From: Macrostomum lignano
Taxonomy: Eukaryota
Length of the DNA stretch: 64,000 bases
Assembly: GCA_002269645.1 (NCBI GenBank)
Contig: NIVC01001238.1
Span: 124,001-188,000 of the forward strand
Direction of reading: 5' to 3'
Part shown: positions 1 through 64,000 of the stretch, one piece after another
Position numbering within the stretch: the first letter of the stretch is position 1
How the letters are laid out: each line of letters starts with the position of its first letter
Made by a program: the position numbers and the translations under genes
The notes under the pieces: model-generated
Database searches by the model: none
Told to the model about the DNA's origin: nothing
The model's input: the letters and a program-made list of their open reading frames with translations, nothing else

Positions 1-110
1 CCTGTTGTACATAATGACACCTGTTGTACATAATGACACACCTGTTGTACATAATGACACACCTGTTGTACATAATGAGACACCTGTTGTACATAATGAG
101 ACACCTGTTG
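1..110. repeat. 21-bp intronic minisatellite (cctgttgtacataatgacaca)
   Basis: About 5 direct tandem copies read from the sequence; upstream of the CCM2 acceptor at 176-177. Confidence 0.95.
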
Positions 111-177
111 CGGATACTCAGTCGCAGCTCAGTGATTCTACAACATTTGATCTTCCCCAACCCCTTCATCCTCTCAG

Positions 178-1500
178 GAGATCTGCGCGGTGGCCCGACA
201 GCTGCTGCAGCTCGCCTACACGGAGGCCACTTTGGAATTCTTCGACCGCGCCCTCGGTGGCGCTGCTTCAACATCCGGCGGCGCCCCTTCGACATCCGGC
301 GCCTCCGTGCTCGGCGGCGGCGGCCACAGCGGCAGCGGGGGCGGCAGCGGAGACAGCGGCAGGGCCGGCGGCGGCGGAGCCCGCACGGCAACGGACTCGA
401 ACGCCACCCCGGTGACCTCGACAGCCAGCAGCCCCGTGATTGGCCGGCGCGACAACCCGCAGGAGGCGGTGAGCAGCCTCGCCGGCAGCCTGGCGTCCAG
501 CCTGAGCCGCCAGGAGCTGGTCACGTTCGGGCAGCTGTTCCGTGCCTGGTCCTCCGGCGCCTCCTCCTTCGCTGGCAGCGTTCGGCCCCAGCTGGAGCGG
601 CTGTTCCCGGCTGAGCGGAGCCACCTGCTGCTGGGCCTGCGGCCCTTCATCCCGGCCAGGGATCACCAGGCTTTCGATGAGTTTCTGCATGACCGCGGCC
701 TTAGACCGACCGGTTACAGTCGCTCGGTGAGCATCGGGAGCACCGCCAGCAGCGTGCGAAGTCGGGACTCCAGCGAGGTCGATCTGGACCAGGCTCTCGG
801 CTCCATCGTTGCTCAGGTGAGCCATCGGGGATGAGGATTTTGGGACTGAAATCTCTAAGTTCCCTGGCGGTTAAGAATATATCCGGTAGTCCCAATTCCG
901 ACTCTAGAAGTCCCGATCCCGACTCCAGAAGTCCCGATAGAAGTCCCGATCCCGACTCTAGAAGTCCCGATCCCAACTCTAGAAGGGCCGATCCCGACTA
1001 GTAGTCCCGATCCCGACTCTAGTAGTCCCGATCCCGACTCTAGAAGTCCCGATCCCGACTCTAGAAGTCCAGTCCCGATAGAAGTCCCGATCCCGACTCT
1101 AGAAGTCCCGTTCCCAACTCTAGAAGGGCCGATCCCGACTAGTAGTCCCGATCCCGACTCTAGAAGGGCCGATCCCACCTTTGAGATTCTTTAAATCATG
1201 ATCCTGAATGTAAAAATCCCGAGTCGGAATTTCGAGAAGAATTGACCTTCATTTGTCCTTAACCTTTCCTCTCCCCAGGTGCAGCGGCTGGACATGAGCC
1301 AGCAGCAGTTTGCCCAGCCCAGCTACTCCCGCTCCGTGTCCGCCGCCTCCGCCTCAACTGCCGGCCGGTCGCCCGGACAGCCGCACAAGTACCTCGCGCT
1401 GGACGGACTCGAAGATTCCGCCTCCATGGTGGCGCCGGCGGACTCCGGGCGAAGTCCCGTCAAGGAGCTCTCGCCGATGGGTCACGCGCACAGATTCTAA
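178..1500 (+). CDS. CCM2: CCM2/malcavernin-like gene, last two coding exons (178-816, 1279-1500): end of PTB domain plus harmonin-homology domain (HHD)
   Basis: EICAVARQLLQLAYTEATLEFFDRAL matches the CCM2 PTB C-terminus ([26 protein letters not shown] as recalled). LSRQE..F..L...LLLGLRPFIP..D...FDEFL matches the CCM2 HHD. Acceptor ctctcag at 177, donor cag|gtgag at 816/817, acceptor ctccccag at 1278, phase 0 on both sides, stop TAA 1498-1500. 5' exons lie outside the window. Confidence 0.85.
891..1178. repeat. ~21-bp intronic minisatellite (gtcccgatcccgactctagaa)
   Basis: Tandem copies inside the CCM2 intron 817-1278. Confidence 0.9.
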
Positions 1501-1509
1501 CTGGCCTTG

Positions 1510-1945
1510 CCGTCTGTTTATCCTTAATCCCGCTGTCTGTTTATCCTTAATCCCGCTGTCTGTTTATCCTTAATCCCGCTGTCTGTTTATCCTTAATCCC
1601 GATGTCTGTTTATCCTTAATCCCGCTGTCTGTTTATCCTTAATCCCGCTGTCTGTTTATCCTTAATCCCGATGTCTGTTTATCCTTAATCCCGCTGTCTG
1701 TTTATCCTTAATCCCGCTGTCTGTTTATCCTTAATCCCGCTGTCTGTTTATCCTTAATCCCGCTGTCTGTTTATCCTTAATCCCGCTGTCTGTTTATCCT
1801 TAATCCCGCTGTCTGTTTATCCTTAATCCCGATGTCTGTTTATCCTTAATCCCGCTGTCTGTTTATCCTTAATCCCGCTGTCTGTTTATCCTTAATCCTA
1901 CTGTATGTTTGTCCTTAATCCCTCTGTCCGCTTATCCTTAATCCC
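1510..1945. repeat. 23-bp minisatellite (gctgtctgtttatccttaatccc)
   Basis: About 18 tandem copies starting just after the CCM2 stop codon. Confidence 0.95.
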
Positions 1946-2719
1946 CACTTACTCATCTCACTCTCCCATTATATCAATTTGAGGTGATCACTATAATTCA
2001 TAGTTTTTAAGTAATATTTTTCGAAAAAATACTGTTTCATTACTGTTAGGGTCTTTAATAAACTATTATATTACTTTCAGTAGTAAATAGTAGATAGTAG
2101 TAGATATAAACTTTCACCACCTGTTTATATCTTTGCTTTTGATGAACGCCACTTGTTTGAACGAGAAATTATGTATTAATTAGAATATATACTCGTAGAT
2201 AAAAAATCCGCCTTAAGAGCCAGATGCTGCTATTGCTACTTCTGCTGAGTAAGTAGAATGTTGCGGATTTATAATCGCGCTATAATATCAGTTTTCCATT
2301 TCAACTAAAGAATTTCTCTAGACCTGCCCGGCTGTGAATTTTGTGTTTCCTTCAACAATCTAAATTTGTGTTTAGAAGCAACTTGCCTCATCCCTACTTG
2401 TTTTCATGTTAGATTAATGTGAATTTTTGTTTCTGTTGGCTTCAAATTGAATGTACTCTGTAAATACAGTATATGTGCTTTATTGTGTTTACTGTAATCT
2501 TTTATTATATACATTAGCCTTTTACCTGTTACATTCCTCTTAGTAATAGTATAGTGCTTGACTACTCTGAGTATACAGTTAATTCTGCCATTCGTTTCAA
2601 TCCTGTTCTCGCTTTCAGAACTTTTAACTGCATCTCGCCTTTATTGGGTTCTGAAATTGCAGTATAATCTCATTGCATATGAATACTACACTTAGTGGGG
2701 ATCCTGATTGCACTTTGTA

Positions 2720-3240
2720 TGGGATCGTCATCCCACTCCGTTATGGGATTCTAATCCCACTCTGTTATGGGATCCTAATCCCTCTGTTATGGAATCCTAA
2801 TCCCACTCTGTTATGGGATCCTAATCCCACTCTGTTATGGAATCCTAATCCCTCTGTTATGGGGATCCTAATCCCACTCTGTTATGGGATCCTAATCCCA
2901 CTCTGTTATGGGATCCTAATCCCACTCTGTTATGGGATCCTAATCCCACTCTGTTATGGGATCCTAATCCCACTCTGTTATGGGGATCCCAATCCCACTC
3001 CTTTATGGGATTATAATCCCACTCTGTTATGGGATCCTAATCCCACTCTGTTATGGGATCCTAATCCCACTCTGTTATGGGGATCCCAATCCCACTCCTT
3101 TATGGGATTATAATCCCACTCTGTTATGGGATCCTAATCCCACTCTGTTATGGGATCCTAATCCCACTCTGTTATGGGATCTTAATCCCACCCTGTTATG
3201 GGATCCTAATCCCACTCTGTTATGGGATCCTAGTCCCAGT
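2720..3240. repeat. 24-bp minisatellite (gttatgggatcctaatcccactct)
   Basis: Tandem copies; each unit holds a small inverted repeat gggat..atccc. Confidence 0.95.
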
Positions 3241-3352
3241 ATTGCAGGTAAAAGTCCCATCATTATATGGGAGTTATCTTACAACTTGTGGCGTTGTCGA
3301 TATGCGTATTTCAGCATCCAACGCACTGCTCTCCATATTGATGCCGCTTTGA

Positions 3353-4592
3353 GCGCCTGATACGAAATTCAACAAGCTGGACTCCGAAAACCAACGTCGT
3401 CAGGAGGCGGTCGACAGCCTGGTCTGCAGCCTGAGCCGCCAGGAGATGGAGCAGTTTGGCCAGCTGCTCAGCAACTGGGAATCCGGCGCCGCCTTTGCTG
3501 GCAGCGTGCGGCCTCAGCTGGAGCGGCTGTTTCCGGCTGAGCGGAGCCACCTGCTGCTGCGCCTGCTGCCGCTCGTGCCCGACAGAGACCGCCGGGCCTT
3601 CGAAGATTTCCTTCGTAATTGGGTAAGCATTTGCGCTCGTCTCGTGCTGCAGTTTCTGCGCCACCGCCAGCCTCCCAGATCCTCAGTTTCTGGGCCAGCC
3701 TCCCAGATCCTCAGTTGCTGGGCCAGCCTCCCTGATCCTCAGTTGCTGGGCCAGCCTCCCAGATCCTCAGTTGCTGGGCCAGCCTCCCAATTCCTCAGTT
3801 GCTGGGCCAGCCTCCCAGATGCTCAGTTGCTGGGCCAGCCTCCCAGATTCTCAGTTGCTGGGCCAGCCTCCCATATACTCAGTTGCTGGGCCAGCCTCCC
3901 AGATGCTCAGTTGCTGGGCCAGCCTCCCAATTCCTCAGTTGCTGGGCCAGCCTCCCAGATGCTCAGTTGCTGGGCCAGCCTCCCAGATGCTCAGTTGCTG
4001 GGCCAGCCTCCCAGATGCTCAGTTGCTGGGCCAGCCTCCCAGATCCTCAGTTGCTGGGCCAGCCTCCCAATTCCTCAGTTGCTGAGCCAGCCTCCCAGAT
4101 GCTCAGTTGCTGGGCCAGCCTCCCAGATGCTCAGTTGCTGGGCCAGCCTCCCAGATGCTCAGTTGCTGGGCCAGCCTCCCATATCCTCAGTTGCTGGGCC
4201 AGCCTCCCAGATGCTCAGTTGCTGGGCCAGCCTCCCAGTTCCTCAGTTGCTGGGCCAGCCTCCCAGATGCTCAGTTGCTGGGCCAGCCTCCCAGATGCTC
4301 AGTTGCTGGGCCAGCCTCCCAGATGCTCAGTTGCTGGGCCAGCCTCCCAGATGCTCAGTTGCTGGCCCAGCCTCCCAGATGCTCAGTTGCTGGGCCAGCC
4401 TCTAAGATCCTCAGTTGCTGGGCCAGCCTCCCAGATCCTCAGTTGCTCGGCCAGCCTCCCAGATCCTCAGGCCTGGGGATGCTGATTGGTATTTGATCCT
4501 TGCCTTCCATCGCGCAGGCTCGGCCAGACCCGGACACTGGCCGCAGTCCGGTCGACGAACTCGCCCCAGTGGGTCACATGCACAGGCTCTGA
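3353..4592 (+). CDS. Duplicated CCM2 HHD + C-terminal tail (exons ~3353-3622 and 4518-4592); HHD-only paralog, alternative 3' module or pseudogene
   Basis: QEAVDSLVCSLSRQEMEQFGQLLSNWESGAAFAGSVRPQLERLFPAERSHLLLRLLPLVP parallels the first copy. Donor tgg|gtaagc at 3622/3623, acceptor cgcgcag at 4517, both phase 0. Tail DTGRSPVDELAPVGHMHRL* parallels DSGRSPVKELSPMGHAHRF*. In-frame TGA at 3350-3352; 5' end unresolved. Confidence 0.7.
3668..4460. repeat. 28-bp intronic minisatellite (gctcagttgctgggccagcctcccagat)
   Basis: About 28 tandem copies filling intron 3623-4517. Confidence 0.95.
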
Positions 4593-5102
4593 CCACTGCT
4601 CGCACCCGCGTCGGTGCTACTTCCGGCCCAGGACTGACTGCTGTTCATAACCGCCACATCCCGCTGTCTACTTCCAGTGTGCTAACAGAAAAAATTATAT
4701 CAGAGTTTTCTATTTGTGATTGTGGATTCTATTTTTAGCTTAACATTTATTTTTCTACTTTCAGTAATATCTCCTGTAAGTTCAGTAGTATTTGCGTTTC
4801 CTGCACGGAAACTGCTGCATTCCATTGGCCGGTTGGCTCAGCTGTTGCTATTTTTGTTTTAATTTTGCACTGGCCATGACTACAAATCGAAATATGCTGC
4901 TTTTAAAGCTTTTTGTAAAGATATTGATAAATACAAAGAGGAATATTTTTTTATAAAATTATGTACTCATTTTTTCATAGATTTTCTGACACAACATTTC
5001 TTGCAAAAGTTGTTTGTTTTCGTCTCTTTAGCCTTTAAAGACATTATTTCACGGATAAATCATTTACGAGCGTATCTTATATAAATACCACAGAATTTGA
5101 TA

Positions 5103-5556
5103 AAGTGAAGTTTATTTAGTCTTTGGCCAGCTCAGTCCTAAAAGAGTGAGTTTGATTAAGTCAGCACTCGGGGTTTACCATAGACTATAGTAAAGCAATG
5201 GAATCGATTTAGTCAAGTGCCACGTATTTAAACCCTTCCATGACTTGATTTTAGTCTAAGTGAATTTCATTTAGTCATCATAGCGGCAGCTGCAGACATA
5301 TGCAGAGCCACTATCTCTGAGCAGGACCGACGAAGACTCATCGACGCCTTTGTTGGCAATGCCGATTGGCAGCAACTAGCGAGACAGCTAAACATCCCAC
5401 GCCAGTCTGCCAGAAATGTTATCGTCAAATACGAGCAAAGTTCAGGCCTCGAGCCAACATTTCTTTACTATAGTCTATGGTAAACCCCTAGTGCTGCCTA
5501 AATCGAACTCACCTTTTTTAGGACTGAGCTGGCCAAAGACTAAATAAACTTCACTT
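5103..5556 (+). mobile_element. Internally deleted DNA transposon (MITE-like, probably Tc1/mariner-type) with ~93-bp TIRs and an HTH remnant
   Basis: 5103-5195 is an imperfect inverted repeat of 5463-5556. Internal 5313-5441 reads ISEQDRRRLIDAFVGNADWQQLARQLNIPRQSARNVIVKYEQS, resembling a transposase N-terminal HTH. Superfamily assignment is inference. Confidence 0.7.
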
Positions 5557-5639
5557 ATGTCCAAAAATGTTAAAATGTGTATTACAATTGGGGCGAACAT
5601 ATAAGGTACATGTACGAGTATTTGGGTTTGTGAGATGTC

Positions 5640-6060
5640 TGGGATTGTGGGATATTGTAGGATATCTGAGATTGTGGGATATTGTAGGATATCTGAGATT
5701 GTGGGATATTGTAGGATATCTGAGATTGTGGGATATTGTAGGATATCTGGGATTGTGGCATATTTGGGATTGTGGCATATCTGGGATTGTGGGATATCTG
5801 GGATTATGGGATATCTGGGATTGTGGTATATCTGGGATTGTGGGATATCTGGGATTGTGGCAAATCTGGGATTGTGGCATATCTAGGATTGTGGCATATC
5901 TAGGATTGTGGGATATCTGTGATTGTGGGATATCTGGGATTGTGGGATATCTGGGATTATGGGATATCTGGGATTGTGGCATATCTGGGATTGTGGCATA
6001 TCTGGGATTGTGGGATATCTGGGATTGTGGCATATCTGGGATAATCAGAATTCGGGATAT
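5640..6060. repeat. 17-bp minisatellite (gggattgtgggatatct and variants)
   Basis: Tandem copies read directly. Confidence 0.9.
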
Positions 6061-7372
6061 CTAGGAGGGATATGTGATATCAGGGACTATAGGATCTGTA
6101 TGATTTTGGGATATGACAAAGAATTCAAGTTGCTGGGGCATTAGTAAGTACATTGAATTATTTCAGTTTGCTCCCATCCAGTCTGAACAATTTGTTAACA
6201 ATTAACTTGCGCCTGAAGTCGGAAGTCTCAGACCCGCTGGGGACGCTTGAATGACATTCCCCAGGCCGGGCAGAGCCCCGCAGCTTCAGGCCATCATTAG
6301 CGCGCACGCAAAGATGCGCAGCGGTCTGTCTGCTTAATTGTGTCTCCCTCCCACACACCGCGGCTTTCCTGGCTCCTCCAGGTTGGCGCGCTTCAATTCA
6401 TTATCAAGGCCGTCTGAGAGTTGCTTCTAAGAAGAGAAGTCTGCACGCGGGGTCCATTGTTCTCACTTCCTAGCGACAGGGAACCTAGGAGGTCCAAGTA
6501 GCCCAGATCCCTATGCCCGGTGCTCCTTGGCGCTGCTGATTTGGGCCCAGCCTGTCTGCCCATGATCCCCTCCCCACACCCTCTCTCTACTGCAGCCAAG
6601 AGGAACTGAGCCTCCTGGTCCAATTAGCGGCCTCTGCGGCACGGGAAAGGCATTTGGAGGGAAGGTTGGAGGCCCAAGGAAAGTCAAAGTCAGAGAGTAT
6701 TAAACCTGGGCACAGCCTGCAGTTCGTGTCTGCCCGCCTGTAACTCTGTCTGCCGATTGACGAAGTTTTCCGCTTGTTTTTTTATTCCAAGAAATACCGC
6801 GCGAGACCCCATCTGGACAGGAAGCAGGATTCGAACCCGGGCCCAGTCATGTCAGAAAGCTGCCCGGTCTGCTGCTCCCCGCTGGGCAGGTGAGCTAAAA
6901 TAAAGATTCTCATGACCTAATGGGTCTGCTAAACTCGGGCAACTAGGAGAAGACGCGGTGTTGCTGGGGGGGGGATATCCAATGCGTTACCAGCAGACCG
7001 GCCTGTCCATGACGGAACCCTCGGGGCTTGTCCGTCTCCTGCGAAATCATCTTTCTGCTGAGAGAGAGAGGCGGGCTCGATGCCGCAGGCCCATCCGTCA
7101 GGACCTCCTGCGCTGCCACCCCCCGCCTCCCTTCAGTAGTTTTGCGATGAAGAATGATCGAGAAGCTGGAAGCGGCAGCGTTTTTTCTCTGCCCTCGGGG
7201 ATTTTTAATTGCCGAACTGCGCATGAATCCCCCGCTCGTTAAATTCGGACAGCTTGGGGATTTTTTGTCTGTTCGCCTCGCTTGGCTGTCCGTTGCCTTA
7301 ACTAGCTGGTGTCCGCAGGCTGGGGCACAGAACCTCCGGCTATTGCTCGCCGTCAGCCTTGGGCAATGTACC

Positions 7373-7760
7373 TGACACCCCAGTGTGACTCACCTGACAC
7401 CCCAGTTTGACTCATCTGACACCCCAGTTTGACTCACCTGACACCCCAGTTTGACTCATCCAACACCCCAGTTTGGCTCACCTGACACCCCAGTTTAACT
7501 CACCTGACACCCCAGTTTAACTCACCTGACACCTTAGTTTGGCTCACCTGACACTCCAGTTTAACAAACCTGACACTCCAGTTTAACAGACCTGACACTC
7601 CAGTTTAACAGACCTGACACTCCAGTTTAACTCACCTGACACCCCAGTTTAACTCACCTGACACCCCAGTTTAACTCACCTGACACCCCAGTTTAACTCA
7701 CCTGACACCCCAGTTTAACAAACCTGACACCCCAGTTTAACAAACCTGACACCCTCAGTT
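7373..7760. repeat. 22-bp minisatellite (cacctgacaccccagtttaact)
   Basis: Tandem copies read directly. Confidence 0.95.
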
Positions 7761-8501
7761 TGGCTCAGAATCTCCCTTAAACCGCTTGAGTCCCCACCCT
7801 GCAGAAAGGCGGGCCAGCTGCTCCGGAACTTGGAGAGCTTGGGAAACCTTCGCCAAGTGGGGCGATGGGGCAAACAGGGAAGTGAGTGGAAAACTGGATT
7901 CCACCGTACGGGTGGACACGAAATCGATAGCAGAGTAGATGAAGAATGACGAGAGGCTGGAGGAGACACGGCAGCAGAGCAGCGACTGTCTGTCAACAGA
8001 GTCCTCAGCCCCAAAACCCGAAGTTTTCTGGGTAGAGACGAGAAACCAGGAGCTCCCAGTTGTGACTGGAAGACCGAATCTGCGTGTTCACATGCTTGCC
8101 TGCTCGGTGCTGCTGTCCCATGTCTCTCTGCCCAGCCGCTCAGCACTGCATTTTTGCATTCTGTTACCAATGCTGTCACCAATCGTTACATATCTTCAGA
8201 ATTTAGTGCATATCTAATTCCTTTGCTTGACTTTCCTTTCTTTTGCCCAGGCGCTGGCTCTACCAATCACATTGTCATTGTCAGCAAACTCCTTAAACTG
8301 GCATCTCTTAAAGCCAGTCAGCCGTGAGCTGAAGGGTCTCAAGCCCCCGCCCCTCGGGGTTCGCTGATCAATAAAGGGGCCGCCTAGCAGAGAGAGAAAT
8401 TCATTCGCATGAAGTGGCTGCTATTTTTAGCCTGACTGCATCTTTTGCTGGCAAGCTTGTAAAAGTGCAGCCAGCAGATCCATTGGCTGCTGCTTCACTG
8501 T

Positions 8502-9290
8502 GTGCGCCTGGCTTTGGCCTGGGGTGCCAGCTGGGGCTGCCTGTGCGCCTGGCTTTGGCCTGGGGTGCCAGCTGGGGCTGCCTGTGCGCCTGGCTTTGGC
8601 CTGGGGTGCCAGCTGGGGCTGCCTGTGCGCCTGGCTTTGGCCTGGGGTGCCAGCTGGGCTGCCTGTGCGCCTGGCTTTGGCCTGGGGTGCCAGCTGGGGC
8701 TGCCTGTGCGCCTGGCTTTGGCCTGGGGTGCCAGCTGGGGCTGCCTGTGCGCCTGGCTTTGGCCTGGGGTGCCAGCTGGGGCTGCCTGTGCGCCTGGCTT
8801 TGGCCTGGGGTGCCAGCTGGGGCTGCCTGTGCGCCTGGCTTTGGCCTGGGGTGCCAGCTGGGGCTGCCTGTGCGCCTGGCTTTGGCCTGGGGTGCCAGCT
8901 GGGGCTGCCTGTGCGCCTGGCTTTGGCCTGGGGTGCCAGCTGGGGCTGCCTGTGCGCCTGGCTTTGGCCTGGGGTGCCAGCTGGGGCTGCCTGTGTGCCT
9001 GGCTTTGGCCTGGGGTGCCAGCTGGGGCTGCCTGTGCGCCTGGCTTTGGCCTGGGGTGCCAGCTGGGGCTGCCTGTGCGCCTGGCTTTGGCCTGGGGTGC
9101 CAACTGGGGCTGCCTGTGCGCCTGGCTTTGGCCTGGGGTGCCAACTGGGGCTGCCTGTGCGCCTGGCTTTGGCCTGGGGTGCCAACTGGGGCTGCCTGTG
9201 CGCCTGGCTTTGGCCTGGGGTGCCAACTGGGGCTGCCTGTGCGCCCGGCTTTGGCCTGGGGTGCCAACTGGGGCTGCCTGTGCGCCTGGG
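8502..9290. repeat. 41-bp GC-rich minisatellite (gcctggctttggcctggggtgccagctggggctgcctgtgc)
   Basis: About 19 highly homogeneous tandem copies. Confidence 0.95.
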
Positions 9291-9349
9291 GCACTGGGAA
9301 TGGCGATGCCACTGCGGCCCTAGGAGTTGGAGTCCTAGTACTTACTACA

Positions 9350-9444
9350 GACATACAGACAGAGACAGACAGAATGAAATGACAGGCAGACAGAATGACA
9401 GACAGACAGACAGACAGACAGACAGAGCAGACAGGCAGGCAGGC

Positions 9445-9483
<39 letters not shown>

Positions 9484-9515
9484 GCAGACAGGCAGGCAGA
9501 CAGACAGACAGACAG
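9350..9515. repeat. (GACA)n microsatellite
   Basis: Direct reading. Confidence 0.95.
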
Positions 9516-10000
9516 CCTCGTTCCCCTGTTCACAGGCATCGAACCCTTTCAGCGCTTTTACCGTCGCTCAATTTCGCACTGAGTGGCGCCTGTCCGTCAA
9601 TGCCGCAATAAAAGCGGGGGTTTTTACAAAATCGAAACCTGAAAATTACGGAGAAAATGCCGCCCATTTCTCGAACGATAAAGCCGCTCGATTGTCCAAA
9701 CTGCCCTTGTCCACTCCAACTCCCAGATGCAAACATGGAGACAAGAGAGAACTGTCCACTTGGGAGCCAGCAGGGGCGATTTATCCTCAGGAGACCCGGC
9801 CTTGTGGGTGGCTGGGACTCTGCTTCTGTCAGCCAACAAAGAAAAGGAAGAATTTCGGAAGCATTCCAGATCAAAAAATGGAAAAATCTTTTCGCGTTCT
9901 GTGTTTTGTAAAAAAGTTTTCCGTGTCGCTCACGAGCGTATTGACTCTTCTAGCTGGGGACATCCCGCTATCACAGGGCCTGCCCGCTGCTTTGCTTTAT

Positions 10001-10580
10001 CTCTCCCGCCCTCTCTCCCGCCCTCTCTCCCGCCCTCTCTCCCGCCCTCTCTCCCGCCCTCTCTCCCGCTCTCTCTCCCGCCCTCTCTCCCGCCCTCTCT
10101 CCCGCCCTCTCTCCCGCCCTCTCTCCGCCTTCTCCCGCCCTCTCTCCCGCTCTCTCTCCCGCCCTCTCTCCCGCCTTCTCCCGCTCTCTCTCCCGCCCTC
10201 TCTCCCGCCCTCTCTCCCGCCCTCTCTCCCGCTCTCTCTCCCGCCCTCTCTCCCGCCCTCCCTCCCGCCCTCTCCCGCCCTCTCTCCCGCCCTCCCTCCC
10301 GCCCTCCCTCCCGCCCTCCCTCCCGCCCTCTCCCGCCCTCTCTCCCGCCCTCCCTCCCGCCCTCCCTCCCGCCCTCTCCCGCCCTCTCTCCCGCCCTCCC
10401 TCCCGCCCTCTCCCGCCCTCTCTCCCGCCCTCCCTCCCGCCCTCCCTCCCGCCCTCTCCCGCCCTCTCTCCCGCCCTCCTCTCCCGCCCTCTCTCCCGCC
10501 CTCTCTCCCGCCCTCTCCCGCCCTCTCTCCCGCCCTCCCTCCCGCCCTCTCTCCGCCCTCCCTCCCGCCTCTCTCCCGCC
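10001..10580. repeat. 12-bp pyrimidine-rich minisatellite (ctctctcccgcc)
   Basis: Direct reading. Confidence 0.95.
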
Positions 10581-11324
10581 CTCAAAGCCTTAATCCCCAG
10601 TCCGCGCCAGTCCCGCCTGTTTACTCAGTCGCTCCCGCTAGCCGGGGATAAAAGTGCAGGCAAGAAAATATCCCAAGCAGGCAGGCTGGCAGGAGGAACC
10701 AGGCGATCCTGAGCTTTTGAAAATTTACTGTGGGTGGCCCTAACAATGGGTGAAGTCCGGTTTGATTGGCAGGTGCTTCATTGCCCACCTGAGGACCGGG
10801 CCGTGCGCAGAGCAATGTGGGAACTGGCTTTATCATATTAGAATGAAATAAATGCTCACTACCCCACTCGTGCTGTAAAATTTAGAGTTCAACGTGAAAT
10901 TAAATTAGTAATATCCAGACTATAACAAATTTCTAATATTAATTTAAACAAGAAACCTTACGCAATTTTTTTTTCAAATTTGTACGATAAATTTCCTTCT
11001 AACTGGTAGGTGGGCTAAAGTCCAGTGGGTCATCCAAGCGGCTTGATCCGCCCCGCCCCCGCTCCGATCACGTGAGGTTATCTTATCCGGCTCCTCTGTT
11101 ACAGTTAGCGTTAATCCTCCCTTTAGCCAGAGGACATTATCCGATAGGTTTGATTGACAGCTCAGCGGCTCTTAGAGGCGGTGGCGGCGGCTCAAGCCAG
11201 CTGTTTGCGCATTTCAAATGTGTGCTGCGATTCTATACTGAGCTGCCCACCTATGGTTGCTTGTGCTGCGATTCTATACTGAGCTGCCCACCTATGGCTG
11301 CTTGTGCTGCGATTCTATACTGAG

Positions 11325-12520
<1,196 letters not shown>

Positions 12521-12600
12521 GGGAGAGGAAAATGGAAAATGGACAGAGTGCAGGGAGAGGGCGCACAGAGTGGACAGGGTGTCAGATGCAAACCGCTGAC

Positions 12601-12901
12601 CTCAGGATGTAGTCAGCAGGGTGCAGGCAAATTGGGCACCGTGGAAGGCAACACAGACAAAAGTTGGAGCAGTTATCGCACCGCAGCCGCAGTGAGAGAA
12701 GTAAGCAATCTGCCCGGTGCCCCGGGTTCTCACCCCGCTCCTGGGCAATCCGTTGTGGACAGCCAGAGAAAGCAAATGCAAATTCAAATGCATCCACACT
12801 ACACCAGCCCCTGTCTGTGTTAAACAGCTGAGCCATGCAGTCGCAGGCTGCTGATGCCACAGCCCCGCCGCTCTCTCGGCACTTCATCTGCCTGTCTTTA
12901 A
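12601..12901 (-). CDS. Putative isolated Cys-rich coding exon of an unidentified gene
   Basis: Minus-strand acceptor ttgcctgcag and donor ctgag|gtcagc bound a 301-bp open frame ending ...CDNCSNFCLCCLPRCPICLHPADYILR. No family recognised. Confidence 0.3.
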
Positions 12902-13239
12902 CTGCAGGCAAAGCCAGTGCATTACCAGCCAGCGTTTTTTAATCGAAATCGCTTCAAACTCCGCCTTGCTGCTGGCGATGGATTATCCCGAGACTGGGAG
13001 ATGGAGAACCGCCCGCCTCCGTCCCCCGGTCGCGGGATCGATGCCCCATTCTCCCATTTTCTCCCCTGAAACAAGCTGCTTCTCCCCTGAGATCCGTTCC
13101 GCACTGCTAGCCAGGTGTTTGGCACGTGTTGGAAATCAATGCCTACGGAATCTTTTGGGAATAAAAAATTGAAGCGAATTGCATTGGAAATGCGAGCTTA
13201 GACGGCAGTTTTTAGGGGCCCGATTCAGGTTGAGGAAAA

Positions 13240-13830
13240 TTGAGGGGGTAATGAGAGAAGGGAGAGGCAGGGAGAGGGGATCAGGGAGAGGGGAAGAAGA
13301 GATGGGAACAGGTAGAGGGGAGGAGGAGAGGGGAACAGGGAGAGGGGAAGAGGAGAAGGGAACAGGGAGAGGGGAAGAGGAGAAGGGAACAGGGAGAGGG
13401 GAATAGGGAGAGGGGATCAGGGAGAAGGGAACAGGGAGAGGGGAAGAAGAGAAGGGAACAGGGAGAGGGGAAGAAGAGAGGGGAACAGAGGGAGGGGAAG
13501 AAGAGAGGGGAACAGGGAGAGGGGAAGAGGAGAAGGGAACAGGGAGAGGGGAAGAGGAGATGGGAACAGGGAGAGGGGAGGAGGAGATGGGAACAGGGAG
13601 AGGGGAATAGGGAGAGGGGATCAGGGAGAAGGGAACAGGGTAGGGGAAAAGAGAGAGAGAGAGGAAGAAAACAAAGGGAATAGGAAGAGGGGAACATGGG
13701 AAGAAGAAAGAAAGAGGAAGAGGAGAAGGGAAGAAAGAGAAAGGATGAGGGAGAGAGGGGTGAGAGAAGGGTAGTGAGGGAGAATAGAGAACGAGGGAGG
13801 TAGAGATAAGGAGGGCAGGGAGAGGGTGAG
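13240..13830. repeat. Purine-rich degenerate minisatellite (gggaacagggagaggggaagaggag)
   Basis: Direct reading. Confidence 0.85.
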
Positions 13831-14281
13831 AGAGGCAGTGATGGTGAGGGAGATTGGGCTGACAGGTCAAACTCCCTCGTTTTTAAGAAGCGGCTGGCCG
13901 CTCAGAGCGCACTGGGATCTCCTGTTTGAAGGGGCTTACGATGCCATGCCGCGATCGGATGGAGATGCGGGGATCAGCCAAGCCCCAGACACTCGGAGAT
14001 TCCATTGCGTGTTGCGGAAAGCTTCAAATGAGGGATTATCCAGTCACAGGAGTCCCGCTATTCAAACTTCAGCCTTCCTTACCTCTTTCAGATTCTTTTC
14101 TATCCCGCGACTTTTTGAGCTGGGGGGAAGGGGGGCTGCGGTGGGAAGATTTTTGTGCTATTGAGGATATGGGATTTCCGAATTTCAAGCTCTTTGAGTT
14201 TTTGAGAAATCCGCTTCCCCCACCGGGAAAAGGAAAATTTAAGTTTTTCACGAGTGAAAGAAGTAATACCTGAAAAGTGAA

Positions 14282-15835
14282 AGGATGCAGGAGTAGAATG
14301 GATTGCTAATCTAGCCTATCATGGATGCAGGAGTAGAATGGATTGCTAATCTAGCCTATCATGGATGCAGGAATAGAATGGATTGCTAATCTAGCCAAGT
14401 GGGGCAAAGAACTATAATGGATTGCTAATCTAGCCTATCATGGATGCAGGAATAGAATGGATTGCTAATCTAGCCTATCATGGATGCAGGAGTAGAATGG
14501 ATTGCTAATCTAGCCTATCATGGATGCAGGAATAGAATGGATTGCTAATCTAGCCTATCATGGATGCAGGAGTAGAATGGATTGCTAGTCTAGCCTATCA
14601 TGGATGCAGGAGTAGAATGGATTGCTAATCTAGCCTATCATGGATGCAGGAGTAGAATGGATTGCTAATCTAGCCAATCATGGATGCAGGGATAGAATGG
14701 ATTGCTAATCTAGCCTATCATGGATGCAGGAATAGAATGGATTGCTAATCTAGCCAAGTGGGGCAAAGAACTATAATGGATTGCTAATCTAGCCTATCAT
14801 GGATGCAGGAATAGAATGGGTTGCTAATCTAGCCTATCATGGATGCAGGAATAGAATGGATTGCTAATCTAGCCTATCATGGGTGCAGGAATAGAATTGA
14901 TTGCTAATCTAGCCAAGTGGGGCAAAGAACTATAATGGATTGCTAATCTAGCCTATCATGGATGCAGGAATAGAATGGGTTGCTAATCTAGCCTATCATG
15001 GATGCAGGAATAGAATGGATTGCTAATCTAGCCTATCATGGATGCAGGAATAGAATGGATTGCTAGTCTAGCCTATCATGGATGCAGGAGTAGAATGGAT
15101 TGCTAATCTAGCCTATCATGGATGCAGGAATAGAATGGATTGCTAATCTAGCCTATCATGGATGCAGGAATAGAATGGATTGCTAATCTAGCCTATCATG
15201 GATGCAGGAATAGAATGGGTTGCTAATCTAGCCTATCATGGATGCAGGAATAGAATGGATTGCTAATCTAGCCTATCATGGGTGCAGGAATAGAATGGAT
15301 TGCTAATCTAGCCAAGTGGGGCAAAGAACTAAAATGGATTGCTAAAAGAACTAAAATGGATTGCTAAAAGAACTAAAATGGATTGCTAAAAGAACTAAAA
15401 TGGATTGCTAAAAGAACTAAAATGGATTGCTAAAAGAACTAAAATGGATTGCTAAAAGAACTAAAATGGATTGCTAAAAGAACTAAAATGGATTGCTAAA
15501 AGAACTAAAATGGATTGCTAAAAGAACTAAAATGGATTGCTAAAAGAACTAAAATGGATTGCTAAAAGAACTAAAATGGATTGCTAATCTAGCCTATCAT
15601 GGGTGCAGGAATAGAATGGATTGCTAATCTAGCCTATCATGGATGCAGGAGTAGAATGGATTGCTAATCTAGCCTATCATGGGTGCAGGAATAGAATGGA
15701 TTGCTAATCTAGCCTATCATGGATGCAGGAGTAGAATGGATTGCTAATCTAGCCTATCATGGGTGCAGGAATAGAATGGATTGCTAATCTAGCCTATCAT
15801 GGATGCAGGAGTAGAATGGATTGCTAATCTAGCTA
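14282..15835. repeat. 40-bp minisatellite (atggatgcaggagtagaatggattgctaatctagcctatc) with a nested 22-bp sub-array at ~15323-15585
   Basis: Period 40 and period 22 measured from repeated positions. Confidence 0.95.
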
Positions 15836-16437
15836 AATCAGATGAAAGAATTCAGTGAAGCTCGAGTCCAAGCCGCTCACGGATACTCAGGACTGAAGTG
15901 TGTCGAACCCAAGCAACTCGCATGGCTGTACAGAGCTGAGCAGAGCTGAGCACACAGAGCAGAACAGCTCAAGTTGCACGCTAGGGGGTGGGGCGGGGGT
16001 TACGACAGAGGTGGCTCCGCCAGTCCCGACAGAAGAATAATGCGTTGAGAACAAGTGAAAGGTATGAAAAAATCTTCTAGAGGCAGAGCTGCTGCAACAA
16101 GAGCTCAGAGAGACATTGTGCAGAGAGTTGCACTGAGGTGGGCGGGCCGCTCCCTCCGTTCTTGCAGAAACTTTCTCTCTCAACAAGAGCCACTCTGGCT
16201 GCTTTGTGTTCCAATCTTCTTTTTATCGAGCTGTCGAGCTTGAGACCTTTTTTCTCTGGAATTAATTGTTTGATTCCTAGAACGCAAGGAATTTGAATTG
16301 GCGAACTTCTGTCTGCTTCTGGCCACAGCCTGTGAGGAAATGAAAGCTGAGCGGCAATGGCGGCTGCGGCTTCCCGAGCCTCCGCCGCTGAGGCAGCCCA
16401 CCTGGTGAGGGAGACTCGCTGGGCCTCCGCGTATATC

Positions 16438-17745
16438 TGGGATAGAGTTGAGTGGAGCTGGGATAGAGTTGAGTGGAGCTGGGATAGAGTTGAGTGGAGC
16501 TGGGATAGAGTTGAGTGGAGCTGGGATAGAGTTGAGTGGAGCTGGGATAGAGTTGAGTGGAGCTGGGATAGAGTTGAGTGGAGCTGGGATAGAGTTGAGT
16601 GGAGCTGGGATAGAGTTGAGTGGAGCTGGGATAGAGTTGAGTGGAGCTGGGATAGAGTTGAGTGGAGCTGGGATAGAGTTGAGTGGAGCTGGGATAGAGT
16701 TGAGTGGAGCTGAACTGGGATAGATTCTCTGATAGATTCAGAGGTACCCTGATTAATTCAGAGTGGACTGAGATATATTCGGAGGGACGGAATAGATTCG
16801 GAGGGACGGGACAGATTCGGAGGGACGGGACAGATTCGGAGGGACTGGGATAGATTCGGAGGGACGGAATAGATTCGGAGGGACTGGGATAGATTCGGAG
16901 GGACGGGATAGATTCGGAGGGACGGAATAGATTCGGAGGGACTGGGATAGATTCGGAGGGACGGGATAGATTCGGAGGGACGGAATAGATTCGGAGGGAC
17001 GGAATAGATTCGGAGGGACGGGATAGATTCGGAGGGACGGGATAGATTCGGAGGGACGGGACAGATTCGGAGGGACGGAGTAGATTCGGAGGGACGGGAC
17101 AGATTCGGAGGGACTGGGATAGATTCGGGGGGACGGGATAGATTCGGGGGGACTGGGATAGATTCGGAGGGACGGGATAGATTCGGGGGGACTGGGATAG
17201 ATTCGGAGGGACTGGGATAGATTCGGAGGGACGGGACAGATTCGGAGGGACGGGATAGATTCGGAAGGACTGGGGCAGATTCGGGGGGACTGGGATAGAT
17301 TCGGGGGGACTGGGATAGATTCGGAGGGACTGGGATAGATTCGGAGGGACGGAATAGATTCGGAGGGACTGGGATAGATTCGGAGGGACTGGGATAGATT
17401 CGGAGGGACGGGACAGATTCGGAGGGACGGGATAGATTCGGAAGGACTGGGGCAGATTCGGAGGGACGGGATAGATTCGGGGGGACTGGGATAGATTCGG
17501 AGGGACGGGATAGATTCGGAAGGACTGGGGCAGATTCGGAGGGACGGGATAGATTCGGGGGGACTGGGATAGATTCGGAGGGACGGGATAGATTCGGAAG
17601 GACTGGGGCAGATTCGGAGGGACGGGATAGATTCGGGGGGACTGGGATAGATTCGGAGGGACGGGATAGATTCGGAAGGACTGGGGCAGATTCGGGGGGA
17701 CTGGGATAGATTCGGGGGGACTGGGATAGATTCGGAGGGACTGGG
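16438..17745. repeat. Two related arrays: 21-bp (gggatagagttgagtggagct, 16438-16713) and 19/20-bp (gggatagattcggagggac[t], ~16770-17745)
   Basis: Direct reading; both share gggataga. Confidence 0.95.
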
Positions 17746-17805
17746 ATAAAAGTGTTGACACAGTGCAGTAGTTCTGTCCCAGCCGAAAGCAGATGCAAAA
17801 GTCAG

Positions 17806-20800
17806 ATGCAAAGCGCGCGGAACTCCGAGTCGGGTCGCCCGCACAACCGGTTTGAAGGCAGAGGCTCTGGCAAAAGAAAAAAAGAATCCCTGACAGACTT
17901 GGGGCAGCGGCGGCAAATATTTGCACTGGGCAGAGGAGGCGGCCTGGCAACCATCCAGGCGGATTGCTTTGGTTCCGCCCGGCCCGCCGAGCTCGAAATC
18001 CGATATTATCGCTGTGCTTTGTGGGGGTCGGGGCGGGTAGCCAGCAGCCTTCTGACTGCCAGTTGATTGACTGAACAAATTGCCGAGCATCTGTTCCGCT
18101 CCAGGTACCCCAGACTGCTGGCCAACCGGCCTTGGCTGGTGATTTCAGTGATCTTCGTCCTGTCCACCGCCTGCATGCTGTTCTGCCTGCTCACCTACGG
18201 ACCGCCCAACTTCAAGCTGTCGCACAAGGTGAGGCGCGGGCGGAATGGGAGGGGGTCGGGTGTGCGGGGAGGCTGGATAGGGTGTGGAGGGGTTGGGAGG
18301 GATCAGAGAGCTTGTGAAGGGATCAGAGAGGGTTTGGTGGGGTCAGGGAGGGTGTGGAGGGATCAGAGAGGGTGTGGAGGGATCAGAGAGAGTGTGAAGG
18401 GATCAGAGAGGGTGTGGAGGGATCAGAGAGGGTGTGGAGGGATCAGAGAGGGTGTGGAGGGATCAGAGAGGGTGTGAAGGGACCAGAGAGGGTGTGAAGG
18501 GATCAGAGAGGGTGTGGAGGGATCAGAGAGGGTGTGGAGGGATCAGAGAGGGTGTGTAGGGGTCAGAGAGAGTGTGGAGACAAAAAATAGCGACATCAAA
18601 CGACAAGTTAATTTTTAAGGTGTTTTGATGGCAATACCTTTTGGAATTACAATACGAGTACTCGTATCTGAGGCCCAAGCCAGCCAAATAGCAGTGCAAT
18701 TGCCTTATTACAAATGAAGGTGAAGAAGCAAAGCAATCAGCGATTATTATTAGTAATCAGCTGACGCGAACTCTCTGCATAATTAATAAATTCGAAGAGC
18801 TCTTGCGAGGCTAGCCAACGGGATGGGTGGGTGTGGCCATTGGCGCTGATGAAGTCCAGTTCTCGAGTGGGGTGGCCGCCTCTCCCTCACTTCGCTCCAA
18901 GTTTAGTGCACTTTTCAGCCGTGGTGAATTGTTGCTTATGGGAAGTCGGACAGATGACCGGAGAGTGGGCTGCTGGGGGCTGGGGCTCGAAGTCCAAGTG
19001 CACTTTCTGATCCGCCCGCCGCTCGGGGCTGACAGTGATTGACTCGAATGGACTTGACTTGAATCTTGAATCACTTCAGCGAAGTAGCCAGGGGGCAAAG
19101 GGGGTCCGCCCACCCCCCTCCACTCGGTTGGCTTTCGCCCCCGGTGCTTTCGCCCCCGGTGCTTTCGCCCCCGGTGCTTTCGCCCCCGGTGCTTTCGCCC
19201 CCGGTGCTTTCGCCCCCGGTGCTTTCGCCCCCGGTGCTTTCGCCCCCGGTGCTTTCGCCCCCGGTGCTTTCGCCCCCGGTGCTTTCGCCCCCGGTGCTTT
19301 CGCCCCCGGTGCTTTCGCCCCCGGTGCTTTCGCCCCCGGTGCTTTCGCCCCCGGTGCTTTCGCCCCCGGTGCTTTCGCCCCCGGTGCTTTCGCCCCCGGT
19401 GCTTTCGCCCCCGGTGCTTTCGCCCCCGGTGCTTTCGCCCCCGGTGCTTTCGCCCCGGTGCTTTCGCCCCCGGTGCTTTCGCCCCGGTGCTTTCGCCCCC
19501 GGTGCTTTCGCCCCCGGTGCTTTCGCCCCCGGTGCTTTCGCCCCCGGTGCTTTCGCCCCCGGTGCTTTCGCCCCCGGTGCTTTCGCCCCCGGTGCTTTCG
19601 CCCCCAATTTCAAAAAAAAAATCCTGCAACCCCCCTGAATGATTTCGAAGCCACAAGAAAGGCCATCCCCTCTGCCGATCCTCCCGCCAGGACTTTCTCA
19701 CGGTCAACACGGACTACTCGGCCCGAATGATCCAAGTGAGCAGCCTGATCAACAATGGGAAAAAGTTTCCCAACTATATCGTGGAGGACTCCGGGCGCTG
19801 GAGGGAGAACGGCTCCCACAGGGCGGACAGGCTGGCGAGAAACGCGGCAAGGACCAGTGAGGGGACCGAAGATGCGGGGAAGACCGACGAGACCGCTGAA
19901 GGACTGCGGCAGCTGGGACGTGAGTGACTATTGGCTTTTCAGCATCTCACTCCGGGTCTCACTCTGGATCTCACTCTGGATCTCACTCTGGATCTCAGTC
20001 TGGATCTCACTCTGGATCTCAGTCTGGATCTCAGTCTGGATCTCAGTCTGGATCTCACTCTGGATCTCACTCTGGATCTCACTCTGGATCTCACTCTGGA
20101 TCTCACTCTGGATCTCACTCTGGATCTCACTCTGGATTTCACTCTGGATCTCACTCTGGATCTCACTCTGGATTTCACTCTGGATCTCACTCTGGATCTC
20201 ACTCTGGATCTCACTCTGGATCTCACTCTGGATCTCACTCTGGATCTCACTCTGGATCTCACTCTGGATCTCACTCTGGATCTCACTCTGGATCTCACTC
20301 TGGATTTCATCTTGAATCTCCCTGTGAATCTCACTCTGGATCTCATCTTGAATCTCTCTGTGAATCTCACTTTGAATCTCTCCCTAAATTTCTGACAGCG
20401 TGCACTTAAGGTCTGCATGCATCAGCCGTGTTAGCTTTTCACAGTTTATTCCAATGAAACAGCAGGGTCCGGGTTGTGTGCTTCATCAGCTGGGAGATGT
20501 GGCACAGTTTCCAGATTGCGCCGCCAGGCGGACAGTCTGGCAAGCAGGCAATTTCAGACTGATTGACTGGAAGGCGGGGAAGGAGAGGGCAGAGCGGAGA
20601 AAGCCGAGACTGTCCCCCGCACCCGAACACCCCAAGCCGAACCAGTTGATGGACCAAGCTGGCTGGCAAACTCTGCCGTGCACACACGCAAGCATAAAAG
20701 GTGTTTTTACGACTACTAAGCCGGCCGGCCCAGTTCCCCGACATCCTGCTGGGTCTTGTTGCTGTTCAAAATACAAGCTTTAATGCTATATTTACCCTCA

Positions 20801-23800
20801 ACAAATGGAAGCCTACTAATAGTAGGCTATGATGGGAAAGCTGTTTAAACCCAGCCTTAATCCGTTAAGCCACCACTTTCGTAAACGCAGATCTGGACGC
20901 TGAACCTCGCTCCCTGCTGGAGAACCTGGCCGTGGTGTACTCTCTATCCGACGCGTACATTGCTGATCAGCAGGCGGCGGCCAGAGCAGGAAACTCCAGC
21001 AGCGACACCGGCGGCAGCGGGCCCGCCCCATCCGTGATGGATTTCGTACCGATGCGCAGCATCTGCGAGCTGGAGGAACGCCTGGCGGAGTCGCCAGCTT
21101 ACAAGGACAAATGCTTCATGTTCGCTTCCTACACCAGGTGCAAGCCGGCGCTGTCGCTGCCCAACTTGGCCGCTAGTCTGGCCAACCTCACCAGCTGCAG
21201 GCAGCTGCGGCCCCGCCAGGTACGGCAGTGCTGCAGCTCATGCAACACGAAGCACACTGCTTGCTGCAGCTCATGCAACACAAAGCACACTGCTTGCTGC
21301 AGCTCATGCAACAGAAGCACACTGCTTGCTGCAGCTCATGCAACAGAAGCACACTGCTTGCTGCAGCTCATGCAACACAAAGCACACTGTTTGCTACAAC
21401 ACATGCAACACAAAGCACACTGCTTGCTGCAGCTCATGCAACACGAAGCACACTGCTTGCTGCAGCTCATGCAACACGAAGCACACTGCTTGCTGCAGCT
21501 CATGCAACACAAAGCACACTGCTTGCTGCAGCTCATGCAACACAAAGCACACTGCTTGCTATAACACATGCAACACGAAGCACACTGCTTGCTGCAGCTC
21601 ATGCAACACGAAGCACACTGCTTGCTATAACACATGCAACACGAAGCACACTGCTTGCTGCAGCTCATGCAACACAAAGCACACTGCTTGCTGCAGCTCA
21701 TGCAACACAAAGCACACTGCTTGCTATAACACATGCAACACGAAGCACACTGCTTGCTGCAGCTCATGCAACACGAAGCACACTGCTTGCTATAACACAT
21801 GCAACACGAAGCACACTGCTTGCTGCAGCTCATGCAACACAAAGCACAGAACAAATGCTCAAGCTCAACAATAGATTTAAAAAAAGGTATCTGCTGCACA
21901 TCAGGTGGCGAAGTTCGTGGAGCTGCTGACTGACTGCGCGTCCTACCTGGACGGCAACTCCACCGGCCGCTGGCAGCCAACACCCGCCCGCTGTCAGCCG
22001 TGGCAGCTGGAGGCCGCCTATCGCTTAAACCTGCCCATCAACGCCGCTTCATCGCATAAAATTGTCCAGTCGGTGTTCCAGTTTCCTAACAACCGCTACG
22101 AAGTGTTTGCCGAGCTCGAGCGCCTGCAGAAACAGCCGCAGCATCATTCGATTCGGGTGGCTGGCATCTACATCAGCCCCACGGCAGAGCTTCAGCTTTA
22201 CGGCGAGATCGTATTGAGCAGTCTGTCCTGGCTGTCCTTGGCAATCCTGGGCATCGCTCTGATTACCTGGGTGTACACCGAGTCGGCGCTGCTGGTGGCA
22301 GCCACTCTCTCCGTGATCCTCTGCAGTCTGGCACTGGCTTACGCTGTGTGCACAGTGGTGAGCGGCTCGAACAGCTTCAGCATGCTGAACTCAATGGCCG
22401 TAGTGCTGGCCGTTGGTATTGGATCTGACGATGTATTTGTCATCGCGTCCGCTTGGAGGCACGCCAAGAAGGTACATGACCAAGCTAGGCTTGCAAATTT
22501 AGTTATGCCGCCTAGTTTGGGACAGAAAAGGTAGACTTTTACTCGTAACTGTTCGAGGCTTAGTTAGACTGAACAAAGTACTGCATCCAAATCAACATCC
22601 ATATAAGAATCCGCATCTGCACCACATCTGCACCACATCCGCATCCACATCCACATCCACATCCACATCCACATCCGCATCCGCATCCGCATCCGCATCT
22701 GTATCCACATCCGCATCATCCACATCCGCATCATCCACATCCGTATCACATCTGCATCCATATCGAAGCGAATATCAATAACTGCACAGAGCTTAGCAGG
22801 ACCATATACAAATTCCTTAAGGACCACCGCGACTGCCGCCTAGAGAAGCTGCTGTCTGACACGCTGCAGCATGCCGGACTCTCCGTCACCGTGACGAGCC
22901 TCACCACGATAGCCGCATTCGCCACCAACATAATCTCGCCCATAGTAGCTATCAACTCATTCGCAATCTACGCCTCTCTAACTGTTGGCTTCAACCTGTT
23001 CTTCATGCTGACCGTGGTGCCAGCAGTCATCGTTGTCGCCGAGCAGACCTGCCGAGCCCCGGCGGCAGTGTGCGATCGACTGCGACGTCCACTGGCAGGC
23101 GGCGGCTTTCTAGCTGCGATCACCGCTGGCTGCGTCCGGCTTCTGTCCCTGGTGAGCGTTTGAAAAAATTGAATCTGCTGGTCTGCAGAGAAAGTCAAAG
23201 TAGAGTGGAGTTTTTGTCCATAGGGAATCCCTGTTTACCTGACGATCATTTGAGGCATTAGAAATTTAGAAATTAGATAATCGCTTATTCGAAAGTCAAG
23301 ATGTACGTGCAACAACTTTAACGCGGCAACAGGTGGCCATCCGGTTGCGTTACCTGGTGCATCTAGGCGTCATAGGCGTCATCATATTCTGCTTCCTTTC
23401 GGTCGCCTACTACCCCGGCCTCCGGTTTCCTCGTTCCAATCGGAGATCATTATTCACGCCGGACAATCCGGTTGAAGGCTATCACGCCAGATACGCAAAG
23501 GTAAGCTGGCCCTTGGACTAATTAGTCCAAACCGATGGTGAAGCAGTGGGAGTTTGAATCATCTTCTCGTGCGAATTGAATTCCTAAAACTTCTAGGCTT
23601 TCCGACTGCAACTCCTGAAGCCTCAGCCGAAGGTTCGAGTCCACTTGGTGTGGGGCGTCCTGCCCAAGGACGGCCGGCACTTTCTGTCTCCCGCATCTGA
23701 GGTGCCGATCAACTACCAGCGGGTAGGCGGCACGACAGGCGAGCTGTTCTCTTCCAACGCGACTCGGATGTGGTTTGAGCGGTTTTGCACGACCACGGTG

Positions 23801-25573
23801 AAGCGAGCGCCCTACATCGCGTCATTCATCAGCCACGAGAACTTAATGTGCGCTTTCAATGGCCACGAGACATTTAGCCTCCTGCACGGCTTTCAGTTAA
23901 TTGGCCGGAGGCCGTTCTGCAACAAGGAAGACGCCTGCTGTCGGGAGGGCCCCGGCGATGTCATGGGGTCCAGCTATGGCCACTTCAGGGCCTGCTTGGA
24001 TGACTACCTCAGAAAGATCAGGTAGGTGACAGTCGGTTAACCACTAGAATATACATATGAGCTTCAATGTGAATGGCTATTGTGGGCGCAACACCTTCGG
24101 CGACACCATCCCACACCAGCGCTGGAGCGATTCTGAGCGTTCCGCTGACTTCTGAGTACTTGCAAGCGCGCTAATACTGTACGCAGACACGCACTCATGC
24201 ACACGCTCACACAGGGTGTAAAGCGGCCCTGACTTTCTAATCGTCAGACCTGTACACTTTCTGCACCTTGGTTGTTGGAATCGCACAACAAAACCGACCA
24301 ATTTTCGTGCAAAAGACCCAAAATTACTAGTGGTTGCGCACGGAATCGAACCAGGGGTCGTGTGGAGCGAAAGTCAGAGGCGTTTAGTGCTGAGATGCTC
24401 TGCCCCTATTATTCTGACTAGACGCATGCACCTATCACAGGACCCAGGTTTTGGCGTAAGCAAGATACTTTAAAGCAATATTCACGAGTTTATCCCGCAT
24501 TCTGCAGGCACCGACCGCAGGGTTTCGCAGAAGACCTGTTGACGTTCTACTTCGACGACTCCGACCGGCCGATTGCCTTCCGCGCGTCGTACGCCACCGA
24601 CGTACCCGCGGGAGGGGCCAACTTCACGGACCTCTCGCGCATGGTGGCCGAATTGGAGACCTGGTTTGCCGGCCTCTCAGCCGAAACTGGCCTGCCCGGA
24701 TTCGTCTACGCTGAGGGCCTGCTCGAGTGGGAGCTTCGACGGGCGCTCAAATCTGCCGTGCTGCTCTCGGCCGGAGCTGCCCTGGCTGCCGCGGCTGTCA
24801 CCTTTCTGCTGACTATGCTCAATCCCCTGCTCGCTCTTCAGTCGCTTCTGGTGCTCACTGCCACCCTGTGCGGCACAGCCTGCGTCCTATTGTGGCTCGG
24901 CTGGTGCGTAGACCTTGTGGAGTGCGTCATCCTCACCTCATCATTTGGCCTGGCAGTTGATTTTACCCTGCACTACGGCGTTGCATTTCGCACCCATCGG
25001 GAGCCGCTCCGGGAGGTCCGAGCCGCTCTGGTGCTGCGTAAAACTGCGCCGCCAATAACCTTCGCCGCTGCAACCACCTGCTTGGCTGGCGTCGTGGTCG
25101 TCACCTCCAGCGTGTACGTGGCTCGCATGACTGGCGTATTTCTCATCACAGTCTCAGGAATGGCCTGGCTTGGCGCCTGTCTAGTATTCCCCAGCGTCAT
25201 CGTTACTCTTGGCAACGATCGGGCTGACTTGTGCCAAGCGGGCTGTCCCGGATTCGGCCCGCTGGCCAGTCCCTGCCAGTGCCTCTGCACCGCCTCCGAG
25301 GTGCGGCAGCGACGCGATCTGACGCCCTACGCCTCGGAGGTGGTTCGCGAGGCCACGGATATGGCCGAACTGTCTGGCACCGAGTCGAGCAGCGATCGAC
25401 TCTTGAACAGCAACTGTCACAGCAGCGCTGGCGCCGGCCACGCAGCTAACAACTGCCGCACTGGCAGAGGAAGCGCGCGAGCAGCGAATTCCCCTCCAGC
25501 AAACAACGGCGGCAGCAGCCACGGCGGAGACATTCTAGACTCTCCAGTGTGGAAAAGGCGAACTGAAGTGTAG
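17806..25573 (+). CDS. DISP: Dispatched-like RND/sterol-sensing-domain membrane protein; exons 17806-18020 (tentative), 18105-18228, 19691-19919, 20891-21219, 21905-22471, 22822-23151, 23333-23500, 23597-24021, 24508-25573
   Basis: All junctions from 18105 onward are GT-AG with matching phases. Motifs: SICELEERL...[16 protein letters not shown] (Dispatched loop 1), GIGSDDVFV (TM4 GxxxDD), [32 protein letters not shown] (TM10 GxxxD). First exon and its weak donor are tentative; the specific paralog is not assigned. Confidence 0.88.
18290..18575. repeat. 20-bp intronic minisatellite (gatcagagagggtgtggagg)
   Basis: Inside DISP intron 18229-19690. Confidence 0.95.
19136..19605. repeat. 15-bp intronic minisatellite (ctttcgcccccggtg)
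   Basis: About 31 copies in the same DISP intron. Confidence 0.95.
19955..20335. repeat. 12-bp intronic minisatellite (ctcactctggat)
   Basis: Inside DISP intron 19920-20890. Confidence 0.95.
21230..21845. repeat. 33-bp intronic minisatellite (aagcacactgcttgctgcagctcatgcaacac[g/a])
   Basis: Fills DISP intron 21220-21904. Confidence 0.95.
22600..22760. repeat. (CATCCR)n hexamer repeat
   Basis: Inside DISP intron 22472-22821. Confidence 0.9.
24331..24415 (-). mobile_element. tRNA-derived SINE-like or tRNA-pseudogene fragment
   Basis: Minus-strand B box GGTTCGATTCC (24342-24352) in a tRNA-sized GC-richer patch of an intron; A box degenerate, no cloverleaf. Confidence 0.4.
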
Positions 25574-25589
25574 GGTAGAGACCGAACTG

Positions 25590-25685
25590 ATAACTGAGCT
25601 GATGACCGAGTCGATGACCGAGCCGATGACCGAGCTGATGACCGAGTCGATGACCGAGCCGATGACTGAGCCGACGACCGAGACA
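25590..25685. repeat. 12-bp repeat (gatgaccgagYY) in the DISP 3' UTR
   Basis: Direct reading. Confidence 0.85.
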
Positions 25686-26733
25686 ATAGCTGACTGTATG
25701 CTGGTGCCAAAGCGTAAAGTTCTTCAAACTACTCGTAGTTGAATAATCTATTTAGTGTCCGTATTAAAATTTACTTTTCATTTATAGATTTGCATTGCGC
25801 AATTCACACTACTCGTAGTTAGAATACAAAAAATGAATACACTGCATGCTGTACTTTCTCACTCACGTTCAGATTGCCCAGCCTACGAGCTAGACAAATG
25901 AGAAGTGGCTCGATTATTCGATGCGCTGGGGAACGTTTACCGACGATCTCAGAATATGGTCTTTTTTAAAGCAAAATTTGCAGTACCTGCAGCTTGGCAT
26001 TTTCAAGATTTTTGCTTGTTGGCTAATGTCTGGCTACTTACAGTAAACATGCAAAACTTCTAATTTAGGTATGTTATGCAACCCACTGCGCTGAAGAGTT
26101 TAAGAGTGGTGATCAGTCACTCGAAAAGTCCCACTTCAAGGCACTCAAATACTCAAATACAATCAAATACTCTTACTACTGCAGCGGATCCTCTTGCGGT
26201 CGGTAGTCGTCGGAGTCTTTTTGGTTGTAGGTCTAGCAAGCTTGTTGAGCGGTGGCGGCGGCCGGTTTCGGTGAGCAGCTGTTGTCTCTTGGAGTCCTTA
26301 ACTTTATGTGTGAGTCGACCAAAATGAGAGCGAATCAGAATTCCTGACGGTCCTCGAGCTCGGAATTAACAATAGAACGTGAGCCTAATGAACAATTGAA
26401 TTCTCTGATTTCTGTAATAGGTCCTCCTGAAGGGCGCGTCTTCTTCGTTACGTCCGAAACGCAACGGATAACTCAAATGAGTTCAATAAATCCTTTAGGA
26501 ATATATCCTTGGAAACAAGGAGGCCTTTCTCAAATGTGTCGACAATAAGTGGCTCTCGTAAACTCAATTAATCAACTTATTAGTGCTATAGCAAAGAACT
26601 AAATCTGGTAAACGCTTACCAATAGGTCCGGATTTCCTCTCTCAGAGATGGGCCTTCTTTGCTAACGTATTCCAAAGTCTTCTTCAATACCGCTCCGAGC
26701 CTGATTTTTTGACTCGGATTTTCGCTTATATTT

Positions 26734-27179
26734 GAGTAGCTCCGAGTCGCCTGTGCCCACCCGGATACGAGTACTCTCAGTTCGGATCCTCATACAAGGT
26801 GTCGGCCTCACCTGTGATCAATTGGGCTGACGCTCTCTCCCGGTGCGGCCAGGAGGCCGGACTGTCGAAGTTCGCGGACGCTCTGGACTCCGACGAGTCC
26901 CGTCACCTGATGTGGATCAAGGGCGTGTCGAACATTCCTGTAGAGAGTTTGTACCTGGGTGGCCATCAGATTTTGGGCTCTGCGAACAAGACTGAAGGCT
27001 GGATCTGGGACGCCTGCAACGAGAGCATCCGGGCCGACGTCCAGGAGCCCGGGAGGCCGAAGGGTGGGTGGCCGAAGTAAGGCTGCGCGGCTGTTTACGC
27101 TAATCACAAGATCGGCATCAATGATATCGGATGCTCTAGCAACCTGAAGTACCTTTGCGAGTGCCTGTCCGTGTTCTAA
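26734..27179 (+). pseudogene. 5'-truncated paralog of the C-type lectin gene (CTLD half only), with a premature stop
   Basis: Colinear with ~30083-30528. TAA at 27078-27080 replaces a Glu codon; the frame resumes GCAAVYANHK..CECLSVF*. 3'-UTR similarity continues to ~27250. Confidence 0.85.
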
Positions 27180-27825
27180 CTTACGATATTTTTTGTGGCT
27201 CAGTAGTTTCAATGCTTGTCGCATGGCACCAAAGAAATTTGAAAATTGAATTCTCTGCCAACTTTATCCCCAGCTTTTATATCAGCTCTTATCATAAGCA
27301 TATGTTTTCCATGTTTTCCACTCCAGGAAAAATTTACGACGGGTTAAGAATAGAATTTAGATTACAAACTAAGAAAATTTCTATTGTGGTGCTATGGCTA
27401 TTGTAGCCGTGCTTCCCTTCTATTGTTTGGGACAATAGTCTCTATAGAAAAAGGCGGGAAACAATGCTTGTACTTATGTTTATCCTTATAATGAGGCCAC
27501 TTGCGGTTTTGTAGTGATCTGGACCGGCTTATCCTTCATTGCCTTGAAATTCAGCTCTTAGATCTCCTGGGAAAGCATCAATGGACGACTGGTAGAATAG
27601 CTCGTATATTTAATAACACAAAATTAATAAACATTTCTATTAGGATCATAAGACCTGTGAATGAGACTGTCACTGCCTTGCAACAACAAGCTGAGGAGCG
27701 AGTTAGATTCTAATATAAATGCACATCTTGGGTGGCACCTGGTCAATGATTCGTGTACGTCGTTGCATTCTCATTTGGAGCCTCAAATATATTAATGGCG
27801 AACTTGGCCAGTCAGTTCCTCAGCT

Positions 27826-28073
27826 TAAACCGCCGTCTTCAGACTTTAAAGTGGCGTTGCAAGCCAAGCCCACTTTGGCTAGCCACTTATTGTTCAACAC
27901 ATCTCACTGCCACCCATGAGCATCAGCACTAGTGCGAATCAACGGAATGCCAGTAAACGCTGGAACAAATGGTCATTTTTGTGACTCCGTCGAAGCGTCA
28001 GGCATCGCAAGCTTCTGGCCTACACGGTCTTGCAGAGAAATCGCGAAAATCATAAAGGACCTGTCAATCGATA
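27826..28073 (+). repeat. 248-bp dispersed repeat, copy 1 (copy 2 at 37371-37618)
   Basis: Same length; two substitutions seen by eye. Confidence 0.9.
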
Positions 28074-28239
28074 AGACTCGTAAGCGTTCATGAATTTCAT
28101 TCTTATTAGAGCCATTCTCCCCCTTCACTGAATTAATTTTATATGTCGGCGTGAAATAAAAAAAGCACAAAGATCGATTTATTTTTAACCCCCTCTCTCT
28201 TTCCTCCCTCCACACTCTCTGTGTACATTGTCGGCTGAT

Positions 28240-29010
28240 TTTCCATGCAAGAATGGCATTCTTGCACTCTTTTGCGTGCAGGAATGGATGTCTATGGTAA
28301 AATCTCACTGAAAAAGCATTAGGCGCAGAAATGCATTCCTGCACGGTTTTGTGCATTCCTGCACGATGAATCATCCGACAATGGAATTCCTTCACGTTCA
28401 CTCGTGCGTGAAGGACATCGTGCACTCGTGCGCTAGCGCGCACTCGTGCAGATGTCATTCCCGCACTCGTGACCGTGCAGGAATATATCAGTGTTGTCGG
28501 ATTCAGCGCGCAGGAATGTCGTTCCCGCACTCGTTCGCGTGCCGGAATGCAACTGTCTATGGGAAAAACGCCATTGAAATCAAGCAGAAAATCAGTGCAG
28601 GAATGATGTGCGATTCTTGCACTACGAGTATAAAGGAAACGGAACATTAATTATATAGTATATTTTGTTCATTTAAATTTACTTTGGTTAACTTTGGTTT
28701 AAGTGTCTATGGTCTCGTATTACTGCGTCCCCTTGACCCCTGCTTCCTATCACTCTTACTGTGTGCAAGAATGAATCCAACAACACTGCAATTTCCGCAC
28801 TCTAACAAGTGCGTCAATGGCAAAAGCACGAGTGCGCGTAGAATATACCATTCTCTCTCCTCCCCATACATTTGCGTACAATTTTAAATAAATTGTTTGC
28901 GTGCAGGAACGGAGAGTGTCATTCCTGTACGATGTCCATGTGTAAAACAGTGGAGATTTGGCCATAGATTATTTAATTCCTGCACGACTGCCTTCATTCC
29001 CGCACGCTGG
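28240..29010. repeat. Cluster of ~16 CATTCCTGCACG/CGTGCAGGAATG-like motifs in both orientations
   Basis: Exact or degenerate copies at ~28245, 28275, 28334, 28355, 28458, 28473, 28508, 28594, 28612, 28763, 28900, 28920, 28976, 28996; not tandem. Confidence 0.7.
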
Positions 29011-29766
29011 GTCAAATAAGAATGTTCAGACTAGCTCGCGCATATTTTGTCTATGGTTCAAGTCTAACTCCACACCCCAGCTCCACCCTTGTCTACTTTA
29101 GCCACACATGTTGGATCAAATAAGAATGGGAATCAAGCACTTTGACGTCAGCGTGCTAGATTCCTCCATTCTACAAGCTCCTGAAAAGCGGCGAGAGATT
29201 AGAAAAAAATTTCCGCCACCGGTGCTTGCGTGAACAATAAGAGCAAGCTCTGTTTTTATCCAATCGCCTTCCGGTCCGCCTTTGCCATAGTAACAAAGGG
29301 ACCGAAAGCATCTCCCTAAACCCATGTGATGCGAGCGGGTAACACAAGTTGCTGCGAATCAGCTTGGAACGGCACAAAAAATCAATAGGCTTTTTCTCTT
29401 CCCATCCTGTTTCACGCTGCCAATGCTGAGGGAAACGCGACGAAGCAGCCTCTTCTGCCCCTGGCGCAGAGAGGGCTCATCTCAGAACTCCATAAATTCC
29501 AAATCTACTAGCTCTTGCTCTAGAAGCAAAACTTTTTACGATTCCTCTACCACTTTTCGACAGAAGACAAAAGCACAAATACTTTTCCACTGGATAGTGT
29601 CTTAATCTGCTGGCTCTGGTTTCACTAATTGGATCATTTGCTCTCAATTGTAAGTTGCTGATCGGACTCAAACCTGACATTTTCCATATTTCATTAGACT
29701 TACAGCGAGTACATACTCAGTAATACGACAGAAAACTGATTTCCTGTCACCAGACGGCCAATTGAA

Positions 29767-30528
29767 ATGCTGCTATTGCTGCTACTGCTGACGCTGAGTA
29801 TCGTGGTAAAAAGTGAACCAACTTGCGACTCTCCGAAAGCGACTTTCCACCCGATCTCTGGCGCTGACTGCGTGACGTCCAGCTTCACCCACACCGTGTG
29901 GGGCTCGTGCGATCCGCAGTCCTGCAGCCTGCACTGCGCCAAGATGCCGAACTGCCGGGCCTTCTCGCTGCCGGATGGCGACTGCCTCTGCAAGCTGTTC
30001 CTGTTCGACAAGTGCAGCCACCGAGTGCAGTCAGTGGCCAACTGCACTCACCGAGTAACCGTGTACGTGAGATCGCTACCTGGAGTAGCTCCGGGTCGCC
30101 TGTGCCCACCCGGATACGAGCACTCTCAGTTCGGATCCTCATACAAGGTGTCGGCCTCACGTGCGACCAACTGGGCTGACGCTCTCTCCTGGTGCGGACA
30201 GGAGGCCGGACTGTCGAAGTTCGCGGACGCTCTGGACTCGGACGAGTCACGTCACCTGATGTGGATCAAGAACGTGTCGAACATTCCTGTAGAGAGTTTG
30301 TACCTGGGTGGCCACCAGATTCTGGGCTCTGCGGACAAGACGGAAGGCTGGATCTGGGACGCCTGCAACGAGAGCATCCGGGCCGATGTCTGGGAGCTGG
30401 GGAGGCCGAACAACGGATTGCCCAGTGAGGGCTGCGCGGGTGTCTACACTGGTCACAAGCTCGGCGTTGATGATGCCGGATGCTCTAAAAGCTGGAAGTA
30501 CATCTGCGAGTGCCTGTCCGTGTTCTAA
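29767..30528 (+). CDS. Secreted PAN/apple-like + C-type lectin domain protein (single exon, 253 aa)
   Basis: Leu-rich signal peptide; C-x3-C-x5-C-x-x-F PAN-like pattern (CSLHCAKMPNCRAF); CTLD features CP.GY, W..A..WC, LYLGG, WIW, W..GRPNN..SEGC, DDAGC....YICE. Confidence 0.85.
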   Translation: MLLLLLLLTLSIVVKSEPTCDSPKATFHPISGADCVTSSFTHTVWGSCDPQSCSLHCAKMPNCRAFSLPDGDCLCKLFLFDKCSHRVQSVANCTHRVTVYVRSLPGVAPGRLCPPGYEHSQFGSSYKVSASRATNWADALSWCGQEAGLSKFADALDSDESRHLMWIKNVSNIPVESLYLGGHQILGSADKTEGWIWDACNESIRADVWELGRPNNGLPSEGCAGVYTGHKLGVDDAGCSKSWKYICECLSVF

Positions 30529-30879
30529 CTTACATGTTCGTAGCGCAGAAGCTTGAATGCTGTCGCATGGGACCAATGAAAATTTGAAGATACGAGCTAC
30601 CTTGACATTCTCTATAAGTAAACAAAATTTAGAGTCAACCAACGCAGCCCAACTGTTGCATGTTTTGTGTTTGTGATCAAATCAACCAACCTCTCTTGCT
30701 ATCCTAAGTGGAATGCCAACGCAAACTGCCTTTATATCCTGTAAGGAAGCTGTTTGACTTTGGTCCGTCTCTCTGTGTCAACCAGACCCTATAGCTTAAC
30801 ATCTGGAATACACACTCAAACACCAAATACCTTTTTAATTGGCAAATTTCAATGCCATAAGCATGTTTTATCTAACACC

Positions 30880-33800
30880 TGTTATGTTCTTGGCCTTAAG
30901 CCACAGTAATCGGTGCTAGGCCGAGAATGAGTTAATATATTTGGTCGCTTGTTTGGGGTCGACATATAAACGGGGGCAGATGGTTTCGCACATAGACGAA
31001 TATTCGCATACCCACACAACATCTCCCCTTTTAAGCAAAACAGTTTTACAGTTCTTTCTTCCTCATCTCCCCTTTTAAGCGTTAACTGGTTCACCCAACT
31101 TCCTGTATGCAACTTGGGTGCCGGGACTCCCTTGTTCGACCGTTGACTTTGCCTTGGCTGTGCGGTCTTTGGCTTGTCCGGGGCGTCTTGTGCTTCACCT
31201 TCCTTCTGAGATGCACCAGTAGTAGAGAGCTGTTCCTGTGGTAGACTTCGGCGGATGTACACACGATTGCGACGGAAAATTCGGCCGCTTCCTAACTTGA
31301 CCATGTAGTCCTGGTGCCGACCAACTTCTACTACGACGCCCTTCTTGTCCCAAAGCTTTGTGACAGGGTTTTGAAGAACAACGTGACTGCCGACTCGGAG
31401 AGGTTCCAGTTGTCGCTTCGAGGCATTGTAGTGTTGATGAACTTTAGCGGGAATTTCTGCAGCTTTTTCCTCCATTTTCCAGACCTTGTCCTTCCATTCC
31501 TTGCAAAACTTTTCCTATGCGCGGGCAGCGTGTCTCTGACTGTGTGTCCATAGACCGTTACAGATGGAATTCTGCCATCGTACATGGGGGTGTTTCGCAG
31601 CTGCAGCAAACCCTGAGCCATCTTGTCTTTGTCCAAGTCATTCAAGCGACTGCCCCATGCTCCTCGAACGATCTTCTTTATACTTTTCACGGCAGCTTCT
31701 GCTCTTCCATTGCTTTGATGGTAATACGGAGATGAGTATTTGATGTTCACACCCCAGCGACGTAGAAAATTAACGAACGGCTGTGCTTTAAATTGTGGCC
31801 CACAGTCTGCACAGAATTTCTCCGGTACAGCTGTTTGGCAAAAGAATTCGCGGCAAGCGTTTATCAGCTTGTACATGGGTGCTCGATCACCGAAATGACA
31901 GAACGCTGGCCAGCCTGAGTATGCATCCACGAGCACAAGGAACTTCTTGCCGGCATGCTCGCAGAAATCTGCATGTATGTGTTGAAAACATCGATCCGGT
32001 TGGTCCTGGGTTGTCATCGGCTCCCTGATCTGCGATGGTAGATGTTCCCGACAGGACTGACACTGCTTGACTGTATTTTCAATGTCCCGATCGATGCCAG
32101 GCCAGTAGACGACCATCCTTGCTCTCTGCTTTGTCTTGTACAGACCTTGGTGACTTGCGTGTAAGTCCGTCAAAATCTGTTTCCTCATTGCATGTGGTAT
32201 GACGCAACGACATCCGCATAGAATGATGCCATCGTCGACTGAGAGCTTGTCTCTTACATGCCAAAATGACCGAATGCAAAGAGGTAAGTTTGCCTTGTCA
32301 TTGGGAAAGCCATCCCGAATATATTGCATCAGGTCTTGCAACTCCTGATCAGAAGCTGTGCTTTGTCGCACGCTTTGCAGAATAGGATCCAGCTCTGCTG
32401 ATTCGAGGTGCATTAAGAGCTGATTGGTAAGTTGAAAATCTGCAGACTCGCCCAGTTCATCCTGTGCAGTCGGATTGTCCACTGGTGCTCGCGACAGAGC
32501 GTCTGCGTCGGCATTGTCCTTGCCTTTTACCCATCGCGCCTTGTATAGGTAGCGGTTCAGTTTCGCTCGAAGACGCTGAATTCTAGGATTTTCTATTTGA
32601 TCCAGCTGGTAACTGTTCAGGATTGGTATCAGCGGCTTGTGGTCGGTTACAATTTCAAACTCATGAAGGCCCTCAAGGAAGAGTCTGCACTTCTGAGTCG
32701 CCCAGACCACAGCTAACAGTTCCAACTCGATCATGGCATAGCGTGACTCGGTCTCTGAAATGAATCTCGAGCCAGCTTGAACCACACGCCAGCTTCCATC
32801 GGTCTGCTGCTGTTTGAGCAAGAATCCGATTCCCTTAAGTCGAGATGCATCCGTGTGCAGGGCTGTTGGCTTGCGTTGGTCATAATAGGCCAGTGTAGGA
32901 GCAATTGCCAGGCGGCGACGGGCTTCTTCAAATGCCGTTTGATGTTCGTCTCCCCATTGAAATAAATTCTTCTCGGACAGCAGCGGCCTTAACGAGGCTG
33001 TGACTTCTGCTATGTCTGACGTAAACGTGCCGACTTGGTTGACTAGGCCAAAGAACGCGCGTAGGTCGGTAATATTGTTTGGAGTGGGAAATTTTCTGAC
33101 CGCTTTCATAAGCTCCGGATCAATGCTGTAGCCATCAGCTGATAATCGAAATCCGGCAAAATCAATTTGAGTCTTGCAAAATGCAAACTTCTTTTTATTT
33201 AATGCTACCCCATTGTCTTGACAGCGCTGCAGAAACTGACGAACCGCTTGTACATGTGATTCCTCGTCAGAAGTTGCGACCAGACAGTCATCAACGACAT
33301 GCCGAACTTCCTTGAGTCCTTGAAAAGTGTCGTCAAGTCTCTGGTTGTAATATTCAGAAATAGAGCTTATACCAAATGGTGCCATCCTAAACATGTAACG
33401 ACCGAACGGCGTGATGAACGTTGTCAGGTGCATACTTTCTTTAGCCAGCGGTATTTGGTGGTATCCTTTCAAGGCGTCAACTACAGAGAAATACTTGGCG
33501 CGACTAGCATCTGTGCTTGCAACGACTTCCAATGGCATCTGAGACTGGTACCTTGGTCGAATAACATATTTGTTTAATTCCCGTAAGTCGACGCACATCC
33601 GTATCCCATTGTCTTTCTTTGGCGCCACCACTATCGGTGCACACCACTGCGTAGGAGCAGTGACTTTGCAGATTATTTCCTGAGCTTCCAACGAGTCCAG
33701 CTCAGCTTTAAGTCGCTCGTACAATGGGAACGGTATCCTCCTTGGTGTCTTAATGGAGAAAGGTTGAGCGTCTTCACGAAGCTTGATCGAAAATGCTTCA

Positions 33801-35387
33801 CCCTTCATTGGTCTTACTATCCCATCGAATACAGCCGGGAATTCGCTGATTAGGTCTTCTGCTGTAGCAGTTCTTGTGGCGATCGAGTTGATTTGTTGTC
33901 GAGGAAAATACCTGGGAATTATTCCCAAATCAACACATGCTCTCCATGACAAGACCGGTACCGTCAGGCGATCAAGAACGTAAATGTCTGTTGTGATCTT
34001 GGTCTCACCGATCGAGATGGAGTCGCGAAACTTTCCTATTACTTTCATGTACTGTCCATTCGCGGCTGTTGGACCATCAGCGGCTTCTAAAATTCGTGGC
34101 CTCTTTGCCAGCTTTTGCATGTCTTCTACTCTGATAGCGGTTATATTTGAGCCAGTGTCGGGCATCATTGTTAGTGTGAACCCTCCGATTTGTACATTCA
34201 CTACGGGACAATCAGGTTGCCGCATGGCTATTAGAGATTGAATGTTTCCTTTTCGCGACGATTCACTGGGTTTTTTGCTTAGTGTATTTTTCGAGCGGCA
34301 CACTCTATCGAAGTGCCCTTTTTTTCCACAGCGACGACACGTTTTGTCTCTGGCCGGACATGTCTCACCCGAGTGCTTTTGCTTACCGCAGTAGCCACAC
34401 GATTGACTTTTGCTCGTCTGGGGTTGTCCTTTTAGGAATCCCGGGTGCTTAGTCGTCCTGTACGCAGATATTTTTAGCGCATTCAGGCTCGCTGACTTGC
34501 AAATTTCGTCCCGCTGTTTTACGCATGCTTCTTCAGATTGGCAAATTGTAATTGCCTCGGAGAGACTGAGTTTCGGCTGGGCCAGCAGGCGTTTTACCGT
34601 ATCTGGATCTCTGATTCCCAGGACGATTTTGTCCCGTAATAAATCGTCTGAGTGCTTACAAAATGCACAAGTTCTCATCAGGTCTCTTAATTCCATGATG
34701 TAGTCGGAGAATGTTTCGCCGTCCTTTTGCTGACGAGTCCAGAAGCGATTTCGCTCAACAATAATGTTTACTTGCCCGATTAGATGCGCACGGAGTGTCT
34801 GGATCACCTTCTCAGGATCCCGAAATTCAGCCTCTGTGAGGGGCAGATTCTTGTACTTGTTGTACGTGGTTGCAGAGAAAGAGTTGAGGATGCAAGCCCT
34901 GCGGTTTGCTCGCTTTTGCGCGGCCACTTCATTGCTGTCGGCGTCAGACTTTTGCACTCCCATGGCTTCGAAGTATGCCTCGATGGTAGCTCTCCACGCG
35001 TCGAACTCGTCGACCGTGTCGGTGGCCAGGTCGAGGCGTGGTATCTGCAGGCCCGGCAAGTTGACTCTGCTTCCTGTGACCGCAGTACTGCTGTGCCCTC
35101 GAGATGGCGATATTGTCGGAGCCCTACTTGGAGATGGCGGTGCCATTCTAGCTGGTTCTGGACTGTCGGCAGGTTCCGTATGTCCGAATGCAGTGTAGGA
35201 TGCAACTTATGAATCAGTGCATCAAAATCGCTGCTTGCGACGCCATGTTATGTTCTTGGCCTTAAGCCACAGTAATCGGTGCTAGGCCGAGAATGAGTTA
35301 ATATATTTGGTCGCTTGTTTGGGGTCGACATATAAACGGGGGCATATGGTTTCGCACATAGATGAATATTCGCATACGCACACAACA
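30880..35387 (-). mobile_element. Full-length Ty3/Gypsy LTR retrotransposon (Mag-like), 4508 bp
   Basis: 142-bp LTRs TG..CA at 30880-31021 and 35246-35387 with 3 differences; 5-bp TSD ACACC (30875-79, 35388-92); PBS TGGCGTCGCAAGCA (35245-35232); PPT AAAAGGGGAGA next to the 3' LTR. Confidence 0.97.
31331..35146 (-). CDS. Gag-Pol polyprotein in a single ORF (1271 aa); integrase C-terminus continues after a frameshift (to ~31100)
   Basis: Twin CCHC knuckles, protease DTG, RT LKGYHQIPL..VVDD, RNase H TDAS..ELELLA, integrase HHCC zinc finger, HADF, D.GPQF, SNGRAE. Confidence 0.95.
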   Translation of the reverse strand: MAPPSPSRAPTISPSRGHSSTAVTGSRVNLPGLQIPRLDLATDTVDEFDAWRATIEAYFEAMGVQKSDADSNEVAAQKRANRRACILNSFSATTYNKYKNLPLTEAEFRDPEKVIQTLRAHLIGQVNIIVERNRFWTRQQKDGETFSDYIMELRDLMRTCAFCKHSDDLLRDKIVLGIRDPDTVKRLLAQPKLSLSEAITICQSEEACVKQRDEICKSASLNALKISAYRTTKHPGFLKGQPQTSKSQSCGYCGKQKHSGETCPARDKTCRRCGKKGHFDRVCRSKNTLSKKPSESSRKGNIQSLIAMRQPDCPVVNVQIGGFTLTMMPDTGSNITAIRVEDMQKLAKRPRILEAADGPTAANGQYMKVIGKFRDSISIGETKITTDIYVLDRLTVPVLSWRACVDLGIIPRYFPRQQINSIATRTATAEDLISEFPAVFDGIVRPMKGEAFSIKLREDAQPFSIKTPRRIPFPLYERLKAELDSLEAQEIICKVTAPTQWCAPIVVAPKKDNGIRMCVDLRELNKYVIRPRYQSQMPLEVVASTDASRAKYFSVVDALKGYHQIPLAKESMHLTTFITPFGRYMFRMAPFGISSISEYYNQRLDDTFQGLKEVRHVVDDCLVATSDEESHVQAVRQFLQRCQDNGVALNKKKFAFCKTQIDFAGFRLSADGYSIDPELMKAVRKFPTPNNITDLRAFFGLVNQVGTFTSDIAEVTASLRPLLSEKNLFQWGDEHQTAFEEARRRLAIAPTLAYYDQRKPTALHTDASRLKGIGFLLKQQQTDGSWRVVQAGSRFISETESRYAMIELELLAVVWATQKCRLFLEGLHEFEIVTDHKPLIPILNSYQLDQIENPRIQRLRAKLNRYLYKARWVKGKDNADADALSRAPVDNPTAQDELGESADFQLTNQLLMHLESAELDPILQSVRQSTASDQELQDLMQYIRDGFPNDKANLPLCIRSFWHVRDKLSVDDGIILCGCRCVIPHAMRKQILTDLHASHQGLYKTKQRARMVVYWPGIDRDIENTVKQCQSCREHLPSQIREPMTTQDQPDRCFQHIHADFCEHAGKKFLVLVDAYSGWPAFCHFGDRAPMYKLINACREFFCQTAVPEKFCADCGPQFKAQPFVNFLRRWGVNIKYSSPYYHQSNGRAEAAVKSIKKIVRGAWGSRLNDLDKDKMAQGLLQLRNTPMYDGRIPSVTVYGHTVRDTLPAHRKSFARNGRTRSGKWRKKLQKFPLKFINTTMPRSDNWNLSESAVTLFFKTLSQSFGTRRAS

Positions 35388-35781
35388 ACACCAACATGCG
35401 TGCAATAGCAATAACTTTTTACGGCTTGTTGGAACAACTGTAGTGAGCTTATGAGCCACTGACAATTGTGCGGTCTGTGATCCGAAAATGCTGGTCACAC
35501 CAACTCTCTTTTGGAACTCTCTTCTTGACTTGCCTGACTTAGCTGCAGTCCCGGAGGCACACAACGGGAAAGTGCGGACTCCCATTCCGCTAATCCCTGA
35601 TCTGCATCAGGCCATCAGATGATGCGAAATGTGCTGTAGAGCAAAACCGAGTTAAGAGAAGCAGAGCCGCTCTGTAACCGGTGACGCTTGCAGCCCCGTT
35701 CTACTGTGGGATGATAGACATTGTCAGCAACATGCCGAGGTGATTGTACGTGCTACAACCTAACTACTTTCATTGTCCAGA

Positions 35782-35903
35782 GGGGTTGTTGTCCAGTGGT
35801 TAGAGCCTCAGACTCACGATTGAAAGGTCGGCGTTCGATTCTTAACCCACTCGGAACAGTTTGAGTCCTTGAGCAAGACACTTAATTCTGCATTGCTTCA
35901 GTG
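35782..35903 (+). mobile_element. tRNA-headed SINE with a CORE-like domain
   Basis: A box-like tgtccagtggttagagc, B box gttcgattc, then gagtccttgagcaagacacttaa, resembling the MIR/CORE consensus as recalled. Confidence 0.65.
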
Positions 35904-36432
35904 TTGCCTGTGAGACGCTGTCGCCGAGAGCGTTGCGCCAGGGTGCCAGCAGCCCTCCTGCAAAATGATTGGCTCGCATTATTCAGGATCAAAGCTTTCG
36001 GTCTTCAATCAAAGCGGTGTCAGCTAATGAACTTTGAGCTGTCATTTTACCCAATTGTTGCTAAAACTTTGTTTTCGCATTTGTATTATAGAATCATAGA
36101 CGGCTTCTACGTCACTTAGAAAATAGAGTTGATTTTTGGCAGCCAGCTAATTAAAATCGCTCTTGCCTCGACACTGCTTACACGGAATCTAGCGCGCTTC
36201 GCTTGTACTCGTGAAAACTACTTTTCTGAATTGATTATTAAGCAAGCAAAATGGTTGAAGTCGCAATAAATTTAGCTCTAAAAGAAGCCTATTGTTGAGG
36301 ATGGAAGGCAGAGTGAATGAAGTTGGAAAACAAGAATTTCAAGAAAGGGGAGCGAGCGGCTTCTGCTTCTCAGATGGGGACAAGAGAAGTGAAACAGACG
36401 GCAATGCCAAGAGCTGGCAGCAACCTCTCTCA

Positions 36433-36944
36433 CCGAAAAGCGGTGAGAAATTTGCAATTTTCTGAGCCACCTGTGTTTGCGTGGATAATAGATGTAAACT
36501 CATGCTCCGCTTTTTCCCAATTGCCTCCCAGCCCGCCGTTGACATCGTAACAAAAGGGATCCGAGAGCATCTCCCTAAGCCCATGTGATTCGAGCGGGTA
36601 ACACAAGTTGCTCCGAATCAGCCTGGAACGGTAATGCAAATTCCAATGCTGTTTGAAGTGCGACGCAATAGCCTCTTCTTCTCCTGGCGCAGAAAGGACT
36701 CATCTCCGGGCGTATTACTCTAAAAGAGCAATAACTTTTAAGATTCCTGTACCACTTTTCAACGCGACGAAAGACTAAAACAGAAAACCGGCGTGCTTTT
36801 CCACTGGATAGTGTCCGAATCTGCTGGCTGATATAAACCTGATATTTTCCTTATTGCATTAGACTTGCAGCGACCACATTAGAGCTACTCAGTAATACGA
36901 CTAAAAACTGAATTTACTGTCACCAGACAACCACATGAAATTCT

Positions 36945-36945
<1 letters not shown>
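36433..36945 (+). pseudogene. Paralog of the lectin gene's 5' flank up to the start-codon region (matches ~29183-29770); CDS absent
   Basis: Shared blocks aaaggga..agcatctccctaa.cccatgtgat.cgagcgggtaacacaagttgct and tactcagtaatacga..aaaactga.tt..ctgtcaccagac; ends at a LINE tail. Confidence 0.75.
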
Positions 36946-36977
<32 letters not shown>

Positions 36978-37370
36978 ACTCCGACCTGCGGCCGTCCGCG
37001 GGAGGCCGCGTCGGGGCCGCTCTGCCACCAGGATCGTCGATAGGCGGTTCTTGGCGGCCCACCCTGCGCAGGTAGTCACAGAAGAGGCTGCCCTCGCCCC
37101 CCAGCACGGTATTCCAATCAACGCTGATGCCACCCCAGGTGCGGATGCGAGCCTGGTGGTAGCCTGGGCAGGTAAGGAGCAAATGCTCGACCGAGTCCGA
37201 CTCTCCACAGGTAATGCAGCGGTCGTCAGTGGTGAGGCCGAATCGGTGGAGCGTGTCGCGCGTGAGCGGAGATTTGCGCGTTCTCAGCTGGCAAAGGGTG
37301 ACCTGGCTTCATCTCGGGAGATCATCGTGGCCAGGCGTCAGGCTCGGAGACCGCTCAGAAAACCGCTCAG
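36945..37370 (-). mobile_element. 3' fragment of an I/Ingi-group LINE with a (GA)n tail
   Basis: Minus strand reads CQLRTRKSPLTRDTLHRFGLTTDDRCITCGESDSVEHLLLTCPGY (C-terminal CCHC finger), stop, then (AG)n. Confidence 0.8.
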
Positions 37371-37629
37371 TAAACCGCCGTCTTCAGACTTTAAAGTGGC
37401 GTTGCAAGCCAAGCCCACTTTGGCTAGCCACTTATTGTTCAACACATCTCACTGCCACCCATGAGCATCAGCACTAGTGCGAATCAACGGAATGCCAGTA
37501 AACGCTGGAACAAATGGTCATTTTTGTGACTCCGTCGAAGCGTCAGGCATCGCAAGCTTCTGGCCTACACGGTCTAGCAGAGAAATCGCGAAAATCATAA
37601 AGAACCTGTCAATCGATATTGAAAGACAG

Positions 37630-40600
37630 CATCGTTGAAGAGCTCAGCAACATCGCATTTGCCCGCTATCAGTTTCGTCTCTGCGTTCAGCAAAGTGGAG
37701 AGCTCCTGGTATTTTCGACTTAAATCAGCGAGTTCTTAACACCCAATGACTCCTTTATCTGAGATCAGAAAGTGGTGAAATGCTGCTCCGATAGAATTCG
37801 GCAAAGATTTCTGGAGTCCAACATCTCTCTCAGCGATGCGTTAAAACAAGCGCCCGCATTTGCAGCAGAAGAGCAGGCCACAGCCATCGAAAACTCCGGT
37901 AGCATCGCAGCAGTGCACAGCGCAGCACCGAAGCAGTTTAGAGACAGCGGAACGCGACGGAATGGTCAGCGGGTCACTGACGCGCAGCAAACAGCAGCCC
38001 CACCACCTGCTTTCGATGGGATGAGCGCAGACACAGTTCATGCAATGCAGCAAAAGCCAAAACCTGCCAGGTATGCGGCAAGCCAAACCACCTCGCCAAA
38101 GCATGCTGACAACGCAGGCCTCCAACAAGCTCCAGCATCAACACCGTAGCGGACAAAGAAGCTGAGGCGGTCTTTATAGGCCACGATTCGCTAATCGAGG
38201 AGGCCTTCACTATCCAGTCTCAAAAACCTGCGCCAACACAACTCCGCCAACATTCACCTGAAGATCGAGGGCAAGTACAGAGATTTTGACTAAAACCCCA
38301 ACTGAACTCCGCGTCAGCAGTCTCCTTAGTGAGTTCCAGTTCATCTTTAAAAGCCTTTGGTGCGTGAAAGACGACGAGGGTGACGTTCGTCGTCAACCAG
38401 AAGCTGTCCCACTTTGCCCACCCACCCTCCAGATTTCCCGTCCACCAGCGGTCGGCGGTCATCGCAAAACTTCAGTCTCTCCTCGACCAAGGTACCATCG
38501 AGTGCTTCAACGGCTCTTTACAGTGGGTCTTCCGCTTGGTTTTCGACCCGAAAGAGAGCTGGGGCATCCGCATCTGCTAGTACCTGCGTGACATAAACTC
38601 ATTTTCGGTGCCAGAAAAGCAGCCCATCCCAACCTTTAAGGAGATCACGGACGAGATAGCGGGTTCCAAGGTATTCAGCGAGCTCAACATCGTAAAGGCT
38701 TTCCATTAGCACTACCTCAGCGACCGTCCAGATCTCACAGTCATCACTTCAGTGATGACCCACTACTGTTCATTGGTCCCGCTTTTTCAGCCTGGTTCTA
38801 GGCCTCCGCCACGGATCGAACGGATGACTTTAAGAGTACAGCACCTCAACTTCAAGCTTTATCTGTTTGCCAGGGCCACAGAATCCAGCAGATGTCCTCA
38901 GTAGACAGCCTGAACTGCAGACAAAGGACAATCCTGGACTTCTCGACTGACACTTCCTCAACGCAATCGCCATCGGCTATACTCAGAAAGGACTGAGCTT
39001 CGCAACAATTCAGGAGACTTCAGTGTCGAACGACACGATCCAAGCAGCTCTCTACGAACTGGTCAGTGGGACAAGTAGAACAGAAAGCTGCGGGCCTTGT
39101 CCTGCTTGCAGCGATAAGAAGCGACTGCCAGGCGTTCGTCCAGTCTTGTCTCCCCTGTAAAGCGACATCGCCGAAGAGCCTTGCACCGCCACCGCTCTCA
39201 CCGACTCACCTTCCGGACGGAGTATGGCTGGAATTTCCCAAGGTCGACATAGTCGGCTCAACATCAGCTGAGGCAGTGCTTCTACATCTCCGGCTTCTGT
39301 TTAGCAGATACATCATCCCGTGGCAAATCGGCATCAAGCATCGCTAAATCGATATCAAGCATCGCCGGATGGGCATCAAGCATCGCCGGATATGCATCAA
39401 GCATCGCTTAATCGGCATCAAGTATCACTAAATCGGCATCAAGCATCGCTAAATCGGCATCAAGCATCGCTAAATCGGCATCAAGCATCGCTAAATCGGC
39501 ATCAAGCATCGCTGGATCGGCATCAAGCATCGCTGGATCGGCATCAAGCATCGCTAAATCGGCATCAAGCATCGCTGGATCGGCATCAAGCATCTCCGGG
39601 TCGGCATCAAGCATCGCTAAATCGGCATCAAGCATCGCTAAATCGGCATCAAGCATCGCTGGATCGGCATCAAGCATCTCCGGGTCGGCATCAAGCATCG
39701 CTAAATCGGCATCAAGCATCTCCGGTTCGGCATCAAGCATCGCTAAATCGGCATCAAGCATCGCTAAATCGGCATCAAGCATCGCTGGATCGGCATCAAG
39801 CATCTCCGGGTCGGCATCAAGCATCGCTAAATCGGCATCAAGCATCTCCGGGTCGGCATCAAGCATCGCTGGATCGGCATCAAGCATCTCCGGGTTGGCA
39901 TCAAGCATCGCTGGATCGGCATCAAACATCTCCGGTTCGGCATCAAGCATCGCTAAATCGGCATCAAGCATCGCTAAATCGGCATCAAGCATCGCTAAAT
40001 CGGCATCAAGCATCGCTAAATCGGCATCAAGCATCGCTGGATCGGCATCAAGCATCTCCGGGTCGGCATCAAGCATCGCTTAATCGGCATCAAGTATCAC
40101 TAAATCGGCATCAAGCATCGCTAAATCGGCATCAAGCATCGCTAAATCGGCATCAAGCATCGCTAAATCGGCATCAAGCATCGCTAAATCGGCATCAAGC
40201 ATCGCTGGATCGGCATCAAGCATCTCCGGGTCGGCATCAAGCATCGCTAAATCGGCATCAAGCATCTCCGGGTCGGCATCAAGCATCGCTGGATCGGCAT
40301 CAAGCATCTCCGGGTTGGCATCAAGCATCGCTGGATCGGCATCAAGCATCTCCGGTTCGGCATCAAGCATCGCTAAATCGGCATCAAGCATCGCTAAATC
40401 GGCATCAAGCATCGCTAAATCGGCATCAAGCATCGCTAAATCGGCATCAAGCATCGCTAAATCGGCATCAAGCATCGCTAAATCGGCATCAAGCATCGCT
40501 AAATCGGCATCAAGCATCGCTAAATCGGCATCAAGCATCGCTGGATCGGCATCAAGCATCGCTAAATCGGCATCAAGCATCGCTAAATCGGCATCAAGCA

Positions 40601-42070
40601 TCGCTAAATCGGCATCAAGCATCGCTGGATCGGCATCAAGCATCTCCGGGTCGGCATCAAGCATCGCTTAATCGGCATCAAGTATCACTAAATCGGCATC
40701 AAGCATCGCTAAATCGGCATCAAGTATCACTAAATCGGCATCAAGCATCGCTAAATCGGCATCAAGCATCGCTAAATCGGCATCAAGCATCGCTGGATCG
40801 GCATCAAGCATCTCCGGGTTGGCATCAAGCATCGCTGGATCGGCATCAAGCATCGCTAAATCGGCATCAAGCATCGCTAAATCGGCATCAAGCATCGCTA
40901 AATCGGCATCAAGCATCGCTGGATCGGCATCAAGCATCTCCGGGTCGGCATCAAGCATCGCTTGATCGGCATCAAGTATCACTAAATCGGCATCAAGCAT
41001 CGCTAAATCGGCATCAAGCAACGCTAAATCGGCATCAAGCATCGCTAAATCGGCATCAAGCATCGCTGGATCGGCATCAAGCATCTCCGGGTCGGCATCA
41101 AGCATCGCTTAATCGGCATCAAGTATCACTAAATCGGCATCAAGCATCGCTAAATCGGCATCAAGTATCACTAAATCGGCATCAAGCATCGCTAAATCGG
41201 CATCAAGCATCGCTAAATCGGCATCAAGCATCGCTGGATCGGCATCAAGCATCTCCGGGTTGGCATCAAGCATCGCTGGATCGGCATCAAGCATCGCTAA
41301 ATCGGCATCAAGCATCGCTAAATCGGCATCAAGCATCGCTAAATCGGCATCAAGCATCGCTGGATCGGCATCAAGCATCTCCGGGTCGGCATCAAGCATC
41401 GCTTGATCGGCATCAAGTATCACTAAATCGGCATCAAGCATCGCTAAATCGGCATCAAGCAACGCTAAATCGGCATCAAGCATCGCTAAATCGGCATCAA
41501 GCATCGCTGGATCGGCATCAAGCATCTCCGGGTCGGCATCAAGCATCGCTTAATCGGCATCAAGTATCACTAAATCGGCATCAAGCATCGCTAAATCGGC
41601 ATCAAGTATCACTAAATCGGCATCAAGCATCGCTAAATCGGCATCAAGCATCGCTAAATCGGCATCAAGCATCGCTGGATCGGCATCAAGCATCTCCGGG
41701 TCGGCATCAAGCATCGCTAAATCGGCATCAAGCATCTCCGGTTCGGCATCAAGCATCGCTAAATCGGCATCAAGCATCGCTAAATCGGCATCAAGCATCG
41801 CTGGATCGGCATCAAGCATCTCCGGGTCGGCATCAAGCATCGCTTGATCGGCATCAAGCATCGCTAAATCGGCATCAAGCATCGCTAAATCGGCATCAAG
41901 CATCGCTAAATCGGCATCAAGCATCGCTAAATCGGCATCAAGCATCGCTGGATCGGCATCAAGCATCGCCGGATCTGCCCGCTGCACCCCGAGGCGAACA
42001 GAAAGACTAGGCGAGTCAACAAGTGCATCAAGAACGTTATCAGAGCGGCCATTGCGAAAGTACATCCTGT
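37630..42070 (+). mobile_element. Decayed Ty3/Gypsy gag-pol remnant, integrase split by a tandem array
   Basis: Fragments NIAFARYQFRLCVQQSGE (gag), PPSRFP..R..V..KLQ.LL..GTIE and GIRIC..IPT..EI..EIAGSKVFSEL (RT), NPADVLSR (RNase H end), IRSDC..FVQSC..C and LFSRY.IP (integrase), and HPEANRK..RVNK.IK after 41975. Many stops and deletions. Confidence 0.75.
39322..41975. repeat. 21-bp minisatellite (atcggcatcaagcatcgctaa / ..ctccggg / ..cgctgg), ~126 copies with higher-order units
   Basis: Direct reading; marker variants recur at 588, 441 and 441 bp spacing. Confidence 0.97.
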
Positions 42071-42661
42071 GTGATTGAGTGTATCAGTGCGTGCCTGCGT
42101 ACAGTACCCGCGCGCTTGTCTGTGCTCAGGTTTCAGAGGAATTGGATCAGTTCCGCTTGTGAGACGCTGTCGCCGAAAGCTTTGCAGCCCTCCTGCAAAT
42201 AGTATTAGCTTGTAATATTCAGGATGAAAGCCTTCCAAGTCTTCAATTAAAGCAAACAAATATAAATTAAGAGTGTCAGTGAACTCTGTGCTATTCATAC
42301 GAGTATTACCAAATTGTTGCCAAAAAATTATTTCCGAATATGGATTACAGATTTTTAGACGGCCTGTCAAATTTGGTTTGATTATTGGTAGGTAGCTAAT
42401 TAAAATCGCCCTGTGCATTTGGAAATGCCTCCACACTACTCACACGGAATCTAATGTGGTGAGTAGTATGAGTTTATGCAACTCTGCCGCACTTGCACTG
42501 CGGAGATAGGCGGCAGTGTAAAAAGGATAGGAGGGCGTAAAAGAGCCAGCTGAGATAGCCAATGGAAATAAGGGCCGGGCGTGGGGTGGGTGTGCGATTG
42601 GCTGGTTGGCGGGGTAATGAAACGCTTATTCAACTCTGCCGCACTGGGGAGGCAGGCAGGC

Positions 42662-42914
42662 AGCAAAGCAAAGAATCGGAAGGTTTTGGAATAGCAGAGT
42701 GAACAAATTAAAAACAAGGAAACGTCCACCTCAATTTGTGCCTGGCCATTGCAACTCCTGGGCGTCCCCCACTGTGCTTATCCTATAGCATGCCTATGCA
42801 ACTCTGCCGCACTATTTGTCAGTGCGGAGTGAAATAGATAAGAGAGAGAGGCTCTGGTCTTGAGTGTCTGCCTCTGGTGCTGCTAATAAATGAGCAATAA
42901 ACTTTGTAACGGGT
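42662..42914 (+). repeat. Left TIR core; imperfect inverted copy at 63643-63922
   Basis: For example aaacgtccacctcaatttgtgcctggccattgcaactcct...gcaactctgccgcactatttgtcagtgcggagtgaaatagataag is reverse-complemented at the right end. Confidence 0.95.
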
Positions 42915-43014
42915 TGTGTGGCTGACGCTGACGAGCAGCCGCTGCTTGATGCCGAATAAGGAAAAAAATGGGGTGGGTGCTCATTCTGACACCCACCCCA
43001 CTCCGCTTTGAGGG

Positions 43015-43022
43015 TATATAAG
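43015..43022 (+). promoter_or_regulatory. TATA box (TATATAAG) upstream of the PC4-like gene
   Basis: Canonical motif 84 bp before the ATG at 43106, preceded by an 11-bp perfect inverted repeat (42969-42979 / 42990-43000). Confidence 0.55.
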
Positions 43023-43105
43023 CCCCCGATTTTTAAATTCAACGGTAAATCTATTTTTTCTCGAATTCGATTTCACAAGTTTTTCGTATTGATTTTGTGT
43101 GAACT

Positions 43106-43805
43106 ATGGATATTAGTGAAGGTTACAGAGTGCAGGTGCAAGAGTTCGAAGGCCAGAAATACATTGCGATCAGGAAGTTTTGGTGTTCCTGGCTTCAACC
43201 TGAATGTGCAGCAGTGGACGAAGCTAAAGGACTTAAAGCGCTCCCTGGTGAAGTCGGCTCTGAATAACGAGGTCAAGGTCATCAAGCTGGGCTTCGACAA
43301 ATTTATTCAAGTCAAGGATGGCCTCATCTGGCTGAAGCGACTGCCTGAGGACTGCTGCGATGAATTTATGAAGCGCAACACCGTGCCGCTGTCTCCGAAG
43401 CTCTGGCAGAAGCTGTGGCAGACTTCGGACTGGATAGACCAGCAGCTATCAGAGCCCTACCAAGGTGCGGGGGCGAAGTACGAGCTGAGCTCATCCGAAG
43501 ATGAGGTCGAAGACGCCACCGTCATACTGCCAGTCAAGACTGAGCCTGCTGAAGGCGAGGAGGAGGTCCGCTCACCATCGGAGATGACAACCGACATCGA
43601 GGCTGTGACTTCCACACCTTTGGCCAGAGCCGGCACATCGACTGGGAACATCCCGGCGGAGGACACGGACCCGCAGCAGGATCCGGTGTGGTACCGATTC
43701 CGGGCTCATGCCGCTGAGGTGGAGAACAATCGGAAGCGGAAACTGCCATATCCTCTGCGCAGGCAGGAGACAATGAAGGTGTCTAAGCTGCGTTTTGAAG
43801 ACTGA
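43106..43805 (+). pseudogene. PC4/Sub1-like ssDNA-binding / transcriptional co-activator domain protein, one +1 frameshift (TTTT 43178-43181)
   Basis: Removing one T gives MDISEGYRVQVQEFEGQKYIAIRKFGVPGFNLNVQQWTKL, aligning with the PC4 core as recalled ([35 protein letters not shown]); acidic C-terminal tail. Confidence 0.7.
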
Positions 43806-44157
43806 GCTGGAGGTTGGATGAGACTGATGAGACTCAAAGGATAATTCAGTTTGGTTTGCCTTTGTCTAATTTTATTCAGCTAAGTTAAGTTTTGACAATT
43901 GTCGTAACCGTTTAGTCTTACGAGCTATTTATTCAGGTGTTAACAAAACAAATTTATACTTATTTGCACTACTCAATGCTATTATTTCCTGCAATCTTCT
44001 TTTCAAGATTACCAACTGTTCGCAGTCCCCGAGTTAAAAAATAACTCGTGTACACTGTATGAGTTTAATATTGGAATAAAAAAATGTCTTTAAAAATGCC
44101 AATCGTTGCTCTTAAGAAAAACATACCTGTGTACATCTGGTTCTTTTTCATTTGAGG

Positions 44158-45223
44158 ATGGAAAAAATTTACTTTGACCCACAACAGCCGGCTAGTTTTT
44201 CTAGTGCTTCTAAACTGTTGAATGAAGTTAGGAGAAGAGGAGATCCCATATCCACTAAGAGCATAGATCAGTGGCTCAGTGAGCAGCCAGTGCACACCCT
44301 ACACAAGCCAGCTAGAAGGCGATATCCAAGGGCCCCAATCATAGTGCGAGCTATCGATGATCAGTGGGAACTTGACTTGGTAGAAATGATTCCATTCGCA
44401 AAGTATAATAAAGGCTACAAATATATTCTCACATGTATTGACGTACTGTCAAAGTGTGCTTGGGCCAAGGCACTGAAAAATAAATCTGCTGCAGAAGTGA
44501 AGTCAGCATTCGAGAGCATACTGAGAAGTTCAAAGCGCCAGCCACGCACAGTTCGCACAGATCAGGGGAAGGAATTTATCAACTCCACTTTCCGTCAATA
44601 CTGCATTGACAGAGGGATTAGCTTTCCCAACTAACAGCGAGCAGAAGGCGGCTGTCATTGAGCGATGGAATCGGACTCTGAAAAGTAGAATGTGGCGCTA
44701 CTTCACCTACAAGAGCACACTGCACTGGCTTGATGTGCTGCCTAAGCTGGTAAAATCCTACAACAATACTTACCACAGAAGCATCAAAATGGCACCCACT
44801 AGTGTCTGCAAAGAGAATGAATCTGAAGTGTGGATGAACCTGTACGGTGGAAAAGCAGCCGAGACTCTAGAAAAATTAAGGAAGCCTAAGTTCGCTGAAA
44901 ACCAGTCAGTGAGAATTTCCAATGCTCCACGGCTATTCAAAAAGGGATACAAAGCGAGCTGGAGTGAGGAAGTGTACATCGTGGTGAGCAGAGCCCCAAA
45001 ACATTATCCCTACATGTACAAGATTAAATACATGCGGGGGGAAGAGATTCGAGGACTCTTCCATGAGCATGAGCTGCAGGCTGTCCCGGACTCACAGCGG
45101 CTGTATGTGATTGAGAAGATCCTGGAAACGGAGAAGCGGAAGGGAAAGATTCGCTATCTGGTGAAGTGGGCCGGCTACGACTCGACTGGCTGGGTGGATG
45201 AAAAAGACTTAAGAAAGGTTTAG
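44158..45223 (+). pseudogene. Maverick retroviral-like (DDE) integrase with C-terminal chromodomain; frameshift near 44625
   Basis: WELDLVEM..YILTCIDVLSK, VRTDQGKEF, KAAVIERWNRTLK, YNNTYHRSIKMAP; C-terminus YVIEKIL...GKIRYLVKWAGY...WV. Confidence 0.92.
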
Positions 45224-45260
45224 CTTTGGCACATCCCTCATCATAAAGTTTATCATTATA

Positions 45261-46070
45261 ATGCGAACTATTTTGATTAACAGTGAGCATGCTGAAGGTA
45301 CTCCTAGTGACTTTAATTTTTACCTGCCTTCACCTATTTACTTGGATCGAAATGTGGACTATGAGGCAGGTCTGGCTGAAATCCATCTGCCTGCTGCATG
45401 GTTCAATGTTGACGAGCCTTACTGCTTCACTGTCTCAGATGGAAGAGAGCATGAGGCCCTGGTTCTTCAACCCGGACGCTTTGCTAGAGTGGAGGAGCTG
45501 GTGGAGCGTTTGAATCAGCTGCTGGCCAACTCTGATTCGCTGTTCTTTGATGCAATGAGTGACAGGGAGTTTGAGATGGAGGCTGATGAGTCCGGCCTGA
45601 TGGGGCGTAGTGGCAACAGGGAATTCGGTACGAAGTTTGAAATCCGCAACTCACGAACTGTGGTGCACAACAACACTGCGAGAGCAGAGCTGTTTCTTCC
45701 ATCCAGCAAAATTCTGCATTGGCTGGGATTTAGAAACCAGGCTGTGAAAATCCAGTCAGGGAGCCGCATGTCCGAGCACTGCATTGGCTGCCCGCGCACC
45801 AGCTTAATCAATGTGCACTGCAGTATCGTTGAGTCAACTAATTGCAACTTGGGCTCCCTGTTGAGAACAGTTGGAAATGAAAGCCGGCATTGAATGGGCA
45901 ACTATCAAACAAAAATATTTAAGAAAACAATATTCTTCCCGATTTAACAAATCAGTCTTCTTCACAGCATTCGAGTTCAGCTGCGTGAAATCTATGGTTG
46001 CCCACTGATTGCCCAGACACTCAGCCCTGTTCTGCTCACAGTTCAGATTCGGGAGAAACGCATTCAATGA
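45261..46070 (+). pseudogene. Minor capsid (penton) protein; in-frame stops at 45891 and 45945
   Basis: SDFNFYLPSPIYL...YEAGLAEIHLP..WFNV N-terminal signature; the same frame continues ..IFFPI*..IRVQLREIYG..VLLTVQIR to TGA at 46068-46070. Confidence 0.8.
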
Positions 46071-46456
46071 ACTACCAGCAGCTGATCCAGCAATATTCGG
46101 GGGTGAGGACAGGACACGAAAAGCCTGCACTCTATGGCTGTGGGAGCTTTCCGGGGATCATGACATACCAGCCTCCTCCAGCGGCTACATCATCATTCTC
46201 AACGCATAGCAATGTCAGGCGCAAAAGAAATACTAAAGCAAGTCCGAAACGATTGAAGAAGAAGAAGTACACCCGAAAGGCAACTGGTAGAGATCGCACC
46301 AATAAGAGGTGCAATGAAAGAAATCCGAGCAAGGCTAGTAGGAAAAAGCTTAAGAATAGGAAGACGAAAGCAAAGAAGAATGCAGCAGGCGGAGGAAAGC
46401 GAAAGCGAAAAGTCAGCAAGAAAACTGTGAAACGCGTGCTCGACTATCTGTCATAG
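46067..46456 (+). CDS. Highly basic Lys/Arg-rich protein, putative DNA-condensing core protein
   Basis: ATG overlaps the penton stop (ATGA); C-terminal half is K/R-rich; lies between penton and MCP. Function is inference. Confidence 0.6.
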   Translation: MNYQQLIQQYSGVRTGHEKPALYGCGSFPGIMTYQPPPAATSSFSTHSNVRRKRNTKASPKRLKKKKYTRKATGRDRTNKRCNERNPSKASRKKLKNRKTKAKKNAAGGGKRKRKVSKKTVKRVLDYLS

Positions 46457-46458
46457 AC

Positions 46459-47739
46459 ATGGCTTACGGATTCAATCCCAGACTTGATTTATTTAAGACG
46501 CCTGTTCTACAAACCTGCATTGAAAAAGCTACTTATGTTGATTTTCACCCAGTTAATTCCATTACTGCAAACTCCCCCATTGAATTTGACTGCCACCAAT
46601 CTGCCGATGAATACACAGATCTGCTTAATACTTTTCTTTATATTCGCTGCCGCCTTGTGAGACTGGATGGGGGTTTGCTGAGGGAGGATGTTCGAGATGG
46701 AGATGGCATCATCACCGAGAGCAGAGACAGTGACGTGCACCCAGAAAACTTTGTTTTGTCTACAGCCTTCTCAGATGTAATTGTGAGCATTAACCAGCGA
46801 GTGGTGTCTGGTGGAGACCAGCTCTATCCCTACCATGCGTACTTTAAAGCACTAATGAGCTCATCTGATGCCCAGCAACTAAAACTTTACCCAGCTGGCT
46901 TCCTGGAGCCGGACTCTGCAGCTGAAGAGCACACGGAGAGCCACAGGGAATCCCGATGGATGGAGTATGCGGGGCCCCTCTTCAGCGATGTTTTCCAGTG
47001 CCCAGTGTTTCTGCTAAACAATCTGCACTTGCACATCAAACTGGTCCCCAGCGATGGGGCCTTTGCCATCAGAAGAACCCCGAATGTAAACAACGCGGCT
47101 TATCGCATGGAAATCTCTCACAGCATTCTGCATCTTCGCCGAGTCAAAGTGGTGCCTCACATCAGCCTGGCTCACGAGCAGGGGCTGACAAACCAAAATG
47201 CACTGTATCCCATCGAGCGAACTGAAATGCAGAACTTCATCCTACCCCAGGGCATTCAATCTAAAAACATTGAAGGATTCACTCATGGAAAATTGCCGAA
47301 GTTCATCATGCTGGCCTTCGTGAGCCACCGAGCATTCAACGGTCATCATCACGCGAATCCGTTCCAGTTCCAGAGCTTCAACCTCAGCCGGTTGGCTCTA
47401 AAGAAAGGTGGAGAGACCGTGTGCCACGGCGCCTTCACACCTGAAAACAATTCCTTTGTAAGAGAATACTTGCACCACATGAAAAGCTGTCAATCTGCAA
47501 GCAATTCGGTCCCGTGGATCCCCTACCAGCTCTTCTCCAACAACAACACGGTGTTTGCATTCGATCTCACACCAGAGGGAGCGGCTCTGTGGTAGGGACA
47601 GAAGGAGGGCAACCTGCGGCTGGAGATTCGCTTCCGACAGGCTCTGGACGAAGCGGTGTCCCTGATCTCTCTGTGCCTGTATGACTCGCTGATTGAGGTC
47701 ACCAAGCACCGGGAGCTTTTGCTGGACTATTCCTCTTAA
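46459..47739 (+). pseudogene. Major capsid protein (double jelly-roll, Polinton PY type); in-frame TAG at 47593-47595
   Basis: LDLF..P.LQT.IE...VDFHPVNS....PIEF..Y.DL.NT.LYI; NPFQFQSFNL; AFDLTP; the frame continues GNLRLEIRF..AL.EAV....YDSLIEV. Confidence 0.92.
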
Positions 47740-47744
47740 TTGGC

Positions 47745-48254
47745 ATGGACGCAATTCAACTACTTAATCTCGCCAGAAAATTTTTGTCTTGCCGAAAATT
47801 TCTCATCATTACTTTACATTCACGCTATAAAAATTTTTTGCCTTTGAGTCTAAAAAGAAAATATCGATCAATTTCCCTCGAAAATAAGTTTGTTTTTGTT
47901 CTACTACAGCACAATGGTTCATTTGGTCATTGGGTGGTGTGCTATGTTGGACAAGGAAATTGCATTGAGCTGTTCAACTCCCTCGGCTGGGAACCTGAAA
48001 TTTTATCTGTGGTTTATAATTTGTTTCGGGAGATTAAAACAACTGGCTTTTGGCTCCGAAGCAATAAAAACAGATTTCAATGTGCTAACTCTAATAAATG
48101 CGGAATGTTTTGCATCTATTTTGCTTATCAAAAGTTTCTGTTCAATCGATCATTTGAGGGGATTTTGAAGCATTTGCATGCTAATGAAAAAAATCATTTG
48201 AATGATAGAATCTTACAGAGGTTTGAAGCCAACTTAAGAAAAAGATGTGCGTGA
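47745..48254 (+). CDS. Adenain-like cysteine maturation protease
   Basis: GHWV, ELFNSLG (Asn where FDS is usual), FQ...SNKCGMFC. Confidence 0.85.
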   Translation: MDAIQLLNLARKFLSCRKFLIITLHSRYKNFLPLSLKRKYRSISLENKFVFVLLQHNGSFGHWVVCYVGQGNCIELFNSLGWEPEILSVVYNLFREIKTTGFWLRSNKNRFQCANSNKCGMFCIYFAYQKFLFNRSFEGILKHLHANEKNHLNDRILQRFEANLRKRCA

Positions 48255-48480
48255 TTTCTAATATTTATGCATTAGACATGGCAGAAAAGCGAGTTTGCTA
48301 CGATATCCGCCTCAGGCAGGGAAGCTGCATGATTGTCTGCGGGCCCACCAATGCAGGAAAAACAACCTTTGTCAAACACCTGATCCAGTACAGAGACGTC
48401 ATGTTTGATGTGAAGCCTGGCAGAGTTCTGTGGTACTATGGGATCTCACAGGCAGGCCATGCAGAACTGAGCAGCCTAGG

Positions 48481-48858
48481 TATGACGTGAGCGAGTTCGA
48501 GATGTAGTTAGCGATTAATTAATTATTAGTTATTTATTTATTAGTTAGCTAGTTCAATTATTAGTAGTGTTGACACGCAGGGTACGAGACAAAACGCCGC
48601 GTTGAGGAGAGTACAAAAACGAGCTCGAGGCAACATTTAAATTGGCGGGGAAATCCGATTCATTTAAACCTAAGATGTCTATCAAAAAAGTAATAATAAC
48701 TTGGACTTAAATAAATAAAACATGAAGTACATTTTTTTCTAAATAAATTACATTAAATTAATAGCTGGGGAACCTGAAAATTAATCAACTACAATAATTT
48801 TAAGTAATAAAAACTCAGATAGAAACTAAAAAGTTAAGATGCTAACGACGTCGTCACA
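48481..48858 (-). mobile_element. 378-bp solo-LTR-like insertion with 5-bp TSD CTAGG
   Basis: Ends T[A]TGACG...CGTCACA (TG..CA with one change, 7-bp inverted ends); CTAGG at 48476-80 and 48859-63; AATAAA on the minus strand. Confidence 0.75.
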
Positions 48859-49089
48859 CTAGGTGTGCAGCTGCGCCAGGGATTTCCCACCAACATCGAG
48901 GCAGCACTTAGGCCCTATGACCTGGTTGTTTTCGATGACTTAATAGAGGAAACTTCAAACTCTGCTTCAATGCAAAATTTTTTCACAGGAATCGCACATC
49001 ACTTGCCGTGCTTCTTGGTGATGCTGACTCAGAATATATTTTTCAAGGGAAAAGAGTCGCGAACAATGAGCTTAAATGTAATGTACTTA

Positions 49090-51237
49090 CAACAACAACA
49101 ACAAAATACGCTGTCAGGATGGCAAAAGTCTGCGTCACAGGGCGCGCTTCATGGCTTGGGCGCGAACAAAGGCCGCGCCACCGGCAGTGTCCGGGGCGCC
49201 GGCGTCAGCCAGCAGACAGTCGACATAACGCCGAGTTCGCGCTTGACCTCGCCGGTAGGGTGCCTGCAGCGTGAGCAGCAGCACCTCCTGCACCAGCTGT
49301 GGGCAGTACGACTCGGCGCGGATGAGATGGCCTGCGAGCTGGAGTCGCCGACGGCGCAGTAGATCACTTGGACGTGGCAGGCCAGCGCGGCGATAGAGTG
49401 CCGCGTTGGTGACTCGCTCGACGCCGATGTTGAAGGCGGCGCGCAGCAGGCCAGCGTGCGCCGCATCGACTTGCTGTTCGAGTGAGTCCGTCAGCGTCCA
49501 GGTCTCGGCGTTGTACAACAGGACGGTCTCGATTACCGCCTGGAACAGTGCCGCCCTCTGGCGGTCCGGTAGGGCCTCGGACTGCAGGACTGCCCTCACA
49601 GAACGAAAGGCAGCCCAGGCAAGCCCGCGGCGGCGTCGCAGGTCCTCGCGAGCTTCTGGAACCAGACCGCCGAGGTAGACGAACTGCTGACATCGCGGGA
49701 GTTCGGTCGCCTGCCCGTCAGCGCCTCGGCAGAATATTGCAGCCTCGATGTCGTCCGGCACGCAGAGCACAACGGTCTTCTGCGTGTTGACCACCAGGCC
49801 GACACTCGCCGCAACGGCAACTAGCCTGTCCAGCTGCCGTTGGGCGCCCTCGACGGTCGAGGACAGCAGGGCGAGGTCGTCGGCGTAGCCAAGCACGCTG
49901 AGCCGCTTCTCCGGTTGACGTCGACCCACGCGTCGCTGCAGCAGAAAACCATCGTCGTCGGTAGGAAGAGCAGTCCGCAGCACCCAGTCAAGCACCAGGA
50001 CGAACAGGAACGGCGCCAGCGTATCTCCCTGAAGTACTCCGGAGGATGTCTCAAAGGAGTCCGATAGGCCATCCGGTGTTGTCACAGCAGCTGTCGTATC
50101 ACGGTACATCGCCATGATGGCGGAGATCAGCTGCTTAGGCACGTTGTACGCACGGAGCACCATTGGAAGCACGGCTCTGACAACCGAGTCGATTGAAATC
50201 AATAAAGATTAGAATCAGGATCGACTGGCGAATCCGCGCCTCCTCGATGACTCGGCGAAGAGCCAGGATCTGCGCCACTGTGCCGCGAAGGGGCCGGAAC
50301 CCGTTCTGCTCTGGGCGCAGGTACGGATCCAGCACGGGCTGCAACCGCGAAAGCAGCATCCGGTTGAACAGCTTCGCTGCACAGGACTGAAGGCAGATGT
50401 CTCGATGGTCTTCAAGCCTAGTGGTGCCCGGCTTCTTTGGAACAGCGACGATGTGCGCCGTGGTCCATTTGTTGGGCGCCGCCTCACCGAAGAGCACGCG
50501 GTTCATCACTCTGGCGACCTCAGCGGCCACACAGGGGATGCGCAGCGCCTCGATGGGCACCTCGTCCGGACCCAGCGCTTTCCCGCCCGGTGACTGCTGG
50601 GCGAGCTTGACAACGTCGGCTGCGTTGACTGGGGCTACGCTGAAACTCTCCTCTGCCGGCAACGGCGTCTCCGGCGGCAGCGTCAGACTGTCTGGCAGCG
50701 GGGGTGGCGGCGCGTTAACGATGGCGGCGAAGAACTCGCGCAGCTCAGCGTTCCTGCGCTCGTCCGGAGTGTCACAGCCAGGTTCAGCGGATTGCGCCGC
50801 TTTCGCCCCGTCAGAGCGTTGATGGCGGACCAGGCCACGCGCCCTCTGGCATCGGGCCCAGCGGCAGAGACAGCCTGAATGGCGTCATCGACAGCCGCTT
50901 GTTGGCGCTGCAGGTAGACAGCCGCCAGAGCTGCCTCTGCCTCGCGGGTTGGTCGCCTGCTCAAGCGGAGCCTCTCCAGATCTTCCCTCGCTGCCTGAAT
51001 CGCAGGGTCGTCCTGCCAGACCGGCTGTCCACGTTGAGCCGGTTGCATCATCGGGACTGCTTGCTCCGCGGCGGTTCTGACTGCAGCGCACTCTTCCGCA
51101 TACTCGGCACTTCCACGCTTGTCGCCCAGCGCGGTGTTAAAGGCGCTAGCAAAGCGACGCTGCGTATCGGTGGCTCTGAGTGCGCGGTAGTAGCGCCGCG
51201 GTGGCCGCTTCGGCGGACGGTAGAGCGGATCGCGAAG
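49090..51237 (-). mobile_element. 5'-truncated RTE-like LINE with a (TTG)n tail and 7-bp TSD GTACTTA
   Basis: RT motifs GPDEVPIE, QNGFRP.RGT, GVLQGDTLAPFLF, YADDL, FVYLG; (CAA)n at 49090-49104; TSD at 49083-89 and 51238-44; frameshifted. Confidence 0.88.
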
Positions 51238-51506
51238 GTACTTAGCTATCTTGAAAAACCCCAGAGACCAGCTGCAGATTTCAGCACTGGGCAGGCAGTG
51301 CTTTACAGAGAAGCCCGGCTTTCTGCTGTCAGTGTTCAAGCACGTGACCGCGCAGAACAGGGGAGCTTACCTGTTCCTAGACTTTCACCGATCAACTCCC
51401 GATGAGCTGCGAGTGCGGGCCAGAATTCTGCCCAACCAGCGACCCCATCTTGTATTTGCTTAAGAAAGTGAAGCTTGTTTTTTTATCAGCTATTGTTTTC
51501 ATCGCT

Positions 51507-51857
51507 ATGGAAGTGCTTGATTCACATGCAAGTCTTTTTGCGGTTCTTGCGTCACCTAAATTTACCGTGCGCTTCAAGCGACTGTTGATAAAAAATTGTC
51601 CAAAACAAGTGCGTTGTTTTCTTGTCGAGGCCTGCCATAATCTCATACAAAACAATCTGTCGTTTTCGCTCGATGAAAAAGCTGTTCTTGCAAAGTCAAA
51701 AGAGATAATTCGAAAAATTACTCACAAAAGAAGAAAGACAAACTTGTTGAAGGCTGGCTTCATTAAAATACTCCTGATTCTGCTTAAGCTGGTAAAGAAG
51801 AAGAAGCAAAATGAACAAATTTTCAGAAATGGTTCTGATTCCCAAAGCAGAGTATGA
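51507..51857 (+). CDS. Conserved Maverick-type basic ORF with an amphipathic C-terminal segment (KAGFIKILLILLKLVKKKK)
   Basis: LIKNC......LVEACHNLIQNNL.....EK..L.K.K.IIRKI resembles a small Polinton virion ORF as recalled; function not established. Confidence 0.55.
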   Translation: MEVLDSHASLFAVLASPKFTVRFKRLLIKNCPKQVRCFLVEACHNLIQNNLSFSLDEKAVLAKSKEIIRKITHKRRKTNLLKAGFIKILLILLKLVKKKKQNEQIFRNGSDSQSRV

Positions 51858-52560
51858 GATGTTGATGCAGAATTTGAAGCCGAATGAGAATAGCACTGAC
51901 GCTAACTTGAAGCAGGCTCAGAAGAAATGCGATGATATCTTGTAGTGTGCTTTGTGGGCGGCCGTAGGCCGCGTACAAAGTGTGTTAGGGGTGGCGGGGT
52001 GGCGTCTGCGTTGGGGGGGGGGGGGGTTGTCGCGGGGCAGCTAGCTTTTAACCCCCAACTTGTGCTCTGCTCGCGGTGTCCAAAGTTTGCTGGCCAAACG
52101 CAAGCACGCTGGAAAAGAAGGAGCACGCAATATTGAAGCCAAGTTGATGAAAACAGAGACACCACAGATGAGCACCTGGGAAGAGAAGATCAGCAAGTCG
52201 GTGCCACAGAAATTCAAAACCAGGGCTCGCAGTCTATGGACGATCGTATCCACCAATCCAGAGCTGATTCGAGTTTGTGAAAACGAGGAGGTGGATACAT
52301 ACTGGACTTGATTCAGCACACAGTGAGGGATTCGCCATGTGCGCGTGAACCAGTTGGCTGGAATGAGTTCATCGATTTGCTGCAGCAGAAAAAGCTTAAT
52401 GTTCCGCTTTCCGCTGTTGGTAAATCAGTTAAAAAGAAAATGGCAACCAGCAGAGGGAGTGAACTGGAGAAAGAACAGGCGAGTCTAGTCAAGGGGTACG
52501 GGAGCAACACAGCCTGGCTGAAACTGCCCGGAAGAAAAGTAAATATAAGAAGGTGGACTG
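51811..52560 (+). pseudogene. Conserved Maverick-type ORF of unknown function, interrupted by a 147-bp insertion and a frameshift
   Basis: MVLIPKAEY start; ISKSVPQKFKTRARSL; DLIQH..R..PVGWNEF..LL....NVPLSAVG. Removing 51943-52089 restores DDILLAKRKH in frame. Confidence 0.6.
51943..52089 (-). mobile_element. 147-bp non-autonomous insertion with a subterminal hairpin (Helitron/Helentron-like)
   Basis: TTG on both sides; stem ctttgtgggcggcc-gta-ggccgcgtacaaag a few nt from one end; no TIRs. Confidence 0.45.
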
Positions 52561-52589
52561 ACTCCGAAATTTCTAGGGAAAGCTGCATC

Positions 52590-53063
52590 ATGAACTACAT
52601 TGACTTCCAAGGATTCCCGTGCAACAGCACAAGCAAAAATTTGTTGTGAAAGAGTTGGCAGTTGTTCAAGTCAGAGCGGGAAGCTACCGAATTGCTCACC
52701 ATGTGTACGCACCTCCGTATCCATGGGAGAGAGTCTCCCCTGACATGCGAGTTTGCTACAGACAGCTATCAAAGAGTGTGCACCAGTTTAAGTGGAACGA
52801 TGGAACCCGTCCGTACATGGAACTGGCGGAAGACATTCTGAGGATTGCCAGTGGTCCGATCTGGACAAATGGGGAAAGGAAGTCTATTTTCCTGACTGAG
52901 CTGCTTGGTAGACAGGTTTATAACCTAGAAGATTTGGGAGCACCCTCGACTGAAGATTCAGATACTGGCTGCGCAGTGAGAAATTCATTGCTGCACTACA
53001 GTTGGCTTAAGCCAAAGTTCTGCATCAACTTAAGAAGCGAGCAGTGTCCGTGGCACAGGGGCA
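52590..53063 (+). pseudogene. Maverick-type ORF with D-x-Q-G-F motif, putative DEDD/DnaQ-like nuclease; frameshift in an A-run near 52635
   Basis: MNYIDFQGF + FVVKELAV, PPYPW, H..KWNDG..PY, VYNLEDLG.P, C.WH. Fold assignment is inference. Confidence 0.5.
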
Positions 53064-53105
53064 GTGAATTTGGCAGAAGATTTGGTGAAGAAGTCAAGGA
53101 TCGAA

Positions 53106-53693
53106 ATGAGTCCACCTGCAGCTACAGCCCTAAGAGTGACCAATCTGGTTGGCGGAGTGGATCTGAGACTGGATGGTGGCAGGGGCGCCCAGCTGCCTCT
53201 ACGGGAACTGGCTCTCAGCATGGCTCATGTGATCTACCGGCCCGTCTGGCCCCGGGTGCTCATCAAGCGGATGCGGAGTCCCAGAGTGACTCTGCTACTC
53301 TACCCTACTGGACAACTGAGCATCTGTGGCGCCAAGACCCAGACCGCAGACGCCAAAAGGGCTGCCCGTCGCTCCGTGGCTATGCTGCATCGGAGAGTGC
53401 CGGATCAACTGCTGCCTCATTAAACAATTTGTGTTCGAATTAAAACTATTACTGCTCATGGACGTTTTAAGCTCCAAAATGCGCTACCGCTTACTGAACT
53501 TGTTAAAGTTTTGCCCAAAGCCCAGTATGAACCAGAAACATTTTCAGCTTTAGTTTGTCAACTTAACTATTGTAAATGCTTGCTTTTTCATAATGCTTCT
53601 TATATTCTAAGTGGGGCGAAATCTCTGCGTATGCTAAAATTCGACAGTTCTTCCCTGTTTCGCTCTGTTAACACACTTATGCAACTAAAATAA
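53106..53693 (+). pseudogene. TATA-binding protein (TBP)-like gene with both core repeats; one in-frame TAA at 53421-53423
   Basis: Repeat 1 RVTNLVGGVDL..LPLRELALSMAHVIYRPVWPRVLIKRMRSPRVTLLLYPTGQLSICGAK..AKRAARR parallels TBP [59 protein letters not shown]. Repeat 2 LPLTELV..AQYEPETFSALV...LLFHNASYILSGAKS parallels SSYEPELFPGLI..LLIFVSGKVVLTGAK and lies in the same frame. Confidence 0.85.
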
Positions 53694-56600
53694 AGCACAA
53701 TAATTATCCGTCTTTAATCTTCCGACAAGAACTAGCAGAAAAAAAACTTTAATATGCCTTGTTTACTAGTTTTATTTTTTGGTTACAAAAGATGCTAAAA
53801 AAATTGTCAGCAAACTGCAACACAGCGAAAATTAATACTAATATTAAAAGAACATAGGAAAAGAAAGAAAATGAAAATGCTAACACTCATAAAAGTTAAG
53901 CAAGTTTTGAAAAAGCAATGGCACGTTAAAGAAAAGTACTATAGCATTTATGCGGACAACATGTACATTGCGTTCCAAAAACCAAAATGCAAAGCTGAGC
54001 AAATGCTCAATTCAAAGTACGCACTAGTCAAATGTATGCTATTGCATCCTCATTTGCTTGGGAGCCTGATCAGCAGCTAGTTGAGGTGCTTCTCGATTGT
54101 AACGGCGGCAGCTGTGGCGGCAGGGGTCTCTTAGAGCAAAGTGCCCATACGGAAGACTTTGGTTTGGGGAAGTCCACGCACGCTTGTCCTCCCATACAGT
54201 CAGGGCACGCTTCTGTTGCTCTAAAGTGACTACTCTGTGTCGTCGGCTAGCGATTCTGCGTGTCAAGACGCGAAGCTCCTTCAAACTGGCAAACGCCTGC
54301 ATGTAGTCATCGTGTGTGATTTCTGCCCGCAGCACACTCTTCTGAAAACCTTTGGCTGTCTTCTTCCCTCCAGACTCGGCCTTCATCGAGTATAGTTTTG
54401 GTCTCAAAAGGATCCATTCACGATGGGGGTTGCCTGCAGATTCGTCCTTTATGCAGCCTAACTTGGCTTTTAGATCATCGGATCGGAATTGATGGTCGGC
54501 CGGGAAGTTTGAGGTATCTAGCAATCGCTGGCGAATGAGTTCTGGTAGAACAGCACTCTGAACATCGATGTTTTTAAAGCACAGAAAGAAGGAATCGGTG
54601 TCCCCACTGCATAGGGAAACTCCTTGTTGGAGAGCAAGATTCTCAAATGTTGGCTTTAGCTTTTCATAGTACAATCGGTACATCGCCAGCTTAGAGTCAT
54701 CTAAAACACATTGACCAACGTAGATTGGGCGGTCAAGAGTGACTGATGTCTTGAAAAATTGAAAAACTACTAAGTCTTGAGTCACAATCGTAAAGTCCTT
54801 AAGATTCGGACGCGATGAATAGATTTCGGACTGCTCCTCGTTGTTAGAAATTCGAACACTGAGCCTCTTCCGTACGTTTTCCATCGTTTTGCCGAACAGG
54901 GAGTTATTCTTCAGTTTGTAATAGTCTTTTTCGAATTCCGTTGTAGCCACTGAGCGCTTTTTGCTGTTTCTGTCAATGTAGGCTTGGAAAATTGCAGCTT
55001 GACAAAATCGAATAGCTCTTCGGACCTTTTTTAGTCGCATACCGTGACGCAAGTAGAACTTCAAAATTCAGAAATACACGACGTAGGATTCCTTGTCATG
55101 ACATGTGAGTAAAAGTTTCACACAGCCTTTGTACGGCTCGTTGCGAGTGTTCAATTCGCCCCAAAGACGTTTCATGAATGGCGGAAACTCTTCGAGCTTA
55201 GGCGCGGCCTTCTCGGGGGCAAATGGCAAATCTTGTGTCTGCGTGTGGATTACATCTGGATATTCCAGATCAACCTCAAATAGGTAGCCAACTGGACCAT
55301 CGTCATCCAATTTAAGTAGCTTCTCTTCTGTCCATTCACACAGTTCTTCTTCACTAAGCCACTCAAAGTCACTGACGGGTCGTTTTTCGGACAGCGCTTG
55401 CCCGTAGAGATTATTCATGTCTACGGGGAGCAAAGAATTTGTCTCGGCATTGGAAGCTGCGCTTGATGAATCTGCACCATCTGACGACTGGTGACTGGTG
55501 ACTGGTCTGGCAGTAACATGATGAAACGAAACGATTCCTCCACGAATGCCAAGCTCAAAGAGTCTGTACTTCTCAGCATCGTCGAGCAACTGGAGCGGTG
55601 TTGGCGCGGATTTCAGCGCGGAATCAAATGATAGACCTGGTGTAGTAAAGTAGTGGGCCGGGTCAAGACCGTCATCATGGAGACTCAAACGGCGAAAGTT
55701 CTGAAAAACATCGGCAAGTTGACGGATGTCAAGCTGCAGGTAGGCAAGCATGTAGTCGTGCAAATTTTTGCTTCGATCTGCTCCCAGGCTTTGCGCGCAT
55801 GAGCATAGCTCTCCTCACTGCAAGCTGTCTTTGTCAGAGAGTTGAAAAACTCTTCTCTGCTCGGAAGTTCGGTCACTGCCAAATTCGCGGGGGATTTGAC
55901 GAAATCATAGGGAAAGACTCCCTTGATAGACAAAGTTTCATTAGTTAACTTTGGAAAGCAGCTTTTCATTTGCTGAGTGAATTTTCTGTCCTGGAGAGGT
56001 AAGTTGCGAATCAGTTTGTCTAGACCCGCGTTTAAAAACTAGAATGAATCGAGGAACTGCAGAGTGAAGAAAATTGTTTTCTTTTTGCCTTTCGGTAGAG
56101 TGATTTCGGCGATTGGGAAATCTACTCGAAGAGACACATAGCGTTCAGAAGTCTGAAGAATGACACTCAGCTTCCAGTTGTTCATATTTCCTAACGCTGT
56201 TGAAAACAGGAGGTGCATGTCATAATTTCGGAGATTATGGAAGAAAATCGGCAGAAATCTTCGGCGAAGTTGCGCTAATTTGTTACACCGTGAACATGCG
56301 GCGCCTTTGAATTTTCCAGTCAGATGATCATGATCATAGTGCTTGTCATTAGTGTCAGTAAACTGTCGATCACAGTAATGACAGTTGGAGGATTCACTGA
56401 AGATTTGACTAGCAGTAGTGTCTGCTTCAGCCGTTTGGTAGCTGTGCCTTCTGTTCCATTCATAGACTTCTCGAGCCACGCGTTCCGGCTCATGAAGAAA
56501 CGTTTCCATACACTCGAATGGATTCGAACTGGAGACCAACTTCACCTGACCTTGATCCTTGAGTGGTGGTCCCTTCATGCCTTCACGAGCAACGAGTAGA

Positions 56601-56700
56601 AATCCACCCGCTGCAGGCAGATGCTCGGTAATAAAGACAGTTTTGCCAGTTACCATGCCCTCATCTGGTCTTGCTTGTACATGACTGCTGCTGCTGCTGC

Positions 56701-59700
56701 TTCTTCTTTTTTTCTTCTTCTTCGGGGCGCCTCCGTTCCGGCTAGGCCGATCTGGAGGGGGGCGTGGACCCCGAGGGGAGCCGCCCCATGCTGCGTAGTA
56801 GTCTGACGATGGCCTCCGGGGACCCCATCAGGTCGCTCGGGACCAGGCCGCTTCTGCTCCGGAAGTGGTCGCCGCGGGGGCAGTGGAGGAGCAGATGCTC
56901 AGCCGAGTCCTCCGCGCCGCAATCGGGGCAGGCGGGGGACTGTTCCAAGCCCAGGCAGTGTCTGGTGCTAAAATTGATGGTGCTGGCGCCGGACCGGAGC
57001 TGGTTTACCAGGACCTGGAGGCGTCTGGGGAGGCTGGTCGGCGGCTGCAGTCTCGGCGGCAGGACTCTGGCGTCTAGCATTCTGCGAGAGCGACGAGCGG
57101 CTGCCCTTGCCGCGTCAAGCTCGATCGGCACCGCCTGTTGGTCGAGCCCGGCCGCGTTGGCGGCGGCGCGGTCGGCCGCCTCGTTGCCGGCAACCCCGCA
57201 GTGGGATGGCACCCAAGCGAAGTGAACAGGGCGGTCCATGGCGATCAGGTTGAGGAGTTTACTCCAGCAGTCCGCGGCAACTGAGTTTTGCTGGCACAGG
57301 GGTCCGGCGCTGAGCGCCTGGATGGCGCGAAGGCTGTCCGTGGCGATAGTTATGGCGCCCGTGGGCGGCGCCGGGTAGTGGGCGATGTCTAAGGCCTCCC
57401 TGATGGCGCAGAGTTCTGTGGTAAAGCTGCTGCAGAGCGCACCAGCCGCGACGAGGCGGGCGTCGTCGTCCGGTAGCCACTGGGCGATCGCCGCTCCGCC
57501 TCCGTTCGTGAAACCGCCAGCCGCGGATCCGTCCGTCCAGATGACGTGTCCGGAGGTCTCCAGTGGGCCGACGATTTGCCTGGCGATGTTGGCTTTCATG
57601 GCCGCCGGCATGTCGCGGCTGATAACCTTGCTGAGCGAGACATCGAACTGGACGCGGCCGGCCTCGGCCACTTCCCACGGTGGGGGACCGAGGGGTCGGT
57701 GGGCCCGGGGCGTCCTGTCCAATACCTCGCGACAATCCAGCTCCCGCGCCGCGCGCCTCCAGCAGCCGCGGAATTGACGACGGGCGTCGAGGTCCCTGTC
57801 CGGGAGGCGCTGATTGACCCCCTCTGCCTGGTTCTGCCGGTTGGCGGCTTCGAAGGCGCGGTTTTTGAGGCGCGGGGTGGTGACCGCTGTCGCGATGCTC
57901 TGCGATGGCGATCCGTCCGGGAGGCGAGCCATCCGCTCTCTCAGCGTGCACGCGCGTTCGATGGCAACGTGGCTGAGGGGCGGCAGCTCGGCGATGCTAA
58001 GGAGATTTTCAGTGCGGGCCGTGGATATGCAGCCAGTAATCAGGCGCGCGCATGCGTTCTGCTGGCGCTCGACTAGGAGCCTGGTGCTCGGTGCCGCTCC
58101 CGCAAGCCATACGCCGCTGCCGTAGTCCGCCACAGCTCGGATAGTGGCAACGTAAACGGTGCGGAGGATGCTCTGCGTCGCACCCGTTTGCCGGTGTGCG
58201 ATGGCCTGCAGTGGGCGTCTTCTGGCAGCCATGCGGCGACGGATATCTTTGGCGTGCTCCGCGAACCCAAGGTGGTCGTCGAACTTAACGCCGAGGAAGA
58301 CGGGGTTGGACTCGAAACGAAACTCGCTGCCGCCGATGCTGAGTTCGACTCTGGTCTTGCCGCGGTTCTCGTTGGGGCACAGCGTGAAAGTACTGTAACT
58401 GCACTTCCCAGTGCTGAGCACGACCTTGTTCTGGTCGCACCAGCGGGCCACGGAGTCCAGAGCCGGTTGCACGATGTGCCCGCAGCTTTCGAGGTCCGTA
58501 TGGCGCGCTAGGATGGCCGAGTCGTCGGCATACAGACTAATCTCGGCTTCCGGCGATGCTTCCGCGATGGCAGTTGGCAGGTCGTTAACGTAGACCAGCC
58601 AGAGCAGAGGGGCGATCACCGAGCCTTGGGGCAGGCCTTCCCGGAAGATGCGCTCTCTGCTGAGGCTATTGCCGAATCGGACGCGCGCTCTCCTGTCGCT
58701 GAGGAAGCTGTTGGTCCAGCGCAGGACGCAGGCGGGGACTCCCAGCTTCTCGAGCTTGCAGATCAGGGACTTCCGCCACACCTTGTCATAGGCTCTGCTG
58801 AAGTCGAGTAAACAGAGGATCGCTCTAAGCGCAGGAGTCTCTTCCAGCCCATCGAAGATAAGCTGGGCGATGCGGGCGATCTGCTCTTCGCACGAGCGTC
58901 CTTTGCGGAAACCAGCTTGGACTTTGCTGAGAGTGCCCTTGGATTCCAGCAGGAAGTTCAGCCTTTGGTGCGCCAGCCGTTCCGCGACCTTGGCAATGCA
59001 ACTGGTGAGGGCGACGGGGCGATACGAACCCGGGTCGTCAGCCGGTTTGCCGCGTTTCGGGATCGGGATGATAATCGCCCTGCGCCACTGGTGGGGGCAG
59101 TGTCCGCTGAGCCAGGCCTTGTTGATCAGGTCAAGTAGTCGCTGCTCGGTCCGTTCGGGGAGACGCTTGAGCATCTCGTTGGACACTCCGTCCGAGCCGG
59201 GGCTCTTTCTGGATTTCAGCGACCTCATGGCCTGCTTAAGTTCCACGGCGGAGAAGGCGCCACAGATCTGCTGCTTGTGGTCGGGCTCGCAGCAGCGCGC
59301 TTTGGTGGCGGCGTAGGCACACCTGTTGACCCCGCGATCCGACCTCCTGCGCTCCACGCGAGACACGTCCGCGTGCAGGGTGCAGAAGGCATCCGCTTTC
59401 CCCTTGTCCGTGACCGCAGTCCTCTGCCGGCGGCATCTGATCTCATCGGCCGGGATGACAAGGGCCGCGTTGGGGGGGGGGGCGGCGGGGGCTCGCCCCG
59501 CATCGCCCGGGCCAGGCCGAAGAGGTCGCTGTTGACGGACAACTCCGCGACTCGTTCGTCCCAGAAGCGGAGCTTCTCGACCTTGATCGTCTCATCGGCG
59601 CGGCGTCTGGCGAGGTGGTACGCCGAGATGTCCTCCACCGTCTTGGTCTGCTCGGCCTTTTTCCGCGCGGCGCTGCACTGGTTGCAAGCGGCGGCACACG

Positions 59701-61571
59701 CTTCGGTCCAGAAAGGTTTGCCGGTGTTGCGACACGCGCCGCGCGGGATACTGCCGGTCGCTGCTCCGAGGATGATGTCGCAGAGCTGTTGGTGGTCCGC
59801 GTCCGTGCTCGATTTCTGCGCGGTGGTGATGCCTTGCAAAGTCTCCTCCTCCGCGTCCAGTCGGGCCGCGTAGGACGTCCAGTCCGCTTTCGCGTAGCTC
59901 CACTGGGCCTGTCGTTGGGGACGTTTGGCCTGCTTGTCTCTGGAGAGGGTAAAGGTAATAGGCAGGTGGTCGCTTCCGAGGTCCTCGGAGGTGCTCCGCG
60001 ACGTCCTGACGTAGGCGGCAAGATCACCGGAACACCAAGTGATATCCGGGCAGCTCAGGCCGCCTGTCGCCGGGTTGGTCCGCGTGTGGGCATCCTCGCG
60101 GTTGCCAAGGTGGAGGCCCCGGTCGCAAGCCCACCCCTCGATGCTGTCTCCTCTCTCGTCCTCAGGTTGATGGCTGTCCCATTGTCCATGGCCATTGAAA
60201 TCGCCGGCAATCACCGTGCGGGGCGCGACCGGTATGTCTGACCAGGCTGGGAGCCAGTTGTCCTCCGCGCGCTGGTTGCTATTGGGCGGGGCGTAGACCG
60301 CCACCAATTGGATCTGGCCAACAGCAGCCGGGCAGATGGTCACCGCCGCGTAGTCGAGCAGGCCGCCCCTGCTGACTTCAGGGTTCTTGAAGGGGACGTC
60401 ATCGCGAACCAGGATCAGCACTCCTCCCCTCCCCGTCGGGCGCTGTTTCTTTTTGCAGTTTTTTGGCTTTCGGCCGTTCGGGGCAGGTTCGGCGTCGCCC
60501 TCAGGTTGAGGAAGGGGCGGCGGGTCGGGCCGGCTGGCTTCCCCGGCGGGTCGGGGGGCTTGAGCGTTCCGGCGCTGAGCTGAGGACTGGTTCGCGTGCC
60601 TACAGCACGGGCCTTCGAATGGCACTGAGTATTGCTTAACGGTAGCGAGGCCGCTGCATTTGAGGTGGAGCCACCCGCTGCAGCTGGTGCACTGGACGCT
60701 GTAGCTGTTCCTGCGGATGACCTTGCTGCAGTCCGAACAGTGCCACAGACCTGCTTTCTTGTTGGCCGGTCCGCTCTCCGCCACTCTCCGCGCTTCCGGC
60801 GGGTCCGGGGGAGTGCGGACCCGGGGGGTCGTCAGATGGGGCAGGCCACGGGAGGTCGCGGTTGGAGCAGGCGGAGCGGCCACTTCTGCAGCCGTTGCAC
60901 CAGCCGGTCTTGTCCTGGGGCCATCGGAGGCGGCACCTAGGACGAGTGAGGCGGCGGGTGGTCGGAGCCTCCTCTCCCGCAGGCATTCCATCGTTAGTTC
61001 TCTGGGTGGTATTCGCGGTGGCGGCGGGCTCGGGATCGAGTTTGGCCTCGCCGTCTTTCCAGGCCGCCACGTGGTAACCCTGTGGCGGGTGGAAGGCCGC
61101 TCCTGGGCGGAGCTTGGTCTCCTGGAGCAGGACAGCGACGGGTTGGGTACGGGCAAGTCTCGGTACCGTTGGGACCGAACGGTAAAGCGGACCGATACCC
61201 CGATCGGGCCGGCTGAGGGTTCGGTGCAGGAGGGCCATCAACCTCCTGTGGCATGCGACTGCGTCCACGACGCGCCCCTGGACTCCGGAGACTGTACCTG
61301 GTAATTCGTCCTACCGGATGACGAAATGTCGCTCTTTACGGGGATGCTGCGAAAATTCCAACCGAGTCAACGACGACCTTCCGGCCGCCCCCGATGACAA
61401 CGCCAACCTGCATCGGGTTCTCCGTCTACGCGGAGGCGACAGTAACGTTACAGCTCCGTCCCGCCAGACCAGAAGCAGCAAAAAGCGAGGAAGGGGACAC
61501 AGGTCCGGCTCAGAGCTCCAGGTCCTCCAGTTCAATTGCAACGGACTGCAGGCCCGCCGCACGGAGCTAGC

Positions 61572-61572
<1 letters not shown>
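56701..61572 (-). mobile_element. Near-full-length Ingi/I-group LINE (APE with PHD insert, RT, RNase H, CCHC), (GAA)n tail, 5' ~410 bp inverted; inserted in a (CTG)n tract
   Basis: LQETKL, GGVLILV, YAPP, AGDFNGH, GSDHLPI; QAGFR, LDFSRAYD, GLPQGSVIAP, YADD; WTDGS, TELCAI, TDS, WVPSHCGVAGNE.AD; CPDCG....EHLLLHC. APE motif I (LQFNCNGL) is on the opposite strand at ~61525-61550. Confidence 0.9.
61230..61332 (+). ncRNA. Predicted HDV-like self-cleaving ribozyme at the LINE 5' end
   Basis: P2 gcgac(61255-59)/gtcgc(61328-32); P3 gcg/cgc around L3 UCCACGA; P1 3' strand gcccct then GG for P1.1; P4 tccgg/ccgga; J4/2 CGAAA with candidate catalytic C61322. P1 5' strand (gagggc) has one mismatch. Confidence 0.55.
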
Positions 61573-61604
<32 letters not shown>

Positions 61605-62987
61605 GTGTGCTGCAGACTTGCTCATTGTCGCTGACCTCCATTTCCTCAACCTTCTGATGCATGTCCTCTCGAGTGTGGGGGCCTAGCGGAGAATTAAATG
61701 CTTCAATATCAGCATAGATGGCGAACGGTGCTTCAATAGTTTTGAAGTAGTTTTGAAAAGACAGCACGCTGCGCTTCTCAGTAGGAACTCGTTCCTTGAC
61801 AGCAAACTCATTAGAGCGATAGCACTGCTCTCTGTGCTCATTTAGCTTCTGATCAGTTACGAAAGAGCTCAAGCAGCGTTCACACCACTTTCTGTGGTAA
61901 AGACCGCTTTTACTGTTTAGTAGCCTATCAAGGCTCACAATTCCGCACCAGTGTTTATCCTCTTCATCCTTGTTAGCTGATTTGTTCAATAGTAGGAGAA
62001 GAACTACTTTGCGACTGCATGCGACTTCAACTCGTGGCTGCCTCAGCACACTGACACCGTTACTGCTTGACCAAGAAAAAACTACAAAACATAACCTTGG
62101 GTTCAATAATTCGATTCGTTTTAGCTGGTTGAGTCCAACGGGTAAGGAAATTCCTGAAAGATTGATATCGTTCAACCAGTCCTTGTAAGTAGAAAACCTT
62201 TGAGGGTTTTTCCTCAAATTCTCATCACCGTGATGCAGCACTGCAAGGCAGGCATACAAAAAACAATCAGAGCCAGTACTAGGAGGATTGATGACGGCTT
62301 TTTTGCCTTCAGCAGAGGAGGTAATTCAAAATTGCTTGCGTGACCAGAGTAGAAGCGCAGTCTTTGACCAACCGCAATATTCAAGTCGATGCAGTTGACG
62401 CGCACAATCACCCAACCACTGCCATTTGTGTTCATCTTCTCAATGATGCCTTCGCAACCATCAATCTGCTGCTTCCACCAATCATCAAAGCAAGCGGCGT
62501 CATTGACAGGTTGCAAACGAGTGCTGCTTACCCATCTTTCTTCCTGGTTCACCACTTCACCAGCTTGGATTCTGTTCATTCGGATGCTCATTTTTAGCTG
62601 CGCTCTAACTAAAAGATTTGGGTTCACCATCTTCTCGAATACAATTCGCTGTATTGCTTCCCTGCTCCGTCGGGCGAGTTCAAATGGATCACATGGTGCA
62701 TCGCTTGGCACGGAAATTCGATACACCACCAGGGTTTCGTTGTGCGCACTTGCTACTTGCTGAATGTCTAAAATAAAAAAATTAACAGCTTTGCTTATTT
62801 TCTGTTACTCAAAGGATGATATTCCATGGTAATGAAATTTAGACTCAATAAGCACACTTAAATTGAATTTCTCGATTTTTAAATACAAAACTTCGAATGC
62901 ACCCAGGAATTAAATAACTTAAGGCTGAAATTAAAAATGTTGTTGACTCACGATAAGGATGAATATTGCTGGCACCGTTGTTTTCGA

Positions 62988-63551
62988 TCAAGCTGAGTTC
63001 CCTTCCTGCACTACCGCCGCCAGTGTCGCTTCCTGCACTGCCGCCGCCGGTGTCGCTTCCTGCACTGCCGCCACCGGTGTCGCTTCCTGCACTGCCACCG
63101 CCGGTGTCGCTTCCTGCACTGCCGCCGCCGGTGTCGCTTCCTGCACTACCATCGCCGGTGTCGCTTCCTGCACTACCACCGCCGGTGTCGCTTCCTGCAC
63201 TGCCACCGCCGGTGTCGCTTCCTGCACTACCATCGCCGGTGTCGCTTCCTGCACTACCACCGCCGGTGTCGCTTCCTGCACTGCCGCCGCCGGTGTCGCT
63301 TCCTGCACTGCCACCGCCGGTGTCGCTTCCTGCACTACCACCGCCGGTGTCGATCAGACTGGAACCCTACTAGCACAATCTTGCTTAGTGTTGTTGGTGT
63401 CGGTTTCAGAGAGCCTATCGAAATCACTCTCCGAGTAGTCTGCCCCGGAACTTGATTCAGACCAATTATCTTCGCTCTCTGATTCTGACCAGCAGTCACA
63501 ATCGGACTCTGAAAACTCGCTTGAGTCCTGGTCTGCTCTCTGTCCCTGCAC
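62988..63551 (-). pseudogene. Acidic low-complexity ORF with VQEATPA x17 (21-bp repeat ~63005-63350), one in-frame stop
   Basis: ORFs 63354-63551 and 62988-63341 are the same frame separated by TGA; reading frame through the repeat is uncertain. Confidence 0.35.
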
Positions 63552-63642
63552 AGTGAAAGTGCGGCAGAGTTGAACAACTGTTTTTAGAGCTTATCAACCT
63601 CGCCTCCATTTCAAAACCCCACCCTTTCCACTCAAGCCCCGC

Positions 63643-63922
63643 ACCCGTTACAAAGTTTATTGCCCATTTATTATCAATCCCAGTGCGCCATAGGCAGACA
63701 CTCAAGAACCAAGACAAGAACCTCTCTCTTATCTATTTCACTCCGCACTGACAAATAGTGCGGCAGAGTTGCATAGGCATGCTATAGGATAAGCACAGTG
63801 GGGACGCTGAGGAGTTGCAATGGCCAGGCACAAATTGAGGTGGACGTTTCCACGCTATGCCTACCTTGTTTTTAATTTGTTTACTCTGCTATTCTAAAAA
63901 CCTTCCGATTCTTTGCTTTGCT
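63643..63922 (-). repeat. Right TIR core of the Maverick
   Basis: Reverse complement of 42662-42914 with small indels. Confidence 0.95.
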
Positions 63923-64000
63923 ACAGAGTTGCATTAATGCGGCAGAGTTGAACAACTGTTTTAGAGCTCACACCTATCTGTCCCTGCACAGTGAGAGTTG

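What the first reader, a model, noticed from the sequence alone, without database searches (positions are those of the whole stretch)
43106..53693. Candidate self-encoded basal transcription module: PC4/Sub1 + TBP bracketing the virion genes
Seen: the first gene on the + strand is PC4-like and the last is TBP-like, with integrase and all structural genes between them. Established: cellular PC4/Sub1 works at the pre-initiation complex with TBP/TFIIA/TFIIB and binds melted promoter DNA; PC4 folds also act as phage single-strand binding proteins. Inference: having both in one 14-kb element suggests a minimal transcription-activation system for an early/late switch, an undescribed regulatory layer for a Polinton-class virus. 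The alternative is that PC4 is only the SSB for pPolB strand-displacement replication.
Basis: partly seen in the sequence, partly recalled or inferred. Interest (0 to 1): 0.82.

Follow-up and report, generated by a model that had tools for sequence, protein, structure and literature searches.

The report
Polinton TBP box; PC4 travels separately
A virus-like jumping element in an animal genome carries its own altered TATA-binding protein and a matching short DNA box in front of most of its genes, while its PC4-like gene is a separate accessory that also occurs in elements without the TATA-binding protein.

Summary
Both genes are real and sit where stated, in a decayed 21.9-kb Polinton/Maverick (about 14.5 kb native, three insertions). 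This copy's PC4-like gene is frameshifted and its TBP has one stop; many genomic copies are unbroken and under purifying selection. The PC4+TBP module is not supported. In this genome, related elements have both genes (families A, B), PC4 plus polymerase only (F, a 9-kb capsid-less element), TBP only (G) or neither (D, E). A PC4/Sub1-like gene (MOSUB) is already annotated in adintoviruses. The protein is two PC4 repeats in one chain, most likely an early single-strand-binding accessory of the polymerase replicon. The TBP half gains new support. A sense-strand NNTAAGAA box (mostly CTTAAGAA) lies 45-149 nt before eight genes of the integrase-to-TBP block, at the same places in divergent copies. 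TBP-only family G has TATAAG boxes; the PC4 gene has a canonical TATA box. The element TBPs share changed DNA-facing residues but keep the TFIIB stirrup. The likely mechanism resembles herpesvirus TATT-binding proteins; binding and timing are inferred. This scan reported Polinton TBPs (with a box, or with TFIIB) on other DNA; I found no such report in print.

The parts
42462..42914 (+). Left terminal inverted repeat; element starts AGTAGT at 42462 (right terminus lies about 350 bp beyond the window)
43015..43022 (+). Canonical TATA box (TATATAAG) of the PC4-like gene
   Evidence: present in 20 of 23 upstream regions found in the PC4 loci scanned
43106..43805 (+). Tandem PC4-like (MOSUB-type) gene: two PC4 repeats plus acidic tail; frameshifted near 43185 in this copy
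44111..44118 (+). CTTAAGAA box, 47 nt before the integrase ATG
44158..45223 (+). rve integrase with chromodomain (in two pieces here)
45208..45215 (+). CTTAAGAA box, 53 nt before the presumed minor capsid gene
45261..46066 (+). Presumed minor capsid protein (named by position and recall; no Pfam hit; broken here)
45918..45925 (+). TTTAAGAA box, 149 nt before the basic ORF
46067..46456 (+). Lysine/arginine-rich ORF, presumed core protein
   Evidence: no Pfam hit
46349..46356 (+). CTTAAGAA box, 110 nt before the presumed major capsid gene
46459..47735 (+). Presumed major capsid protein (no Pfam hit; its profile finds the equivalent gene of families B and G; broken near its end here)
47745..48254 (+). 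Adenain-like protease; no box upstream
48233..48240 (+). CTTAAGAA box, about 45 nt before the conserved (second) methionine of the ATPase
48245..51463 (+). Packaging ATPase, interrupted by insertions 48485-48858 and 49090-51234 (the latter a non-LTR retrotransposon fragment)
51459..51466 (+). CTTAAGAA box, 48 nt before a small basic ORF (51507-51857)
52544..52551 (+). TATAAGAA box, 46 nt before the DEDD/MAEL-like ORF
52590..53443 (+). DEDD/MAEL-like ORF (label recalled, no Pfam hit; frameshifted here); its tail overlaps the TBP gene in another frame
53029..53036 (+). CTTAAGAA box, 77 nt before the TBP ATG
53106..53693 (+). TBP-like gene, core domain only, one in-frame stop in this copy; AATAAA at 53689 overlaps its stop codon
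54039..62800 (-). Protein-primed DNA polymerase B with endonuclease VII domain (5' end approximate), fragmented and interrupted by a retrotransposon at 56708-61572
63643..64000 (-). Right terminal inverted repeat (continues past the window end)

Best explanation
Two separate accessories of a Polinton. (1) After entry or excision, host TBP reads the canonical TATA box next to the left repeat and makes the tandem-PC4 protein early. This single-chain PC4/Pur-type domain binds displaced single strands or melted ends and so serves protein-primed strand-displacement replication. It does not need the element's TBP. (2) The element's short, divergent TBP binds the NNTAAGAA box placed before the integrase, capsid, ATPase, MAEL-like and TBP genes. 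Through its conserved stirrup it recruits host TFIIB and Pol II, turning on this block as a second wave with positive feedback on its own gene. Shown: the genes, folds, selection, separate distribution, the box and its positions, the residue changes. Inferred: DNA binding by either protein, TFIIB recruitment, timing, and that the box is a promoter.
For: Distribution in one genome: PC4+TBP in 7 of 7 family-A copies fetched and in family B. PC4+pPolB without TBP, integrase, capsid, protease or ATPase hits in 10 of 10 family-F copies. TBP-like gene without a PC4 hit in family G. Neither gene in 2 family-D and 4 family-E loci. Fold: two beta4-alpha repeats, pLDDT 91.7; repeat 1 fits human PC4 at 1.3-1.6 A; the whole domain is closest to Pur-alpha (Z 10.0, rmsd 4.0, 117 aligned); top viral hit is MOSUB of a lancelet adintovirus (E 4e-5, TMq 0.69). 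Box: all 6 CTTAAGAA of the 64-kb window are on the + strand inside the block. It is the top-ranked 8-mer in three subfamilies (6 vs 0.22, 6 vs 0.14, 5 vs 0.13 expected). It holds its position before 8 of 10 genes across 7 copies while synonymous sites diverge by a median dS of 0.5-2.4. Families B and G have related boxes before most equivalent genes. Element TBPs of A, B and G share proline for the first intercalating phenylalanine, Tyr-Pro at the second, and Thr/Ser for the second-repeat Asn and Val, while both C-terminal phenylalanines and the acidic stirrup stay. dN/dS 0.12 (PC4 domain) and 0.25 (TBP). Precedent: herpesvirus TBP-like proteins read TATT late boxes (PMC4893493 passages).
Against: No binding, start-site or timing data; the sequencing runs found were not on record as RNA. 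The box pattern was chosen after seeing the sequence, and copies are related, so the P values are indicative only. In the whole-window shuffle test the exact 8-mer alone is only marginal (2 of 100 shuffles reach 6). Host TBP tolerates G at TATA position 6 (PMC1636458 passage), so the TATAAG boxes of B and G, and the MAEL-like box of A, may be read by host TBP. TBP-less family F carries GATAAGAA repeats inside a probable intron, and family D has CTGATAAG words, so TAAG-containing words are not exclusive to TBP families. The protease and one other gene have no box, and integrase has one, so it is not a pure 'late' set. Loss of an intercalating phenylalanine could mean weak DNA binding. The PC4 repeats lack the R100/K101 equivalents in all 22 rows that cover them, and F77 is kept mainly in family A, so classical ssDNA binding is not assured. 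Family E (pPolB 63% identical to F) and families D and G replicate or replicated with no detectable PC4. The left end of family G was not resolved.
Confidence: 0.55

Rival explanations
1. One reading: tandem-PC4 and TBP act together as a minimal initiation module in families A and B, PC4 stabilising the melted promoter at the boxes; families with one gene borrow the partner from the host.
For: Both genes are kept under purifying selection in A and in B (about 35% TBP identity) despite rearranged gene order, and are neighbours in B. PC4 has a canonical TATA box, so it would be made first. The protein has an acidic tail and a basic end, like a nuclear coactivator. The host has its own PC4 and TBP.
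Against: Family F keeps PC4 with only pPolB and no late genes; family G has TBP and boxes with no detectable PC4. The text layer of the adintovirus maps lists MOSUB but not TBP. A and B share the whole integrase-to-TBP block, so co-occurrence follows from descent.
Confidence: 0.17
2. The box is read by something else: host TBP as a weak TATA variant, or the RNA polymerase of a helper DNA virus using a TAAG late motif. The element TBP is then a decoy that sequesters host TFIIB or TBP cofactors.
For: Most boxes contain TTAAG or ATAAG, and TAAG is the baculovirus late motif (PMC4519938, abstract start in listing; details recalled). Host TBP accommodates G at position 6. The element TBP has lost one intercalating phenylalanine but keeps the stirrup.
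Against: The substituted DNA-facing residues are themselves conserved across families A, B and G, which suggests a retained specific surface. Gene-by-gene boxes were seen in the three TBP families and not in D or F. Some boxes read CTAAG, which by recall baculoviruses do not use.
Confidence: 0.2
3. The tandem-PC4 protein is neither an SSB nor a coactivator in the classical sense but an RNA-binding or protein-binding host modulator, as in other single-chain PC4-like folds.
For: The basic R100/K101 pair is replaced by a hydrophobic residue plus proline, and repeat 2 lacks the F77 hairpin. The best whole-domain matches, Pur-alpha and MRP1, bind RNA as well as DNA.
Against: The R86 equivalent is invariant and the W89 equivalent stays Tyr/Phe in 22 of 22 rows; the domain is net basic (+6 to +10). 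It is the only passenger gene of a pPolB-only replicon.
Confidence: 0.08

Closest known systems
Adintoviruses / Polintons / Mavericks (Starrett et al. 2021, PMC8502044), including the MOSUB gene (UniProt A0A5H3CIS2, Branchiostoma lancelet adintovirus)
   Same: Terminal inverted repeats, pPolB, rve integrase, adenain-like protease, packaging ATPase; a PC4/Sub1-like accessory gene already labelled MOSUB; TBP noted in the Fig. 5 legend for other MELD elements.
   Different: In what I read, no promoter box, no TBP label among the animal adintovirus maps (text layer only), no function for MOSUB, and no capsid-less PC4+pPolB element.
Beta/gamma-herpesvirus TATT-binding proteins (EBV BcRF1, KSHV ORF24, CMV UL87) and the vPIC
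   Same: A virus-encoded TBP-like protein paired with a non-canonical TATA-like box before a gene set, using host Pol II.
   Different: Here a bare 190-residue TBP core with the TFIIB stirrup intact and no other recognisable complex members; the box is NNTAAGAA, also precedes the integrase and TBP genes, and binding is untested.
Cellular TBP (PF00352) and PC4/Sub1 (PF02229)
   Same: TBP two-repeat core; PC4 beta4-alpha repeat, repeat 1 within 1.3-1.6 A of human PC4.
   Different: TBP 23-28% identical to the host's, with changed DNA-facing residues. PC4 duplicated within one chain (type I topology, like Pur-alpha I-II, MRP1, Whirly), lacking R100/K101.
Phage T5 PC4 homologue (PDB 4bg7) and other replication-associated PC4-fold SSBs
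   Same: Viral PC4-fold protein kept beside replication genes.
   Different: T5 protein is a homodimer of single repeats; the Polinton protein is a single-chain tandem.
Nucleocytoviricota TBP/TFIIB factors (poxvirus VITF-3, PMC12917281, listing only)
   Same: Virus-encoded TBP; the family-G TBP resembles Nucleocytoviricota TBP clusters in the Atlas.
   Different: Those serve a viral RNA polymerase and pair with a viral TFIIB; this element encodes neither.

Membership tests
Polinton/Maverick (adintovirus) | Terminal inverted repeats with AG...CT ends and 6-bp target duplication | tested here: met
   AGTAGT/ACTACT termini; flanks GTGGTG and GTGGGG, 5 of 6 identical
Polinton/Maverick (adintovirus) | Protein-primed PolB and rve integrase | tested here: met
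   rve E 1.4e-13; window pPolB fragments give only a weak DNA_pol_B_2 hit, but family-A copies score over the cut-off
Polinton/Maverick (adintovirus) | Packaging ATPase and adenain-like protease | tested here: met
   Peptidase_C5 E 5.5e-4, just under the cut-off; P-loop hits weak on the first fragment; both genes conserved in families A, B, G
Polinton/Maverick (adintovirus) | Double and single jelly-roll capsid proteins | tested here: inconclusive
   No Pfam hit; not folded; named by position and recall
TBP family | Two-repeat TBP core | tested here: met
   PF00352 63.7 bits vs cut-off 22.9, two stretches; 35 solved TBP sequences matched
TBP family | Four intercalating phenylalanines and canonical minor-groove residues | tested here: not met
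   First Phe is Pro, second is Tyr, second-repeat Asn/Val are Thr/Ser; two C-terminal Phe kept (landmark roles recalled)
TBP family | Acidic TFIIB-binding stirrup (YEPE) | tested here: met
   YEPE in families A and B, YDAE in G (role recalled)
PC4/Sub1 | PC4 beta4-alpha fold and profile match | tested here: met
   PF02229 over cut-off in an unbroken copy; hhalign of host PC4 to repeat 1, probability 98.7; fold
PC4/Sub1 | Homodimer of single repeats (type II) | tested here: not met
   Two repeats in one chain, best matches are type I domains; repeat 2 is only weakly similar in sequence (hhalign probability 22-27)
PC4/Sub1 | ssDNA-binding residues F77, W89, R86, R100, K101 | tested here: inconclusive
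   R86 and an aromatic at W89 kept; R100/K101 lost; F77 patchy
PC4/Sub1 | Coactivator activity at the pre-initiation complex | not testable with these tools
   No binding or reporter data
Herpesvirus-type TBP-like late transcription system | Non-canonical TATA-like box shared by a gene set | tested here: met
   NNTAAGAA before 8 of 10 block genes
Herpesvirus-type TBP-like late transcription system | Viral TBP binds that box and recruits Pol II late, after DNA replication | not testable with these tools
   No start-site, timing or binding data
Viral TBP+TFIIB pair | Element-encoded TFIIB | tested here: not met
   No TFIIB hit among element ORFs; the 15 PF00382 matches in the genome lie on 7 contigs, none of them a contig with a listed element-TBP match. 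A very divergent TFIIB could be missed.

The most novel reading that the evidence does not exclude
Families A and B run the smallest known virus-encoded initiation module: an early single-chain PC4 dimer and an altered-specificity TBP together open NNTAAGAA promoters for host Pol II. Family F is a satellite that replicates with its own pPolB and PC4 and borrows integrase, and perhaps capsids, from full Polintons.
Probability: 0.17. Interest if true: 0.82.

Novelty: new variant of a known kind. Interest (0 to 1): 0.56.

Why it matters
How Polintons time their capsid and integrase genes is unknown, and virions of endogenous animal Polintons have not been observed. A self-encoded TBP with a mapped 8-bp box gives a concrete, testable switch, and would show that a 14-kb element reached the same solution as beta/gamma-herpesviruses. 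It also offers a natural altered-specificity TBP for structural work. The natural sorting of PC4 and TBP among co-resident families assigns the adintovirus MOSUB gene to the replication side, and family F points to a capsid-less, integrase-less self-synthesising element class.

Tried and rejected
Searches for related loci outside this genome found nothing confirmed: TBP alignment in viral contigs (73 pattern hits, 0 confirmed) and metagenomes (34, 0), capsid alignment in viral contigs (33, 0), PC4 domain against phage records. No PC4-pattern scan of these collections was obtained. The cross-host co-occurrence survey is therefore not done; outside homologues of both proteins exist but lie mostly on 0.8-3-kb contigs without context. 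Many top hits of the PC4 profile search (173 at E<=0.001) are three- or four-repeat proteins, some named from algal transcriptomes or genomes, and were set aside as cellular. No PC4-TBP complex model is available, so binding is open. Expression: no RNA holder listed on record; contigs of four guessed-RNA runs cover all 30 bins of a family-A copy and cannot show strand, start or level. The single-sequence model of the family-G TBP was poor (pLDDT 48) and not used. A LEF-8 search for a resident baculo-like polymerase gave no match but had no positive control. The PC4 tree has long branches and was not used to infer direction of transfer. Pattern YTWTAAGAA was not enriched (1 match, 1.9 expected). 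Rejected: 'bracketing' as a design feature (not kept in family B); host-gene contamination (host TBP, TRF2-like and PC4 genes are separate three-copy loci).


Full report
WHAT IS THERE. The finding lies in an endogenous Polinton/Maverick in a 764-Mb eukaryote assembly. The closest named database homologue of its TBP (78% identical) is annotated from the flatworm Macrostomum lignano. The element starts at window 42462 with AGTAGT and ends about 350 bp beyond the window, with flanks GTGGTG and GTGGGG. It spans 21.9 kb, about 14.5 kb after subtracting three insertions. The + strand carries a PC4-like gene, integrase-chromodomain, presumed minor capsid, a basic ORF, presumed major capsid, protease, ATPase, two small ORFs, a DEDD/MAEL-like ORF and a TBP-like gene; pPolB is on the - strand. 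The capsid and MAEL labels rest on position and recall, not on a profile hit. This copy is decayed: the PC4-like gene is frameshifted and TBP has one stop. The genome holds at least 152 TBP matches and 150 PC4 matches (150 candidates scored in each search, so lower bounds), most without stops.

BOTH GENES ARE REAL. TBP: PF00352 E 1.4e-17; 23-28% identical to the host TBP. PC4: an unbroken copy passes the Pfam cut-off. Pairwise dN/dS among 7 family-A copies (pairs kept only if dS > 0.15 and unsaturated) had medians of 0.12 for the PC4 domain (6 of 21 pairs), 0.25 for TBP (21 of 21), 0.10 for the major capsid (13) and 0.07 for integrase (16).

THE PC4-LIKE PROTEIN. An AlphaFold2 model of the first 135 residues (23-row alignment, pLDDT 91.7) has two beta4-alpha repeats in one chain. 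Repeat 1 fits human PC4 at 1.3-1.6 A; the whole domain is nearest Pur-alpha (Z 10.0, rmsd 4.0, 117 aligned), with MRP1 and Whirly lower. This is the type I topology of the PC4-like superfamily (PMC7549692 passages). The best viral structure is MOSUB of a lancelet adintovirus (E 4e-5, TMq 0.69). MOSUB, SSDBP and MAEL are gene labels in the text layer of Supplementary Fig. S2 of Starrett et al.; TBP is not (PMC8502044). TBP appears in that paper's Fig. 5 legend. Of the human ssDNA-contact residues (PMC4350104 passage), the R86 equivalent is invariant and W89 is Tyr or Phe in 22 of 22 rows covering it; R100/K101 become a mostly hydrophobic residue plus proline; F77 is patchy; the domain is net basic. 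ssDNA binding is plausible, not shown.

THE TWO GENES ASSORT SEPARATELY. A pPolB family search (119 matches) gave other element families in the same genome; I fetched representatives, not all. Family A has both genes in 7 of 7 copies. Family B (TBP 35-40% identical) has both, adjacent and convergent. Family F has a tandem-PC4 gene (E 2e-25 to the profile) and pPolB in 10 of 10 copies, with no hit to integrase, capsid, protease, ATPase or TBP queries from families A, D and G, nor to a TBP profile. Inverted repeats enclose both genes in 5 of 7 F loci screened, and one copy is a complete 9-kb unit with a 6-bp target duplication. Family G has a TBP-like gene (Atlas 0.95, 30 of 30 hits TBP, though the recognition value was low; hhalign probability 87) and no PC4 hit with three profiles, but its left end was not resolved. 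Families D (2 loci) and E (4 loci) have neither.

A PROMOTER-LIKE BOX GOES WITH TBP. An earlier scan note (e1-7879962) prompted me to look upstream of each gene. All 6 CTTAAGAA in the 64-kb window are on the + strand inside the block (2.25 expected on both strands; 2 of 100 shuffles reach 6). With two variants there are eight boxes: 47, 53, 149, 110, about 45, 48, 46 and 77 nt before integrase, minor capsid, basic ORF, major capsid, ATPase, the small ORF, MAEL-like and TBP. In 7 family-A copies the box was found before integrase in 5 of 6 copies with a located start, minor capsid 6 of 6, basic 7 of 7, major capsid 7 of 7, ATPase 7 of 7, small ORF 6 of 6, MAEL-like 6 of 6, TBP 6 of 6, protease 0 of 5 and the ORF before MAEL 0 of 6. 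It overlaps upstream genes in different frames or their stop codon, and persists in a diverged intergenic region, which points to DNA-level selection. It is the top 8-mer in unbiased enrichment of three subfamilies. Positional tests gave 8 of 8, 8 of 8, 7 of 8 and (family B) 6 of 6 sites within 25-160 nt of a start, where such zones cover about a fifth of the block (P 2e-6 to 1e-4; pattern chosen after the fact, five starts set a few bases off, copies related). Family G has sense-only TATAAG before six genes. Families D and F show no gene-by-gene box, although F has GATAAGAA repeats in a probable intron and D has CTGATAAG words. The PC4 gene has canonical TATATAAG (20 of 23 upstream regions), also in F. 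The B-family TBP gene has a canonical TATAAAAG instead of the box.

THE TBP SURFACE. Against host TBP, the element TBPs of A, B, G and three outside homologues have proline at the first intercalating phenylalanine, Tyr-Pro at the second, and Thr/Ser at the second-repeat Asn and Val. They keep both C-terminal phenylalanines and an acidic stirrup (the roles of these positions are recalled). Shared derived residues across very distant proteins suggest a retained, altered DNA-binding face that can still call in host TFIIB. No element TFIIB was found. Against this, host TBP tolerates G at position 6 (PMC1636458 passage), and TAAG is also the baculovirus late motif (listing).

MECHANISM. Most likely (0.55): PC4-like is an early, host-TBP-driven single-strand-binding accessory of the pPolB replicon, and the element TBP drives the boxed gene block as a second wave, as BcRF1/ORF24 do at TATT boxes (PMC4893493 passages). 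Rivals: host TBP or a helper virus reads the box and the element TBP is a decoy (0.20); a joint PC4+TBP module (0.17); a non-DNA role for PC4 (0.08). Binding, start sites and timing are untested; the runs found were not on record as RNA, and PC4-TBP binding remains open.

WHAT IS IN PRINT. Nine full-text searches listed no paper on Polinton PC4-TBP co-occurrence or a Polinton promoter box. Term searches inside PMC10748475, PMC8097293, PMC11071308, PMC11296320 and bioRxiv 2023.10.06.561300, 2024.03.25.586562 and 2022.05.25.493380 found no PC4 or TBP mention. Of Starrett et al. I saw passages, section 3.2 and the first part of the supplement; its slide figures, map colours and Table S1 were unreadable or cut, so TBP or MOSUB assignments per genome may be there. 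bioRxiv supplements, Repbase notes and subscription papers were not seen. This scan has noted Polinton TBPs on other DNA (unchecked notes).

VERDICT. Observation confirmed; interpretation partly supported. The PC4+TBP module as posed is unlikely. The TBP-plus-box layer is a new variant of a known viral strategy, and the capsid-less PC4+pPolB element is a useful by-product. Interest 0.56.

Noticed in passing
L132:635-9633 (G000:C173): Family F: 9-kb element with 1.2-kb inverted repeats, ACTACT...AGTAGT ends and a GAAGCT target duplication, holding only a tandem-PC4 gene and a divergently placed, apparently spliced pPolB, each behind a canonical TATA box. No integrase or capsid. The 77 top-ranked of 151 matches to its PC4 are at least 63% identical (some are pieces of one copy).
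   Followed up: partly
L125:8243-8857, L149, L150 (G000:C2285, C1704): Family G: full Polinton with a more divergent TBP (72 matches), deoxynucleoside kinase and a dUTPase-like ORF (label recalled); TATAAG occurs only on the sense strand, before six genes and in a short tandem repeat.
   Followed up: partly
window 52590-53443; L102:1317-2406: The DEDD/MAEL-like frame runs more than 300 nt into the TBP gene in another frame in both families A and B, despite about 35% TBP identity.
   Followed up: no
L100 (G000:C2183) and G000:C878: Copies whose PC4 piece is 96-98% but TBP only 73% identical to the window's: recombination between subfamilies.
   Followed up: no
L132:3100-3750: Repeated CTGATAAGAA words (GATA-factor-like, recalled) inside the probable first intron of the family-F pPolB.
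   Followed up: no
L151, L137-L139 (G000:C2757, C1945, C2286, C1300): Family E: pPolB 63-64% identical to family F with no PC4, capsid or integrase hit within about 10 kb; other contigs carry 37-44% identical PC4 genes, one (C1753) in several copies.
   Followed up: no
window 39392-42010: Host tandem repeat of 21-nt units giving long open frames just left of the element.
   Followed up: no
window 49090-51234 and 56708-61572: Two non-LTR retrotransposon insertions, the second with long reverse-transcriptase and RNase H-like frames, plus a 374-bp AT-rich insertion at 48485-48858.
   Followed up: partly
window 62999-63352: Tandem repeat of 27-nt units just inside the right inverted repeat, variable in copy number between copies.
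   Followed up: no
proteins P0019-P0044: Proteins with three or four PC4 repeats, some named from green-algal or other marine eukaryote datasets.
   Followed up: no

What the first reader, a model, noticed from the sequence alone, without database searches (positions are those of the whole stretch)
48476..48863. Solo LTR that forms an exact spliceosomal intron in the packaging ATPase
Seen: a 378-bp TG..CA-type insertion with TSD CTAGG creates a donor AG|GTATGA (48480), a branch-like GCTAAC (48841-46) and an acceptor CTAG|G (48862). Splicing 48480-48862 removes 383 nt, the element plus exactly one TSD, and restores the pre-insertion sequence agc cta ggt gtg cag (ELSSL-G-VQLRQ) with no scar. Established: TE-driven intron gain uses AG/GT in the TSD or termini, and known introners are mostly DNA-transposon-like. 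Inference: an LTR-derived scarless intron inside an endogenous virus gene, which could have left the ATPase functional until the later LINE hit. The polypyrimidine tract is weak.
Basis: partly seen in the sequence, partly recalled or inferred. Interest (0 to 1): 0.75.

Follow-up and report, generated by a model that had tools for sequence, protein, structure and literature searches.

The report
Solo Gypsy LTR inside Maverick ATPase
A leftover piece of a retrotransposon landed in a gene of a decayed virus-like element and happens to be bordered by splice-like letters; nothing shows that it is really cut out as an intron, and such retrotransposon-made introns are already known.

Summary
The insertion is real: a 378-nt solo LTR of a Ty3/Gypsy family (full-length parents about 8.3 kb, tRNA-Gln primer site), lying antisense in the packaging-ATPase gene of one Maverick copy and of its twin locus; 28 of 28 other copies examined lack it. 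The GT..AG geometry is as described, but about 3.5% of LTR insertions per strand have it by chance; 3 of 20 family sites do (P 0.07-0.16). Against 32 host introns the donor is weak but plausible; the acceptor is very weak (1 of 32 as low), and stronger acceptors and a rival donor lie nearby. The branch-like motif is an inherited LTR feature. Public contigs do show the 383-nt joint, but also in a probable DNA run, and they carry the letters of insert-free copies, so this is no evidence of splicing; the test could not exclude splicing either. Whether the LINE came later is unresolved. Gypsy and solo-LTR introns, and introners in integrated viral genes, are already published. Verdict: an ordinary nested insertion in a decayed Maverick; exact splicing unproven and probably minor.

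The parts
48481..48858 (-). Solo LTR of a Ty3/Gypsy family, TA-ended subfamily; its own sense is the window minus strand
   Evidence: parents have primer site to tRNA-Gln and a purine tract; AATAAA on minus strand at 48542 and 48538
48476..48480 (+). Left target-site duplication CTAGG; its last G gives the G of the candidate donor
48859..48863 (+). Right target-site duplication CTAGG; supplies the candidate acceptor TAG (48860-62)
   Evidence: acceptor score as low as 1 of 32 host introns
48477..48485 (+). Candidate 5' splice site (GT at 48480); weak but plausible
   Evidence: 2.0 bits, 6 of 32 host donors as low, top 3.9% of 11,524 decoy GT
48484..48492 (+). Rival donor GTGAGC at 48487, made by a base private to this copy and its twin (48489); out of frame. 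In-frame stop at 48488-90 if the insert is read through
   Evidence: (2.5 bits)
48841..48846 (+). Branch-like GCTAAC; part of the conserved LTR end, present in 30 of 37 family copies
   Evidence: CTRAY lies before 6 of 32 host acceptors vs 13.6% of decoy AG
48710..48811 (+). Four AATAAA hexamers on the ATPase strand inside the LTR (48710, 48714, 48742, 48806): possible premature polyadenylation
   Evidence: function inferred
48966..48989 (+). Best-scoring acceptor-like site of the region (AG ending 48988), 126 nt past the proposed one, in frame, beyond the Walker B-like motif
48278..48480 (+). Maverick packaging ATPase, first piece (Walker A)
   Evidence: weak P-loop hits, all under cut-off; Pox_A32 lead, 21% of cluster members
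48864..49089 (+). ATPase, middle piece (Walker B-like LVVFDD; label recalled)
49090..51234 (-). Non-LTR retrotransposon (RT) inserted in the same ATPase gene; shared with the twin locus
42462..64000 (.). Decayed Maverick/Polinton copy (runs on to about 64347): terminal inverted repeats, integrase and polymerase B in pieces, protease, capsid-like frame, a second LINE in the polymerase

Best explanation
A Gypsy retrotransposon inserted, antisense, into the ATPase gene of one Maverick copy and then collapsed to a solo LTR by recombination between its LTRs (shown: family, orientation, duplication, insert-free sister copies; inferred: the recombination step). Because every LTR of this type starts with T and ends with CA, any target ending in AGG (or a few other words) gives a GT..AG frame that spans the element plus one duplication; this site is one of the few percent that do. 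The gene is most likely simply disrupted: silent, or read into a stop 3 codons inside the LTR, cut at an internal AATAAA, or spliced to better rival sites. Exact removal, if it occurs, is a minor leak with no selected role, in a copy that is also broken by a LINE and that has many insert-free sisters.
For: Chance rate 0.035 per strand (0.024 with the family's C..G target bias); 3 of 20 perfect-duplication sites are scarless on one strand or the other, P 0.16/0.07, and 2 of 19 without the ascertained site, P 0.38/0.23. One such site (L080/84/103) is in AT-rich DNA with no open frame. Acceptor: 1 of 32 host introns scores as low under two models; 46% and 17% of 16,204 decoy AG score as high; rank 5 of 36 local AG; host uses CAG in 30 of 32. 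Branch-like motif is inherited (30 of 37 copies) and not enriched before host acceptors. None of the 5 letters private to this LTR improves donor, branch or acceptor; one makes a rival donor. The joint seen in public contigs stands in the probable DNA run too and carries non-window letters at 48916 and 48974 in all four runs. Same gene also holds a LINE in both copies.
Against: The donor is in the top 4% of decoys, and one host intron uses a similar GTATG start. Host acceptors are C-rich rather than T-rich, so the weak pyrimidine tract is not decisive (0.53, inside the host range 0.35-0.88). The host model rests on only 32 introns inferred from protein homology. The only other family insertion with long open frames on both sides (L005, 1 of 18 other sites checked) is also scarless on its coding strand, with both sites inside the host range (6 of 32 as low). 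Precise or near-precise splicing of such insertions is documented elsewhere (PMC12130899).
Confidence: 0.75

Rival explanations
1. The copy is transcribed and the spliceosome removes the LTR exactly at an appreciable rate, by luck: a neutral, young solo-LTR intron in a Maverick gene, with no effect on fitness because the gene is broken elsewhere.
For: Scarless geometry confirmed; donor plausible and 383 nt is close to the host median of 464 nt; a CTAAC lies 16-20 nt before the AG as in 2 of 32 host introns; the RNA test could not see this copy at all.
Against: Acceptor at the bottom of the host range, stronger acceptors at 48988, 48904, 48580 and 48818, rival donor at 48487, four AATAAA inside.
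Confidence: 0.18
2. The Gypsy family works as a low-level introner: its ends and C..G target bias make some exon insertions removable, and those are the ones that persist in coding DNA.
For: Both insertions found between long open frames (window, L005) are scarless on the coding strand; TA-started copies follow a G in 5 of 6 sites; Gypsy introner families are listed in PMC12130899 supplementary file 8.
Against: L005 lies in a 5'-truncated relic of a multicopy RPA-like gene whose first exon and 35 further residues are absent from the 20 kb examined, so selection for splicing is unlikely there; no insertion in an intact host exon among 19 sites; G excess not significant (Fisher p 0.16); 17 of 20 sites are not scarless on either strand.
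Confidence: 0.05
3. The insert or its borders are an assembly artefact.
For: None direct; the contig lay did not list a piece bridging either border (425 pieces not shown).
Against: Independently assembled twin contig has the same insert and borders with 1 difference in the LTR and about 1% divergence around it; clean duplication.
Confidence: 0.02

Closest known systems
LTR-derived introners, including Copia solo-LTR introns and Gypsy families (PMC12130899; passages, section 8, rows of supplementary file 8)
   Same: LTR element in an exon with GT and AG taken partly or wholly from the target duplication ('co-opt' classes; e.g. Papaver Copia fam1, 4-bp duplication; Gypsy families in Panicum, Xylariaceae, Polarella).
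   Different: Those are families of at least several annotated, spliced introns; here one site (two copies), no splicing evidence, in a broken gene.
Transposon-insertion model of intron gain at AGGT protosplice sites (PMC3443670, PMC11282704; passages)
   Same: Target duplication supplies AG|G and |GT so removal is scarless; the review itself notes it may be 'pure chance'.
   Different: Here the T of the GT comes from the element's first base, and the acceptor is TAG in a host that uses CAG in 30 of 32 introns.
Retrotransposon 412 in Drosophila vermilion; Tc1; maize Ds (titles seen in the reference list of PMC2586383 only; details recalled)
   Same: A mobile element in an exon spliced from pre-mRNA; recalled: 412 is Gypsy-type, antisense, spliced at cryptic sites near the LTR ends.
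   Different: Those were shown in RNA and are mostly imprecise (recalled); here untested.
Introners inside integrated giant-virus genes (PMC12130899 section 8)
   Same: Mobile-element intron candidates within endogenous viral genes.
   Different: Here a Maverick, and the gene is broken by a second insertion.
TARE1, tomato Copia family with TA-started LTRs (PMC3701649; abstract)
   Same: A G-to-A change at an LTR end propagated as a subfamily.
   Different: Here Gypsy, and the TA is at the U5 end read on the opposite strand.

Membership tests
Ty3/Gypsy solo LTR | Matches the paired LTRs of full-length elements | tested here: met
   92% to both LTRs of 4 of 4 paired elements, 8.2-8.3 kb, LTR pairs 99.5-100% alike
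Ty3/Gypsy solo LTR | Parent pol order protease-RT-RNase H-integrase | tested here: met
   L033
Ty3/Gypsy solo LTR | Primer-binding site and purine tract in parents | tested here: met
   4 of 4 parents; primer site matches tRNA-Gln genes, 3 of 3 loci scanned
Ty3/Gypsy solo LTR | One LTR only, flanked directly by a 4-5-bp duplication | tested here: met
Ty3/Gypsy solo LTR | TG..CA termini | tested here: not met
   One end reads TA; shared by 6 independent sites, a subfamily variant; precedent PMC3701649
Spliceosomal (U2) intron | GT..AG borders whose use keeps the flanking sequence unchanged | tested here: met
Spliceosomal (U2) intron | Donor within the host's range | tested here: met
   6 of 32 host donors as low; top 3.9% of decoys
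Spliceosomal (U2) intron | Acceptor within the host's range and best locally | tested here: not met
   1 of 32 as low; rank 5 of 36 local AG; small training set
Spliceosomal (U2) intron | Removed from RNA of this copy | tested here: inconclusive
   Joint belongs to insert-free copies; contigs do not resolve this copy even in the probable DNA run
Introner family | Several similar elements forming introns in unrelated genes | tested here: not met
   0 of 19 sites in an intact host exon; 2 between long open frames, both in broken mobile-element genes; census is a lower bound
Maverick/Polinton | Long terminal inverted repeats and about 6-bp duplication | tested here: met
   Repeats about 450 nt, 82-88% alike; 5 of 6 flanking bases match
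Maverick/Polinton | Retroviral-type integrase, protein-primed polymerase B, adenovirus-type protease | tested here: met
   rve over cut-off; DNA_pol_B_2 E 1.5e-5 and Peptidase_C5 E 5.5e-4, both just under cut-off
Maverick/Polinton | A32-like packaging ATPase | tested here: inconclusive
   P-loop hits under cut-off; Atlas lead to a Pox_A32 cluster; position and motifs fit (recalled)
Maverick/Polinton | Double jelly-roll major capsid protein | not tested
   378-aa frame at 46459-47595 has no Pfam match; no fold prediction run

The most novel reading that the evidence does not exclude
This Gypsy family is a latent introner in an animal-type genome: a TA-ended subfamily plus a C..G target bias turn a few percent of its exon hits into scarless introns, the solo LTR in the Maverick ATPase is spliced exactly and efficiently, and the second coding-site insertion (L005) is too, so a retrotransposon LTR became an intron inside a Maverick gene and could have travelled with it.
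Probability: 0.1. Interest if true: 0.5.

Novelty: new member of a known kind. Interest (0 to 1): 0.2.

Why it matters
As it stands it matters little: a nested insertion in a decayed mobile element. It does carry a practical lesson: in a multicopy family, a perfect GT..AG 'spliced' joint is produced by insert-free copies and appears in DNA, so allele-resolved reads are needed. If exact splicing were shown, it would be a very young, datable solo-LTR intron with 28 or more near-identical intron-less sister copies as controls, a clean case for asking whether target-duplication geometry alone is enough to make an intron; the kind of event is already published.

Tried and rejected
RNA evidence: no RNA holder listed on record (24 runs listed, kinds guessed); 4 of 24 runs laid, all contigs. 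No listed piece bridged an ATPase-LTR border and none carried the copy-private letters, but the probable DNA run lacked them too and 425 pieces were not shown, so this blank is not used either way. The 383-nt GT..AG joint was rejected as splicing evidence (present in the probable DNA run; non-window letters). Ordering LTR and LINE by the twin or by private divergence failed. The idea that TG was changed to TA at this locus to improve the donor was rejected (TA start at 6 independent sites). The idea that the true end is G-TA with a shorter duplication was weighed: it fits L003 but not L121, and is undecidable at this site. Second AGG site (L080/84/103): no open frames. L005 follow-up: no protein relative among longer proteins (weak), single copy at DNA level, truncated relic. 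Rows dropped: 3 LTR sites without a perfect duplication (L003/4, L081/82, L121) before the count of 20; 1 of 13 Prp8 and 40 of 60 dynein intron candidates for weak support; the second Prp8 copy was not used for training. Earlier scan notes: none found. Paper searches listed no report of a solo-LTR intron in a Maverick gene; only listings were seen for most hits, and supplementary files 13-14 and places 27-53 of 'Gypsy' in file 8 of PMC12130899 were not read.

Full report
What is there. The window is G000:C1238:124001-188000 of a 764-Mb eukaryotic genome (probably animal, inferred and not tested). From 42462 to about 64347 lies a Maverick/Polinton copy with terminal inverted repeats and a 5-of-6 flanking duplication, integrase, protease and polymerase B matches. 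Integrase and polymerase are in pieces, a LINE sits in the polymerase, and the twin copy has further breaks. The P-loop ATPase frame starts at 48278 and is interrupted twice: by the 378-nt element at 48481-48858 and by a non-LTR retrotransposon at 49090-51234.

The observation. Of 30 Maverick loci fetched (40 matches; 131 candidates, 40 scored), 28 have one CTAGG and no insert; 2, the window and a twin on C916, carry it. The twin shares host flanks, the LTR and the ATPase LINE at about 99% identity, lacks the polymerase LINE and has its own 4.9-kb insert in the capsid-like frame. The geometry is therefore scarless.

What the element is. It has 44 matches in the genome (69 candidates, 40 scored). 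Four pairs lie 7.8-7.9 kb apart and are full-length Ty3/Gypsy elements (protease-RT-RNase H-integrase) with LTR pairs 99.5-100% alike, a primer site matching tRNA-Gln genes and a purine tract. These features put the LTR's sense on the window's minus strand, antisense to the ATPase. The end that forms the donor reads TA, not TG; six independent sites share this, so it is a subfamily trait, with a precedent in tomato TARE1 (PMC3701649, abstract). Of 20 sites with a perfect duplication, 17 have 4 bp and 3 have 5 bp, with a C..G bias; 3 sites without a perfect duplication were left out.

Is the geometry more than chance? An element that begins with T and ends with CA gets a scarless GT..AG frame whenever the target ends in AGG, begins with GGT or contains AGGT: 3.5% per strand for uniform 4-bp targets, 2.4% with the family's bias, 3.9% for 5 bp. 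Observed: 3 of 20 sites on either strand (P 0.16 or 0.07), 2 of 19 without the ascertained site (P 0.38 or 0.23). One of them (L080/84/103) lies in AT-rich DNA without open frames. So a genome rich in LTRs will hold many such sites with no meaning.

Would the host splice it? I inferred 32 host introns by protein homology (12 of 13 Prp8 candidates, 20 of 60 dynein candidates). Host donors are mostly GTGAG/GTAAG; acceptors are CAG in 30 of 32 and C-rich. The candidate donor scores 2.0 bits (6 of 32 real donors as low; top 3.9% of decoys): weak but plausible. The acceptor scores -7.8 under a position model and -1.6 under a pooled model; in both only 1 of 32 real acceptors is as low, and 46% or 17% of decoy AG do as well. 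It ranks 5th of 36 local AG; the best (48988) is 126 nt further on and in frame, beyond the Walker B-like motif. A base private to this LTR creates a rival out-of-frame donor GTGAGC at 48487 (2.5 bits); none of the 5 private bases improves the proposed sites. CTRAY precedes 6 of 32 host acceptors against 13.6% of decoys, and the motif is in 30 of 37 family copies, so it is inherited LTR sequence with little weight. Four AATAAA lie on the ATPase strand inside the LTR, and read-through meets a stop after 70 codons. Against my reading: the pyrimidine content (0.53) is within the host range, the length suits the host, and the training set is small and not RNA-based.

RNA. Three letters near the site differ from all 28 insert-free copies (48149, 48916, 48974). 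Laying 4 of 24 listed runs (three guessed RNA, one probable DNA; all contigs) showed the 383-nt GT..AG joint in all four, and in each the covering contigs carry the non-window letters at 48916 and 48974 at full depth and run on past 49089 into LINE-free sequence where shown. The joint thus comes from insert-free copies and is no evidence for splicing. Because the probable DNA run does not show this copy's letters either, the test cannot exclude splicing.

Order of events. Both inserts predate the split from the twin. Private differences are 5 of 376 in the LTR and 9 of 806 in the LINE (p 0.78; comparison sets differ in size). The claim that the LINE came later is neither shown nor excluded. 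With at least 28 insert-free sisters, there is no evident need for this copy's gene (inference).

A second coding site. Among 19 sites checked, only the window and L005 have long open frames on both sides. L005 is also scarless on its coding strand, with a CAG acceptor and both sites inside the host range. This is the best support for an introner reading. But it interrupts a 5'-truncated relic of a multicopy RPA-like OB-fold gene (46 protein-level matches, relatives near an ISXO2-like transposase frame), where selection for splicing is unlikely, and it is a single post-hoc case at about 3.5%.

Comparison with what is known. PMC12130899 (passages, section 8, supplementary file 8 rows) reports LTR retrotransposons as about 12% of classified introners, Copia solo-LTRs that form functional introns, Gypsy families, splice sites co-opted from the duplication, and introners inside integrated viral genes. 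PMC3443670 and PMC11282704 (passages) give the target-duplication model. Splicing of 412, Tc1 and Ds insertions is cited in PMC2586383 (titles only). My six searches listed no solo-LTR intron in a Maverick gene, but this site is not shown to be an intron.

Verdict. Membership: Gypsy solo LTR, yes (variant end); intron, not shown and one defining test not met; introner family, not met. Most likely a disrupting insertion with chance splice-like borders (0.75); neutral exact splicing 0.18; introner family 0.05; artefact 0.02. Interest 0.2.

Noticed in passing
L005 (G000:C393:164251-164634): Solo LTR of the same family in a truncated RPA-like OB-fold frame; scarless GT..AG on the coding strand (396 nt, CAG acceptor), both sites within the host range. 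No RNA test possible.
   Followed up: partly
L080, L084, L103 (C10, C199, C3210): Internally deleted TA-started solo LTR with duplication CAGG, same splice-like geometry and better scores (donor 5.2, acceptor 3.2 bits), in AT-rich DNA without open frames; could be tested as a UTR intron.
   Followed up: partly
L001-L003, L028, L080, L081, L121: TA-ended LTR subfamily; follows a G in 5 of 6 sites (7 of 16 for TG-ended; p 0.16) and 3 of 6 sites have imperfect or no duplication, which may reflect integration with a non-canonical end.
   Followed up: partly
L161-L173: Multicopy two-exon RPA-like OB-fold gene (46 protein-level matches, several identical), lying next to an ISXO2-like transposase frame in at least two loci; carrier element not identified.
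   Followed up: partly
L112-L114, L134-L153: Host 3' splice sites are C-rich and G-poor rather than T-rich, CAG in 30 of 32, with no clear branch consensus.
   Followed up: partly
window 39200-42000: About 125 tandem copies of a 21-nt unit forming a 901-aa open frame just left of the Maverick.
   Followed up: no
window 31331-35206: Another Gypsy pol frame (1291 aa, minus strand).
   Followed up: no
window 56697-61592: LINE with RT and RNase H inside the Maverick polymerase, absent from the twin, so younger than the duplication.
   Followed up: partly
G000:C916:78607-83478: Twin Maverick has a private insert of about 4.9 kb in the capsid-like frame at window position 47344.
   Followed up: no
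L158:2593-5491: Frames resembling another Maverick-like element (integrase-like, by eye) near L005.
   Followed up: no

Follow-up and report, generated by a model that had tools for sequence, protein, structure and literature searches.

Can a Maverick/Polinton carry a TATA-binding protein (TBP) of its own and, if so, to what use might a virus-like element put it? The question is raised by a gene on the plus strand (positions 53106–53693) of a 64,000-nucleotide stretch of the Macrostomum lignano genome (contig NIVC01001238.1, positions 124,001–188,000; the whole stretch is referred to below as the window), for which a first-pass annotation had proposed a two-repeat TBP fold broken by one nonsense codon. 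Both points were borne out. The frame of 195 codons runs from an ATG at 53106 to its end at 53693 and is interrupted by a single TAA at codon 106 (53421–53423), between the two lobes; its read-through translation, with X at the break, matches the Pfam TBP family PF00352 in two stretches (E 1.4e-17, 63.7 bits, with a curated cut-off of 22.9 bits), and each half alone also passes the cut-off (E 3.2e-10 and 4.5e-6). All 35 sequence matches of the protein in the PDB were to TBPs or TBP fusions. The model of an open homologue (P0002, 78% identical to the window protein; pLDDT 89.5), computed from an alignment of 12 rows, all of them Maverick-type proteins, resembled solved TBPs with TM scores of 0.79–0.84, the 40 best PDB rows listed all being TBPs, and its best match among viral models (BFVD) reached a TM of 0.75, below the cellular TBP matches. 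On the strength of these profiles and this predicted fold, we regard it as confirmed that 53106–53693 encodes a two-repeat TBP-fold protein inside a decayed Maverick. The motifs TNLVG and YEPExF and both GAK motifs can be read in the translation, as had been reported, and the protein is 24% identical to the host TBP, in agreement with the earlier remark that its sequence lies far from cellular TBP. Splicing around the codon-106 stop was considered and rejected, no joint being found at that place among those shown. Contigs from four of four runs, which were taken for RNA on a guess, extend over its 5′ part and were not counted as evidence.

The element surrounding this gene has decayed: it is broken in several places and contains nested retroelements, and the window copy is dead. 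Its terminal inverted repeats (82-nt perfect arms and three more arms) were found at 42684–42914, where the outer end is not fixed, and at 63643–63899, where the repeat may extend beyond the window end. Between them the plus strand carries a frameshifted PC4/Sub1-like gene (43106–43805; Pfam PC4 E 8.5e-5 on the first 30 amino acids, below the curated cut-off, with a homologue in the second family, B, described below), a frameshifted rve integrase with chromodomain (44158–45223; rve E 1.5e-13), a penton candidate assigned by position (45261–45893; no Pfam match), a putative basic core-like ORF (46067–46456), a major capsid candidate with one internal stop (46459–47740), which is a conserved ORF of 420–440 amino acids in all families and has no specific Pfam match, and an adenain-like protease (47745–48254; Peptidase_C5 E 6.9e-4, below cut-off). 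These are followed by a packaging ATPase (48278–51463), recognized by a Walker A piece and broken by a 0.4-kb insertion and a 2.2-kb fragment of a reverse-transcriptase element, whose homologue in locus L050 matches Pox_A32 above cut-off, and by an upstream conserved Maverick ORF (52590–53443), frameshifted near its start, which overlaps the TBP N-lobe by about 112 codons. A protein-primed polymerase candidate lies in pieces on the minus strand (54039–62804), interrupted by a LINE at about 56.7–61.5 kb; its broken pieces gave no Pfam polymerase match, they contain motifs which we take to be those of a protein-primed polymerase, and the region is a conserved long ORF in related copies. With polymerase fragments facing it at 54039–56827 (minus strand), the TBP gene occupies the position first described for it: the last on the sense strand, within the inverted arms, convergent on the polymerase pieces and intronless. 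Terminal inverted repeats, rve integrase, ATPase, adenain, and the polymerase and capsid candidates are features shared with the Mavericks/Polintons/adintoviruses of Starrett 2021 (PMC8502044).

Several other features of this region were noted. An endonuclease-VII-like stretch lies within the polymerase region (56042–56827, minus strand; E 1.2e-8), two nested non-LTR retroelements occupy about 49.1–51.2 kb and 56.7–61.5 kb, the second of them with endonuclease, reverse transcriptase and RNase H, and a 21-nt unit is repeated about 125 times at 39204–42000, immediately left of the element, with one frame open for 901 codons.

Intact copies, for which the first-pass annotation had proposed a search of the same genome, were found there. 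A genome search returned at least 152 matches (150 of 233 candidates scored), with 97 of the best 101 stop-free, these counts not being copy numbers, since the host TBP appears three times with identical scores and the assembly must be partly redundant. The upstream Maverick sequence was common to all 29 other loci fetched, and gene order and orientation were the same in eight of eight longer subfamily loci, though their polymerase pieces are 32–63% identical to those of the window. After two of 37 loci had been excluded for stops, dN/dS between nine representatives was 0.12–0.43 in 35 of 36 pairs, the exception being a near-identical pair with four differences; the element TBP is under purifying selection. 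The TBP of the second family, B, is 36–40% identical to that of family A, to which the window belongs, with the same gene order from capsid to TBP, and its best 26 genomic matches are all stop-free; host TBP and a TRF2-like gene each have a locus of their own.

Protein searches gave further relatives and a group of minimal TBPs of ~170 amino acids, a pattern from which led to 23 metagenome loci. The protein is encoded at 21 of these, and 15 of the 21 adjoin a Maverick integrase, capsid or ATPase in other gene order, many of the 15 being closely related and amounting to about two lineages. PC4 genes stand next to or near TBP in L059, L063 and L070, with two PC4 domains in L059 and L070, and the PC4-like gene of the window has a counterpart in family B (L031, 3702–4385), both below the Pfam cut-off. 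Searches of viral contigs with the A/B alignment, P0043, P0035, a DNA pattern and an ATPase alignment gave nothing related. Two 160-kb viral contigs obtained with the clade-C alignment (L047 and L048) were set aside, inspection having revealed no Maverick-like genes in them; both carry an archaeal-looking TBP.

An intronless gene with a broken window copy might also be a passenger retrocopy or a recent capture of host TBP or TRF2, though the host TBP core is likewise intronless. In a quick tree of 69 rows, families A and B joined (95) and fell outside the group of cellular TBP/TRF2 (98), with no clear position relative to clade C. In a careful tree built on 32 of the 77 rows aligned, from which the other short proteins of the quick tree, whose context is unknown, were excluded, A, B, C and two short proteins formed one clade (97/91), apart from eukaryotic TBP/TRF2 (100/98); named giant-virus TBPs were absent from both trees. 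Placing A and B with host TBP or with TRF2 was rejected by AU tests (p 0.0004 and p 0.002, respectively), and the comparison with host TBP/TRF that the first-pass annotation had proposed thus revealed no nesting in host paralogs. Together with the low identity to host TBP, the purifying selection, the synteny in two families and unrelated contigs, and the absence of a poly(A) tail after the stop of the window gene, these tests make a retrocopy or recent capture hardly credible, and the view that this is a long-held Maverick gene stands. A single origin of the Maverick-type TBPs is likely, judging from these trees, and only likely because long branches could draw the element proteins together.

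What such a protein could do depends on the surfaces it has kept. All four intercalating aromatics had been thought retained, with W48 as one of them, which was not upheld: both sequence and profile–profile alignments place P49 at the first repeat-1 Phe site (F99, in the yeast numbering of Table 1 of PMC12529657) and W48 opposite the preceding Arg, the alignment to host TBP setting YRPVWPRVLIKR against a 12-residue host TBP stretch. W48 was discarded as an intercalating residue on this alignment and because the second Maverick family has no Trp there. The window protein keeps three of the four (Y66, F146 and F161), and clade C mostly retains all four sites; with this Phe lost in families A and B, their bending of DNA may be weaker. 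From the canonical Asn/base-reading set N13 (N69) is kept and T114 (N159), T116 (V161) and S147 (P191) are changed, S147 replacing the conserved Pro after F146, and RIKTITA aligning with KIQNMVG of host TBP, which places the repeat-2 Asn site on T114. At the N159 position all 54 Maverick-type rows have Thr, whereas the 21 cellular rows and the two host proteins all have Asn; at the V161 position each of the 54 carries Ser or Thr. Genomic context is missing for most of the Maverick-type rows, and some of the "cellular" rows are classed by appearance. The acidic stirrup of the C-lobe is present as E142-P-E144 in the window protein and as E-P-E in 12 of 12 A/B proteins; its Glu residues contact TFIIB, according to PMC7221094. 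Two repeats, the saddle fold, the repeat-1 Asn and Val, the E-P-E stirrup and three aromatics are shared with cellular TBP/TRF and archaeal TBP, whereas, in contrast to cellular TBP, the Maverick protein is without an N-terminal extension, has Pro at F99, Tyr at F116, Thr at both N159 and V161 and Ser at P191, forms a separate clade and is encoded by a mobile element. Judged by its sequence, it is a member of the TBP fold family that departs from canonical TBP in two defining features.

The junction with the preceding gene also differs from what had been described. The two genes had been said to follow one another with no spacer; instead, the upstream frame has no stop at the TBP start and remains open to 53443, overlapping the whole N-lobe. 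Over the N-lobe this frame is stop-free in seven of eight family-A and two of three family-B copies examined (the window, L037–L044, L031 and L032, without L040), where synonymous shuffles predict 4–5 stops in A and about 2.4 in B (P up to 0.005 and about 0.04, respectively). An open upstream frame in both families could represent an overprinted extension or a programmed frameshift, either being possible. Nucleotide identity between L002 and L037, L042, L043 and L044 falls from 92–100% to 61–72% at the lobe boundary (about 53420), from which it follows that a recombination point lies inside the TBP gene, the particle module taking the N-lobe along and the polymerase side the C-lobe. The upstream ORF itself (window 52590–53100; L037 4911–5420) matches mostly arthropod-labelled clusters in Atlas (0.95–0.97), where there is also a weak Maelstrom-domain lead (0.88).

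If the protein reads DNA, a candidate target is found in the element itself. A NNTAAGAA box precedes eight of the 11 sense-strand starts in the window, five of them at 45–53 nt. On the plus strand, CTTAAGAA stands at 44111–44118 (47 nt before the integrase), 45208–45215 (53 nt before the penton candidate), 46349–46356 (110 nt ahead of the capsid gene; less certain, as it falls within a lysine-rich ORF), 48233–48240 (45 nt before the ATPase), 51459–51466 (48 nt before ORF 51507, overlapping the ATPase stop codon) and 53029–53036 (within the upstream ORF and in its frame, 77 nt ahead of the TBP start, with identical letters in nine of nine related family-A sequences); TTTAAGAA is found at 45918–45925 (149 nt before the basic core-like ORF) and TATAAGAA at 52544–52551 (46 nt before ORF 52590). 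The protease, ORF 51811 and PC4 have no such box before them in the window. Boxes of the NNTAAGAA type mostly lie 33–55 nt ahead of particle-module start codons; in L050, a 1555-codon ORF (about 4.7 kb) upstream of the ATPase module is preceded by TATATAAGAA. A canonical TATA, TATATAAG, is located at 43015–43022 (plus strand), 91 nt before the PC4-like gene, and is presumably an early promoter read by host TBP; in family B and in L069 it is the TBP gene that has a canonical TATA in front of it. The first-pass annotation had named the TATA at 43015 as the element's target: the box does exist, and it is probably the wrong target, because it is a canonical TATA before the PC4-like gene and the particle genes carry NNTAAGAA.

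Compared with 400 dinucleotide shuffles, the values of which are not corrected for the motif having been picked by eye before counting, TAAGAA is enriched on the sense strand of the window (8 vs 2.6 expected, 1/400 shuffles as high), family B (7 vs 1.8, 1/400), L038 (7 vs 1.6, 0/400), L050 (11 vs 2.7, 0/400) and L051 (7 vs 1.8, 2/400), more weakly in L055 (4 vs 1.5, 23/400), with 0–1 antisense occurrences in the same sets; the host control gave 5 vs 2.6 (46/400), the TBP-less L074 four matches (36/400), and a blind hexamer scan placed TAAGAA among the top six in only one of six TBP-bearing sets. Thirteen related clade-C contigs contain 60 sense and five antisense occurrences, 22 of the 60 lying 25–60 nt before a long ORF vs a 12% background, with a cluster at 32–37. 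Several of the boxes fall on the stop codon of a preceding ORF or on Leu-Arg/Arg-Lys-Lys codons, and those in frame are written with TTA, a rare codon for Leu (4 of 112), kept in nine of nine related sequences at two sites. If the box is the equivalent of a TATA, its distance of 33–38 nt from the ATG in clade C implies a 5′ UTR of <10 nt.

Three Maverick-like families of the same genome (L072, L073 and L074) have TATAAG/TATAAA boxes instead, TATAAG occurring 6, 4 and 3 times vs 1.3, 1.1 and 0.8 expected. No TBP was found in the 9.9 kb retrieved for them, of which ~5 kb is element in each case, nor by a clade-C query on their contigs (110 of 110 candidates scored). These boxes fix the register and imply that the TBP-bearing families are relaxed at positions 1–2. 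The C-lobe of TBP reads the 5′ half of a TATA box, and a change at L205 helps to admit G at position 2. Positions 1–2 are CT in family A, where the P191 site is Ser, CA/TA in family B, where it is Asn, CG/TG in lineage C1, where P191 is kept and the L205 site is Cys/Ser, and CA in lineage C2, where P191 is Asn and F190 is changed; only four lineages underlie this covariation. According to PMC12529657, a preference for T at position 1 is conferred by P191. Lineages whose boxes begin with CT/CA have lost this residue, yet C1 keeps it and mostly has C at position 1.

On these sequence patterns, we consider it rather probable that the element TBP is a promoter-specificity factor, with host TFIIB and Pol II being used for the late genes. 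The redirection of Pol II to late promoters that the first-pass annotation had suggested would thereby gain indirect support, from the shared box and from the retained stirrup. Once the element is active, early genes behind a canonical TATA (the PC4-like gene, and TBP itself in families B and C) would be read by host TBP; the element TBP would then bind the degenerate box, which host TBP would read poorly, and, so bound, recruit host TFIIB and Pol II, perhaps with the help of the element's PC4. Use of the host TFIIB and Pol II is proposed because no element-encoded TFIIB or RNA polymerase was found: none of the 27 window ORFs, broken pieces included, matched a TFIIB or RNA polymerase Pfam family, though a very remote homologue could escape. 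Integrase, capsid, penton and ATPase would in this way come under an early-to-late switch, and in family A, where the box also stands before the TBP gene itself, positive feedback would be expected.

Other functions have to be weighed against such a switch. The protein might be a TBP substitute with no specificity of its own, i.e., a booster escaping TFIID/Mot1/NC2 control or acting where host TBP is scarce, and TAAGAA might be read by way of an initiator-like element, a host factor or a stop/re-initiation context; the late TAAG of baculoviruses is an initiator-like element. The short box-to-ATG distances in clade C, the many boxes overlapping stop codons and the related TATAAG box in families with no TBP detected would all fit this reading, as would the suggestion, in PMC7221094, that viral TBPs may evade host regulators. 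We nevertheless consider it unlikely, as in-frame boxes are held in rare TTA Leu codons, the box register matches the TATAAG of the TBP-less families, and the changes on the DNA-reading face are invariant.

That the TFIIB stirrup is the best-kept surface, and that families A and B have lost a Phe and an Asn from the DNA face, could instead point to a decoy or repressor, which would titrate host TFIIB or other TBP partners or shut host or element promoters. Such a role appears distinctly improbable: clade C mostly keeps all four aromatic sites, the changes on the DNA face show fixation and not drift, the genes share a box, and PC4 adjoins TBP in clade C. Positive evidence for the sequestering of host factors, the other possibility raised in the first-pass annotation, was not found. 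TBP folds bend DNA, and a non-transcriptional use of this bending at the terminal repeats, for replication, integration or packaging, would agree with the C-lobe half moving with the polymerase side in recombinant subfamilies; we regard it as very improbable in view of the retained stirrup, the location of the boxes before genes and the absence of any WTAAGAA in the terminal repeats. A promoter-specificity factor for late genes remains our preferred reading.

The closest known parallel is ORF24 of KSHV, a vTBP of beta/gamma-herpesviruses, for which PMC12529657 describes a likewise viral TBP fold, a variant TATA proposed on late genes (TATTWAA; NNTAAGAA here) and the use of host Pol II, and in which the V161 site is polar, as in the Maverick TBP. 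ORF24 is, according to the same paper, a multidomain protein that binds Pol II directly and acts as part of a viral complex of six proteins; all four Phe are present in it, as are N159 and P191. The Maverick TBP, in contrast, consists of the core alone, with its TFIIB stirrup intact; no families matching the six-protein complex were found among the 27 window ORFs, and TBP is there a 195-residue core only. By analogy, the Maverick TBP probably works like the herpesvirus vTBP, without being a member of that family. The TBP-like proteins of Nucleocytoviricota also share the virus-borne TBP fold; most of them, according to PMC7221094, come with their own TFIIB and a diverged stirrup, whereas in the Maverick the stirrup is kept and a TFIIB gene was not found.

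The first-pass annotation did not know TBP as a described Maverick gene, a statement that has to be qualified, since the legend of a figure in Starrett 2021 (Fig. 5; PMC8502044) bears a bare "TBP" label on related elements. This is the sole mention of TBP in that text, from which the words "promoter" and "PC4" are absent, and sections 7 and 8 of PMC7221094, on viral TBPs, contain no match to "transpos". In the openly accessible literature searched, we found no other precedent for a Maverick TBP and no analysis of its residues, phylogeny, promoter box or mechanism, and literature on the promoters of such elements was found only for protist virophages and Polinton-like viruses. Precedent for the presence of TBP is therefore thin, while we met no description, in the literature searched, of the family, of its signature residues, of the NNTAAGAA box or of the link with PC4, all of which appear to be new.

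A broader proposal, which we make tentatively and hold to be somewhat less probable than its opposite, is that the Maverick-type TBPs are one old viral family, in which C-lobe residues and box have diverged together by lineage (CT, CA/TA, CG and CA), and which, with PC4, would form the smallest known late-transcription switch, one that operates with the TFIIB and Pol II of the host and is shielded both from host TBP and from the other families of Mavericks sharing its nucleus. Large numbers of short "TBP" annotations in invertebrate assemblies and metagenomes are explained as genes of elements rather than host paralogues, and the natural pairs of TBP and box would constitute a test series for how TBP reads the first bases of the TATA. 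With a named factor and a named box, the way in which Mavericks/Polintons activate their capsid genes, and the existence of a staged, virus-like cycle, would become testable in a laboratory animal.
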